NCBI RefSeq assembly: GCF_036971445.1
Contig: NC_091475.1
Coordinates: 20,646,001 to 20,710,000, forward strand
DNA: 64,000 nucleotides
From: Narcine bancroftii
Taxonomy: Eukaryota
Direction of reading: 5' to 3'
The position numbers were made by a program, and so were the translations under genes. Position 1 is the first letter of the stretch. Each line of letters begins with the position of its first letter. This document shows positions 1 through 64,000 of this stretch, one piece after another. The notes below the pieces were generated by a model. It searched no databases, was not told where the DNA came from, and saw only the letters and a program-made list of their open reading frames with translations.

Positions 1-1208
1 GTAGTCCCTGATTTGTGTTACACGGGGAGATTCAAGAGCCGAATAGCTATTGGAAAGAAACCTAAAGGTACTCGTCCAAGACTGACCTTTTCATTTATAT
101 ATTGGCCCCTCAGCTTGATTTCCAATAATTTGCACACCATTGCTTGTGAGGCATGTGGTCCTATCTTGGCCACGTGGGTGAAGGCATACAAGGGTATTAC
201 AATAATCACCTTCCGATTTCCTGGATCCATGCCTGTTGGATCACGATGGATAAAAACACTGTCAGGTCCTCTCTTATATCCTCCTGGGGATTACTTAGAC
301 AGGCCTGGTACCTTACCTACTTATAAAATGGAGCTGCTCCTGGCAGATCTTTTACATACATGCATCACAATCATTTCTCACCCTGCTCTTTCATTTTATT
401 GGACGGCCCGCTGTAAATAAGTGCGGAAAACACAACAACTGCGGGTGTTGCAATCTTGAGTGAACCAAGAGAAGCTGGAGAGGCTCAATGGATCAGGCAG
501 CGTCCATGGAGAAAAATGGCCTGCCAACATTTCAGTCTCAAAGCAGGTCATCTGCAATTCCCAACCCATGGATGTGGTTGTACCCTTCTTCCACAGTCCA
601 GAGAAATAATGGATGGCCAACAACTGCCTATCTCAACCTTGTGGATGAATAAATAAGGCAGAATCACAACGGTGACTACTCTTCTGGAATAGTATTTCCT
701 CAGCATTGCTTGTGAGTGTGGAGATCACAGAAATGCAAGTCTGTCTTTGGAGTTATGGTCGTTCAGCTCAGAGCAGGCCCTTCAGCCCAACTCATTTGTG
801 ATGACAAGTTGACAATCTGGGCTAGTTCAATTTGCCTGCATTTTATCCATATCCTTCTCCTCAAAGTCAGGTTCAACTTCAGCCAATGATGCTCAGTCCT
901 TAGTGAAACAATACACTGTTGACTGTATATGCTGTACAGTTTATTCAAATGAACTCTTTTATGGGCTCAACGGCTGAATGCTTCTTTTGAGAAAACCAAC
1001 AATAATGATATACTTCCAAGTTAGGATATCGTATAACTTGTATGTGGTCGTGCTCACATAAGCTGCACGTTTTTCAGCCTAGCCTGCGTAACCACATTTT
1101 CTTTTGTGGTTAACACTTCTATGTACAATGGAGTTGTGCAGCAGTAATGGAAGAATTGACTGATTAGAGTGTGGATGTGGCGTCTTTAGAACTCATGAAG
1201 GAAAGAAG

Positions 1209-1428
1209 TGGCATAGTTAACATAGCGGTTTACACACTGCTCTTACAGTGCCAGAGTCCCAGTTCAAATCTGGTGGTGTGTGTAAGGAGTTTGTATGATC
1301 TCTTCATGTCTGCATGAGTTTCCTCCAGGTGCTCTGGTTTCCACCCACCCTTGAAAAACATATGGAGATTGCAGGTTAATTGGTGCATTTGGGTGGCCCA
1401 AAGGGCCTGCTACTGTGCTGTATGTTTA
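1209..1428 (+). mobile_element. tRNA-derived V-SINE-like element
   Basis: tRNA-like head plus the conserved core gtaaggagtttgta...tctgcatgagtttcctccaggtgctctggtttcc; more than 10 related copies in the window. Confidence 0.75.
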
Positions 1429-1544
1429 CATTATATTCGACAATCTTGACATAATGGCTTTTGAGTAATGAAGACACCTAGTTTCCGATAGCTCTTTTAG
1501 CCAAAGTAGATATGCAGCTAGCCTTGTTGACTTTCACAGACAAT

Positions 1545-2340
1545 AGCTTCTCACTTGGCAGGAAGGCACAACAGTGAATGCACATCCTAAGAAGACTGAA
1601 GCAGGCAAGGCTATTGGCCACCATCACATCAACCTTCTACAAAAGCTCCATTGAGAACGTCCTGGCTGGCAGCATCACAGAGTGGTACAGATGCTGCAGA
1701 GAAATGGATCGGACAAACCACAAGACCTTAAGAGTGGCAAAGAGGATCATAGGCGTCTCCCTCCCCCCTTCGACGTGATCGACTGAATCGTTGACTGAAG
1801 AGTGTGCAAAATCTTTGAGGACCCTTGCCACCCTGCAAAAATTTCAGCTCCTCCTGTTGGGAAAGAAACATAGGAGTACCAAAACTAGCACCATCTGGCT
1901 GAGAAACAGCTTCTTCTCATGGGCGTAAAACATGAATGTCTGCAGACACCATGGTTGAAGGAAAAGCACAATGCTGGAGAAACTTAAGTGTAAAGATACA
2001 TAACCAATGTTTCCCACTTGAGCCCTTCATCAAGCATACCTTGCTCTTTAAAGTACTCTGTAAGACCTGGTGAGTTTCTTCAGCATTGTGTTTTTATTTC
2101 TTCCCACAGGTGGTGAAAATGCAGAAAGACCAAAGGAACTGCTCATACTAACCATCTGAGTCTGTATATTTATGAAATGATGTTTATTTATATACAGTAT
2201 ATGAATAACTGTCCTGCATATGTATTGTTTGACTGTATGTGTGTTATATCTGGTTGTGTGTCATCGTGTTTTGCACCAAGGACCAGAGAAAGCAGTTTTG
2301 CCAGGTTGTACATGTGCAATCAGATGACAGTAAACTTGAC
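1545..2340 (+). mobile_element. Rex1/Babar-like LINE 3' fragment interrupted by a Penelope-derived foldback (about 1925-2097)
   Basis: Degenerate C-terminal ORF HILRRLKQARL...FYKSSIENVLAGSITEWY. The host sequence resumes at about 2098 with the 3' UTR gaccaaaggaactgctca seen in other copies (19066-19620, 23380-23700, 57890-58350). Confidence 0.7.
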
Positions 2341-2912
2341 TTTCAATCATTGGAGACCCCCCCTCCACCCCCCACCCCAGGGTGTAGATTGTCAGAGAAG
2401 TGATGAGAGCAATGCCATCGAATCCTTAGGATGGCTGGTGTCAATTAAGGATGAATATTGCCAGTGACGCCCACACACCCCTTAAGTAATAAAAAATCTT
2501 TGCAATTGATTTATGCTAAAATCAAGATTGTTCTTCAGATCCTCCATTCAGATATGAGGAATGATTTTTATCTCCCGATAACCTGCTGTGATAACCATCT
2601 GGCATACATTATAAAGCTTATAATGGGAAGAAAGATGAGTGCGCAGTTTCAGGAAGGCATCATCAGGAGTTTTAAGATGAACGATTTTAACTACGATGAT
2701 TAGTAGACCTCTTTACTCTGTTCTGTGCAGCGATCAATAAGTCCCTCCGTTAGAGAACGCTTCAATTTTCTGCTACCCCACACCAAATGAGCCGAGTTAG
2801 GCTGGAATCTGACAACTGAGGATACTGAAGTGAAACAGAGCTGAGGGTGGACACTCAACAGAGATGATCGGCCATTATTCATGTCCCTGTGCGGACTGAT
2901 GAACTTCGAGAG

Positions 2913-3592
2913 CAGAGGTGTCAAACTCAAATTCACAGAGGACCAAAATTAAAAACTTGGACGAAGTCGTGGGCCAAACGAAATTTTTACTGAAAATTTT
3001 CAACAACATCTGCATGTTTTCTCTTCTTTCAACATATGTAATGTTAAACCTTTTCTGATTAAAATAAATGTTTAATAATAGTTTTGGTTAAACTCTTTCC
3101 AGAAGAAGCATTAACAAATGAGAAATAAAATATTCAATAAATAATATTTCTCTATAGCCTTTAAGCTCCTTTTAAATGTATTTTTTTTCACAAGCCAACA
3201 AGTCAACAAAATAACAACTTGCTTCAATGACAAACAGGTTTGTCTTTTAAAATGATGAACATATAGTCTGCCTCCCACCTGTCTTGAAAGGTCCTGTTTT
3301 CTGTCTTTCGTTTGGCCATTTTTCGTAAGGGGTTTATTACATGTGAGTTAGGCGACAGGCCGCAGATCCTAATGAAAGTAAAGAGAGGAGGTGGGGACGA
3401 TTAGCGGGTTGACGGGCCGGCGCCAACGCATTTGCAAAGCATTCTGGGATTTGTAGTATTAGCTGTGCATGCGCTATACTGGCACGGCGGCCAGCGGGCC
3501 AGCTCTAATACATATTTGATATGATCTTGCAGGCCAAATATAATTATATCACAGTCCCAATTTGGCCCGCGGGCCTGAGTTTGACATGTGTG
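2913..3592. mobile_element. Non-autonomous hAT (Charlie-like) DNA transposon
   Basis: TIRs CAGAGGTGTCAAACTC / GAGTTTGACATGTGTG (13/16 match); 8-bp TSD TTCGAGAG / TTCTAGAG resembling the NTCTAGAN Charlie target. Confidence 0.85.
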
Positions 3593-3934
3593 TTCTAGAG
3601 GCTATGGGAGCTTGGTGATGCGGGATACAACTGGGAGGTAAAAATATTGGGGTCGGCTCAAGGGGCAAAATTTGCTACCTATTTCTTGGATTCTCTAAAT
3701 GTGTAGTTAGGTGCTTTTATTTATTTTATGTTACCTTTGGCCCATCCTGTATGCTAATTCTCAGAAAACATCCATGTATTTAAGGCAGAAAATGATAGGT
3801 TCTTGATTAGCCAGGGCATCAAAGGCCTGGCAGTGGGTTGAGAGGGAGAATTGATCAGCTCAGGTTAGAGTGGTAGGGCAGACTCGATGGGCTGAAAAGC
3901 CTATTTCTGATCCTACGTCTTATGGTCTTTCTTT

Positions 3935-4369
3935 CCATATATACTCATGTAAAAGTTGATACAATGTAAAATCGACCCTCCTACTTTTGGCCCCAAAATC
4001 TGGTATTTTCCACATATCCTGAGTAAAAGTCAACCCTCGTCTCTCACCTTGGTCCCGACCGCCCACAGCCGGAGCTCCTAATGTCTCAAGTGCGCAATTC
4101 CTGCCTAGTGCGCCACCCGCCCATCAGAGCTCGTGACACCCTAAATGCGGACTTACAACTCGATCCCGGCCGCGCACCCATCAGAAATCCTGATGCCCCA
4201 AACACGGACATGCCACCCAGCCACGGCCACCCGCTCATTGGAGCTCCCACCACCTATGATGAAGCAAATACTTACCACAGTAAAAAGTAGTAGCCATGTA
4301 ATAGTCAATCACATTAAGTTAACATTAAAAGATGGTCTATAAAATTCGACTTTTACGCAAGTATATATA
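3935..4369. mobile_element. Non-autonomous Tc1/mariner-superfamily (Tc2/pogo-like) element
   Basis: Inverted ends (cca)tatatactcatgtaaaagttga / tcgacttttacgcaagtatata around a GC-rich interior. Confidence 0.65.
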
Positions 4370-4645
4370 TTTCTCTTTAAGCATTCTGTTGAAATGTCAT
4401 TGATAGGAAACAATAACTTGTTTCTTTCTCCACAGGTGCTTGCTGAGATGCATCCTGTAGAATGATAATCATACAGTAGTGAAACAGGCCATTCAGCCCA
4501 CTATGGCCATTGTATTTGTCCATACAAATTCCATGTGTTTGGACCTGGACCATATGTCTCAATAATCATAATAATAATAATAATGTTTATTGTCATATAT
4601 ATTGTACAATGTACAAATGCACTGACATTCCTACTTTCTGCACCA

Positions 4646-5255
4646 TGTGTAAAAAGTAGGGATAGATAATGAACCACATAGTGTTTAATTTTAAAACACT
4701 AATTTTATTTCTTACTCAAACTCTAGTCTTAACTCTTAAGTTATCTTTAACACTAAATCTATCTCCAACTATGCATGTGTGTGTGTGTGTGTGAGCACAT
4801 GTGATCTACCCAGACTATTATAGTCCAGGCCAAAATCTAGAAAGTCACTTCAAAGTTCAGTCTTTCAAATTCAGTGTTGAAACATAGGCCTTTGAAATTT
4901 GATGCCCAGAATTAATGTTGGATTGATGGGAAGACTGGAGTTGTGGCTGCTACGGACTCATGAATTCTCCTTGTATTGCCTTTGAAGAAATTACCATCCA
5001 CATAAGAGGTGGTCATAACACCCCTGGTCCTTTTGTAGGCAAGACTCGAACTGGGTGGCCTCACAAAGCTGCCAAGACTCTGGCACCGGTCCCTCCAAGT
5101 GACCTCCACTGTTAGTCACAATCAAAATGAAGCACTTTGCTTTCAAAAGACCCTCCTGGCATAGGTCATCCACTGAAAAGTCCCTGCCATTCACAGAGCA
5201 GGCTTTGTTCTGAATTCCACCAAAATGTCTGGCCACAAGAGCTGCTTCAAAACAA
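4646..5255 (-). mobile_element. Probable solo-LTR-like fragment
   Basis: Shares blocks with 6318-7135 (ttttattt...cttaactct...tatagtc...aaattcagt) and with the reverse complement of 15190-16035. Confidence 0.45.
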
Positions 5256-6270
5256 TGTTTCTTTTCTTCTTCTTCTACTTCTTCTTTTTATTCCCCCTCC
5301 TTTCCCCCTCCCCATAAAAAAAGCAGAAAGAAAAAGAAAAGGAAGAAAAAAGAAAAAAAACAGAATTTATTTATCATTCACTATTCGTATATTCCTAACA
5401 TATTCTATTCTGTACATATTAATTGGGAGGTGTGGGTGTCATGGACAATGTGGGTTGACTTTTACTGTGGTTTCCAAATCATATAAAAATTTTCAGGTTG
5501 ATTCTTTAAATTATAAGTAATCTTTTCCAATGGTAGACAATTTTGAATTTCCGTACGCCATCTATCTAACCTTATAAAATTATCTGACTTCCATGTTATT
5601 GCCATACATGTATCAGACTGAACATAAGATTAGTTTATTCACAGATGATGTGTTAGTATATTTAACTCAACCACAATTATTATTACCTAGACTTTATAAG
5701 CAGTTGATAGAATATCGAAAAGTTCCAGGATATAAAATAAATTGGGACAAAAGTGAGGTATTGGAATTGGTACAGGGGGATTATTCACAATGTCAAAAAG
5801 ACATTTAATTAAGATGGACTGATAAGATTAAATATTTAGATATACATACTGATAATAATTTAAAAAAATTATATAAATTAAACTATATTCCATTATTTAA
5901 GAAAATAGACAAAGATTTTAAAAAGTGGGTAAATGTACCTATTACTTTAATTGGAAGAGTCAATTGTATTAAAATGAATATTTTTCTGAGAATTCAATAT
6001 TTATTTCAGACTACTCATTTCCATACCTCAAATTTTTTTTTCAGATAGAAACTTCTTTGGAAATGGAAAATAGTCAGAAAATCATTAGAAAAATTATCAT
6101 GGAAATACGAATTAGGAGGATTATAGATTCCTAATTTTACAAATTACTATAATGAAGCACAATAAAGATTTCTTGTTTCCTTATTTGGGAAAATTAAACC
6201 ATCGTGGGTGGAAATTGAATTAAATAAGATCTGAGAAACTATACCTGAAGAATTTATTTATTAATGGGAA
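5256..6270. mobile_element. L1-clade LINE, 5'-inverted copy
   Basis: 5609-6270 (+) encodes RT motifs HKISLFTDDVLVYL...GYKINWDKSE. About 5256-5608 (-) encodes an L1 ORF2 C-terminus (ITWKSD...LPLEKITY...IWKP) and an A/T-rich 3' UTR. Confidence 0.75.
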
Positions 6271-6317
6271 CCCTGCCCCTTCCTATGCGTGCATTAAACA
6301 CATACCATTTGATGCCT

Positions 6318-7135
6318 GTTACGTCATAGACCAGCAACAATAGAAATTCACCAAGACAATAGTATCTCAAAACAATATACTTTTATTTATAACTATTAAT
6401 AATATAATATCGCACTTAACTCTAAACTTAACCCCATCTATGTATATATGCATGTACGGATGACCCAAACCTTTATAGTCTTGACACAATTCTGAATAGT
6501 TAAATTTAAAATTCAGTCTTATTATATTAGAAGTTTTTAAAAAAATGCTGCTCAGAAGTGATTATGAAGTAGTTGAAACACAGAGTCATCAGACTTCTCA
6601 AAATCCGTGAATTCTTGTTGATTTGCTTTCAGAGAAATGTTTCTTCATACAATGATGTGACACAACTTTCCCCTTTCTTGCATAGGGGTTACAAAGCCTG
6701 TAACCTCCAAGAGGCAAGGGTTTAGACAAAATAACCATCAAAATGATCATGAGCCAGATGAACGAATGATCTTTATTTCCTTTACCCAGATATGGGTCAG
6801 TCACAAGTGACCATTACAATGGCTGAAGCACAATCCTCCTGGCAAGGAGAACACAACAGCAGTGTGTATCCATAGAATGTCATTGCATTTCTGTCTTCAG
6901 ATTAATCTGGTTGATGATACTCAAGTTGCTTTTTGAAATGTCTTCAATCACATGACTTGCTTGAGCAATACTGTTTTAGTTCCATTTTTTTCCAAAAGCA
7001 TGAGTCTTTATGGCAAATGGCCTCTTGCATGACTTGATGTCTTTCTCTTTACTCAGCTGTCCTTCTTAGCAAACATTTATTATTTCAGGCTTTCAATGGC
7101 AAAGAGTAATGCTAGTTTTATGACCCTGAACGTTA
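6318..7135 (-). mobile_element. Solo LTR-like element
   Basis: Begins TGTTA...; cagcaacaatagaaattcaccaagacaat is the reverse complement of the 3' end of the 15190-16035 copy. Confidence 0.6.
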
Positions 7136-7326
7136 AGTGTCTTTGCATCTGGGTTTCAAAATATGTGTGTCATTCCCGTTTCCAAACCCCTCCCCCCCCT
7201 CCACAGTAACTTTCTGAAATATGTAAAAATACAGATTTAAAAAAATGTCTGCAGCAATACTCCAGAAAATAGACACCACACTTGCATCCTGCCTACTGCC
7301 ATGTAGTACATGTGAGTGTTGCACCT

Positions 7327-7445
7327 TTAGCAATTCTGCCATGCTCTTGCAAAATTACTTTCACTTGGTTTTCTTCGAACATTTGTGGAACTTTGTGGTT
7401 TACACACAGAACTATAAAAAGGGTGCAAGCAGCCTGTGCCATTAG
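7327..7445 (+). promoter_or_regulatory. Gene A proximal promoter (TATA box, RUNX- and C/EBP-like motifs)
   Basis: TATAAAA 7413-7419, about 80 nt before the ATG; TGTGGTT (RUNX consensus) 7394-7400; TTGCAAAA (C/EBP-like) 7347-7354. Motif matches only. Confidence 0.6.
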
Positions 7446-7495
7446 CAGTTGATCGAACTTGCTTGTTATTCTCAGTCGCCAAATAAAATCAGAAA

Positions 7496-7673
7496 ATGTT
7501 GAAAATTGTCAGCAGGTCAGTACACACCTGTGGGAAGAGAACCACCTCAAGACTCTTCATTCTCGGTATCTTGCTGGTGCTCACAAGTGCCAAGGTTTAT
7601 GAGAGATGTGAGCTGGCGAGAACCTTAAAGAATTTTGGCATGGATGGATATTTTAATTACAGCCTGGCAAATT
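7496..7673 (+). CDS. lyz: Gene A exon 1 (extended leader/signal peptide + mature residues 1-27)
   Basis: ATG at 7496 in context gaaaATG; [13 protein letters not shown] motif; donor T|gtgagt at 7674. Confidence 0.93.
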
Positions 7674-10600
7674 GTGAGTATCTGCATCTATGGCAGTGGT
7701 AGTAAAAGAATCTGAGAACACTCTGGTTTATCATTGATTTCATGGCTTTTCCTCGCCGTATTGTTTATATTTTCATATTGAATCAGAATTCTACCGCATG
7801 GAAACAGGTCATTTGGTCCCAATTGTCCCTGCTGACCCAAGCTAGTCACATTTGCCTGCATTTGGCTTATGTGCCTTCAAAGCAGTGGTTTTCAAACTTT
7901 TTCTTTCCACTTACATAGCAACTTAAGTAATCTCTATGCATTAGGTGCACAGTGATTAGTAAGGGGTGACTTAAAATGGGATGTGCTTGGGGAAAAAAGG
8001 TTGAGAACCACTGCTCTACACTCAATTGTTACTGAAATATTTTGTTTCAGAAAAATTGTTATTGTCCTATTTCCTTTGGAGTTATGAAACCGTATACATA
8101 ACATAATTTAGGTACGATTAAAACAGTGTTTTTCAAGTGTTTTCTTTCCGCTCACATTCCACCTTAAGCAATCCTTTACAGAACACCTATGGCATAGGGA
8201 TTACTTAAGGTGGTATGTGAGCAGAAAGAAAACATTTGAAAACCACTGTTTTAATCACAACTAATTGACTTGTTATGTGCACGGTTTCGCAACTCAAAAG
8301 AAATGAACCAAAAATGACTATTTTTCTCAAGCAAAGTATTTCACTGACAATTGGGTCTAGAGCAGGGGTTCCCAATCTGGGGTACATGTATCCCCAGTGG
8401 TACATTTGCACTTTTCAGAGGGTACATTGGGTCTGAGAGAATAACCACTACTGTACAATACATGGTGTTGTAATCTGCAGTCAGACTGCACAATGTCGTG
8501 TTTTTTTATCCTTAATTTTTAGGGGTACATGGGAACCTATAAAAATGCCAAGGGGTACAGAGGAACAAAAAGGTTGGGAACCCTTGGTCTAGAGCAATGG
8601 TTTTCAACTTTTTTCCTCACTCACATACCAACCTTCAGTAATCCCTTACTAATCACAGTGTACCATAGCACAAGGTGGTATGTGACTGGAAAGAAAAAGT
8701 TTGAAGCCAATGTTTTAGAGTCCCCTTCCTGGACAATTAAGGAGAGCATGATTATTATCGCTCTTTATCATGATTTTATAAACCTCCATAAGATCCCTGT
8801 TAGCCTCCTATTCTCCAAGCCTATCCAGCCTCTAGTTCCAATTCACACCTACATTCTTGGGAATCTTTTCTGCACCTTTTCCAACTTAATGATATCGTTT
8901 CAATAATTGGGTGACCAGAATTGCACACAATACTTATACAGTTGCAACGTTACTTCCCTGTTTCTGTATTCAGTGCCCTGACCCACAAAGCCAGGTGTGC
9001 CAAATGCCTTTTTCACTCTCCTCTTTCCTTGTGTAAGCACCTATAAAGAACAGAGAAGGAGACTGTTTGGTCTGTTGAATTAATAATGGCTCTTAGAGCA
9101 TTCCCTTGTTCCCCATTTCCTCATTTATTCACCTGCAACCCATTTTCCTCACATGTATATCAGTCAGAGTGTTGAGTATAAAAATCAGCAAGTCACATTG
9201 CAGCTGCATTAAACTTACACAAATTCAGATTTGCGTACAATCCATACTCTGCATTACAGAGAGGCTTTAAAGAGGACACCGAATTGAGATACCAGGATGC
9301 AGGTTGGATTAGAGAATATTAGCCACACGGAGAGGCTAGATAAACTTGGGTTGTTTCCTCTGCAACGTTGGAGGCTGAGGAACAACCTGATGGTAGTATA
9401 TAAAATTATGAGAGGTGTTGATGGAGAGAGTCTCTTTCAAATACTTTACGATTTTGTTCAGAGCATCAGAGGTTATGAAAAAAAGGCTGGGCAGTGGGGT
9501 TGAGTAGGGAAAATGGATCAGCTCATGATTAAATGGTGGGGCAGACTCGATGGGCTGAATAGCCTCTTCCTTACTGCTCCTATGTCTTAAATACAGAGGG
9601 TACTGCGTTGAGGTGAGACAAGGTAAGTTTAAAGATTTATGAGACGATTTTTGTTTTGTAACAGAGAGCGGTGAGTTTCTGGAATGTGCTACCTGGGAGG
9701 TGGTGGATATGATAGCAATGTTTAAAGGGCATTTAGACAGACAAATGAACATGCAGAGACTGGAGGGATAGAGACCGTGTGCAGCAAAATCGGTGTCACA
9801 TTCATATTGTTCCTGTGCTGTACTCTTCTACGTCCCATATTCCAATGTTGCCTGGATATCCCCCTTCATTAAATGCTGCTTTTAATATCATGTGTGATTG
9901 CAAATGAACAGATAGGAGTTAAACAGTTTTATTGCTCTTATTGTAGGGGTCTGCATGGCTCACGCTGAAAGCAGTTACAACACATCTGCAATTAATCATA
10001 ACATGGCACATCATAAAATTTGGTCGACGGACTATGGCATTTTTCAAATCAACAGCAAATGGTGGTGCAAGGACCAGAAGACCAAAGGCAGTAAAAACAT
10101 ATGTATGCTTAATTGTATTGGTAAGTAAAGTAACAGAGTTTGTCATCATTTCTCTTATCAACATGTGTTTCAATACAGATAATCTCTAATATTACTCTCA
10201 GGCATTCTTCCTACCTTCCAGTTATCATTTCGCCCATACCTTGGCGAAGGGCTCAGGCACAAAATATTGGTTATCTATCTTTGCCTCCCGTGGATGCTGC
10301 GGGACCTGCTGAGTTTCGCAGGCATTTTTGTGTCCCAGATGTAAGTTGGGTGGGACCAGAAAAGTGCACACAAGAGAGAGTCAAGATAGGTGGAAATAAC
10401 TTCAGTGGGCAAAGAGCAGGTGGAAGCAATGGTCCTGCGAGGACAGTGTGGATCTCAGATAAGAGATGGAATGGGCAGGGGGAGAAGCACAGGTTCACAG
10501 TCAAGAAATAATAGGTGAATAACAGAGGGAGGGAGGGCATGAGAGAAAACAGTGGGTCGGGGGTATAGCTCTGTGAATGGAAAGAAAAGGGGTGGAGAGC

Positions 10601-13600
10601 TGGAGGAAAGGAGGCAGAGGGACAGGGGAGAATGGGGAATGGTCTAGCAGAAACTGGTGATGTCGATGTTAATCCCATCAGATTGCAGACAGAAATTTAG
10701 GAGTTGCTCTTCCAATTTACAGGTGGCTTAGGTTTGAAGAGAAACGATTCAAAACTTCTACTTATTCTTTGTAGGACTTCCCCATTGATTTATATCAACT
10801 TCCTTCTCCAGTGCTATGCAGCACGCTCACTTCCTCCGGCCATTTATTCTTTTCTCCTTCTAAATGTTGTTCCCCAATCCCACTGCCGATTTAGTTTAAA
10901 TCCTCGTGAAAATGCTTCCCATTAAGATACTTAGTTCGATTCCCGATGAGGTGAAGCTTTCACGGTGGAAATGGTGCCCCCTGTCCCAGCTCTGGCCCTC
11001 CCTCCCTTCATCACCATACTCAATTCATATGGTATTTTCCTATTTTTGTTCTTCTAAACTTGTGAAACCAGAGTAATTAAGAAACTACTGCTTCCAAGTT
11101 CCTACTTTTTTAACTTCTTCTCTTGATCAAGAGACCCTGATCGTTGAAGCAGAGTACACACCCTCCCTGTTGTTGATCGTGCCTTGGGATAACAGTCCGT
11201 AGTTAACTCCACACCAACTACTCCCCCTCTGTATCAAGTCAAGTTTATTGCCATCCCATTACATCACTGCAACCCGACCAATAGCCAGTCCTTGGTAGAA
11301 AACATGCAGACAAAGAACCAAATCCAACATACTTACAGACAAACGATACACTTGCAGTATTCATATATACAGATAATTAAATAAATATTGTTTCATTAAT
11401 ATGAGAGCCTTATATCAATGAAATCTGTATATCCTTTATACTAGGGAGACAACAGGCCATTTCTGACTCTCAATGATAATTGTAGCAACATCAATTTTGA
11501 TTAGAGTTCAGAAGAATAAGGAGTGATCTTATTGAAACCATTACGATATCTGGGGAATAGTTACAAGATTCAAGATTGGGCAGCACGGTTACAGTAGTGG
11601 TTAACACAACGCTGTTACAGCACCAGCGATTGTGACCGGGGTTCGAAACCAGAGCTATCTGTAAGGAGTTTGTACATTGTCCCCATGTCTGCATAAGTTT
11701 CCTCTGGGGGATTCCTGTTTCCTCCCATCATTCAAAACATACTGGGGTTTGTAGGTTATTTGGGTGTAATTGGGTGTTATGGGTTTGTGGGCCGAAATGG
11801 CCTGTTACCATGTTGTATGTCAAAAAATTTTAAAGTTATTTATTGTCATATAATAATACAGAAAATGTAACATTACACAAAATTACCTTCTGCCTGCCAC
11901 GAAGCGAAGACTCACCATGAGTATTACCCAGCGACCCTTACATTAAGAGAGAAAAAGAAGCAAAAGAGAGTCCCTTCAGAGTCACTGAGTGTCCGTGGAT
12001 TCAGCTCTAGCATTTCCACAGCCTCTGCAGTTGCACAGACACATGTTCGATCCATCAGCAAACCAACCTAAAGATCCAAAGCTCTGACATGATCAGAGCC
12101 GAGGCCATTTAGGAGGTGGTCATTTCACACTGAGGCATGCAGGAATTTCTTCTTGCTGAGGGAGGTGAACCTCTGGAATTCTATACCCTGGAAGGAAGGG
12201 AGGCTGGATCAATATTGGGGTACTTAAGTCAATAAATTTCTTTAAAAAATTGAAGTCTGTGGGGAATTGGCATAGAATAGCTGAGATCTGGAGCAGATCA
12301 AGTTTGTTTATTACCATGTGTACTGAGGTTCAGTGAGAAAGTTCATCTTTTAAACAGTCCAATTTGTCTACCTATGTAGAACCATAGAACCATAAAGCAT
12401 AACAGCACAGAAATGGGCCCTTCAGCCCTTCTAGTCTGCACTAAACTATTATTCAGCCCACTAAACTGTACCCAGTCCATAGTCTCCATACTCCTGGCAC
12501 CCTGTCCACATTTTTCTTAAATGTTAAAATTGAGCCCGCATTCATCACTTCAGCTGGCAGCTCATTCCACCCTCCTACCCTTCTCTGAATGAAATTGTTC
12601 CCCCTAATGTTCCTCCTAAACTTTTCCCCTTTCACCTTTAATCCGTGTTCTCCGGTTTGTATCTCACCTACCGTCAGTGGACAAAGTCTACTTGCATTTT
12701 CTCTGAACAAACCCCTCATAATTTTGTATGCTTCTGTCAAATTTCCCCTCATTCTTCTACACTCCAGGGAATAAAATCAGAACTTGTTTAAATTTTCCCT
12801 GTAACCCAGCAACATCCTAGTTAGAAGATAGATCAGCTCGATGAGTGGTGTCACAACAACAACTCAATGTTCGTAAAAATAAGGAAATGATTGGGGACTA
12901 CAGGAATTGGCGGTCTCACTCTCTCTTTATCTCTCTGTCGGTGGAAAAATTCCTGATGTACCACTTGAGCCTACATACACCGCAGCTTGTCCAATTTGTC
13001 TATATTAGGTTCATATCCTTCCACATCCTTCCTCTCCATGTATCTGACATTTGAATGTTGTATTCATACCCACCTATAGCTTTAACTTGTTCTTGTGTGT
13101 CTGTTCTCAAACGCCACTCCAACTAATCACACTATGAGTTTTCACCATGATCAGGACAGAGAGGAATAGATTTTCAATATTACAGAAAGCAAAGTATATG
13201 GAGTTAGAAAAGGGAAGTGGAGCTGAGGTTGCCTGGATATTACAGGCAACAACCCACAGAAATACTGGTGGAACTCAGCTAGTCTCACAGCGCCCATTGG
13301 AGGTAAAGATCTATTACTGACATTTCAGCCTTTTCTTCAAGATATAAGCAAAAAACAGGAAGTCATCTGAATAAAGATTCAAGAATGGCAGAGAGTGAAG
13401 TCTAGACCAACATCCAAAAGGTGTTAATTGGATATGATAAGAGATAAAAGGTGAGAAGCAGCAGGTATGACTGGCTGAATGGTTAACTCCTCATTAAGGA
13501 CAGTAATGTCCTAACTCAAAATGCTCACCAATAAATGTGGACTCAACAAAACTCCCTATTTCTTTTAAATGTCCTGACAGCATCTTGAAAACATTCAACA

Positions 13601-16600
13601 GAGTTGTTTCTCATCGCGTGTATTGAAATATAGGAAGAAGCACTGTTTTTCGTTCTACCAGGCAGGTCAACTCATATGGCAAGTAGTGCCATAAAAATAA
13701 GCAAATGAATAATCAACTAAATTAATGTTGGGAGGAGTGTAACTGTGGTCTAATTGTGCAGGGTATGGAGAAAGTATATGAACAGCAGAGTGTACAGAAA
13801 AAAGTACAGTTATAAAAATGCGAGCAAGTACATCATATTTTGTCAGTATGGGGTCCATTCAAGAGTCTGATAAAAGCAGGAAAGAAACTGTCTTTGAATC
13901 CGGAGATGCATGTTTTCCTCATGTATGGGGAAAAGAGAGGGTGGAATAAGCCCATTTCCACAGCAGGAGGCACAGACAGAGTGTGTCTGAACATATAAAT
14001 ATGATGATCCTTTATCAATCACTTGAATTAATTTGTTTATTGATTGTAACAGATCTTTTGAATGACTACCTTGAAAATGACTGCAAATGTGCGAAGATCA
14101 TAGTGAGGGAGAGCCAAGGAATGGAAGCCTGGTACGTTAAAGCCACCTTTACTTTTGTTTCAGTTACAAAGCCATTTTTCCTTAATGCATGGGAAATCGC
14201 AGAGCATTTCTGATATGAAGAGAAAGGGAATGGGCCTCTTGGCACCAGCTCCAACAACAAAGGTTCAATCCTTACCTCTGACACTGTCCGTGTACAGTTT
14301 GCATGTTCTCTCTGCGACTGAGTGGGTTGTCTCAGGTGCTCCACTTCATTTCACATTCCAAAGAGGTGCTGGTAGATTGATATGACATAGTGGATTCCCG
14401 TGAATGAAGGTGGTTGTGAATTAACTGGAAAATTGGGAATGAATGGTAGTTAGAACAGAGTCGCTGGGCTAAAGCTCCAACTGTACTAATGGACTGAGAA
14501 ACAGATTTTATGAGCATCATTGTCTTTAGGATTTGGACTGGTATACATATGGAGAGGAGATCATAGAGTGGAATTGGAAGAGATTCTGACTGTTCGTACA
14601 TCTTTGTCAAGGAACGGTGGGCATTCAGGATTAATTATTGGACAAAGTAAATAGAGTCATGGAGTCCAATGACACCACACAGACTCTTCACCCCAACTTG
14701 TTCATGCTGACCAAGTTGGCATTCGGTGCTGGTCCCATTTAAAAATTCTAAATTCACATGTATAGTCAGAGTACATTCATGACATCACATGAAACCCCAA
14801 GATTCTTTTTCCAGGGGCCAGGCAGAATTTCTACTTATCAGTAGTGTTAAAAACTGTACTCAAGAAAAGATTACATATGCAAAAGAGAGAAAAGGGAAAA
14901 CATGAAAGAAATGTAAACAAACTGACAATGCAATACTGAAAAAGAATTTGGTAATAAAAAATGTGCAAATTAAAAGACCTTAAATGAGTCTCTGATTTAC
15001 CTGTATTTGGTCCAAGTCCTTCTAAATCCTTCCTATACATATATCTGTCCAAATGTCTTTTGAAAGTTGTAATTGCTCCCTCGTTCGAGAATTGTCTACC
15101 CTGAGGAAAAGATTACAGATTTCCGATATATTGATTAGATTTTAGATTTAGATTAGATTTCAGATTTATTGTCGGACTACATATATGAAGTCCAGGCTCT
15201 GAGATAGTGATAAGATTTTTCAAAGATTGGGCTTGGAGCCCTGTAAGAAGTCATTCGATTTTTACAAGCAGAGAAAGGAAAAAAACAAACAGGAGTTTTC
15301 TCTTTTTTTGAGGAGGGGTGGGGGGGGGGAGAGAGAGAGAGAGAGTGGGGGGGGGTTGGAAGAGAGAGAAGTCAGTTCTATAGTTGCAGTTAAGACTGCA
15401 AAATGGCAAGCTGACTGGCTTGTTAAAAAACCCATTTTGAAGATGGGTTGTGAGTTCTGAGTTCAACCTGTTCAAACCTTTTGTAGTCCTTACAGAAGGA
15501 AATGGCTGGCTAGGGTGTTCCTCCTGAAATAATGGAAACAAGAGGAACTCTGTGATGACATGGAAGAAGAGGTTATCATTTGGAAAACCCATGACAGGGC
15601 AAGTTTCTTCAGCAAGACACTGAATTGACTGATTGGAGGAAATCAGTTTGTGCGTGTCTAACGAGCAACAAATATCTCTCTGAAACCAACAAGAACCTTC
15701 CTGAGAGACATTTAACTTTAAGCACCAGAGCCTGGTGAAGATTCATAAATTCTGTGCACAGTATGAGAGTTGCCTGATACTGGTGAACTTGGAGAAGTGA
15801 AAAGTGAATGATTGGACATTGAAACAGACAACTTTCCTGAATATATACACATTATATACACATGCGTTTAGAATTAGAAGGGGGTTAGGTTAGGACAAGT
15901 TAAGTTAATAGTAATAAGTTTAAGATTGATTCTGTTATTATGTTTAAAGAAAATGAAAACAATTTTTGTTTAAGTAACCATTGTCTTGGTGAATTTCTAT
16001 TGCTGCTGGGTTTTGATGTCCTCTGGGCTCATAACAAATACAGAGAGAACAAAAGAAAATCAATAAAGTGCACAAGTAAGAGTCCTTAAATGAGTCGCTG
16101 ATTGAGTTTGTCATTGAGGAGCATGATGGTGGAGGGGTAGCAGCTGTTCCTGAACCTGGTGGTGTGGATCTTGTTAGATACATGACATCACATACAACCC
16201 TGAGATTCTTTTTTCTGCAGAAACATATTGGTTGCACAAAAAACTGTATTCAAAAAGATACATCCACATGTTAACAAATAAAGAAATATAAACAAACTGT
16301 GCAATACAGAGTGAAAACAAATCAATAAAGTGCACAAATAAGAGTCATTCAATGAGTCCCTGATTGAGTATGTTGTTGAGGAGTCTGATGGTGGAGGGGG
16401 AGCAGCTGTTCCTGAACCTGGTGATGCGCATTGACTATGAGCATTCACTTTATCCATGCCCCTTGTGGCTTTACAAAGCTCTTTAAGGTTCCCTTTTAAT
16501 TCCTATGCTCCAAGGAAAAAGACAATCTATCCAACCCCTCCCTGTAACTCAAGACCTCCAGTCTTAGCAACAACCTGGTGAATCTCCCCTGCACATAATA

Positions 16601-16908
16601 TCCAGATGGAGCACCTTTACAAAGAACAATAATAAACACAGTTGGCCCATTTATTGATTTGGTTACAATAAAGTGCAATAGTGTAGACATATAATGGGCA
16701 GAAAAATCACAACAAACAGAATGAGAGGATGTGCTGGGGCAGCTCGCAAAGTGTTGCCACCCTTCGCCACTTTGGACTTCAAGTTTGTGGCCTGCCTGGT
16801 GAATTATTTTGTTATTCACTCTGCGTTTTTGTTTTTTGCAGGGTTGGCTGGGTGAAAAGGTGCAAGGGAAGAGATGTAGAGTCCTTTGTACGTGGATGTC
16901 ATTTATAA
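7496..16908 (+). CDS. lyz: Lysozyme C (c-type, GH22) gene A; join(7496..7673,9947..10120,14053..14131,16842..16908), 165 aa precursor
   Basis: Hand-spliced translation: [165 protein letters not shown]. All introns are GT-AG with phases 1/1/2 as in vertebrate LYZ. It has the 8 canonical Cys plus one extra, Glu35 (GAA 9967-9969) and Asp52 (GAC 10030-10032). Family assignment is certain; strict orthology to lyz is inferred. Confidence 0.95.
7883..8712. mobile_element. Compound palindromic hAT-type MITE array in gene A intron 1
   Basis: Three palindromic units of about 120-130 bp (cagtggttttcaa...ttga(a/g)aaccactg) at about 7883-8013, 8124-8249 and 8595-8712, separated by mutually inverted spacers. 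A related unit+spacer lies at about 56331-56583. Confidence 0.75.
8363..8586. mobile_element. hAT-Charlie-like MITE nested in the array
   Basis: TIRs CAGGGGTTCCCAA / TTGGGAACCCTTG; perfect 8-bp TSD GTCTAGAG at 8355-8362 and 8587-8594. Confidence 0.9.
9160..9830 (+). mobile_element. CR1-like LINE 3' fragment (degenerate, with a short internal insertion)
   Basis: [29 protein letters not shown] motif, matching the end of the CR1 ORF2 at 63050-63420. Confidence 0.7.
9947..10120 (+). CDS. lyz: Gene A exon 2 (174 nt, catalytic exon)
   Basis: Acceptor ttgtag|; WVCMAHAES...[15 protein letters not shown]; donor G|gtaagt at 10121. Confidence 0.96.
10230..10730. mobile_element. Penelope-like element 3' fragments in inverted arrangement
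   Basis: ccttggcgaagggctcaggc...cctgctgagttt on +; purine-rich tract and gatgtcgatgttaatcccatc on -, matching the Penelope copy at 33988-34790. Confidence 0.6.
11578..11822 (+). mobile_element. tRNA-derived V-SINE-like element
   Basis: A-box-like TAGTGGTTA, B-box GGTTCGAAACC (11640-11650), and the V-domain-like core. Confidence 0.8.
12378..12820 (-). mobile_element. CR1 LINE 3' end
   Basis: ORF 12453-12752(-) [13 protein letters not shown]...[12 protein letters not shown]; short tandem tail (agaaccat)n. Confidence 0.8.
14053..14131 (+). CDS. lyz: Gene A exon 3 (79 nt)
   Basis: Acceptor taacag|; [27 protein letters not shown]; donor TG|gtacgt. Confidence 0.94.
15190..16035 (+). mobile_element. 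Solo LTR-like element in gene A intron 3
   Basis: Ends ...ggtgaatttctattgctgctggg...ctcataACA; related to 6318-7135; flanked by pieces of a Rex1-like 3' UTR. Confidence 0.55.
16842..16908 (+). CDS. lyz: Gene A exon 4 coding part
   Basis: Strong polypyrimidine tract ending gttttttgcag|; (W)[21 protein letters not shown] then TAA. Confidence 0.94.
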
Positions 16909-17427
16909 GAAGAGAAGCAATTCTGCCTTTGAGTGCCACCACTCTGCTTCAGTCGCGCACCAGGCTATTTCAATGTCTAGGGCTCTAGAAAAAGGAAAGA
17001 GATAAGATTGACTTTCCCCAAGTCATGAACCAGGCATCAAATAGAGTTCATATTGAGGACTACCTGTCAGATCGGCACTAATGGGATTAGTCCATCAACG
17101 GCCTAGGTGGAAGACCTAAAGCTTGTTTCACAGGGGTGACATCGATATCAAAGCCTCATATAATGCTCATTGCTGCCATTGTAGCCACTCCAATACCTTT
17201 CATGAATCATGCCTCAAATATTCTTCATTCCACAGAAATGCTAAAAGGAAGACTAAATAAATGAATCAGTCCCAAGCTGAATCATGGACCGCCCCTTTAC
17301 CTTCATCGATCTGCTGTGTTCCTCCAGCGGCTTGTTTATTGCAGGTTCATTTGCTTTTATCTGCCACTCGAATCTGTGGTAATTATTTCAGCAAATATAT
17401 TGTAGTTGCTTGTCAAGGCTTTTAGAA

Positions 17428-17433
17428 AATAAA
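17428..17433 (+). terminator. Probable gene A polyadenylation signal
   Basis: AATAAA followed by a T/GT-rich tract (ttgtttttgttgcttt); an alternative AATAAA lies at 17256-17261. Confidence 0.5.
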
Positions 17434-17814
17434 CAAAAATGCAGTATTAACGTTCATTTGACTTGTTTTTGTTGCTTTCTAACTTCTTCCACAAAGGCTT
17501 GAAGATCCAACATGATGAACTGAAAAGTGAGCTAATTGTCTCCCACAAGCCCTCTCTGCCCCATTTCCTACCATCAAACCCAGGTTTCACAGCTCAGTGA
17601 AATGACCCCACCTGCCATATAGTCAACGGAAGATCAATATATTCTGAAGCAAAAGCCCGCCAAATTCCTCCAGCTCTTTGTTTTGGTTTGCTCCAGATTC
17701 AAACTATCTCCAGTCTATTGGATAAATCTATGAATTCTGGTCTATCAGTAACAGAAAGCCAGAACAAGGACTAGTCTGCCATCTACTGGATAGACAAGTG
17801 TTCATTGTTAGTCA

Positions 17815-18270
17815 CTGTGCTACAGGAAAGGTGTTGGCAAGCTGGAAAGGGTGAAAAGAAGATTTATGAGAATTCTGGCAGGTCTGAACTGTAGGGTGAG
17901 GTTGAGCAGGCTCGGGTTTTATTCATTGGAGTGCATGATGATGAGGGGCGATCTCATAGAGGTGTATAAAATACTGGGAGAAACAGAATGGGGGCACGCA
18001 CCAAGACTTTCGCCGAGAGGTATTGGTAACCAGGGGACATCGGTTTAAGATAAAGAGGGAGAGATTTAACACGTGTAGGGAATGGGCTGCTGGAGGAGGT
18101 GGCTGAGGCAAGGACTATTGCAATGTTTAAAAAAACGAATACATGGGTAGGATGGGTTCAGAAGGATATGGGCCAAAAGTGGGGAGGTGGGGTTAGCTTG
18201 TGTTAGGGTCAGCTTGGGCAGGTTGGGCTGAGAGGCCTGTTTCAACACTGTGCGACTGTGACTCTAATAT
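17815..18270 (+). mobile_element. CR1 LINE 3' fragment
   Basis: RRFMRILAGL...LGFYSLE...RGDLIEVYKIL motif. Confidence 0.7.
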
Positions 18271-19065
18271 CACTCCAGGCTACACAGGGGCTCCATTTCT
18301 GCTCTCATTGTCAACTAAACAGGAGCAAAGGTGCTTCAGCATGTCTTTATAAAACAGCATTTGGCTGTAACAAGATTTTTGTGAGCGTATCTGGGCACCA
18401 CACCAGCTCTGGAGAGGGTACAGAAGGAATTAAGGACTTGTTCTGTTGTTAGAAGCAAATTATTTACTTATTATTGATACATCACCATGATACAGTGAAA
18501 AACAGTATCTTTCATGCCATTCAAAGGCTAGCAAAGAGTTACCATGCTCCACTGGGTGACACAAATAGGCTAGGCATTAGCACAACACAATGATGGCGCC
18601 AGTGACCCAGGTTCAAATCCACCGCTGTCTGTGAGAAGTTGGTGAGTTGTCCACACTTGTATTTCCTCTGGACACTTCAGTTTCCTCCCATGTTCCAAAG
18701 ATGTATGGGTCTAGAAAGTGAATTGGTCACATGGGTGTATTTGGGCACTGAGAGGGCACTAGTAGGGCAGAAGTCCTTGTATGTCTCTGCTATCCCCATT
18801 CATCACCTCCCAATCTCTGACACGATCTCCACCCATCTCTCCCGCACCTGACTCCATCTTCTCATCAACCCCTCCTCACCATGATCCACCTGCCTCACAC
18901 CCATCCCCTCACTTTATTCTGGCTAGCTCCCTTTTACTCCGATGCAGGACCTTGTCCGGAAATGCTGAAATCTCTTTCCTTTCATAGAAGATACTACTCC
19001 CTCTGAGATCCTCCATCAGTCTGCATTTTGGCTGACATTCCAGCATCTGTCTGGTTGTAACATTT

Positions 19066-19620
19066 CAAGTCAAGTGGTCAAATTTATTGTCGTCTGATTG
19101 CACAAGTACAACCCGATAAAAATGTGTTCTCCAGTCCTTAGTGCTAAGCATACAGACACACAACTAGACATGATGCACTTACAGACAAACAGTATATATA
19201 CAGCATTCATATTGTATGGCAAGTATTCATATAGACAAATGAATAAATATTGTTTCAGAAATATAAGCTTCGCAGATGGTTAGTGTGAGCTGTTCCTTTG
19301 GTTGTTCCAAATTCTCACTTCTGCCCGTGGGAAGAAGTTATTCTTCAGCCTGGTGGTGCTGGCTCTGGTACTCCTATATCTATTTCCCGATGGAAACAGC
19401 TGAAAAATGCTGCGTGCAGGGTGGAAGGGGTCCTCAGTGATTTTGTGTGTCCTCTTCAGGCAACGATCCTGGTAGATCACATCGACAGAGGGGAGGGAGA
19501 CTTCAGTGATCCACTCTTATAGTCCTGTGGATTGACCTCTGATCCATTTCTCTGCAGCAACCGTACCACACAGTGATGTAGCTCCTGTAGAAATTTGACT
19601 TAGTGGTGGCCGGTAGTACT
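19066..19620 (-). mobile_element. Rex1/Babar-like LINE 3' fragment
   Basis: ORF pieces VWYGCCREMDQRSIHRTI and DPFHPARSIFQLFPSGNRYRS...RLKNNFFP; tail caagtcaag...tttatt. Confidence 0.75.
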
Positions 19621-22600
19621 TGCCTGCTCAAGTCATACACAAGATTAAGATTCCGTTTATTGTCATTTCCACAGAATACACCAAAATCTCTCCTATTTTT
19701 GCCCTGCAGAAACACACAAGACAGTGCCACTAATCCAGCACCCTTATCAACACAAGAAAGAGAATCAAAGAGTCACTGCAGAAATATCGAGTGTCCATGC
19801 ATCCTGCCATCTCCTCCAATGCCATCACATCTTGTACATAGGTACATGGCCAAGCAGTGAACCCAAGCTCCAGGCATCCACTGCTAAATGTACAGAGGAA
19901 CTTCCCCTGAAGACAATAACATGACAATGATGGAGATGCTTGTTTAAAGATGTTTAGTTGGATATGAATATAGGCCAGGTTTTCAGGGAGAATTTTGATG
20001 TTCTTTCTACTGTTAGGACCAAGAGATTTTTCTTTCACCTTAGATCTCAGTAGCTAATGCCATAAGGATCCCGGCATCACCTTGGTCACAGCTTCCTCAC
20101 TGCTACCTTCAGGCAGAAGGTAGAGAAGCCTAAACACCAGCACATCTTGGTTCACTAATCGTGGACCGTCTATACTATTGCAAGTCATTTTTATTTGCAT
20201 TAGGATTATATCTTTCTTCTGTATTTGCTGTCTCTTTTCATTTAATTCGATGAGTTTACAGCACAGTACTCGCCCCTCAGCCCTCGATGTTGTGCCAGCC
20301 TAGATATTCCTTAAATAAAAGTACGAAACCTTCCCTACCCCATAACTCTCTATTTTTTTATTCCATCCATGTGCCTATCTAAGAATGCCCCAAATGGTTC
20401 AGCCTCCACCACTGTCCCTGGCAAGGCATTCCAGGCACCCACATCTCACTGTAATCCTAAACCTCCATCCCTTCACTTTGTACATAAATCCTCTGGTGTT
20501 TGCTATTCCTGCTCTAGGAAACAGCCATTGGCTGTCAACCCTATCTATGCCTCTCATAATCTTGCAGACCTCTATTGAATCTCCTCTCATCCTTCTACGC
20601 TCCAAAGAAAAAAGTTAACTCTGTTTACTATAATGGTCTTTCTTTACAAGTACCTATTCGGCTGCAGCAAGTAAACATTTCAGCACCCACGTACATCGCA
20701 TAATGTGTGTGACAATAAACTCTTCATCAACATTCTCAGAGTGGAAGCATCTTCATCAATAAATCAGAAAGGAATGTTTCAAATGTCTGCCCTGAATTTT
20801 GTTGGAATGGTGCTCTGCATGTTTTACTCGTGCGGAACATCGTGCCTTCAACCAATTTCTGAAACTCATCAGGGGTTAATGAATGCACGCCAGGACAAAT
20901 TGCAATGACACATCAAGGATAGTAAATATCAATTATTTGTTTTAAAAACTCTTGCTAAGTTCAGCCAGTTAATTAGTGGGGAGGGGAAAATACAACAGGC
21001 TTAACAGCAAACACTCAAAGATCAAAGATTAAAAGGTCCTTTTTAAAAAGAAAATATGTCAAAGACCAGCTGAAACACATTAATCAAGTTGAGTTCCTTG
21101 ATGAAGTATCGGTGCCTAATGAAGTGCATTTGGACTTTCAAAAGCTTATTAATTAAGTTACACAAAGCAAACACTGGTAAATAAGTGCACCTGGGCTTAA
21201 CCTTCTCAGTGTATGATTGGGGAAAGGATAAGAATGGAGAATAGCTGTTACATAACAGAGAGAATTACATAGTCATGACCCTATATGGAGTTATTGATGG
21301 GAGATTTACTTGTTACATATGCAGAAAGATGAATGGTATAGCATGAACGTTGTCTCTATGTATTCAGATAAAGATGTAGGAATTCTACATGCCTCGGGAC
21401 TGAGATCTCTGGATCTGAACATTCCAGGTATGGTGTAATGAGACTCTTCAAAGTTTCAGAGACAATAGATTGCATCTGCTTAACCTCTCCTTGCAGACAA
21501 CTATTGCTTCCAGCCTACCAACCTCCCTCCATCCCAAGGAATTTCACTCCACTCCTGTTGAGTAGAATGACTTTCATATTTATGATGTGTTTTATACTTT
21601 TTTTATTGTTTTGGCAACTTAAATTGTTTATCTCATGTGTACTAGTAAAAACGTTGTTTTGTGTCCTATCCAGATACATCAACCAATTGTTGTATATTAC
21701 ATGAAGTTATAAAACAAAAGTTCTGTTAAAACAGTGGAAGGGTAGCATCATTTTACTAACAAGTGGTCCATTCAATAGTCTGATAATCCATTCAATAGTC
21801 TGTGATGGATCTGGGATGGATAACTTCAGTGGTACATCTTGTTTCCTAGTGGGAAAGTCTAGGAAAGGGGGCACAACTTCAGGATTGAAGGGTATCTACT
21901 TAGAACAGAGATGTGAAGGAATGTCTAGCCAGAAGGTGGCAGACCTGTAGAATGTGTTGCCACAGGCATATTTTAAAATTAAATTATACATATAGCACTG
22001 TAACAGGTCAATTTCACCCTATGCGCCTGTGCTGCCCGTTTTACACCCCAGTACTATTTTTTTGAAGGATAAGAAGAAATCAGAGCCCCCAGAGAAAACC
22101 CATATGGACACTTGGAGAACGTACAAACTCCTTATCGACAGCATTGGATTCGAACCCATGTCCAGTCCCGATTGCTGGCGCTGTAAAGGCATTGAACCAG
22201 GTCACTGGATATATTTAAAGGCAGAGATTGACAATTTCTTGTTTAGTCAGGGCAACAAAGGTTATGGGGAGAAGGCTGGGCAGTGGGGATGAGTGGGAAA
22301 ATTATTCAGCTCATGAATAAATGACAAGGTAGACTGGGTGGACTGAATAGCCTGTTTATGCTCCTCTGTCATGGTCTTATCTATATAAATAGGTAAGGGT
22401 CATTGGGGTCATGAGAGTGGTGCAGTAGCACAACTGGTTGGGTTACTGCCTTACAGTTCGTTCAACCTAGGTTCAATTCTTATCTCATGGGCTGTAAGGG
22501 CTTGTTACCGTGCTTAATGTCTAATTTTTTTATAAATATCATGAAATATAGGAGCAGAAGTCGACCCATTGGCCTATCAAGTCTTTTCCACCATTCTCAT

Positions 22601-23379
22601 CATGAGCTGATCCAGCCATCTACTCAGCCCCACTCTTTGGCTTTCTCCCCGAAATGCTTGATACCCTGACTAATCAATTATCCATCAAGCTCTGCCTTAA
22701 ATACACCCAACAACCTCACTTCCACTGCCGCCTGCGGCAACAAGTTCCATGGATTTACAACTCTCTGGCTAAAGAATTTTTTCCGCGTATCTGCTTTAAA
22801 TTGAGGACCTTTTATCCTGGATCAGATTGATAGCATTGTTCTGAGACCCATCATGGACTTGATAGGCTGAATGGCCTCCTATTTCATCAATAAATTCAGA
22901 ATACTAAGGCAGAAGTCATATATTTATTGGCCAATGAACTATGGTGAGATGACTGGCCACCTGCAGTTGCCTTTAAGAAGCCAGTGGAGAACCCTTTTCT
23001 TGAACTTCCTGCAGTCTGTGTGTTAAAGGTGTTTTCCCAAATATTGCACAGATATTTTCAAGAGTTATGGGAACAAATGAGTGCAAATATGTGGCCAAAG
23101 CCAATATGCCACTTTGCCAAGAGGTGACATGGCTTGTTTGCAGGGTGTTGTATTGCCTGCACAAATCACCTCAGAAATCTCTTCTGCATGAGCATATTCG
23201 ATTGCAATCAGAAGGAAATGGACCGAAAACAAAAAAAACAAATGAGAATGCTGGAAATGTAAAACAAAAATAATAAAATGCTGGAAAAATTCAACAGAGC
23301 AGGTAGCCTCTGTGGAGAGAGAAAATGCCAATATTTCGGGAGCTCCAACTCTTCATCAGAAGTTTATGGTCAGAAGTCC

Positions 23380-23700
23380 CAGATGAAACAGCATTTTCCG
23401 GTCCTCGGTGCAAAACACGCAGCCCCACAACCAGATGTAACCCGCGTGCAGTATTCACCTGTACAAATAAATAACTATTGTTACATGACCATGAGATTCT
23501 CGGATGGTCAGTGTGAGCGGTTCCTTTGGTCGTTCAGCATTCTCACTGCCTGTGGGAAGAAGCTGTTCCTCAGCCTGGTGGTGCTGGCTCTGATCCTCCT
23601 GTATTGCTTTCCTGATGGGAGCAGCTGAAAGATGCTGTGTGCAGGGTGAAAGAGGTCCTCAATGATGTCGTGGGCCCTCGTCAGGCAATAATTCCGGTAG
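23380..23700 (-). mobile_element. Rex1/Babar-like LINE 3' fragment
   Basis: ORF 23508-23705(-) HPAHSIFQLLPSGKQYRRIRASTTRLRNSFFPQAVRMLN. Confidence 0.75.
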
Positions 23701-24139
23701 AACACGTCAGGTTAGAAAGAGAAGCAAGAATGTTTTCAATAGGAAGGAAGGTGGAAGGGGTGCAGAACAAAAGGAACGTCTGTACAGAATGGGTCAAAAG
23801 TCTTAATAGCTCCTTTCACCCCACTGATTCTGTGTGGGTTAACCAGCTAATTTATCAGGTCTGTTCCCAGTAATCGTGCAGTGTGAAACATCCCAACCTA
23901 GCAGAGCTGTAACACTTGGTGGGGGCATGTGTCAGAGCTCGGCCAAGTTAATTCATTAATCACCTCTGGCAGTGTGAAAGCATAACCTCCTCTCGCATTG
24001 TCACCACTGGAGGCTGGACCCTCCCCCTTAAAATGCCAAGTTGCCGATTAACCAGGTAAATCATGGTGGGAAAGACTCCTGCGTGCAGCATGCCGAGTAA
24101 GGTTTCCTGCTTCCTGTGAAAGGGGCTAATAATTATGGT

Positions 24140-24597
24140 CCACGCTGCTGAAGATCCAGCTGCGCTGGGTGGGTCACGTCTCCAGAATGGAGGACCATCG
24201 CCTTCCCAAGATCGTGTTATATGGCGAGCTCTCCACTGGCCACCGTGACAGAGGTGCACCAAAGAAGAGGTACAAGGACTGCCTAAAGAAATCTCTTGGT
24301 GCCTGCCACATTGACCACCGCCAGTGGGCTGATATCGCCTCCAACTGTGCATCTTGGCGCCTCACAGTTCGGCGGGCAGCAACCTCCTTTGAAGAAGACC
24401 GCAGAGCCCACCTCACTGACAAAAGATAAAGGAGGAAAAACCCAACACCAAACCCCAACCAACCAATTTTCCCCTGCAACCGCTGCAACCGTGTCTGCCT
24501 GTCCCGCATCGGACTAGTCAGCCACAAACGAGCCTGCAGCTGACATGGACATTTACCCCCTCCATAAATCTTCGTCCGCGAGGCCAAGCCAAAGAAG
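24140..24597 (+). mobile_element. RTE-clade (BovB-like) LINE 3' end, young
   Basis: QLRWVGHVSRMEDHRLPKIVLYGEL...KRYKDCLK, C-terminal C2H-type motif FPCNRCNRVCLSRIGLVSH, and tail gccaagccaaagaag. Near-identical short copies lie at 40995-41152(+) and 55020-55133(-). Confidence 0.85.
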
Positions 24598-24679
24598 CTA
24601 CTAGGCCAACATAATGAGCTGTCGATGACATTGCAGCAAAGTAAAGGCCCTTTAGCCCACGATATTGTATATATACAAT

Positions 24680-25385
24680 GTATCGATAACAACCTTGCCC
24701 TCAACATCAGCAAAACCAAGAAGATGATTGTGGACTTCACAATGGACTCAGGGGAACATGGCCCAGTCCTCATCAAGGGCTCAGTGGTGGAGAGGGTCAA
24801 GAACTTCATATTCCTGGGTGTCAACATTTCAGGATCTGTCCTGAAGCCTCCATGTTGATGCAATCATGAAGAAAGCTCACCAGCAGCTATACTTTGTGAG
24901 GTGTCTGAGGAGATTCAGTATGTCACCAAAAACTCTCGAAAACTTCTACAGATGTACTGTGGAGAGCGTTCTGGCTGTTTGCATCACTGCTTGGTATGGA
25001 GGCACCAACACTCAGGACAAGAATAAACTCCAGAAGGTTGTTAATTCGGCCTGCGACATTACCAGGCTCCATTGAGGACATCTACATGAGGCAGTATCTT
25101 AAAAAAGCAGACTCTATCCTCAAAGACTCCCAGCAACCTCTTCATTCTGCTACCATTGGGAAAAGAGACAAGGGGCCTAAAGACAAGCATTCAGCGGCAC
25201 AACAACAGCTCTTCCCTGCCATCAGATTCCTGAATAGTCAATAAACCAAAGACACTGCCTTACTTTTGTGCACTATTTTTTTATATATCGTAATGTTGTA
25301 AGATGGTTATAATACGAATATGATACTGCTGTAAAGCAACGAATTTCATGACTTGTTCATGACAATAAATCCTGATTCTGATTAC
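24680..25385 (+). mobile_element. Rex1/Babar-like LINE 3' fragment
   Basis: NNLALNISKTKKMIVDF...VERVKNFIFLGVNI and KKAHQQLYFVRCLRRF...FYRCTVESVL motifs; ends aataaatcctgattctgatt. Confidence 0.8.
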
Positions 25386-27067
25386 TTTTTCACCAATTAA
25401 AAGAAAAATTTCAAAATACATCTGGTCTATAATGCCCCTTCTCTGAGGATCATTGCCTTGCCATGACTGCAAGACTGGTATATTCTATTGGCCCCAAAAG
25501 AGATGTTGTCTGGGACTTATCCTCCAGGTTGGGTCAGCCTTGACATTTAAGGTTAATAGTGAAATTCTGACAAAAAATCTTTTAGCGGTACTAGAGCCAA
25601 TTGAAACTCGTGCTGCCTAATTAACCTACCAACACTGCATGTTTTGAAGGTGGGAAGAAACTGGAGACCTCAGGGAAAACCCATGGAGGTTACGGGAAGA
25701 ACTTACAAACTCCTTACAGACAACGGCGGTTTTGAACCTTGGTTCCCGGTGCTGTACTGGCGTTGCGCTAAATACTAACTGTAGAGCTTGGAATCATCCA
25801 GGATGTCCCCAACGACATCACTTTGAGGTCAGAAGAAAGCTGCATAGGGCCCTCTCATTGGAGTCTCCATGCTACAGAATCTGGCCACTGAACCTCAAGA
25901 CTGTATGGACGCCAATGGGCACGGGAGTCCTTGTGTTGAATGTGACAAATAGAGCGGCACAGTTAGCACAACCGTATTACAGCACCAGTCATCCAGGTGC
26001 TGTCTGAAAGGAGTTTGTACATTCTGCCCGTGTCTGTGTGGATTTCCTCCGGGTGCTCAGGTTTCCTCCCATCCTCCAGAATGTTCTGGGGGGTTGTAGG
26101 TTGTATTTGTGCAGCACAGGCTTCTGGGCCAGAAGGGCCTATTAATGTCTAAAAATGTTTTTAAAATTTAATTTAAAGATCAATACTGCACAGGATCAGA
26201 TCCTTCAGTTCAGCAAGCATCCTAACCCTCAAATAATCCCACCTCCTTGCACAGGACCCAAATCTGGCTCGAGTGACGTCAAATTAGAAAAGGTGCAAAA
26301 TGGATTAATGAGGATTTATAAGGAGAAGAGATCCATATTTCTCTATTCCCTGCATATTCACAGGTCTATCTAGAATCCTCTTAAATGCTCACAAATGTAC
26401 CGGCTTCCACCGCTACCCCAGGGTCCAGTCACTTTCCAATCTGTGAGTTAAAACTTGCTCCTGTCCTTCCTTGAAAAGCCCCCCTTCCCCTTCATCTTCA
26501 ATGCATGCCCTCTAATGTGACAATTTTTCCCTCAGGGGAAAAAAGATTATGACAAGCTCCAATTCGTACATAGCTCAGAAACAGGTCTTTCAGCCCATTT
26601 CCTTGGTGATGACAAAACTGCTGACCTGAGCTAACCCATTCACCTATACAGCCCATACCCTCAAAACTTTTCCTAACCACATAACCTGTTCAAATATATT
26701 TTAAACTGTATCTCTTAACACTACGTTCTCCCTGCTTATCTTCCTTATCAACAAAATTAATGTTTCTAAGGTGTGGTAGATGTGGCTTTCAATCACAATG
26801 GGCGGGATTGCCACATATGTACTTTACCAGACAAGGATGTTTGTACATTTTGTACAATTGCTGGGCCTTTCAATCATTTGCTCCTTTACGTCCATAGCAA
26901 CCCATGGTGTAAATACACTGTGCTGCCAGAGAGAGGCAAGGTGTTCCAGATTTATCCTATTCACTAAATGACTTGGAGTCATCAGAGTCTTGGAGTTAGA
27001 CAGCATGGAAACAGGCCCTTTAGCCCAACTCATTCATGCCAACCATGTTGTCTTCCTGACCTAACAA

Positions 27068-27665
27068 TGAGAATCTGGAGGGATTTGGCAGGTCAGGCAA
27101 CATCCACGGAGAAAAACGAACAGTCATAGTTTCTGGTCAGGACCCTTATTTGAGACTAGGATGGGAAGGGGGATTATTGAGCACAAAATTAGGGTGGAAA
27201 AAGGGCAGAGGAGGGGCCAAGAGGTCACAGAACACTGGACAAATGGGAGAGTTGGGGAGACACATCGGGAAGGAAACCATTGTGCATGGAGGTTGAGAGA
27301 AAAGTGAGTGGGAGCAGATAAAGGACAGATGGAAGGTGGAATTGGATGGGGGTGGGAGTTACCTGAAATTGAAAATGTCAATGTTCATGCTATTAGGCCA
27401 TCCAGAGGAGGAATGTGAGAGGTTGATAGCTGACATTTGGCCTCACCCAGGCAATGGATGAGGTTGAGGACAGAGAGGTCTGCGTGGGAATGGTGAGGGG
27501 AATTAAAGTGGGTGGCAGCAGGGAATTCCACCTTGAACCCAAGGACAATGCAGGTGATCAGCAAAGGGATCACCCAGTTCATGTTTGGTCTCACTGATGT
27601 AGAGGATGCACCGAATGCAGTAGGTTAGATTGGACAAGGTGCAAGTGAAATTCTTCTTCACCTAG
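27068..27665 (-). mobile_element. Penelope-like element GIY-YIG/3' fragment
   Basis: AATHFNSPHHSHADLSVLNLIHC, homologous to 34154-34567; typical terminal gacctgccaaatccctccag. Confidence 0.7.
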
Positions 27666-28779
27666 ACGATCTGTTGTGGCCTTGATTGGATGCAAGGTGG
27701 AGATGTATTGCACCAACAATCTCTCCAAGAACTACTACCAGATACATTTTTTTTCCTCTCGGTGTCTTTGCCATTATCTTGATTCCAGTGATCCCAATTC
27801 CTCTTCCAGGTGTTCCTATTCAACCGAGCCAGGATCTGTATACAATATGACACTTGGTTAGTGATGTCTTTTTGTATGTCTTTACAAGGCAAAAGAAAAC
27901 AAATTTTGTGCATGTTTATGTTTATGATTCAATATCTTGAATCTTGAATCCAGTTCATGACTATTTACCTTATCTACTGACTTTGTGATTTTTGCAAACC
28001 TCAATGAGGTCCTCCCTCAGCCTTCTGTTCTCCAGAGAGAAGTGTCAAGTCAAGTTTACTGTCATCTGATTGTACAAGTACAACCTGATGAAACAGTGTT
28101 CTCTGGTCCTAGGTGCAAAACACACAGACACACAACCAGGCATAACACACATACAGACAGATACTATGTTCCAGTCTATCAATAAAGGCTGTGAGGTGAG
28201 GTTGGACAAATTTGCGTTGTTTTCTCTGGAACATCGGACAAAAGTTCATAAAGTAATAGGAGGCATTGATAGGGTAGAGGGTCAGAATCTTTCTTCCCTG
28301 GGTAAAAATGTCACCTGCTAGTGGACATGTGCTTAAGGTGGACAGGGGTGGGGGGCGGAGTAGGTGCCAACTGGTGGTAGAAGCAGATTCAGTCATCACA
28401 TTTAAGAGGCCTCTAGATAAACATGAATGTGCAGGGAATAGAGCAATGGGCATCATGTTCAAGCAGCAAAGTTGTAATTTAATTTGAGCATCATGTTCAG
28501 CGCTAACACTTGGGCCAAAGAGCCTCTCCTTTGCTGTCCTGATCCATGTTCTTCTTTGTCCTACCTAGATGCTCCATATAATCCAAGCTCTCTGATCCTG
28601 ATAATATCCTTGTGAATCCTTTCTGCACTCTTCCCACCAAAATGAAATCCTTCCCTAAGCTGGGTGACTAGAACTTCCCCCAATACATCTCACTAACGAC
28701 TAATGCAATGACGGGCCAACTCCTGTTTGAAACTCTGCAAAAAAAAATATTGAAAAGCTGCTTAAATTTATCTACTCAA

Positions 28780-29565
28780 AAGTCAAGAGCAGAAACGATT
28801 GAAATACTTTGCAAGTTAGTCAGTATCTGCGGGGGTTGGAGGATGCTCTCGATCTGGAGCATTATCTCTTTCCATGTTTGATTCCTGATCTGCTGAGAAT
28901 AGAAAGGGAGGAGAGGTTTAGTAGAGCTACTTTCTTTTTGGGGAATGGAGGTGCATAGGGACTAATGAAAATGAGGTGGTCCAGTCCAGGGAACTGGAAG
29001 TCCTCAAAGTGATGGAGGGCATGTAAGATATCCCAGATGTAGATGGGAAGGGACTGAACCAAGGAGGTCAAAATTGTCAGTATTTCCTTCTTTTGTTTCA
29101 GGTTCCCAGCATCAGCGATATTTTGACTTTTAGCTCCAACCTTTTAGCCCTCCACCCTCCTGTTAATATGACACATGGGCTTCATTTTACCTCTCCCAAC
29201 AACTCCTACAAAAACTGATTTTCCGTCTGGGAATTCTCCAGCCAGATGGTATTAACATCGACTTTTCCAGCTTCTGCTAACCTGCTATCCTCTTCCATCT
29301 CCCTCCTCCCCTTCCCAGTTCTCCTCCCTCCCTTCCCCTAGCCATCCTACCTCCCCTTGATCTCTGCTGTCCCCTTCCTCCCTTCTTCACCTATAGCCTT
29401 TGTGACCACCCCTCCCCACTCTTTTGTTTGGATGCCTGCTGACATTTTTCAGTACCTTGATGAAGGGCTCTAGCCCAAAACGTCGGTTATGCATCTTTCT
29501 TTACCTTCGCTACATAAAGGATACTGCTTGACCTGCTGAGTTTCTCCAGTTTGTGTTTTTGCTGT
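28780..29565. mobile_element. Penelope-like fragments immediately upstream of gene B
   Basis: RT-like piece LVQSLPIYIWDILHALHHFEDFQFPG (-); 3' end on + with cagccagatggtattaacatcgac, a pyrimidine tract and ccttgatgaagggctctagcccaaaacgtcgg. Confidence 0.65.
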
Positions 29566-29857
29566 TTTTCTTCATTTTACCTCTGCTTGCCAGACCAGCG
29601 CTAATCTATAAACCTCGGCTGTTCTGGGTTACTTCAGAAACTCACCAAGGAACACATTATTGCAATGACAGAACAGATTGAGATCGATTCGCCATCTCCA
29701 ACCTCCTCCCTCTATCACTCTATCAGTCTTCATGGATGGTGTTTCCCAAATGTCTACAGTAGTTTCAACTATATCTCCTACAGGGGTGTTAACCTCGCCC
29801 GTAAAACCTTTGGTCCCTCCTATGTTTGTTAAGTTTTGACAATTAAGTTCTGTGACT

Positions 29858-29950
29858 AATCTGACATAAATTGTTTGCACAATTTTTCCCCAGGTTTCCC
29901 TTGATTACCTTCATCAGACTGATAACAAGCTACTTTCTTCATAAAAGCAC
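29858..29950 (+). promoter_or_regulatory. Gene B proximal promoter (CATAAAA box, GATA, FOX/C-EBP-like motifs)
   Basis: CATAAAA 29940-29946; TGATAA 29920-29925; TGTTTGC 29872-29878 overlapping TTGCACAA 29875-29882. The same motif order occurs upstream of gene C. Confidence 0.55.
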
Positions 29951-29993
29951 GATCCCTGCTGACGGACACACACACACGCACCCGAGTGACAAG

Positions 29994-30123
29994 ATGAAGA
30001 CTTTAGTACTTCTCAGTATCCTGATCGCAGTTTCCAGTGCCAAAATCGTTGGAAGATGTGAGCTTGTGGATATTATAAAGCACTCCAAGCTAACTAAGTT
30101 CTCTCAATACACTGTCGATGATT
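29994..30123 (+). CDS. Gene B exon 1 (130 nt coding)
   Basis: aagATG start; signal peptide; RCEL motif; donor T|gtaagt at 30124. Confidence 0.94.
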
Positions 30124-33100
30124 GTAAGTGACATCTCTTTTCTACCAAAAAGACTCTAGCATTTGTTTTATGGGTCAGTGTTTTTGGGGTGGGGGGGTGG
30201 GGCGGGGGTGATCTCGGCATCCCTGTGAAGGACTGCATTTATTCCCCATCCCAGTTATCCCTTAGGGAGCTTGTTCTGACAGAGGGAGGGATTTTTTAAA
30301 AATGTACAGCACACTAACAGGCCTATCAAGCCTACGAACCTGCTCCATTCAACTGGCCTACATACCCCCATATGTTTTGAAGGGTGGAGGGAAACCAGAG
30401 TGCCTGGAGGAAACCCATGCAGACACAGGGAAGAATGTACACAATCTTTGCAGACAGCAGTGGCGCTTTGATAGCGTTACACTAACCGCTATGGCAATTT
30501 AGTGCCCATGAAACAATTATACCTTTCCAAACCAGGGTAAGAAATTACCTGGAGGGGACTGCATTAGGAAGTGTTCCTGTCCACCTGAAGCCCTCGCCAG
30601 TCTAAGTGAGTTGGCTGGTCTGGCTCCTGTGATGTTTGGGATCTCAGGAGGAAGCCCATCATGGTTATTAGTTCTTATTCCTAACACTCACACATGTTGT
30701 GCCACATTATCACTGAGGATAAGTGCAATGCTCAATGTGCTGGTTTCAAATTTAATTTTTTTTTATGTTACAATTTAAGTTTTTTAATTTAGACATGCAG
30801 CATCGTACCGGGCTATTCCAGCCAATGAGCTCATGTACCCAATTACACCCAATTAACTTACAACCCCTGTATATTTTTGAAGGGTGGGAGGAAACCTCAA
30901 CACCTAGAGGAAACCTACACAGACACAGGGAGAATGTACAAACTCCTTAGAGACAGCTCTGGCACTGTAGTAGTGTTATGCTATTCACTACGCTAACCAT
31001 GTCATCCAAAACTTCCTCACAGCAAGTTGCCAAATTACACTTTACTGGCCTTTCCTGTAAAAACCACTCAACAACTGAATGATACAACAATATCATAGTA
31101 ATATTTCTACAAAATTTTTTATTTGAAGTAGCCTAAATTATTTCTCAACAAAGTATTTGCATGATCCTGTTTCTTTTTTCTGTTCTTTAGTGTTCAACAA
31201 GTGTTGCTTTTAATTCTAGGGGTATGTCTGGCCTACCACGAAAGTAAATACAACACAATGGAAGTGGGTCGGGACAGAAGGGATGGAAAACTATGGGCAT
31301 CCATGTATGGAATTTTCCAGATCAGTAGCAAATGGTGGTGTGATGATAACCGAACTCCTGACGCTAGAAATGGCTGTGGGATGAAATGTACTGGTAGGTG
31401 AATCAATGCAATCTTAACTTTGTACTTGGTTACCAGTTAAAATAACAAAAGGTATTCATTGCATGTTGTTAATGGAGCTTTTGTCTCAACGGAATCTCAA
31501 AGCCTTTCTGTCATCTACAAAACATAAGTTGGCAGGGTGCTGGAACACTCCCTACTTGCCCATATAAGTGCAGCTTCAACACTCAAACAGTTCAACACCA
31601 ACCATGAAAAACAATCTGTAAACTGGCAACCCATTCACCATCCCAAGAATCCAATCCCCTCTGTTTGTATCCCAGTGTATGAAAAGTCCTGCAGTTAGGA
31701 TTCAAGATTCCTTTATTATCATGTAATAGTACAAAACTTGTACTATCAATCAAAATTGTCTTCTGTCTGCTGTATAGCAGAGAAAAAGTTGCCATTATTA
31801 GGCCTGGCACCCCTTACAGAAAGAGAGGGAGAGAGAAGCAAAAGAGAGTTCCTTCAGAGTCACTGAGTGTCCATAGATTTGCCTTCAGTAGCTGCACAGA
31901 CTCTTGTTCGATCCATCGGCAACCCGAGTTCCAGATAGAAACCTCTGACATGATCAAGAAGCTTTTGGTGCCCGAGGCCCTTTGGAACCTTTATTGACCT
32001 CTGCACCCTTTCAATTCCCAGCTCCAATATTTGGTTCCCAGCCCACAGCCTGTGTGGGTCCCTCAGCCACTGAGCCCCTTGTTGGATTGCTGCTGCGGTC
32101 ACCGTTCTGCAAGGTTGTCTCCTCAGCTTCTTCTACTCCTCGAGGGTGTGTTTCTGATGCCCTGCACTGATTCGATGCTCCCCAGGGTCTGTTGTGATGT
32201 CTCTTTTAAGGAATTAAGTATCTGTATTCCCAGATCTATCCCTTTATGCCCTAGATTTCAGATTTATTGTCAGGGAACATAGATGACATCACATAACACC
32301 CTAAGATTCTTTCTCTGCAGGTGAGGCAGAATTGCCACTTATTGGTAGTGCTAAAAAAAACCGTACATAGCATACACATGTAAACAAATAAAGAACTGTG
32401 AACAGATAATGAATGTAAACAAACTGTGCAATACAAAGAGAAAGAAAAACACTCTAAAGTCCACAGGTAAGGGTCCTTAAATGTTGAGGACTCTGATGGT
32501 GGAGGGGTAACAACTGCTGTTGACACATGGTGGTTCAAGTCTTGTGGCATCTATACCTCTTTCCTGATGGCAGGAACAAGAACAGAGCATATGCTGGTTG
32601 GTGTGGATCCTTGATGATCGCTGCTGTTCTCTGATGGCAGCACTCCCTGTAGATGTTCTTAATAGTGGGGAGGGTTTTGCCTATATTGTTCTGGGCTGTG
32701 TCCACTACCTTTTACAGAGCTTTGCGCTCAAGGGTATTGGTGTCCCCAAACCAGATTGTGATTCAGCCGGTCACCATACTTTCCACCACACACCTGTAGA
32801 AATTGGCCAAGGATTTTGGTGTCATACCAAACCTGTGCAAACTCCTGAGGAAGTCGAGGTGCAAACATGCTTTCTTCATGATGTCATTTGTGTGATGGGT
32901 CCAGGAAAGATCCTCTGATCCTCAGAACTTAAATTTGCTTACCCTCTCCTCCTTTGATCCCCAATTATCGTTGGATTGTATACCTCTGGCTTTACTATTT
33001 ACTCAGGCCCTATTGTTTACTGTGACAGTCTTATCCTGGTTTTTCCTCCCAAAGAGCACACATCACAGTTGTCTGTATTAAAATTCCATCTGCCATTTCT

Positions 33101-36100
33101 CAGCCCATCTTTCAAGCTGGTCCAGATCCCCTCTGCAAGCTTTGAAAGCCTCCTCTCTGCCCACGACACCACCAATCTTTACTTCATCTTGATAATCCAA
33201 TTTACTGCATTATCATCCAGATCATTGATGTAGATGACAAATAATAATGGTTCTCTGAGACACGTCACTAGTCATGGGTCTCCAGTCAGGGTGGCAATCA
33301 TTTGCTATCACTCTCTGGCTTCTCCCGCAAAAGCCAACGTCAAATCCAATTTACCACCTCATCCTGGACACTGAGTGACTGAATCTTCTCGCCATGTGGG
33401 GCCTCATCTAAGTAATGAAAATAATAATGATAGCCTTCAGATGGGCAAAAAAGGCAGATTGATTGAAAGCACTGATTGCCCGTCCTTTTCTGCTCTCAAG
33501 CCTATAACTTTCCAAGGTTGCCCTGATATAATATTGCATTTCTTTTCTCACTGCAGATTTTCTGGGGGATTACTTGGAACCTGACATCGAGTGTGCAGCC
33601 AAAATAGTAAGCAAGGAAGGAATGGAGGCCTGGTGTGTACCTCTTACCTCTATTTATAATTGTTTGTCTTTGCAAGATGCACTGCCGTTGTTCTCATCAT
33701 TAGGACCAATATCGCAGTGAAATGAAACAAACTTGACCGTTCAGTTATGAAGTCATAGCTCAAATTCCAGCAAGGTAGTAGCTGGAGAGATATATTCAAT
33801 AAGTCATTGAAGTTATCAGACCAAGGGATATAGCAAAAGGCTTGTTGCAATAAAGACATATTATGTGATGTTTGTGCAGTGAAGAGTGAATTATTCCTCT
33901 TATTTTGGAGTGCAATATGTTGTAGAGGTGTAGAAAAGGCTAACAGGGCTAAGTAAAAGGGAGAGACATGATGCCTTGATTGTAGTAAAAACACACCGAA
34001 ATGCTGGAGAAACTCAGCTGGTCTTTTCAGCGTCCATACGAGACAAAGGTCTATTGCCGACGTTTCGGGCCTGAGCTCTTCTTCAAGGAATAATCAGAAT
34101 GAGCCAGAAGCAGGAAATCTCAGAGAGGAATCCAGACCAACAAAAGGTGTTCATTAGATATGATAAGGGATGAGGTAAGAGTTTAACATATTTGTGCGAA
34201 AGGAGATGGAAGGGAGAGACAGAGTTAGGGGAAGGCGATGGGGGAAGAAGTTGGTGATGGTGGGGTGGGTGGGGAGTTTAACGAAAGCCAGAGAAGTTGA
34301 TATTAATGCCATCTGGTTGGAGGGTGCCCAGTCGAAAGATGAGGTGTTGTTCCTCCAATTGCGAGTGGTCTCAGACTGACAGTGCATGAGACCATGGACA
34401 GACATGTCAGCAAGGGCTTGGGATGGGAAATTGGAATGGGTGGCCACTGAGAGATCCTCGCAATGGACAGAGTTGATGTGATCAACAAAGCAATGTCCCA
34501 GTCTCTCCAATCTAGAGAAGACCTCAGCTGGGGCACCAGATGCAGTAGATGACCCCTGCAGATTCACAAGTGAAACATTGCTTCACTTGGAAGGACTCTT
34601 TGCAGCTCCGAATAGTGGTGAGGGAGGAGGTGCAGGTGCGGTCACAGGGGAGGGAGGAGTGGATAAGGGAGTCATAGAGGGGGTGGCCCCTGTGGAAGTT
34701 GGAGAAAGGAGGAGAGAGGAATATTTGTCTAGTGTTGGGATCATATAGTAGGTGGTGGAAATGAAAGGCTGATGGGGTGTTAGTTATCATTTAAATTGGA
34801 ATCAGTTCTTGACAGTGAGACCCCAGCTATGGAATCAATATAGGAAATTATGGGAAGTCTCAACAGGTCAGGCACAATCTGAGAGAGAGAAAAATGAGGT
34901 TAATGGTTCGCATCAATGGTCTTTCATCAGATTGGGTAAAGTTGGAAGTAAAACAAGTTGTGCATTTCATTAAAAAGTGGTGAGGATTGAGGAAAATTAA
35001 AAGGAGAGTTTGTGGGAGAACAGTTCAGGAGGAATTGAGTTACACCTGGGGATTTGCACCAGTTCAGGGAGGAAGGCAAGGCCTCATGGACATTGAAAGA
35101 TTGTCAGATAGTGAGAGACAACTGAGATACTGGAGAAGAAGAAGTAGAAGAAAACAACTTGCGTCTGTTTCTATTCCTGTGGATGACCTGCTGAATATGT
35201 CCACCATTTCCTGTTTAGCATTTGCCTTTATTTCAAACTCTCCTGTTTTGATGCGCAGTTCATTGACGTGAGATATTATTACTTTTGCCACTGGTGCTGC
35301 CACCCTTCATCTTCTGATTTTATTCTGAATTTCCACCACCTGGAATATTTTGCTTTTGTCTGCATTCCGGATGCTATTGACGCCACTTAAAGAAGAGACA
35401 ACAAATCTGGTGAAGTGATGTCACAAAAGCGAACAGGAGCATTACATACTTATTGGAAGTTCACCACAGACCCTAGACTCTGGGTATAGTACACTTAGAA
35501 TCAATCAGGGATTTGGAGTGCAGTTGGCATCACCTTATATGTGAATTTTCTGAGGAGATAACTGGGTCATGAAATCACAGCACGTAATATGCACATAATT
35601 CTTCCATATCAGATAAAGCAGTTCACATGCTACAAACAAGCTGCTGGAGAAACTCAGCCGGTCAAGCAGCATTTGTAAGGGATAAAGAATTATGAATGTT
35701 TTGCGTCAGAACCTTTCATCAAGGCTGAGAATGTAGAGACCCCTTTGTTACTCTTGCCTCTCCCTCCCTTTGTCCATCAACTCCCTTTGTCCATCAACTC
35801 CCTTTGTCCATCAACTCCCTTTGTCCATCAACTCCCTTTGTCCATCAACTCCCTTTGTCCATCAACTCCCTTTGTCCATCAACTCCCTTTGTCCATCAAC
35901 TCCCTTTGTCCATCAACTCCCTTTGTCCATCAACTCCCTTTGTCCATCAACTCCCTTTGTCCATCAACTCCCTTTGTCCATCAACTCCCTTTGTCCATCA
36001 ACTCCCTTTGTCCATCAACTCCCTTTGTCCATCAACTCCCTTTGTCCATCAACTCCCTTTGTCCATCAACTGCCTTTGTCCATCAACTGCCTTTGTCCAT

Positions 36101-38780
36101 CAACTGCCTTTGTCCATCAACTGCCTTTGTCCATCAACTGCCTTTGTCCATCAACTGCCTTTGTCCATCACCCATCACTGGTCACACCAATCCTGCATTG
36201 GACCCTATGCAACCCATCCTACCCTGTCCTCATCTCCCCTTTACACTGTCAGTCTTGATGATAGCCCAAAACCTTGACTGTTTCATTTTTTCCCACTGAT
36301 GCTGCTCGACCCATTGAGTTCCTCCAGCGGATGTGCCGTTGCTCCAGATTCCAGTGCCTGCAGTCTTTTGTGTGTCTCTGGTATATCAATGCTCCCTGAT
36401 TACAGGGAAAAGAGCTTGTGAGGGGGTCTGGTGAAGCCAAGGAACAGTCATTTGATTCAAGGCCAAAACCATTTGCAGGATTACTTGGATAGAGAAGAGA
36501 GGCTGTAGGTGATGGAAAACTGGAGCCAAATACAAATTGCAGGAGGACTCAGGCAGCGTCCATGGAAGGATATACAGGAGATGGTTAACATTTCAGGTCA
36601 TAATTCTTCATTAGGAATAGCAAGAAAAGGGGTGAAAGGGTAGGTGGGGGGGAGAGGGAGGGAGGAGGCGGAGCACAGATTAGTAGGTTATTGGTAAATA
36701 TAGGTGGGAGAAGAAAGAAATGGGGAAAAAAGGTCAAGCAGTAGGACAGTGGTTTTCAATCTTTGTTTGTCTAAGGTCCATCTGTATTGTCCACTGGTGC
36801 AACATTTTCAAGTCAAAGGCAGCTCCATAAGAAGCACATCTTTATCCAATTTAAAGTATTTATTGAAATCTTTTAAAGGAACAAACAAAAAAATGGAAGC
36901 ACACCCTGAACATAAAAACCCCCAATCAAAATCAAAGCTCAAGCCACTTTAATGAGACCCCTGTTCCTGAAGTTTCCATATCCTTGGCTCTGACTCGTTC
37001 CAAAAGTCTATAAAGGGTTAGGTCTAAAAAAATGAGTAATTTCCAGAGGAAATGATTATCCAAATTGTGATAAGCACAAAATGAAACACTAAATTTATTG
37101 CAATTTATGAACTTCCAAATAACTACCATACTTAAACCACAGTCAGTTAGTTTATGTTTAATTTATTTCTATACTGTTGGGATGTTTCCATGATCATTAT
37201 TTGGTTGCATAGATAAGTAAACTTGTAACATATCCTACAGTCACGCAATCCCATCCAGCGTGAATCTTCAATGAAAATTTTTGCAAAAATAATTTCTATC
37301 TAATTTTAGAGGAGAAATATATCATGTGATTTACCTTATAAACAGGAGCCTTGACTGGTGAAGAACAGCAAGCAGTAAGAAGACAGAAAGCACGCTTTTC
37401 TAAATCAGTCTGAATCTGTTGTGTGTGGAGGTCTGAGAGTGTGCTGAGCTCCAAGCTGCTCATATTGAGAGATGGCCGGATGACCTCTCTACCCTCAGTG
37501 GCAGATTGTTCGCCATCCCACCCCAAGGTCACCAGGAGGAGCGAGACATTACCTCAGAACCACCCTGACCTCAGAGGGTTGGGAAGTCTCTGTGGCTCAC
37601 ATGGAACTCTGGCCCAGTGGTTGGGAATAGCTAGGCTAGGAGGTGGTAGGAGGAACGGGGAGAGGGCTGAAGAAAATGCACTCTGATAGGAGGAAGGAAA
37701 GGAAGGGGGTGGGAAGCCAGAAGAAGAAAGGTGTGAGTGACAGGCAGGTAGAGTGGGTGGGCAGGGGAAGAGAAAGAGGATTGAAGCAAGAGAGATTAGG
37801 GAAAGCAAAGGGAAGGGTGTGAATGAGAAAACAAGAGAGGGAGGTCATTAGAACTGTTGTCGATCTACTCCCTTCCATGGATTCTACCTGACCACTGAGT
37901 TCCTCTGCTATACTGTGTGCATTTGCAGCAGGATTACACACAAGTAATTGCTCCTGTGTTGAATAACTCTGGAAAATGTTTTTTCAAAATGTTTGATTCC
38001 TGAAAAAAAAGATTATAATATTTGACTCCACGCTGAACACAAAGTTAATTTCAGATTTGCTGTATCATGTAGGAAGTTGGAGAAACATTAAATTAACTTT
38101 TTTTAATTTTGCATGTTTCATCGCATAATGTTGCTGAATTAGTTCAACTGGTTGCAGCTGATTTTCATTTGTACTCGGCATCTGATGCTCTCTTGTTGGT
38201 GTCCAACAATAGTTGGCCAGCATTGATAGATTCCAGTTGCCCTGACACCGCTTTTCCACGGTGGCAATGTCCTGGTGAAATCTTTCACCAAGCTCGTCAT
38301 TGATGGCACCAAGATCAGTAGGGAAGAAGTCCAAGTGCATATGCAGAAAATGAACTTTTCAATGACATGTTGCATTCCATGATTTTGTATGCTTGAAGTA
38401 GACTTAAAATATAACAGGAAATCACAAAAAGAGGTTAAATCTAAAAAAAAAAGGTACATGATAGGAAAATGTTGAGGTGATTTTTTTTGTTATTAACAGC
38501 CCAAAATCCATAAAATACACCCAAAATTGTTCAGGAAGCAAAATCTTTGTTGTCCAGTGAATTGGAGTTTATCTTCATTAAAGGATGATAGGAATTTTGA
38601 GACCGTGTCAAGGAGTATGGGGAAAGCTAACTTCAATATCTATCAATAGTTAAGCTACTTGAAATCTTGTGAAATTTTACACCTCTTCTTACGTGTCAGA
38701 TACTTTTGCTTTACAGGAGCTCCTGGGTGGAGAACTGCAAAGGTAAATGGATTAGCTATTTCAGCTACTTTTGCTTCTGA
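29994..38780 (+). CDS. Lysozyme C-like gene B (Asp52 replaced by Met); join(29994..30123,31220..31393,33557..33632,38717..38780), 147 aa precursor
   Basis: Hand-spliced translation: MKTLVLLSILIAVSSA/KIVGRCELVDIIKHSKLTKFSQYTVDDWVCLAYHESKYNTMEVGRDRRDGKLWASMYGIFQISSKWWCDDNRTPDARNGCGMKCTDFLGDYLEPDIECAAKIVSKEGMEAWSSWVENCKGKWISYFSYFCF*. The frame is open across 4 exons with GT-AG introns, 8 Cys and a 16-aa signal peptide. Confidence 0.94.
30295..31005 (-). mobile_element. Two V-SINE-like copies in gene B intron 1 (about 30295-30495 and 30785-31005)
   Basis: Reverse-complement SINE core ggaggaaacccatgcagacacagggaagaatgtaca / gaggaaacctacacagacacagggagaatgtacaaactcc. Confidence 0.75.
31220..31393 (+). 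CDS. Gene B exon 2 (174 nt)
   Basis: Acceptor ttctag|; WVCLAYHES...ASMYGIFQISSKWWC...NGCGMKCT; donor G|gtaggt. Confidence 0.95.
32255..32990 (-). mobile_element. Rex1/Babar-like LINE 3' fragment in gene B intron 2
   Basis: Tail agatttcagatttattgtc; reverse strand matches the 24866-25244 type ORF (ttctacaggtgtgtggtggaaagt). Related UTR pieces lie at 14745-14995 and 16035-16430. Confidence 0.7.
33557..33632 (+). CDS. Gene B exon 3 (76 nt)
   Basis: Acceptor tcttttctcactgcag|; DFLGDYLEPDIECAAKIVSKEGMEAW; donor TG|gtgtgt. Confidence 0.92.
33988..34790 (-). mobile_element. Penelope-like retroelement 3' part (GIY-YIG endonuclease + terminal repeat with hammerhead-like motif)
   Basis: FQVKQCFTCESAGVIYCIWC, RLGHCFVDH, VATH...DMSVHGLMHC motifs; terminal ccttgaagaagagctcaggcccgaaacgtcgg on the - strand. 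Confidence 0.85.
34052..34092 (-). ncRNA. Minimal type-I hammerhead ribozyme-like motif (Penelope-associated)
   Basis: - strand UAUUCC-UUGAAGA-A-GAGC(UCAG)GCCC-GAAA-CGUC-GGCAAUA. It has the YUGANGA and GAAA core boxes, a stem II with one mismatch, a palindromic ACGU stem III, and a bulged stem I. Confidence 0.55.
35765..36170. repeat. 17-bp minisatellite (T[C/G]CCTTTGTCCATCAAC), about 24 units
   Basis: 18 perfect TCCC-type units (35765-36070), then 5 full and 1 partial TGCC-type units; embedded in a Penelope-derived foldback (about 35630-36375) in gene B intron 3. Confidence 0.97.
37967..38559 (-). mobile_element. Internally deleted Chapaev3/CMC-like DNA transposon
   Basis: Transposase C-terminal motif HLDFFPTDLGAINDELGERFHQDI...MLANYCW; terminus CACTGGACAACAAA (reverse complement at 38546-38559). 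A related fragment lies at about 56865-57140. Confidence 0.7.
38717..38780 (+). CDS. Gene B exon 4 coding part
   Basis: Acceptor ttttgctttacag|; (W)SSWVENCKGKWISYFSYFCF then TGA; homologous to gene C exon 4. Confidence 0.92.
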
Positions 38781-38898
38781 AGCTGAAGAGGAAGATGTTG
38801 AACAATGCTGCTTGCTTTTGGACTAATCGTTGAACACAATCCTTCCAATATTTGACCTTGCTTTGTTGAACAACTTGTTCTCTGTCAAAACTCTCTGA

Positions 38899-38904
38899 AA
38901 TAAA
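38899..38904 (+). terminator. Probable gene B polyadenylation signal
   Basis: First AATAAA, about 120 nt after the stop codon. Confidence 0.6.
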
Positions 38905-39004
38905 CTCATACATATCAAACGATCATTTCTGAGGTGAAGAATTAAATAATGACAAAATGTTGGGAATTAGAAGCATTTAGATATGAACTTAGGAACTTAG
39001 ATGT

Positions 39005-39500
39005 GGGGCGGCATGCTTAGCGCACAGTTGCAGTGCCAGTGGACTGGGTTGAATATGGCGCTATCTGTAAGGAGTTTGTACATTCTCCCCGTGTCTGTGT
39101 TGGTTTTCTCCAGGTGCTCCAGTTTCCTCCCACCCTTCAAAAACACACCAGGGTTTGTACGTTAATTGGGTGTTAATGGGCAGCATGGGCTTGTGGGCAG
39201 AAAGAGATGACAAAAAAATGGTTTCAACTAATTGTGAGCTAAATCCAGTGGCATAGTTCTGTAAAGCCTCAGCTTGATACATTAATTGCCTTTTACTTCT
39301 TGAGGTTGCTGCGCCATCTGCTGGATTATAAATTTTATTTACAGCACAGTCAAAGCTGATTCTGGCCATTTAAACCTGTGCCGCCCAATTACATCAAACT
39401 GACCTGCAACACCATGCATTTTTTGGAGGGTGGAATCAAACCAGAGCACCTGAAAGAAACTCACACAGACACGGGGGAAACGTACAAACTCCGGGGTATT
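39005..39500. mobile_element. Inverted pair of V-SINE-like copies just downstream of gene B
   Basis: + copy at about 39005-39200 and - copy at about 39340-39500, both with the shared SINE core. Confidence 0.7.
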
Positions 39501-40994
39501 GCACAAGACCCCAGCATCTGTAGATTTTCTCGTTTAACATCAGAGGTGCAATCCTGTCAGTGTGGTGTTTTGAAAATTCTGACTGTGTTGGTGTGGCTTT
39601 TCCTGACATTTCACAACTCCATGACACAGTAGAAATGACCCTAAGTAACATGAATCAGAAATTTCCACCAGCCCAATTTGTCCATTCCAAACAATGCATT
39701 CTCCTACTTTAATCCCACTTGCCCACATTAGTCCAATATCATCCAGTTCCCTTCCAGCCTTGAGGACATCAACAATTTCTCTACGTAGATGTTCCTCTAG
39801 TTCCCCTTCCATCAAGGTGACAACTCCTTTTCAGTTCCTGATTTCCACCCACCCTGACTCACACAATATTCTCCAGCAATATCTTCTCTACAGATCACTG
39901 TGATATCTTATCTGACTAATATTACAAGCCCTACCCCACCTCTCTCCTCACACAATTTCTGATCACACCTGTAACTACACTGGCAGCCTTGGCCCTTCTG
40001 AAATCACATCTCCATTACAGATACAAAATCCCACTGTTCTGTACTTATCCACACCCTAAGCTCATCCAATTGCCCCATCTCAGGTTTTTTTTGCATTAAA
40101 GTAAACCCAAATATTACCTGTCTCACGTCAACACTTGTTATTCACTATCCTGTTCTGGTTCAACACACTTCCTTTGCCTTCCTTGGTGTCCCGAACCGTC
40201 CCTCTCCCTAGATTCCTACACCCTGCCTGACAAGTTTGAAGCCTTCTGGATATATCGAGCAAATCTCCCCACTAGAATATTAGTTCCCTCTGGTTCAGGT
40301 GATAGCCCCAACACTGCTCTACGTTTGGTCACTACTGTAGACATTGCATGGAAGGGTCACAGGTAAGGTGCATACTGCACTGAAGCTGAGCCGTGGTATT
40401 GTTTTAGCTCATATTGCTATAGATCAATGCTGGCAGAGGAGCTGCAGCTCTCAACTAATCAGGGGTCCGAGAGTGAGCGTATATCACTGTGGGTACAGTG
40501 ATACCAGATCCACCTCTTATTCAGGGGTCCGGGAGGGTGTGTATAACCTCTACAGTTAGTGTGTGAATGACTGCATCACCTGCGTGAATTAATAATGGTG
40601 CACTGTTTAACGTTCTCCCCCATTTGCTTCCGATACGATTTTTTCCCATGCTCCCTTATAAATTGTGTACATATGTTCCCACGCTCTCTTATATTAATTG
40701 TTGAGTTAATAAAGTTACATTTGATTGCAAACCCTTGTGTCCAGACTCATCTCTCTTTGAAACCTTGGAGCCTGACATTTTCTCAACAAAACACCTGGGC
40801 ACCCAGCACTCGGGACAAAATGCCTTCATAAGTCACAGAATCTCTTATTAATTCCTATGACTATCAACTCTCCTATCGCTATCTCTCTCCTTTTCAGCCC
40901 TTCCCTTCTGAACAGCTGGTTCAAGAGACCTGGCTTCTGTGACTTTCTCATGGTAGGGCATTCCCCCACCACACAGTTTATTTACAGTGCGGTA

Positions 40995-41152
40995 CACCCA
41001 ACCCCAACCAACCAATTTTCCCCTGCAACCGCTGCAACCGTGTCTGCCTGTCCCGCATCGGACTTTTCAGCCACAAACAAGCCTGCAGCTGACGTGGACT
41101 TTTTAGCCCCTCCATAAATCTTCGTCCGCAAAGCCAAGCCAAAGAAGAAGAA
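40995..41152 (+). mobile_element. RTE LINE extreme 3' fragment
   Basis: Nearly identical to 24445-24597; tail aaagaagaagaag. Confidence 0.85.
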
Positions 41153-41716
41153 GCTGATTTCGGAGCGGTCTACTTGTTACCGATGGAGCTATCCACATGA
41201 GTTTGCTGCCCACCCAAACTCACCTATTTCCCCTCTGGTGATTACCCCCACCACCTCCCCCCCCCATACACACACACACTCCTTGTCTGCATCTTCCATG
41301 AGACCTCCCTCACTAAAGCTCCTGTCTAGGATGTCCTCAGGATCCCAAATGATGTGCTGTATGTCCAGCTACAACTCCACCTCCTTAATCTGTGCAGTCA
41401 GGAGTTGTTGCTGCACTCACCTTCCCACAGGTGTGGTCATCAAGGGTGATGGACAATTCCTTGACCCCACATCATGTGGGAGGAGCTTTGGGTTACCCAA
41501 ACTGGGCTCTCATCTGCACTAAGCACTGGAAAGAAAGCCATGGGCAAGCCTTTCCCTGACAATGCCTCTGGCTGGCAAATCTGCTGCTTGCCAAAACCTC
41601 TCGAACCAAAGGCTTAATATCAAGTTCAGTTTATTATCATGTACAACCAGTGAAGCAGCATTTCTCCAAATGACGGTGCACACACATACACTCACAGGTA
41701 ATAATCACACACATTA

Positions 41717-42327
41717 AAATCCCCTTTATCCAGAATTCAAGCAACCTGCCAAACAATAGAAGAAAATAAAAAGGTAAAAAGTATGAAAGCTTAAAATTAA
41801 CAACCCCTCGTAAGCAACTGGCAAATAAACTTATTTGGCATTTACCAATCCCTATAGGTGCCTGATACCAGATCTTTTACTGTATAGACATAAAGATATT
41901 GTCTATAAAATGACTGGAGATCTTGAGTATCGTTTCACTGTCTTTATTTCACATGATACATCGTGGAGAGCAGGTGGCAGTCTCCACTGCTTACCAACTC
42001 TGAAATATACTTCTACAAGCATGTGTATTTATACAGAGAGACAAACAATCTGTTGCAGAAAATAGGATTACATCATAGGATAAATCTGTGAGAACTACAT
42101 CGACCTTTATTTTTTGCTTTTAAAATCTTTGTTTTCTCTAACTTGAAAAAGAATGTTAACCATTGTTAGGGTACTTGATTACAGTTAAGGCTGCAATTTA
42201 ACTTCTAAATAATATCTCGCTGAGCAGATGCTGCATTAAAATAGGCTGTCTCCCAATTATGTTAATGGCAGTGTCAATTCTTTCTTCCTTAAATTTCTCC
42301 CACAGATATAATTTAAAATAAATATAT
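41717..42327. mobile_element. Probable non-autonomous DNA transposon hosting the Gypsy insertion
   Basis: Starts aaaatcccctttatccagaattcaagcaacc with internal repeats of aagcaac; AT-rich sequence appears to continue after 46424. Confidence 0.4.
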
Positions 42328-45300
42328 TGTGGCGGATTGCCCACACAACAGGCAAACCGGCTCACGGATTTGTGGGCAAGGCCACGGCAGATCTGACTGT
42401 GAGAGCTCTGGGTGCTGGGCTGACGTTATGAAGGTCCTGCGAGTTGAAAATGTCATCGGGTTCTATTAAGGTCAGTTGGTTCAACTCACTTTTGACTCTG
42501 CGTGGCTCTTTCGCTCGTTGCGTGCCTAGTGGGACTACATTTGTGACCCCGATGGTCCAAACGGCATTTGGGTCCAATGATAACCGACCCGAGCATGCAG
42601 TGTTCAGTTTCACTGAAACTGCCAACTTTCTGGACCTCGCAGCCACAGGTCTGGTTTGAACAGGCCAAAACCCAATTCCAGGTAAGGCAAATCATCTCGG
42701 ACACCACAAAGTACTACTATATAGTTGGTTCACTCAACCAGGAAACAGCAGGCCGCATCAGACTTCCTACACCAGCCACCAGTTGTGGACAGGTATGAAA
42801 CAATCAAGGTGCTCCTGATTCATACTTCTGGCCTCTTCTGCCTTGCGCATGCAGCGTGTTTGCTCCACATTGCGTACCATCGGCCTTAATGAACAAGATG
42901 CTGGCACTAGCAGATGGCCATAAGCCATGTTTACTGTTCAAACAAGTCTTTCTCAAGCAGATGCCAGAAGATATCCGCCCCCTCATCGCTGACGACGATT
43001 TCAGTGACCACACAAAGTATCAGCCCTTGCAGATATCCTGTGGCACACCACCAAGTAGCATGACAGTGCCTCCATCACACCCTAAGGACCAGGCCTTCCC
43101 CACACCACCAATGAAGCTGATGATGCCTGTAGCAGAGTATGACCCCAGTTCAGACCATTGGTGTTTTTACCACCAAAAGTGGAGTTCAGGAGCCCACCTT
43201 TGCCACCCATCCTGTTCTTTTCTGGGAAATGCCAGGGTTAGCCATGACTAATGACTACACTGGCTGGCCATTATAATAGCCTCCTTTACTAATGGGACCG
43301 ACACTCCAGGCATAAGTTCCTTGTAAACATGGAGGCGGAGGTTAGCATCTTGATCCCTCGAGCCCCGGCACCTGCACTGGGAAATCAGGACCGATGCTCA
43401 CCGCTGCCAATAACAGCAGTATTCGCACATAAGGCACTTGAGCTATCCCACTAGAGTTTGGTTCCAGCCGTTTCACCTGGTCATTTACGCTGGCAGCAGT
43501 GCTGCAGCCTTTATTGGGTGCAGATTTCCTCTGGGTACTCTGCCTCCTAGTGGACCTCAAGGGACGGCACCTAGTGAATGCCAAGACCTTCCAGACCCTC
43601 TCATTCAGCGAAGCCAAGTTACCGCCCCCACATTGGACTCTGTGACTTGGTTAGGCTACAAATTTTTCAGTACTAGTGGAGTTCCCAACCATTATTATGC
43701 TGCAGTTCTCCACAGATGCCCCTAAGCATGATGTACAGCACCAAATTCACAATCAAGGGCCACTGCTACTCGCCCGGGGAAGCAGACTCCTGCCTGATAA
43801 ACTCCATCTCGCCAAGGAGGAGTTCAGGAAAATGGAGGAGATGGGGATTGTCTGGTGCTCAGATAGCCCATGGGCCTCTCTGCTGCACATGGTGCCCAAG
43901 TTGGCTGGAGGATGGAGGCCATGCAGTGACTACAGAAAGCCCAACTATGTCACCATGGCCTATTGCTACCTAGTGCCGCACTTCAGGATGTTACGGCCAA
44001 TTTGCATGGGCCAAGCATCTTCTCAAGGTCGACCTGGTACACGGGTATCATCAGATTCCCATCTACCCCAGCGATGTCCCCAAGACGGCCCTCATCACCC
44101 TGTTCAGCCTATTTAAGTTCCTATGGACGCTTTTCGGATTCAAGAACATAACACAGACATTCCAGAGGGACATGGACTTGGTGGAGCACGGCTTGGATTT
44201 TGTTATCATCTTCTTAGATGATATCCTGATCGCCAGCCGCGTGCACCAAGAGCATTTGATGCACATGCGCCAACTCTGCCACCACCTGAGTGAATATGGC
44301 CTGGCCATCAACCCCGCAAAGTGCCAGTTCGGGCTGCTGGCCATTGATTTCCTTGGGCAATGCATTGAATGGCATAGAGCAGTTATCTTGCTGGCAAAAG
44401 TCAAGGCCATATAGCAGTTTTCCAGGCCAAGTACTGTCAAGGGCCTACAAGAGTTCATGGGCATAATCAACTTTTACTACCAATTCCTACTGTCAGCAGC
44501 CTGAATCAAGCGACCCCTGATGACCAGCAAGGCTAAGGAGATTATCTGGGACAAGGAGTCATCAATGACTTTCGAGTAGGCCAAATGCCAAATGCCACCC
44601 TCCTGGTATATGGGGGTGGATGTGCCCACAGTCCTACAGTTGACACTTCCAACTCAGAGTTGGCGGCATGGTGGAGCAACTATTGAAGGTCAGTGGAAAC
44701 CACTCGTGTTCTTCAGCCAGCATCTGTGACCCCCGGAGCTGAAAAACAGTGCCTTCAACAGGGAGCTGCTAGCCCTATACCTCGTTATCCAGCACTTTTG
44801 GTATTTCTTGGAGAGGTGCGAGTTCATGGACTTCACGGACCACAAACCCTTCTCAGTTACGGGAGCAATACCACATGCCATACATCTCAGAGAGTACTAC
44901 CACCGTCAAACACATCTCTGGGAAAAACAACGTCATGGCTGACACACCATCTCACACCTTCGTCCACTCAGTGCATTCCCTGTCCATAGGGTTAGACTAT
45001 GCAGCGCTCGCCAAGGCACAACTTGAGGATATCCCTATCAACCCAACAGACAGTAAGCTCCTCTGTGACATGTCCACCATCCAATCCCAGCCCATCCTTC
45101 CAGCTGCTTGGAGACATTGTGTTTTCGACGCACTACATGGTTTGGTCCACCCATCCATTAGAGCAACCATCCAACTAGTGGCAGATAGATTTGCTTGGCA
45201 CGGCCTATGGAAGCGGGTTGGGCACTGGGCCAGAACAAGCATACACTGCCAAACTGCCAAAGGCAGATGAAGGCCCCCCTTCAACCCTTTCAGCCGATGC

Positions 45301-46424
45301 ACAGGAGGTTTGAGCATGTCCATGTGGACTTCATCAGTCCATTGCCAGTCTTCCAGAGAACAAGATACCTGTTCATCATGGTCAACAGTTTCACCAGGTG
45401 GCCAGATGTAGTACCGCTCACCGACATGTCCACTGAGTCCTGCGCCAGAGCTCTCAATGCAAGCTGGATTGCACATTTCGGAACTGCCTGCCAAAAGATC
45501 ACCTTAGACAGGGGGTGGTTGAGGGGGGGGGGGGGGGGGGTCACAAATCACATTCAGCCTATGGTTGGTGCTGACACAGCTACTTGGGACCCAGCTGCAC
45601 CACATTACGGCCTACCATCTGCAGTCCAACAGCCTGGTAGAGTATTTCCATCGGCTTCTGAAGTCGGCTCTGATGGCGCGCCTCTGATCCAAGATTGGGT
45701 GGACGAACTCCCATGGGTGCTTCTTGACATCCCCACGGCTCCCAAAGAAAACTTAGCCATGTCTTCAACAGAATTGGTATACAGCGCTCCACTGACAGTT
45801 CCAGGCGAGTTTGTGCCAGTGGTCCGTGGCACAGGGGAGGTATCTGCGGCAGTGCTCACAAGACTTTGAGAGAAGGTAGAACATTAGCTCCTGTCCCAAC
45901 CTCATTCCACGGCCCAACACCTTCTTTTCTCCCCAAGTACCTCTGGAACTGCGACTACATCTTCGTCTGCAGAGGCATGCAATGGACTCCACTTCAGTGG
46001 ACATATGAAGGCCTGTACAAGGAGGTGCATCAGAACGGAACCCCCTGTATCCTCGATGTGAGCAGCCATGAGGAGACCTTCACCATTGACAACCTCAAGC
46101 TGGCGCACCTAGACCTGGAACACCATGTGACTGTGCCACCCCCACTCCAACGAGGTCAGCCACCCCTAATGGACTAAAGAGGTGCTGGCCATGGACTCCA
46201 CACCTCCTAATGCTGGGGTGGCCCATGCAACAGGCGAACCGGCTATGGAGTCACGATCAAGTCCGCTGCAGATCTGACTGTGGATGCAAGCCCACAGCCT
46301 AGTGGCTGATGTCATAAATATCCCGGGAGTCGGAAACGTTATCGGGTTCCGTGGGATTTAAATGCATGCGAGAGTTCTATTAAAGACAGTTGATTCAACT
46401 CTCTTTTGACCTAGTATGACCACA
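42328..46424 (+). mobile_element. Full-length but decayed Ty3/Gypsy LTR retrotransposon
   Basis: 5' LTR TGT...ACA 42328-42539. PBS-like TTGTGACCCCGA at about 42541 (compare the tRNA-Trp PBS TGGTGACCCCGA). Gag KLPTFWTSQPQVWF and WCFYHQKW...C...C; RT SPWASLLHMVPK and FLDDILIAS; RNase H; then integrase FEHVHVDFISPLP (Gypsy domain order). 3' LTR about 46215-46424; ATAT(AT) target duplication. Many stops and frameshifts. Confidence 0.92.
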
Positions 46425-48446
46425 ATATATAAATATTTTGGAATGATTTACTCAGTTACAGAATGCAGTTCATCAATCTCACAGCCTGCGGGAAGAAGTT
46501 ATTTTCCAACCTGACAGCCCTGACTTTGATGATCCTGTACCTCCTTCATGATGGAGGCCTCGGACCCTAGAACATTACAGCACAGAAACAGGCCTCTTTG
46601 GCCCTTCTAGTCTGTGCCGAACCATTTTATCTAGCCTAGTCCCACTGACTTGCACCCAGTCCACACCCTCCATACCTCTCCCACTGATGTACCTGTCCAA
46701 ATTCCACTTAAATGTTAAAACTGAGCCTGCATTCACACTTCAACTGGAAGCTGACGCAACACCCCACCAATCTCTGTGTGGAGTTCCTCCTCGTCTCCCC
46801 CTAAATATATAGCAAAGATAAAAGAGCTCAAGCCCAAAACATTGGCTATGTATTTTTAACTTTGCTATATAAAATGCACTATTTGACCTGCTGAATTTCT
46901 CCGGCACCGTGCTTTTACGTCTTCACACAGGCAGAGAGAATGCTGACCGACCAAAGGAACTGTTCATACTAACCATCATGTTCATGAAACAACATTTGTT
47001 TATTTACTTATATGACTTCTAGTCTGCATTTTGCATTGTCTGTATGTCTGTCATGTTCAGTTATGCATCTGCAAGTTTTGCACCAAGAACCGGTGAACAT
47101 CGGGTTGACAATAAATCTTACTTTTAGGATGTGTATGATACCGAACTTCCTGAACTTTGGAAGAATCTCCAATACTTCGGACAATAATTGTACCTCAGGA
47201 CAATGAGCAACGACAACAAAAGCTGGAACAATGCAAGAGACAGAATCTCTCATGTTAGCAAAGGTTAGATTTATAAAGCAATATGCCATTGCCAGCACTT
47301 CTTGCTCACCCCATGTTCGCCCTTGAGAGGTAGTTACCTTGAACAGCTGTTGACCACATGATGAATGTGTTCCCAAAATGCTATTGGATAGAAAGTAATA
47401 AAGGAATGATTGGAGATAATCAGTCTTTTGTGAGTTAAAAAAAAGCATTGGAACGTCATTGAAGCAGGACCTTATCAATACAAGGAGGAAAGCATTCATT
47501 GCCCCATACCTGTGTTGATAATGCAGGTTGCCTGTACAGTCACCAAGTTGCAATCAATAACTGAAGCAAAGATATTTATTACTAAATTAACAAAATATCC
47601 TTGCTGTTTGTTTTTTTTTAATCAGGAATGTGCATTATCAATCACAGGAGATGTAGATAAGTCAGGACGTACAGAACATTAGACACGACTGGAGACTATA
47701 AAGTCCTTTAGAGAAACAAGACAAGGTTAGAACCATAGAACATTTCAGCACAGAAAACAAGCCCTTCAGCCCTTCTAGTCTGTGCCAAACAATTATTCTG
47801 CCTAATCCTTCTGACCTGCACCCAGTCCATAGCCCTCCATAGCCTTCCCATCATCTACCTGGCCAAATCTTTCTTAAATCTTTTAAATTGGCCCCACATT
47901 CACCACTTCAGCTAGCAGTTTAAGCAATAATGTAGGATTTCTAGTGACATGTTGAGCTTCTACATCTTATTGTTCACACAGGTCAGAGAATACTTATCCA
48001 CCCGTCAGAGCCATGGGAACCCCCACCCCCCACCTCCACCCCAACACCGTGCAACTTGGTTGGTTTATGCTTGGGGTAATGGAGCAGGATCACCCAACCC
48101 CCTGAATTGGATTCAATTTTCTTTTGGCACTTCAGATTTCCACCATCCGGAGTTTTTATTTGGATTTACTGTAGAAAATCCCAACACTTCTCTTCGAGGA
48201 ATACCAGCTCCTCTCATTGACAGGTGTAACAAAAATATGTTTGAATGTGTTCCTTCTTCTGTTCTCATTCAACAATAGGAGGTATAAGGACAACAGGAGA
48301 AACTATGCATATGTTAAGGATGAGGTAAAAAAACCTACTTGATTGTAATTATACAAAGGTTATATAAAACTATTCATCAAATGCTTCACGAGTACAGAAT
48401 CAAAATACTTATCAATGTTTTGGGCTTTGCTTCTCATCTTTCTCCC

Positions 48447-48466
48447 TCAGTCTCTCTGTCTCTGTC

Positions 48467-48510
<44 letters not shown>
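48447..48510. repeat. (CT)n/(CTGT) microsatellite
   Basis: Direct inspection. Confidence 0.95.
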
Positions 48511-48513
<3 letters not shown>

Positions 48514-48519
48514 TTTAGT

Positions 48520-49150
48520 AAGAAACCCACATTTGCTTTTATGAAAGGATTTTTGCTTTTATGAAAAAAATGTGAAAGAGCAATAAAGCAGTGACCATTA
48601 CAGAGCCAGTGAGCAGTCAGTTCGCAGCCAGTGGGGCTGTCACAGGGTGACTGGTGGGACTGCCAGCGCATGGACGGTGCAGCTGTCGGTATGCAGCTGA
48701 TGGAGCTGTCATAAACCGGCTGTGTGCTGACTTCCCCACTAGCCATGCGGTGTCACAGGGTGGCCAGTGGGACTGTCAGGACACAACTGGTCGGGTTGTC
48801 AGTGTGCAGCCAGTGGGGCTGTAAATGCTCAGCCAGTGGGCTATAAGAACACAGCCGGTGGGGCTGTCAAATTTGCTGTCTTCCCAATTCTGGTAAGTGA
48901 AACTACACCGTACATACATTATTTCTACTTGATATAGGCTGTGTATTTATCTTATCATTCCTGCTTTTACTACAGTATATGTTATTTTACACTCAATGTC
49001 TTATTTGGTATGATTGGGTTGGTTAATTTTTGGGTCTGGAACACTCAAAATATTTTCCCATAGGAATCAATGTTAATCACTTCTCTTTATGCCAATTTGG
49101 TTTACAAAAAGTTACATAGAGTCATTCTAGTTTCATGAAGCTGGGTTTAT
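48520..49150. mobile_element. Tigger/pogo-like non-autonomous element with internal degenerate tandem repeats (cagccagtggggctgtca, 48600-48870)
   Basis: Imperfect inverted ends aaacccacatttgcttttatgaaa / tttcatgaagctgggttt; about 10 degenerate 25-27 bp GC-rich units. Confidence 0.5.
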
Positions 49151-49638
49151 TTCTGCTGATTAGTTGGGCTTCAATGAATATATGAAAAAGACGTGTGATT
49201 TATGTCACCCTGTGAAACTTAAATGATATTCAGGCCAAACTCAGAAAATACCTGTAGGTGAAACCACCTACAAAGGCACATATGGAACATAGAGCCTTAC
49301 AGTGCGGGCCCTTCAGTCTAATGTTGTGCCAACCTGTGTAAACCTACTTCACCATCAATCTAACACTATCAACCTGACAGCCTATACCCATTTGTCTTAC
49401 ATCCATGCCCCTGTTCAAGAATCATTTTTAATCTCTCTGTTGTACCTGCCTCCACCAACACCCCTCGTGATGCATTCCAGGCACCCACCACTCTTTGTTT
49501 AAAAATACTTGTCTAACATCCCACCTAAATGTTCCTCCAGTCACCTTGAACAGATGTCCTCTGGAATTGATCATTGCCATCCAAGGAGAAAGGCGCTGGT
49601 TGTACACCCTGTCTATACCTTTCCTAATCATATATGGA

Positions 49639-49730
49639 AATCTGACAACCAACATTTTATTTCTTTAGGCATTTGTTTGAGCAATCTTGGGAGTCCGATA
49701 ACATCACACACTCACAATCATATATAAAGG
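49639..49730 (+). promoter_or_regulatory. Gene C proximal promoter (TATA box, GATA-like, FOX/C-EBP-like motifs)
   Basis: TATATAAA 49721-49728; CGATAA 49696-49701; TGTTTG 49674-49679 overlapping TTGAGCAA 49677-49684; AATCTGACA 49639-49647, which is shared with gene B. Confidence 0.6.
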
Positions 49731-49763
49731 TTACACAGCCACAATGTAGGCACCACCGACAGG

Positions 49764-49893
49764 ATGAAGATTCTTGTTGCTCTCAGCTTTCTGCTGACGG
49801 TCGTCAGCGCCGAAGTCCTTTCACGATGCGAAGTCGTTAATGCCATCAAGAATTCAAAGTTGATGCAATTCTCCGAGTACACAGTGGCAGACT
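49764..49893 (+). CDS. Gene C exon 1 (130 nt coding; absent from the ORF track)
   Basis: aggATG start; signal peptide; SRCEVV; donor T|gtgagt at 49894; collinear with gene B exon 1. Confidence 0.94.
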
Positions 49894-52800
49894 GTGAGTA
49901 ACACTTCTCCTATTCTGTCTCCTGGATTGTTGCAATTAGATGGAAAGAAAAGACAATGTTTTGTTTAAATGTGACATTGTCCTGAATTGGCACTGGGTTT
50001 TATGTCTGTTTTAGGTTGCTCTTATAAGTGAGTAGAAGGATAGCTAGCTGGAAAATACAACATGTAAATAGTGGGTGGGATGGTGTGTTCAGCTTGGAGT
50101 TTGTATCCCATCTTATATTCTCCGCACGTACCCCAACTCCTGGATTCCACCACTCATCTAGGTTCTGAAGATAATCTATGGCCAAGTCATTGGGTACATT
50201 TAAGGAAAAGACTGAAAGGTACTTGCTTAGCCAGGGTTATGGAGAGAAGGCCGGGCTGTTGGGCTGTAGAAAAATGGATCAGCTCATGATGAAATGGCAG
50301 GGCAGGCACAATGGGCTGAAGAGCCTATTTCTGCTCCCTTGGCTTCTGGTCACTTGGTAAAGTAACTGAGCAATCAGCCATTTCTGGCATGTAGGAGGAA
50401 ACCAGGGCACCAGTGGCAAAGCCACTTTGTCACAGGTAGCAAGAGTGAATTCCACACAGACAGCACCTGAGCTCAAGGTTGAACCTGGGTCTCTGGAGTT
50501 GTGATGTAGTGACTACTTGTTGTTCCATCTTGTTGCCCACACTGAAGACTGTGGACCCACCAAGCAACCGAGTATGAGTAGATGTAATCTAACAGCTGAA
50601 TCTTCCAATATTTTTGGTTTCATTTTCAGATTTCTCATATCTAGTATACAATCTTTAGGAAGGGCAGGAATTGCTTTGGCCCTGATAGAGTCAACGAGCA
50701 CAGATAAAGACCATTGAGGCCACCATGTTTATGCTGACATTTGAGTCTCTGTCCATGGAATAGAATGCCATAGGTGCTCTGTGATTAGTAAGGATTTACT
50801 TAAGGATGTATCTGAGAGGAAAATAAATGGTTGACAACCATTGGTCTCTACTATTCCCATTTCCCAGCATTTGTCCTGCAGGTTTTGATGCTTTTCCGAA
50901 TTGAGTAATTGTCCGAAACTAATTGTTGAAGGCCCACAAGAAACAAACTCCAAAGAAACCCAAAGGAAGCCACCGAGCAAATGTCGGCTGTTTCAGTCCC
51001 CAGACTGATTTCATCAGTAGAGCTGAGTGTCAGTGTGTGAATGCCAATATCCTGCTTCCTGGCTGAGATCCAGCTTTTGTCATTTTGTTCCCCTTTCGCA
51101 TCTATGTTTTTACAGCAGGGTGTGAGACAGTCCACCCTCGACTTGATGCAAAGCTTACAATAACTTCCCATCTACTTCATCGCTTTGGAGGGAATCAGTA
51201 TTCCATCGCTCCCTGTTGTAGTCAACAATGTCTTTATTTAAATTCCAGGGGTGTGCATGGCTTCTCACGAGAGTAGCTATAACACGCTTGCAGTCAATTA
51301 TGAGAAGGGCAGCAATGGAAAGATCTGGTCAGGAGACTACGGAATTTTCCAGATCAACAGTAAATGGTGGTGTGTTGATACGATGTTTCCATCTGGAGCC
51401 AACGGCTGCAATACGAACTGTAACTGTAAGTAAACATTATTAATATAGGTCGTTGAAAAGTGGAGCTCAGGAGCAGGCCATTTGGCCCATGATGCCTGCG
51501 CCAAACACGATACCAAAATAAAGTCCCTGCTGCTTGCATATCAAAATCGGAACTTATCGTCATAAGCAGGTGTCACAAAATGTATGTTTTGCAGGTGCAA
51601 GAATTGCTAGAAAGTACATCTGTAAAAATAATTAATTAATGACAAAGAATAGAATAAATTGAGGTGGGGTCTGTGGTTCATTGTCCATTCAGAAATCTGA
51701 TAGTGGAGGGGAAGAAGCTGTTTTTGTACCATTGGGTGTTTATCTTCAGACTCCTCTACATCCTTCCTGACGGTAGCACTGAGAAGAGGGTATTGCCTGG
51801 ATTGTGAGGGTCCTGGATGACAGAGGCACAATCCAAGTCCCTCTGTTCCCTGTATGTTCATATGTCTATCTGGAAACATCTTAACCACTAAATTTTAGAC
51901 TACAGAGAAATGACAAGATAGAGGATCAGTGAAAGGAAATAAGAGATCAGCCATGCTAATGAAAGCCAGGACAGACACAAGGGGCTGAATGTCCTTGTCT
52001 TTCTCTTACTGCTACAGCAGCTGTAAAATGATGAGTTGATGGTGTTTCAGACAGCGTCACTTCATCTCCTTCCTTCTCCGTTACCTACTTTTTGGAGCAT
52101 TTTCATGAACATTCATGTTTTCCCACTTTCTGCAGTGAATCTGAACCTCAATATCACTTGTGCTGTTCTCTATACAACTTAGAACATTACAACACACAAC
52201 AGGCCCTTCAGTCATGATGCCTTGCTGACCCATATAAACCTACCAAACAACAACCTAATTTGTCCCTATCTCACACCCATAACCCACTGCTTTTTCTCAC
52301 ATTCATGTGCCTAATAGTCTTTGAATGTCCCTATTGTACCAGCTTCCACCACCACAACTGGCACAATTGCATTCCCTGGCAGAAAAACAAGGTACACCTT
52401 GCCACATTTTTTAATATGTGGGAATGTAGTCATTTTAAGTCCTGTGATGTGGGAGAAGGCAAGTCCATAAGCAGCAGTTCACTTTCTATCTGAGGTGCGT
52501 TCTGACACTCGGTTGGAAGAACAATGTTATTCCGAAACTTTCTCACTCATATTTGAACACAGTCAGAGGTTAGTTTATTGACTATTTTCTTGTTTCTTTC
52601 ATTCCCACAGCTTTCCTAACTTATAATGGTGACTTACAACCTTCCATCGATTGCGCTGCAATCATAGTGCAACAACAAGGAATGCAGGCCTGGTATGTAG
52701 AAACCTCCATCTACTGTCTCTCCTTTTATTTGCTTTGATTAAAATGAATTAGGATTCAATCAAATCACAAACGGAGTATCCTAAAGAGATTTAGTAAAAC

Positions 52801-54589
52801 ACGAAAGTCGCCAGGTGCTGGGGTTGAAGTACAAACACAATGCTGGAGAGACTCAGCAGGTCATGTACTATCCCACCAAGAACACCCATAAATAGGAGGA
52901 GGAGCAACACCAAATTTAGCATCTGGGCTCTCTCCAACTGGATGGCTTTAGCATCAATTTCTCCATTTTCTGCTAGCTTGTTACCTGTTGTCCATCTCTT
53001 CTCCATCCTTCTGTCTTCTGTCCTCCAGTTCTCCATCCCCTTCGTTCTCCCTTTCACAGAGACATCCCCCCTCCACCTGTTCACTGTTGTGCCCTCCCTC
53101 CCTTATCCAACTTTTATTTCCCTCCTATCGAACTGTGCTCCTCCCCTTCACCCTCCCCTTATCCACCATTTTGTTTGAGTGCCTGTCCACATTTTGTTCA
53201 TTCCTTGTTGAAGGGCTCAGGCCTGAAATGTTGGTTATGTATCTCTATCTTTGATCTGCAAAGTACATTGTATGACCTGCTGAGATTCTCCAGCACTGTT
53301 TTTTTTTTAACTATTATTCTAAAGAGATTGTTGCAGCAAAGTGTTTTTTCCAGAGATATTAAAGATACTGATAACGGGTGAGAATTAGACTGAGTGGCAG
53401 ATTGTACTGCAGGATATTGTTCATTAAATACTAAATGAATGGGAACTGTTAGACTATGGCAGGGAGACTTGCATTAAATGTTATTTTAAAAGGTCTGTCA
53501 CACAATGAATTGGAGGCAGAGGATTTTTATATAATGTGTCGGGGGCAGCGGATTGTTACACACTCTTATCAGAGTCAGTGGGGAATTATACTGTGTGCAT
53601 CAAACAAAGGTTATTGGAAGGAATGGATTATAAACACTATTGGAAACAGTGCAGTATTATACAGAGTATCAAAGGCAGAGGATGTTGGTGTATGCAACAG
53701 CCGTGCATTATCCAGTGTATCAGAGGTTGGAGCATCAGAGATGGTAGGGAGTAACACGTGGTATCAGATGTCAAAATCTATGATTAAATATGTGGAAGGC
53801 AGGGGTATATTATGTGGGATGTATGAAGAAGGACAGGGAGGGGTATGGTAGCACAGAGAATATATGTTTTTCAGTGCATTTCAGGAATGGGTGCGGAACA
53901 TAAGTGCGTCACAGAAATAGAGTATCTTGCATAGTGCATTACAGTGAAACACAAAAGTCTGCAGATGCTGTGATGACGGTTAAAACACTGAATGTTGGAG
54001 GAAATCAGAAGGTTTTGCCATGCCAATAGGTGTTAATTATATATAACCAACATTTGGGCCTGAGCCCTTGAAGAAGGACTCAGTCCTGAAACGTCAGAAA
54101 CATATCTTTACCTCCTATGGACTCTGTGAGACCTATTGAGTTTAAATTTAAATTTAGACATACAGTATGTAATAGTCCTTTTCGGCCCACTAGCCTGTGC
54201 TACCCATTTGACCTATAACCCCCATATATTTTTGAAAAGAGAGAGAAAACCAGAGCTCCCAGGGGAAATCCATTCAGACATGGGAGAACATAGAAAAGCA
54301 GGATGCAAACCTGGGTCGCTGGTGCTGTGACAGCGTTACACTATCTGTGTTGCCAGCATTCCTGTATTTTTAGTGTATCTCAGAGAGAGAGAAAACTGTT
54401 AATGATGGTTTTATCAATGAGCAGTCAGGAGGAGGTAACATCAATGCTTTCAAATAGTCAACAATAAAACCATTTGTTTGATTCTTTTACGTCTGCGATT
54501 GTCTCATGTTCTATGATTTGCTTTATAGGACAAGTTGGGTCGACAACTGTCAAGGCAAGTGGATTTCCTATTACACATGGTGCGGTTAA
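49764..54589 (+). CDS. Lysozyme C-like gene C (acidic, arginine-poor); join(49764..49893,51249..51425,52611..52692,54529..54589), 149 aa precursor
   Basis: Hand-spliced translation: [149 protein letters not shown]. It has 8 Cys, Glu35 (GAG 51269-51271) and the Asp52 equivalent (GAC 51335-51337). Introns are GT-AG. Confidence 0.95.
51249..51425 (+). CDS. Gene C exon 2 (177 nt)
   Basis: Acceptor ttccag|; WVCMASHES...[15 protein letters not shown]; donor T|gtaagt. Confidence 0.96.
52611..52692 (+). CDS. Gene C exon 3 (82 nt)
   Basis: Long pyrimidine tract ending cccacag|; SFLTYNGDLQPSIDCAAIIVQQQGMQAW; donor TG|gtatgt. Confidence 0.93.
52795..53310. mobile_element. Penelope-derived foldback in gene C intron 3
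   Basis: acaatgctggagagactcagcaggtca ... tgacctgctgagattctccagcactgt inverted arms around a Penelope 3' fragment. Confidence 0.7.
53946..54375. mobile_element. Penelope terminal-repeat foldback interrupted by a V-SINE (about 54140-54355, -)
   Basis: Head-to-head gggcctgagccctt / gaagaaggactcagtcctgaaacgtc centred at about 54068. Confidence 0.65.
54529..54589 (+). CDS. Gene C exon 4 coding part
   Basis: Acceptor ttgctttatag|; (W)TSWVDNCQGKWISYYTWCG then TAA. Confidence 0.93.
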
Positions 54590-54725
54590 CAAAGGTGGAT
54601 ATCATTAGACTGGCAAATCCCATGCACTTTGGTAACACAAAGAAGATGGATTTCAAACAGTGATCCTGTCTTGCAGAGTTATTTCATTGTCAACTGGTTT
54701 AGATTCAATTGGAAAAATATACATC

Positions 54726-54731
54726 AATAAA
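54726..54731 (+). terminator. Probable gene C polyadenylation signal
   Basis: First AATAAA, about 137 nt after the stop codon. Confidence 0.6.
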
Positions 54732-55019
54732 AGTCGAAAGTCAAGTGCTTTATTCTTGTTGACCAATCCATTTATAAAATCTGGGTCTATTCCTGGAAAC
54801 TGGAAGATGAAATTTTACAAAGCATATTATTTTTATATGGGTAGTAAAGGGATGGGTGACCAAAAGATACAAGGTGTCATAAAAGCAGTAGGAAAAAACA
54901 TTACACGATGGAGGAATAATGAAAGGACAAGATGTTCTTTGAGCAAACATATAAGATGATTAAATCAGCATTAATAGATTATCTTTAAAGGAAATTAATA
55001 ATATAATTATGGTTAATAT

Positions 55020-55133
55020 CTTCTCTTTGGCTTGGCTTCGCGGACGAAGATTTATGGAGGGGTAATGTCCACGTCAGCTGCAGGCTCGTTTGTGGCTGAC
55101 AAGTCCGATGTGGGACAGGCAGACACGATTGCA
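55020..55133 (-). mobile_element. RTE LINE extreme 3' fragment
   Basis: Reverse complement of 24485-24597. Confidence 0.85.
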
Positions 55134-57351
55134 AACTTGTAAAAACAATGATTGGAGAAAATGGATTATATTATATTAAATTATTTTATTGTCTTGTACT
55201 CATTCACAGAATGTAATAATACACAAAATTTGTCAACTTTCACCTGCCTTAAAAACCCACAAAGAGAAATATAAGCAAAATGATCCTGTCAGAAACTCTG
55301 ATTGTCCATGGATTCACCTCCAGTTCGCCTGCAGCTGCACAGACGGTTATTTCATTGGAGAACCCAAGCTCTCAGATATGATTGTCCAATATAATCCTGA
55401 TGTTTTCAGCACGTGAGGCCCTTTCGCAAAATCTTCTTGCCCTTACCACCCCTCGAATCCCGGTTCCAATAATTGGATCCCACGAGCGGGTCAACAGCAG
55501 CTGTTGGCCCTTCAGCTGTTGTGAACTTCACTGGCCAACTAGCATTGTCTTCTTCTCTGTAGGATCGTCTTCCTAGGCATCTTATTCTCAGCCAGTGGCT
55601 GTTTCTCCTCTCTGGTGCCCTGCACTGGTCTGCTGATCCTGATGTCTGCAACCCCTCATGGATCACTGCCAAACATGAGCACCGATTTTGTGGGTACAGA
55701 CCTCTGTGGTTTCTAGATTTAAAAAAAAACACCCTTGACTCCTTGATGTATCGTGCTGTGGGGAAACATTTGAGGCAATGATAGTGAACAAAGAATTTTA
55801 GAGGTGACTTCACCTGAAGAGTTGATCCCCCAGCATTGAAATGAATGGAAAGATCAAACATACAGCTGTGACTCTCAAATCAATTCCACTTTCCTATTTT
55901 CACCATGTAACACTTCATTTGCCTCACTGATCAGGCATTTTCACCTTAAAAACATTCATAGAACAATTCTGAGCGAGAAAGTTCAAAAAATTCATGACCT
56001 TTTCATTTCTTTAAATCTTTTTCCCTCCCACAAGTAAGTACCTATGACCTCTTACCTGTTAACCTATGTTCCTCCCCCTTCCCCTTCCTCGCTCCTCTCC
56101 TTTTCCCCATTTCCCCTCACCACCCTTTTTATTTGGGTGTCCCTGTTTTTTCAATTCTTAATGAAGGGCAAAGGCCCCAAACATCGACTCCCTTTACCTC
56201 CTCTGGATTCTGTGTGACCTGCTGAGTTTCTCCTGCACCTTTGTGTATTGCACTTGATCCCAGCATCTGCAGAATTTGTTTTTTTTTACTTTATGCTTAC
56301 ATTTCTGCCTGTCTGAATTTTGCTTTAATTCAGTGGTTTTCAAACATTTTCTTTTTCCTCACATACCACCTAAAGTAATCCATGTGCCATAGGTGCTTTG
56401 TGATTAGTAAGGGTTTTTTTGAGGTGGAATGTGAGTGGAAAGAAAAAGTTTGAAAACCACTGTTTTGATCGTACCTAATTGACTCGTTATGTGCACGGTT
56501 TCATAACTCCAAAGGAAATGGGCCAATGACAATTTTTCTGAATTAAAATATTTCAGTAACAATTGGGTCTAGAACAGTGGTTCAATTGGATCCCATCAAT
56601 GCAGGGTAACTGTTTTTTTTAATTTAAACATGCAGCACAGTGACAGGCTCTTTCAAACCACAAGCCCATGCCGCCCAATTAAACTCAATTGACCGACAAC
56701 CCTGTTCCGGACGATAGGAGGAATCCGGAGCCTCTGGGGAAAACCCAGACAGACACAGGAAGAACGTATGAACTCTTTTCAGACAGCATGGGAATCAATC
56801 CCTGGTCCCGATTACTGGTGTTGCAACATTGTTGCGCTAACTGCTGCACTAACTGTACTGTCCCTGCTTATTGTTGGACACTGACACAAGAAGCATCAGA
56901 TGCTGAGTACAAATCAAAATCAACAGCATAACATTTTAGGTCAATTGAACTAATAAAATGTGTTGCCATCGTTATGCGATTAAACATGCTAAATTCAATA
57001 AAAGTTAATTTAATGTTTTGCCAACTTCCTACCTCGTACAGCAAATCTGAAATTATCTCTGTGTTCAGCTTGGAGTTGTCTATCATAATCCCCATTTTTT
57101 TCAGGAAGCAAACTTTTTGAAAAATGTTGTTGTCTAGTGTAATTAAACAAGGCAAGCATGGTAACAGGCTCTTCAGCTCAGGATATCTGGTGTAAAAACA
57201 TGCCAAATTAAACTAAATCACTGCTGCTTGCACATGATCCACGTCCCTCCATTCCCTGCACGTTCACATATCTATCCAAAGATAGACTGTGGCACTATTT
57301 CTGGCAGCCTGCTCCAGGGACATGATGTTAAGTGGAAAGATCAGTAAGTGC

Positions 57352-57596
57352 GTAGCAAATGCAGAATGATTGAACTGCTAGGAAAACTCAGCAAGTCTTG
57401 CAGCATCCATGGAAAGCAATAGGCAGTTGATGTTCCAGGCCCTGAGTCCTTCTTTGGGTAGAAATCAAACCTGAGGAAGGACTCAGACTGTAACACCGAC
57501 AGCCTATTACTTTTGATGGACACTGCCTGACCTGCTGAGTATCTCCAGCACTTTTCTAGTTCTGCACTAAACCCCAGCAGTGGCAGATTTCTTGTT
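57352..57596. mobile_element. Penelope terminal-repeat foldback
   Basis: Arms aaactcagcaagtc...ctgagtcctt and aaggactcag...gacctgctgagta around a short spacer. Confidence 0.65.
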
Positions 57597-60589
57597 TTTT
57601 ATCATCTTGTTAAATTCGTGTTCTATTACATGACAATTTTTAGTCTTGGTCATATATAACTTGGGTGTATGAGGCAGATTTATTTTTGCACAGATTTGGT
57701 TATGGTACTCAATCTCAGAGAAGGTATTGCAACCAACAGCCACCTTTCATTAAAGTTTCAATCAAATTCAGGGAGATGTAAACATTTGCCTGATTACTTG
57801 TAATTATTTTTTTGTTCTCAAGTTCAGCCCATTATGCACACTCCTTTGACAGGAGGTATATCAAGAAAGTCCCGGTCAGCTACTTCACAGGTATTGTTGC
57901 TGCAAAGCATTGGATCAGAGGTCAATCCACAGGACCATAAGAGTGGCAGAAAGGTCACTGGAATCTCCTTCCCCCCATGGATGTGATCTACCAGGATCAT
58001 TGTCTAAAGAAGGTGCACAAAATCATTCAGGACCCCTACCACACTACACACAGCATCTGTCAGCTGCTCCCATTGAGAAAAAGGTATTATACCGAGCACC
58101 ACCAGGCTGAGGAACTACTTCTTCCCACGGGCAGTGAGAATGCTGAACGACCAAAGGAACTGCTCACACTAACCATCTGAGACTCTCATATTCATGAAAA
58201 CAATATCTATTTATTTATATATTTGAATATAGAAATACTAGCCTGCATTATGCTTTGCCTGTATGAGTGTTATGCCTGGTTGTACATTATGCATTGTCTG
58301 TATGTGTTTTGCACTGAATACGGGAGAATGCTGCTTCATCGGGTTGACAAAAATCTTCTTTTTCAATATTTTTGAGTTTTATAAGTAAATTGTACATAGG
58401 TAATAATAATAAGAATATGTATCCAACAATGTAGATATAATATTTCATATGGCTACAAATAACCTATGATACATTGAAAAATACAAAAAAAGAAAAAATA
58501 AACATGTAAACATGAAGCTAATAATCTAACCCCTTCCTTGTGAAATTATTGGTTGAACATATGTTATCCACTGCTGTAAAAGGGCAAACAACCAAACCAC
58601 AAAATGGGATCTGAATAATCTTATAAATTATGAAAATAATTAAGAAATAAACCCCATACACTTTCAAAGATAAAATTCATTTCAGTCATAGAGCATCTAA
58701 TTTTTTCCAAAGTCAGGCTTGCCATCACATCAGATAGCTATTGAGTATGAATTGGGGGAAGATCATTTTTCTGTCTCATTAATATAGCGCTTCAGGCGAT
58801 AAGGAGATCAAAGGCAACTATATGGGATTGTGTCACATTCTGAATAAATATTACAATAGAATGTAGCCAATTGAACTTTGGAGAAGTAAGCTCGATGTAC
58901 AAATTTAAATTGTATTAAGGAGGGTCGGGCACATAGAGAAGATGAATGTACCAATTTCAAAATAGCATCCCATGTATCATCAGAAAATAATTATTGAAAA
59001 TCTTGCTTCCATAATTTTTTTTGTCTTGTCCAGGGAATTACTACTAGACAGCAATAATTATCATAAAGAACTGATATCAACTTTTAATGATTCGGTTTAA
59101 AATTATAAACCTTCTCTGTCAGATTTAATTTCAGAACTTGAGGGATTCTCAGTATCAAGGAATTCAAGAAGCTCCTAATTTGTAAATATCTTTAAAAAAA
59201 ATGTTTAGATAGCTTAAACTCAGAAGATAATTGTTCAAAAGAAGCCATGTTTTGGTCAATAAAAAGATCTCGAAAGGATTGTATAGCTAACTCTAAAAAT
59301 ATGAAAAAGAAAATTAGCTAAAAGGGGCCTGACTAACAGAAATCTATGGTACCCAAAATGTTTTCTAAATTGAAACCAAATTCACAACATACGTTAAACA
59401 ACAAAATTATCAGTTAATTTAGAAGCAGAGAAATAATGCTCCAACTATTGAAATAAGAGAATACTACTCAGTAGATTCAATTTCGAGATTAATTCAACTT
59501 GCAGCATCTTGCATATGATGAATCCAAAAAGCGATATCTCTAATATTAGCTGCCCAATAATAAATCTAAGGTTAGGCAATGCCAAACCCCCTTACCTGTT
59601 ATGGTTTGAAGAAAAGTTTAATTAAGATGGGAGCATTTAATTTTCCAAACAAAAGAAGAGATAATTGAATCAAGCGAATTTAAAAAAAAGTTTTGGGAAC
59701 AAATATAGGTTCATCCTGAAAAATGTATAGTGACTTAGGTAGGATATTCATCTCCATGACAATAATGCATCCAATTAAAGGCATTGAGAGAGGAAACCAT
59801 TGAGCTAAGGACTTCTTGACATGGTTCATTAAGGTGAGAAATGTCTCCTTAAAAAAATTATTGAAGTTCTTGGTAACAGCAACACCTAAATAATTAAACT
59901 GATTTTTAGCAATTTTAAAAGGAAAAGGAAATCTAGAAAGCTGGAAGAGTTCAATATAATCATCTCACTTTTCTTGAGATTTAATTTATAATCTGAAAAT
60001 TGACCACATTGATGAAGGAGTGATAAAATAGTTGGAAATGAAATTTGAGTGTCAGATATATACAATAGGACGTCATTCGGTTAAAGCAGGCTTTATAAGT
60101 ATTCCCACCTCTTATAATTCCAGAAAATAATCAGAATGTCAAGAGGCGACTACTAAAGATTCTAATGTCTATTTCCAAAATTAACCATGTATGGTTTGGA
60201 TTTTATTGAATTGGTAAAAGTTCAAGCACTAGGAGACAAATATATTAATCCAATTAATAAATTTAGGACCAAGGTTAAATTTCTTTTTTATATTAAATAA
60301 TTAATGCCATTCTACTCTATCAAAGGCTTTCTCAGCATCCAATGAAATAATACATTCAGAAGGTGAAACAGTGGAAGAATAAACAACAGATGAAAGATAT
60401 TAAATTGTGAATAACAACTCTTAATAAAGCCAGTTTGAATTTCAGAAATAATAAGGGGCAAAATATTTTCAAACCTATAGGTCAAAATCTTAGACTGTAT
60501 CGTAGCATTGGCATTCAAAAGAGAAATTGGCCTGCAGCAAGAACAGTCAGAAGGATCTTTACTCTTTATTAAAATAAGAGAGATTGAAG

Positions 60590-63502
60590 AACAAGGGGTA
60601 AAAAAAAAAAGGGGGAGGAATTGCTCTGCTTGTGAAGGAGGATATTACTGCCGTGAGGTGGCAGGATGGTTTGGAGGGATCATCCAATGAAGCTGTTTGG
60701 GTGGAATTGAGGGGTGGTGGAGGCATGAGGGCACTAATAGGAGTGTATTATAGACCACCAAATGGCCCAAGAAAATTGGAGGAACAAATTTGTGGAGGAG
60801 TGGGAGGACGTGGACATGTCCTTGGGGCCTGCGCAAAGGAGCTTTTAGGTGGAGTGCAGTGTGCACAGTACTGGCCCCACCCTTTACACCCATGGTTCGT
60901 GTGCCATGGCCAAGCAAGCTGGGACGTGGCAGCGAGGTCCTTGGGTCGTAGGTTTTATATCGGAGTGGCCTTCTCCTAGGAACAAATTTGTAAGGAGATA
61001 GCATATATGTGTAATAAACATAAGGTAGTGATCATGGGAGATTTTAACTTCCCTCACATTGATTGGGATACCCATACATTAAGAGGGCTGGATGGGCTAG
61101 AGTTTGTCAAATGTGTACAAGATAGTTTTCTTAATCAATATGTAGAGGAACCGACTCGGGATGGTGTAATACTGGATCTCCTGTTAGGGAATGAGATAGG
61201 CCAGGTGTCTGAGGTTAATGTTGGACAACAAATTGGGACTAGTAATCACAACTCTATTAGTTTTAGGGTAGTTTTAGGGAAGAGCAAAGAAGGGCCTAAA
61301 GTTGAGGTTCTGGATTGGAGAAAAGCAAATTTCGAAGGAATAAAAATGGATTTGGGGAGTATTGAGTGGGACATGATTTTTTTCAGGAAAGGATGTAAAT
61401 GAAAAATGGAGAATATTCAAAGAAGACATTTTAAGAGTACAGAGTAGATATGTCCCAGTGAGGATCAAAGGAAAGGCTGGAAGTCATAGAGAGCCTTGGT
61501 TTTCGAGGAATATTAGAAATTTGGTTAGGAGAAAGAGGGAGGTGTACAAGAGGTATAAACAGCAGGGAGCTGAGAAATTGAAAGAGAACTACAAGGAGTG
61601 TAGAAAAAATCTTAAGAAATAAATTAGAAAGGCCAAAAGAGGCACAAAGAGGCTTTGGCAGGCAGAGTAAGAATAAATTCAAAAGGTTTCTATAGGTACA
61701 TTAAAAGTAAAAGCTTAGTGAGGGATAAAATTGGACCCCTTGTAGATAGGGAGGGTAGGCTATGTGAAAAGTCAGAGGAGATGGGGGAAATTTTAAATGA
61801 TTTCTTTTCCTCGGTATTCACCAGGGAAAAAAATATTGTACCAGTTGAAGTAAAGATAAATAGTGGGGAGGTCATGAATCATTTAAGGATAACCGAGGAG
61901 GTAGTGATGGCAGTGTTAAAAATGATAAAGGTGGACAAATCTCTGGGTCCGGACAAAGTATTCCCAAGGACATTCAGGGAGGCTAGTGTACAGATAGTGG
62001 GGCCATTAACAGAGATGTTTAGGATGTCACTGGTCATGGGGGTAGTGCCAGAGGATTGGAGGGTGGCTCAAGTTATTCCACTGTTTAAGAAAGAGTCAAA
62101 ATGTAAGCCTGGAAATTATAGACCTGTGAGTCTGATGTCTGTGGTGGGTAAGTTGATGAAAAGTGTTCTGAGGGATGACATTTACAAATATTTGGATGAA
62201 CAGGGATTGATAGGTAGTAGTCAGCATGGTTTTGTCTGGGATAGATTATGCTTAACAAACCTTATAGAGTTTTAGAGGGGGTTACGAAAAAGATTGATGA
62301 AGGGAAGGGTCTGGATGTTGTCTATTTAGACTTTAGTAAAGTTTTTGACAAAGTTCCCCAAAGGAGGTTAGGTAAAAAGGTGGAGACATTAGGCATAAAT
62401 AAGTAAGTAGTGAAATAGATTCAGCAATGGTTGGATGGGAGGTGTTAGAGAGTAGTGGTAGAAAATTGTTTGTCAAATTGGAGGCCAGTGACTAGTGGAG
62501 TTCCTCAGGGATCGGTCCTGGGTCCACTATTGTTTGTTATATATATATTATCGATCTGGAAGAAGGGGTGGAGAATTGGATAAGTAAGTTTGCAGATGAT
62601 ACAAAGATTGGTGGTATTGTGGACAGTGATGAAGATTACCGTAGCTTAAAAAGAGATATAGGAAAGCTAGAGGAGTGGGCTGAGAAATGGCTGATGGAAT
62701 TTAATACGGATAAGTGTGAAATGTTGCATTTTGGAAAGGCAAATCTAAATGTGCAGTCAGATACATTGAATGGTAGACAATTGAGGAGTGCAGAACAACA
62801 AATGGATTTAGGAGTTATGGTAAATAGTACCCTCAAAGTTGATACTCAGGTAGATAGAGTGGTGAAGAAGGCATTTGGTATGTTGGCCTTCATAAATCGG
62901 AGTACTGAATTCAAGAGTTGGGATGTTATGATGAAATTGTACAAAGCATTGGTGAGGCCAAGTTTAGAATACTGTGTGCAATTTTGGTCATCAAATTATA
63001 AGAAGGATATAAACAAAATAGAGAGAGTGCAGAGAATGTTGACAGGATGTCAGGGTTTGAGTTACAGAGAAAGGTTGAGCAGCCTTGGGCTTTTTTCTCT
63101 GAAGCATAGAAGATTGAGGGGAAATTTGAAGGAGGTGTTCAAGATTTTAAAGGGACAGAGAGAGTCAATGTGAATAAGCTTTTTCAATTAAGAGTGGGGG
63201 ATATTCAAACCAGAGGCCATGGTTTGAGATTGAAAGGGGAAAATTATAAGGGGAACATGAGGGGAAATTTCTTCACACAAAGGGTGGTTGGGATGTGGAA
63301 TAAACTTCCGGAAGAGGTGGTTGAAGCAGAAACGTTATTTACATTTAAGGAAAGACTGGATAATTACATGGAGGAGAGAGGATTGGAGGGGTATGGACCA
63401 GGTGCTGGTCAGTGGGACTAGGAAGGTGGGGATTTGTTCCGGCATGGACTAGTAGGGCCAAACTGGCCTGTTCTGTGCTGTATATGGTTATAAGGTTATA
63501 TG
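60590..63502 (+). mobile_element. CR1 LINE, near-complete ORF2 (APE + RT), 5'-truncated, with stops and frameshifts
   Basis: IGVYYRPP, VIMGDFNFP, ILDLLL (APE); [30 protein letters not shown] (RT); tail tatatggttataaggttatatg. Confidence 0.93.
60794..60977 (-). mobile_element. 184-bp GC-rich insertion inside the CR1 with a 14-bp target-site duplication
   Basis: AGGAACAAATTTGT at 60780-60793 and 60978-60991; the CR1 reading (EEQIC|KEI) resumes after it. Confidence 0.85.
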
Positions 63503-64000
63503 GAAGCTTCATAAAAAGTATCTGATAATTTCCCAGCAGCCAGGGATTCAGAAAGATCTGAATCCAAATGAGATATCAATAAATGGTTAGAAAAAATTTT
63601 ATAAAACTCTGTTGGGAACCCATCAGGTCCAGGAACTTTGCGGGCTGCAAAGAGTTAATTATTGCAACTATATCCTCAAAAGTAATGGGTTTCTCCAGCA
63701 GTAATCTCTTCTATGAAGATAGTGAAGGAACATTTAAATTATCCAAAATTTTCATTAGAGAAGCTGAATCTTTAATTGATTCAGTAATATAGAGCTTAGA
63801 ATAATGTTGACAAAAACCTTTGTTTATCTCAACATGGTCAGTAGTAGATATGCCATCATCTTTACAGATCTCTGGTAATAAGCTGCTTAGCTGTATACTT
63901 TTGAATTTGGCTGGCTAAGAGCTTCCCAGCCTTATCTCCAAGTACATAGAATTTAGATTTACTTTTTTAAAGTTGGGTCTGTATAGAGTAAGTAAGAAGA

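Follow-up and report, generated by a model that had tools for sequence, protein, structure and literature searches.

A lysozyme-like protein conserved across sharks and rays with variable catalytic positions: a likely secreted pseudo-lysozyme

Gene B is the middle member of three tandem c-type lysozyme genes (A, B and C, all on the + strand) in a 64,000-nt stretch of the Narcine bancroftii genome, the whole of which is referred to here as the window. The orthologue group to which gene B belongs is likely to represent a conserved, secreted pseudo-lysozyme of elasmobranchs that binds GlcNAc-containing glycans. In the sequences compared, the two catalytic positions of c-type lysozyme, 35 and 52 in hen numbering, vary freely across this group, and the c-type fold, the disulfide set and residues Trp63, Trp108 and Gln57 are kept.

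The lysozyme locus

A genome-wide search for the lysozyme family PF00062 returned five matches, namely genes A, B and C and two exon-2 copies lying past the end of the window. One nearby paralogue outside the window has a damaged appearance. In tetrapods LYZ neighbours YEATS4; YEATS-family matches numbered zero on the window's contig and seven on other contigs, and a neighbourhood link of the LYZ-YEATS4 type was not found. The features of the three genes are listed below, with codons and hexamers as read in the sequence.

7496..16908, + strand: gene A, a conventional basic lysozyme (Glu35, Asn46, Asp52, Asn59) with a 4-residue insertion, identical to P0023
29994..30123, + strand: gene B exon 1, with the ATG, a putative 16-residue signal peptide and helix A with Cys6
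31220..31393, + strand: gene B exon 2, with the end of helix B, the beta-hairpin and its 4-residue insertion, the YGIFQIS motif and KWWC; AG/GT ends
31240..31242, + strand: GAA, Glu35, the general-acid position of gene B; Glu in 6 of 19 orthologues
31273..31275, + strand: GAC, Asp46 of gene B; site acidic (Asp or Glu) in all but one of the 19 orthologues and in 12 of 15 sister-clade proteins
31303..31305, + strand: ATG, Met52, the nucleophile position of gene B; Met in gene B of Narcine alone
31324..31326, + strand: AGT, Ser59 of gene B; SLLP1 chain 4yf2 and 18 of 19 orthologues have Ser here
33557..33632, + strand: gene B exon 3, covering helix C to Trp108 and lacking one residue relative to hen lysozyme around Asp101
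38717..38780, + strand: gene B exon 4, with the stop codon and, at 38739-38777, an aromatic-rich tail
38899 and 38941, + strand: AATAAA/ATTAAA hexamers after gene B
49764..54589, + strand: gene C, a sister-clade paralogue of B that serves as an internal control
51269-71, 51302-04, 51335-37 and 51356-58, + strand: gene C codons for Glu35, Glu46, Asp52 and Asn59, respectively

The four exons of gene B, separated by GT-AG introns, form an open frame whose 147-aa product matches XP_069748463.1, "lysozyme C-like [Narcine bancroftii]" (row P0001), at every residue. Exon 2 is matched by the Pfam family Lys (PF00062) with an E value of 2.8e-14 and 53.9 bits, against a cut-off of 27. The mature protein starts at residue 17 in the structure alignments, and the signal peptide is predicted from the alignment. 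The protein carries eight Cys together with Gly44, Ala50, Gln57, Trp62, Trp63 (both in KWWC) and Trp108. Its computed mature pI is near neutral at 6.15, as against 8.57 for the basic product of gene A.

The earlier note on this DNA described gene B as an intact gene and named the codons for Glu35, Asp46, Met52 and Ser59, and every one of them was found where it had been placed. Contigs X1 and X6, which come from two other samples of one study and are probably RNA (a guess), join exon 2 to exon 3 with 0 differing letters; X1 also joins exon 1 (30057-30123) to exon 2, and this check covers exons 1-3 of gene B. A contig from a DNA run, which may be the source of the assembly, spans 30933-31724, likewise with 0 differing letters. 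Run X7 gave no coverage of exon 2, which carries no information on expression. Because the spliced contigs carry the ATG unchanged, the Met52 codon is real and gene B is spliced. An assembly error or a decaying pseudogene would be in keeping with Met52 in only 1 of the 19 orthologues and with the damaged look of the paralogue beyond the window, but the open GT-AG frame, the ATG in the spliced contigs X1 and X6 and an identity of 56-78% to 18 orthologues leave that explanation with next to no probability. The error in the ATG that the earlier note had itself raised against its proposal is thus largely ruled out.

The earlier note had also cautioned that the 4-residue hairpin insertion of gene B could shift its alignment with hen lysozyme. 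The insertion is widespread in elasmobranchs: of 18 distinct elasmobranch lysozymes that belong to neither the B nor the C clade, 16 have it, gene A included. In 14 of these 16 insertion-bearing proteins the column of B's Asp is occupied by Asn, placing this Asp in register with hen Asn46.

Comparative analysis

Database searches and a cluster look-up gathered 19 genes of the B orthologue group from 17 shark and ray species. Five rows were dropped before any count was made: P0008 (a shorter isoform from the gene of P0277), P0031 (unparsed, lacking Cys30), P0059 (an insect protein), and P0033 and P0009, which fall in no set. Gene A, which duplicates P0023, was counted once. The group has a support of 96/90, which becomes 93/97 when columns 35, 46, 52 and 59 are removed, and the subgroups within it track shark and ray families.

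Within the group, position 35 is Val in 8 proteins (a count possibly two too high, given the near-identical same-species pairs P0274/P0275 and P0007/P0276), Glu in 6 and Ala in 5, and position 52 is Asn in 7, Glu in 5, Gln in 4, Asp in 2 and Met in 1, or non-Asp in 17 of 19. Among 131 mature columns ranked by conservation, position 35 comes 108th and position 52 comes 123rd. Glu35 and Asp52 occur together in 1 of 19 orthologues. Gly44, Trp63, Trp108, a tail Trp and a tail Tyr are invariant, and position 62 is Trp or Tyr. Outside the listed elasmobranch sets, Glu35 is found in 75/75 and Asp52 in 72/75 of the best-scoring matches, which are top matches and not a random sample. The earlier note set ATG against GAC and counted a difference at every base, which is true of the two codons but points to the wrong path of change: the comparison with GAC misleads because column 52 of the orthologues holds five different residues, Asp in two proteins only.

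An acid, Asp or Glu, occupies position 46 in all orthologues save that of Heptranchias, which has Leu46, and it co-occurs with a residue other than Asp at 52 in 17 of 19, a co-occurrence that the earlier note had suggested looking for. A conserved pairing of this acid with Glu35 does not emerge: 5 of the 18 acid-46 orthologues have Glu35 and 13 lack it. The acid is retained in 13 of 13 Glu35-less orthologues, and the remaining columns are equally conserved in these 13. The combination of Glu35, an acid at 46 and a non-acid at 52 is confined to 2 of the 19, Narcine and Cetorhinus (basking shark), and Glu52 accompanies Glu35 in three of the six orthologues that keep it. The Heptranchias protein is the only orthologue with the full Glu35/Asp52/Asn59 set and also the only one without an acid at 46, which is what compensation between the two sites predicts, in a single case (n=1). 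The Hemitrygon orthologue has both an acid at 46 and Asp52, but Ala35; those of Mobula and Pristis have Ala35, Glu46, Asn52 and Ser59.

Changes between Glu and non-Glu at position 35 number at least 4 within the B group and at least 7 over all 35 rows of the tree. A tree that unites the 13 Glu35-less proteins in one clade is rejected (p-AU 1.2e-42), the grouping being residue-based and chosen once earlier trees were known. The little skate (Leucoraja) orthologue, with Glu35, is nested within Val35 skates (99/83), and its Glu35 may therefore be a regain; if so, it would suggest that Glu35 matters at times.

A further feature of the group is its C-terminal tail, which contains 4-5 aromatic residues between Cys115 and Cys127 in 19/19 orthologues. 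The same number is found in 10/15 C-type proteins, and a single aromatic residue is the rule elsewhere, in 16/18 of the other elasmobranch rows and 70/74 outside matches. Hen lysozyme has polar residues at the matching positions, and by analogy the aromatics of the B tail would lie at the protein surface.

Gene B is nested, together with the C-type paralogues, in a larger clade with support of 100/99-100 and no bony-vertebrate members among the sampled rows. Fifteen C-type proteins could be parsed; they carry a 5-residue insertion, and their position 46 was counted from Cys30. An acid at 46 is present in 12 of the 15, alongside Asp52 in 11 of them, gene C included, and Glu35 has changed to Ala in 4. 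The Rhinoraja sister-clade protein P0174 has Glu35, Asp46 and a non-acid at 52. Since 11/15 sister proteins hold both acid-46 and Asp52, the acid at 46 is older than the loss of Asp52, and the idea that Asp46 was gained in exchange for a lost Asp52 is not sustained. Gly44 and Ser59, which the earlier note listed among the changes in the neighbouring hydrogen-bond network, are non-diagnostic because they coexist with an intact Glu35/Asp52 dyad in 6 and 4 proteins, respectively.

Structural model and related proteins

An AlphaFold2 model of B built from an 86-row alignment has a pLDDT of 92.3, with strands at 59-64 and 67-73. It superposes on hen lysozyme with an rmsd of 1.1-1.2 A over 127 residues and a Z score of 23.5, and Foldseek TM scores to hen lysozyme entries, normalised by the query, are 0.78-0.83. 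In the model alignments, the rounded identity of B is 41% to hen N46D/D52S (PDB 3ww6), 40% to D52S, N46E/D52S (PDB 3ww5) and D52N, and 39% to E35A. These one-residue steps among the hen mutants indirectly align B's Asp with hen residue 46 and its Glu with residue 35. The structural premise of the earlier note, an acid in register with hen residue 46, therefore stands. The model also superposes on the hen D52S structure that contains an oligosaccharide product (1lsy), at Z 23.6 and an rmsd of 1.1 A over 127 residues.

Hen egg white lysozyme (GH22c) and B have in common the fold, the four-exon layout, eight Cys, Glu35, Gln57, Trp62, Trp63 and Trp108. B differs in Met52, Asp46, Gly44, Ala50 and Ser59, a shortened Asp101 region, a near-neutral pI, its aromatic tail and the hairpin insertion that is general among elasmobranchs. 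The hen cleft residues Asp101, Asn37 and Arg114, named as such in the available part of PMC5104373, are altered in B, so that its sugar binding may be weak.

The existence of the hen N46D/D52S and N46E/D52S mutants, which the earlier note had brought up, is confirmed by their PDB entries. They are said to have been described by Abe et al. in 2016, and reportedly recover a retaining mechanism with two carboxylates. According to the portion of PMC7919404 available on that study, most of the hydrolysis bypassed the glycosyl adduct. Like the B proteins of Narcine and Cetorhinus, these mutants combine Glu35, an acid at 46 and a non-acid at 52; unlike B, they have an otherwise intact cleft with Asn44, Ser50, Asn59 and a small Ser52 in place of the bulky Met52, and their Glu35 has no conserved counterpart across the B clade. 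For the i-type lysozymes (GH22i), the catalytic Asp30 would be equivalent to hen Asn46. As in B, their second acid lies 11-12 residues past the general acid, but they form a separate sequence family, and leech destabilase superposes on the B model with a Z of only 5.9 (rmsd 3.7 A, 89 residues). As set out in the available text of PMC2976769, lysozymes of the whole superfamily have their general acid in an equivalent location, and it is the second acid that moves, the GH22i pair being Glu18/Asp30; a moved nucleophile would thus still require Glu35.

An acid at 46 with a residue other than Asp at 52 already has a natural precedent in SLLP1, for which chain 4yf2 has Thr35, Glu46, Asn52 and Ser59; Varanus SPACA3 has Ala35, Glu46 and Ser52. 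From the accessible part of PMC5104373, human SLLP1 is without lytic activity, residue 35 differs between species, and the buffalo protein has Ala35, Glu46 and Asn52, with Glu46 hydrogen-bonding (GlcNAc)3 in docking models. The SLLP1/SPACA3 cleft set of non-Glu35, Glu46, Asn52 and Ser59 is that of the Mobula and Pristis B orthologues; Narcine B, with Glu35 and Met52, matches it in part only, and SLLP1 differs from B in lacking the hairpin insertion and in having Arg62. In the best tree B stands apart from the SPACA3-like rows, of which there are three, one of them poorly trimmed, with the snake row joining at 81/76; a tree in which B and these rows are forced together is not rejected (p-AU 0.21).

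Alpha-lactalbumin acts through a protein partner. It is among the nearest folds to the B model (Z 18.5) and among its feature neighbours, and it is a mammal-only milk protein, whereas B lies in a clade that is elasmobranch-only among the rows sampled. A calcium-binding role for B was rejected from its sequence, which does not keep the calcium-loop aspartates that we take to be of the lactalbumin type. That alpha-lactalbumin has the c-type fold and is non-lytic is stated in the part of PMC5104373 available. Binding in a c-type cleft lacking the general acid is documented for the hoatzin E35A lysozyme, which holds chito-oligomers in subsites -1 to -3 (PMC6887759, in part).

Function of the B proteins

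With a probability of about 0.6, B is best regarded as a secreted protein that binds GlcNAc-containing glycans without cutting them; the acid at 46 would contact the sugar, and the tail would offer a further surface for docking. The A-D half of the cleft would still hold sugar chains of the chitin, peptidoglycan or glycoprotein type, and hydrogen bonds to the sugar would come from the acid at 46 instead of the former Asn46/Asp52/Asn59 network. The dyad would no longer be under selection, and any cutting by the Glu35-bearing Narcine protein would therefore be residual. The aromatic tail may link the glycan held in the cleft to a protein partner, a membrane or a matrix. In Narcine, the basic product of gene A, with its intact dyad, would be the one to kill bacteria, and the leading candidate settings for the B group are the agglutination or opsonisation of microbes and a reproductive role like that of SLLP1. 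The earlier note had named a non-catalytic binding protein as its alternative, and this fits better than its main proposal: Glu35 is present in 6/19 and Asp52 in 2/19 orthologues, and SLLP1 has the same pattern. Against a purely binding protein, Narcine B keeps Glu35 together with an in-register Asp46, the pair that was built in hen N46D/D52S; Glu35 persists in 6 lineages; and even E35A mutants show trace activity, as reported in the available part of PMC6887759.

On the main proposal of the earlier note, Narcine B would be an active muramidase of the retaining kind, with Asp46 in the role of Asp52; other lineages would then have lost activity later. The register of Asp46 and the retention of Glu35, Gln57, Trp62, Trp63 and Trp108 agree with it, as do the existence of the hen double mutants, the reciprocal Leu46/Asp52 of Heptranchias and the recurrence of Glu35, Asp46 and a non-acid at 52 in Narcine, Cetorhinus and Rhinoraja P0174. 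As a function for the clade, however, it is a poor fit to the comparative data. All 13 orthologues unable to pair the acid at 46 with Glu35 have kept it, 11 of the 15 sister proteins still combine it with Asp52, and site 52 has not been emptied in the Glu52 proteins that make up half of the Glu35 orthologues. SLLP1 moreover shows the acid-46/non-Asp52 pattern and is yet non-lytic, and most hydrolysis by the hen mutants reportedly bypassed the glycosyl adduct (PMC5104373 and PMC7919404, each in part). We consider it unlikely, and relocated catalysis would be confined to Narcine and the basking shark. In a variant of it, equally unlikely, an ancestral Glu46 would have made Asp52 dispensable, the proteins of these two Glu35-keeping lineages would cut through Glu35 and Asp46, and the family would have switched several times between cutter and binder, with a regain in the little skate. 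Such switching would pass through single-base changes at codon 35.

In another explanation, the cleft is vestigial and B works solely through a protein partner, in the manner of alpha-lactalbumin, using its tail; the 4-5 tail aromatics of every orthologue, as against one in 70/74 outside matches, and the closeness of alpha-lactalbumin in fold and features speak for this. It is quite unlikely, since the cleft is held as well, with Trp63, Trp108 and Gly44 invariant, Trp or Tyr at 62 and an acid at 46 in 18/19, and the calcium-loop aspartates of the lactalbumin type are absent from B. Very unlikely is a weak hydrolase or transglycosylase relying on Glu35 alone, like hen D52S, with Asp46 aiding binding and slow cutting tolerated but unselected. 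The retained Glu35 of Narcine, the superposition on 1lsy and the trace activity kept by catalytic mutants (PMC6887759, available part) are in line with such an enzyme, but it offers no function for the 13 Glu35-less orthologues, whose other columns are equally conserved.

Significance

To our knowledge, amniotes are the main source of known non-catalytic c-type lysozymes, in the form of alpha-lactalbumin, sperm SLLP1 and LYZL4. A description of the B clade was not found in the literature searched, from whose scope most subscription journals and supplements were absent. The main text of PMC10707392 does not contain the word "lysozyme", and the sole relevant mention in the available part of PMC6795676 is of an active c-type lysozyme in the nurse shark. 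The finding, which we rate as of moderate importance, apparently adds a further, old non-catalytic lineage that extends across sharks and rays and is annotated as "lysozyme C-like". This lineage would have reached the cleft pattern of SLLP1 and acquired a conserved aromatic tail, with at least 4 losses of the general acid. Its members form a natural series (Glu, Val or Ala at 35; Asp, Glu, Asn, Gln or Met at 52; an acid at 46) in which the change from enzyme to binder may be studied, and in which position 46 may also be probed as a natural nucleophile.

Features of the neighbouring lysozyme genes

Gene C is a good control for the role of an acid at position 46 where the Glu35-Asp52 dyad is intact. 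Its cleft is flanked by three acids, Glu35, Glu46 and Asp52, and the protein is strongly acidic, with a computed pI of 4.68.

Window 51302-51304, + strand: Glu46 codon of gene C

Two further lysozyme copies are located past the window end on the same contig (G000:C16).

G000:C16:20715841-20716011: fourth lysozyme copy, L002
G000:C16:20729435-20729599: fifth lysozyme copy, L005 (record P0031)

The fourth copy is a near paralogue of gene C (P0013) and carries Glu35, Gln46 and Asp52. The fifth looks damaged: the usual exon-2 acceptor reads AA in place of AG, and Cys30 and Trp28 are absent; its database model, P0031, is 137 aa in length. Gene A encodes a 165-aa precursor from an upstream ATG, in which a basic extension precedes the signal peptide, and a comparable N-terminal extension is found in four related ray proteins of 167-170 aa (P0024, P0027, P0034 and P0036).

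Window 7496-7673, + strand: 5' part of gene A with the upstream start ATG

Repeats and base composition

Window 35764-36170: 17-bp tandem array in gene B intron 3 (~24 copies, 99% matches)
Window 60001-64000: G-rich region of strong skew (0.34-0.41)
Window 61628-62275 and 62496-63173: two open frames of >200 codons within the G-rich region

The G-rich region, with its two open frames, is probably a repeat element.

Divergent paralogues and loss of the general acid

P0203, a divergent lysozyme-like protein of the shark Chiloscyllium with Lys at position 52, was joined in the tree to hedgehog LYZL4 (support 97/85); because both branches are long, this grouping may be an artefact. Outside the B group of gene B orthologues, Glu35-to-Ala is recurrent in shark paralogues (P0014, P0018, P0019, P0021 and P0064), so the general acid is commonly lost in elasmobranch lysozyme clusters.
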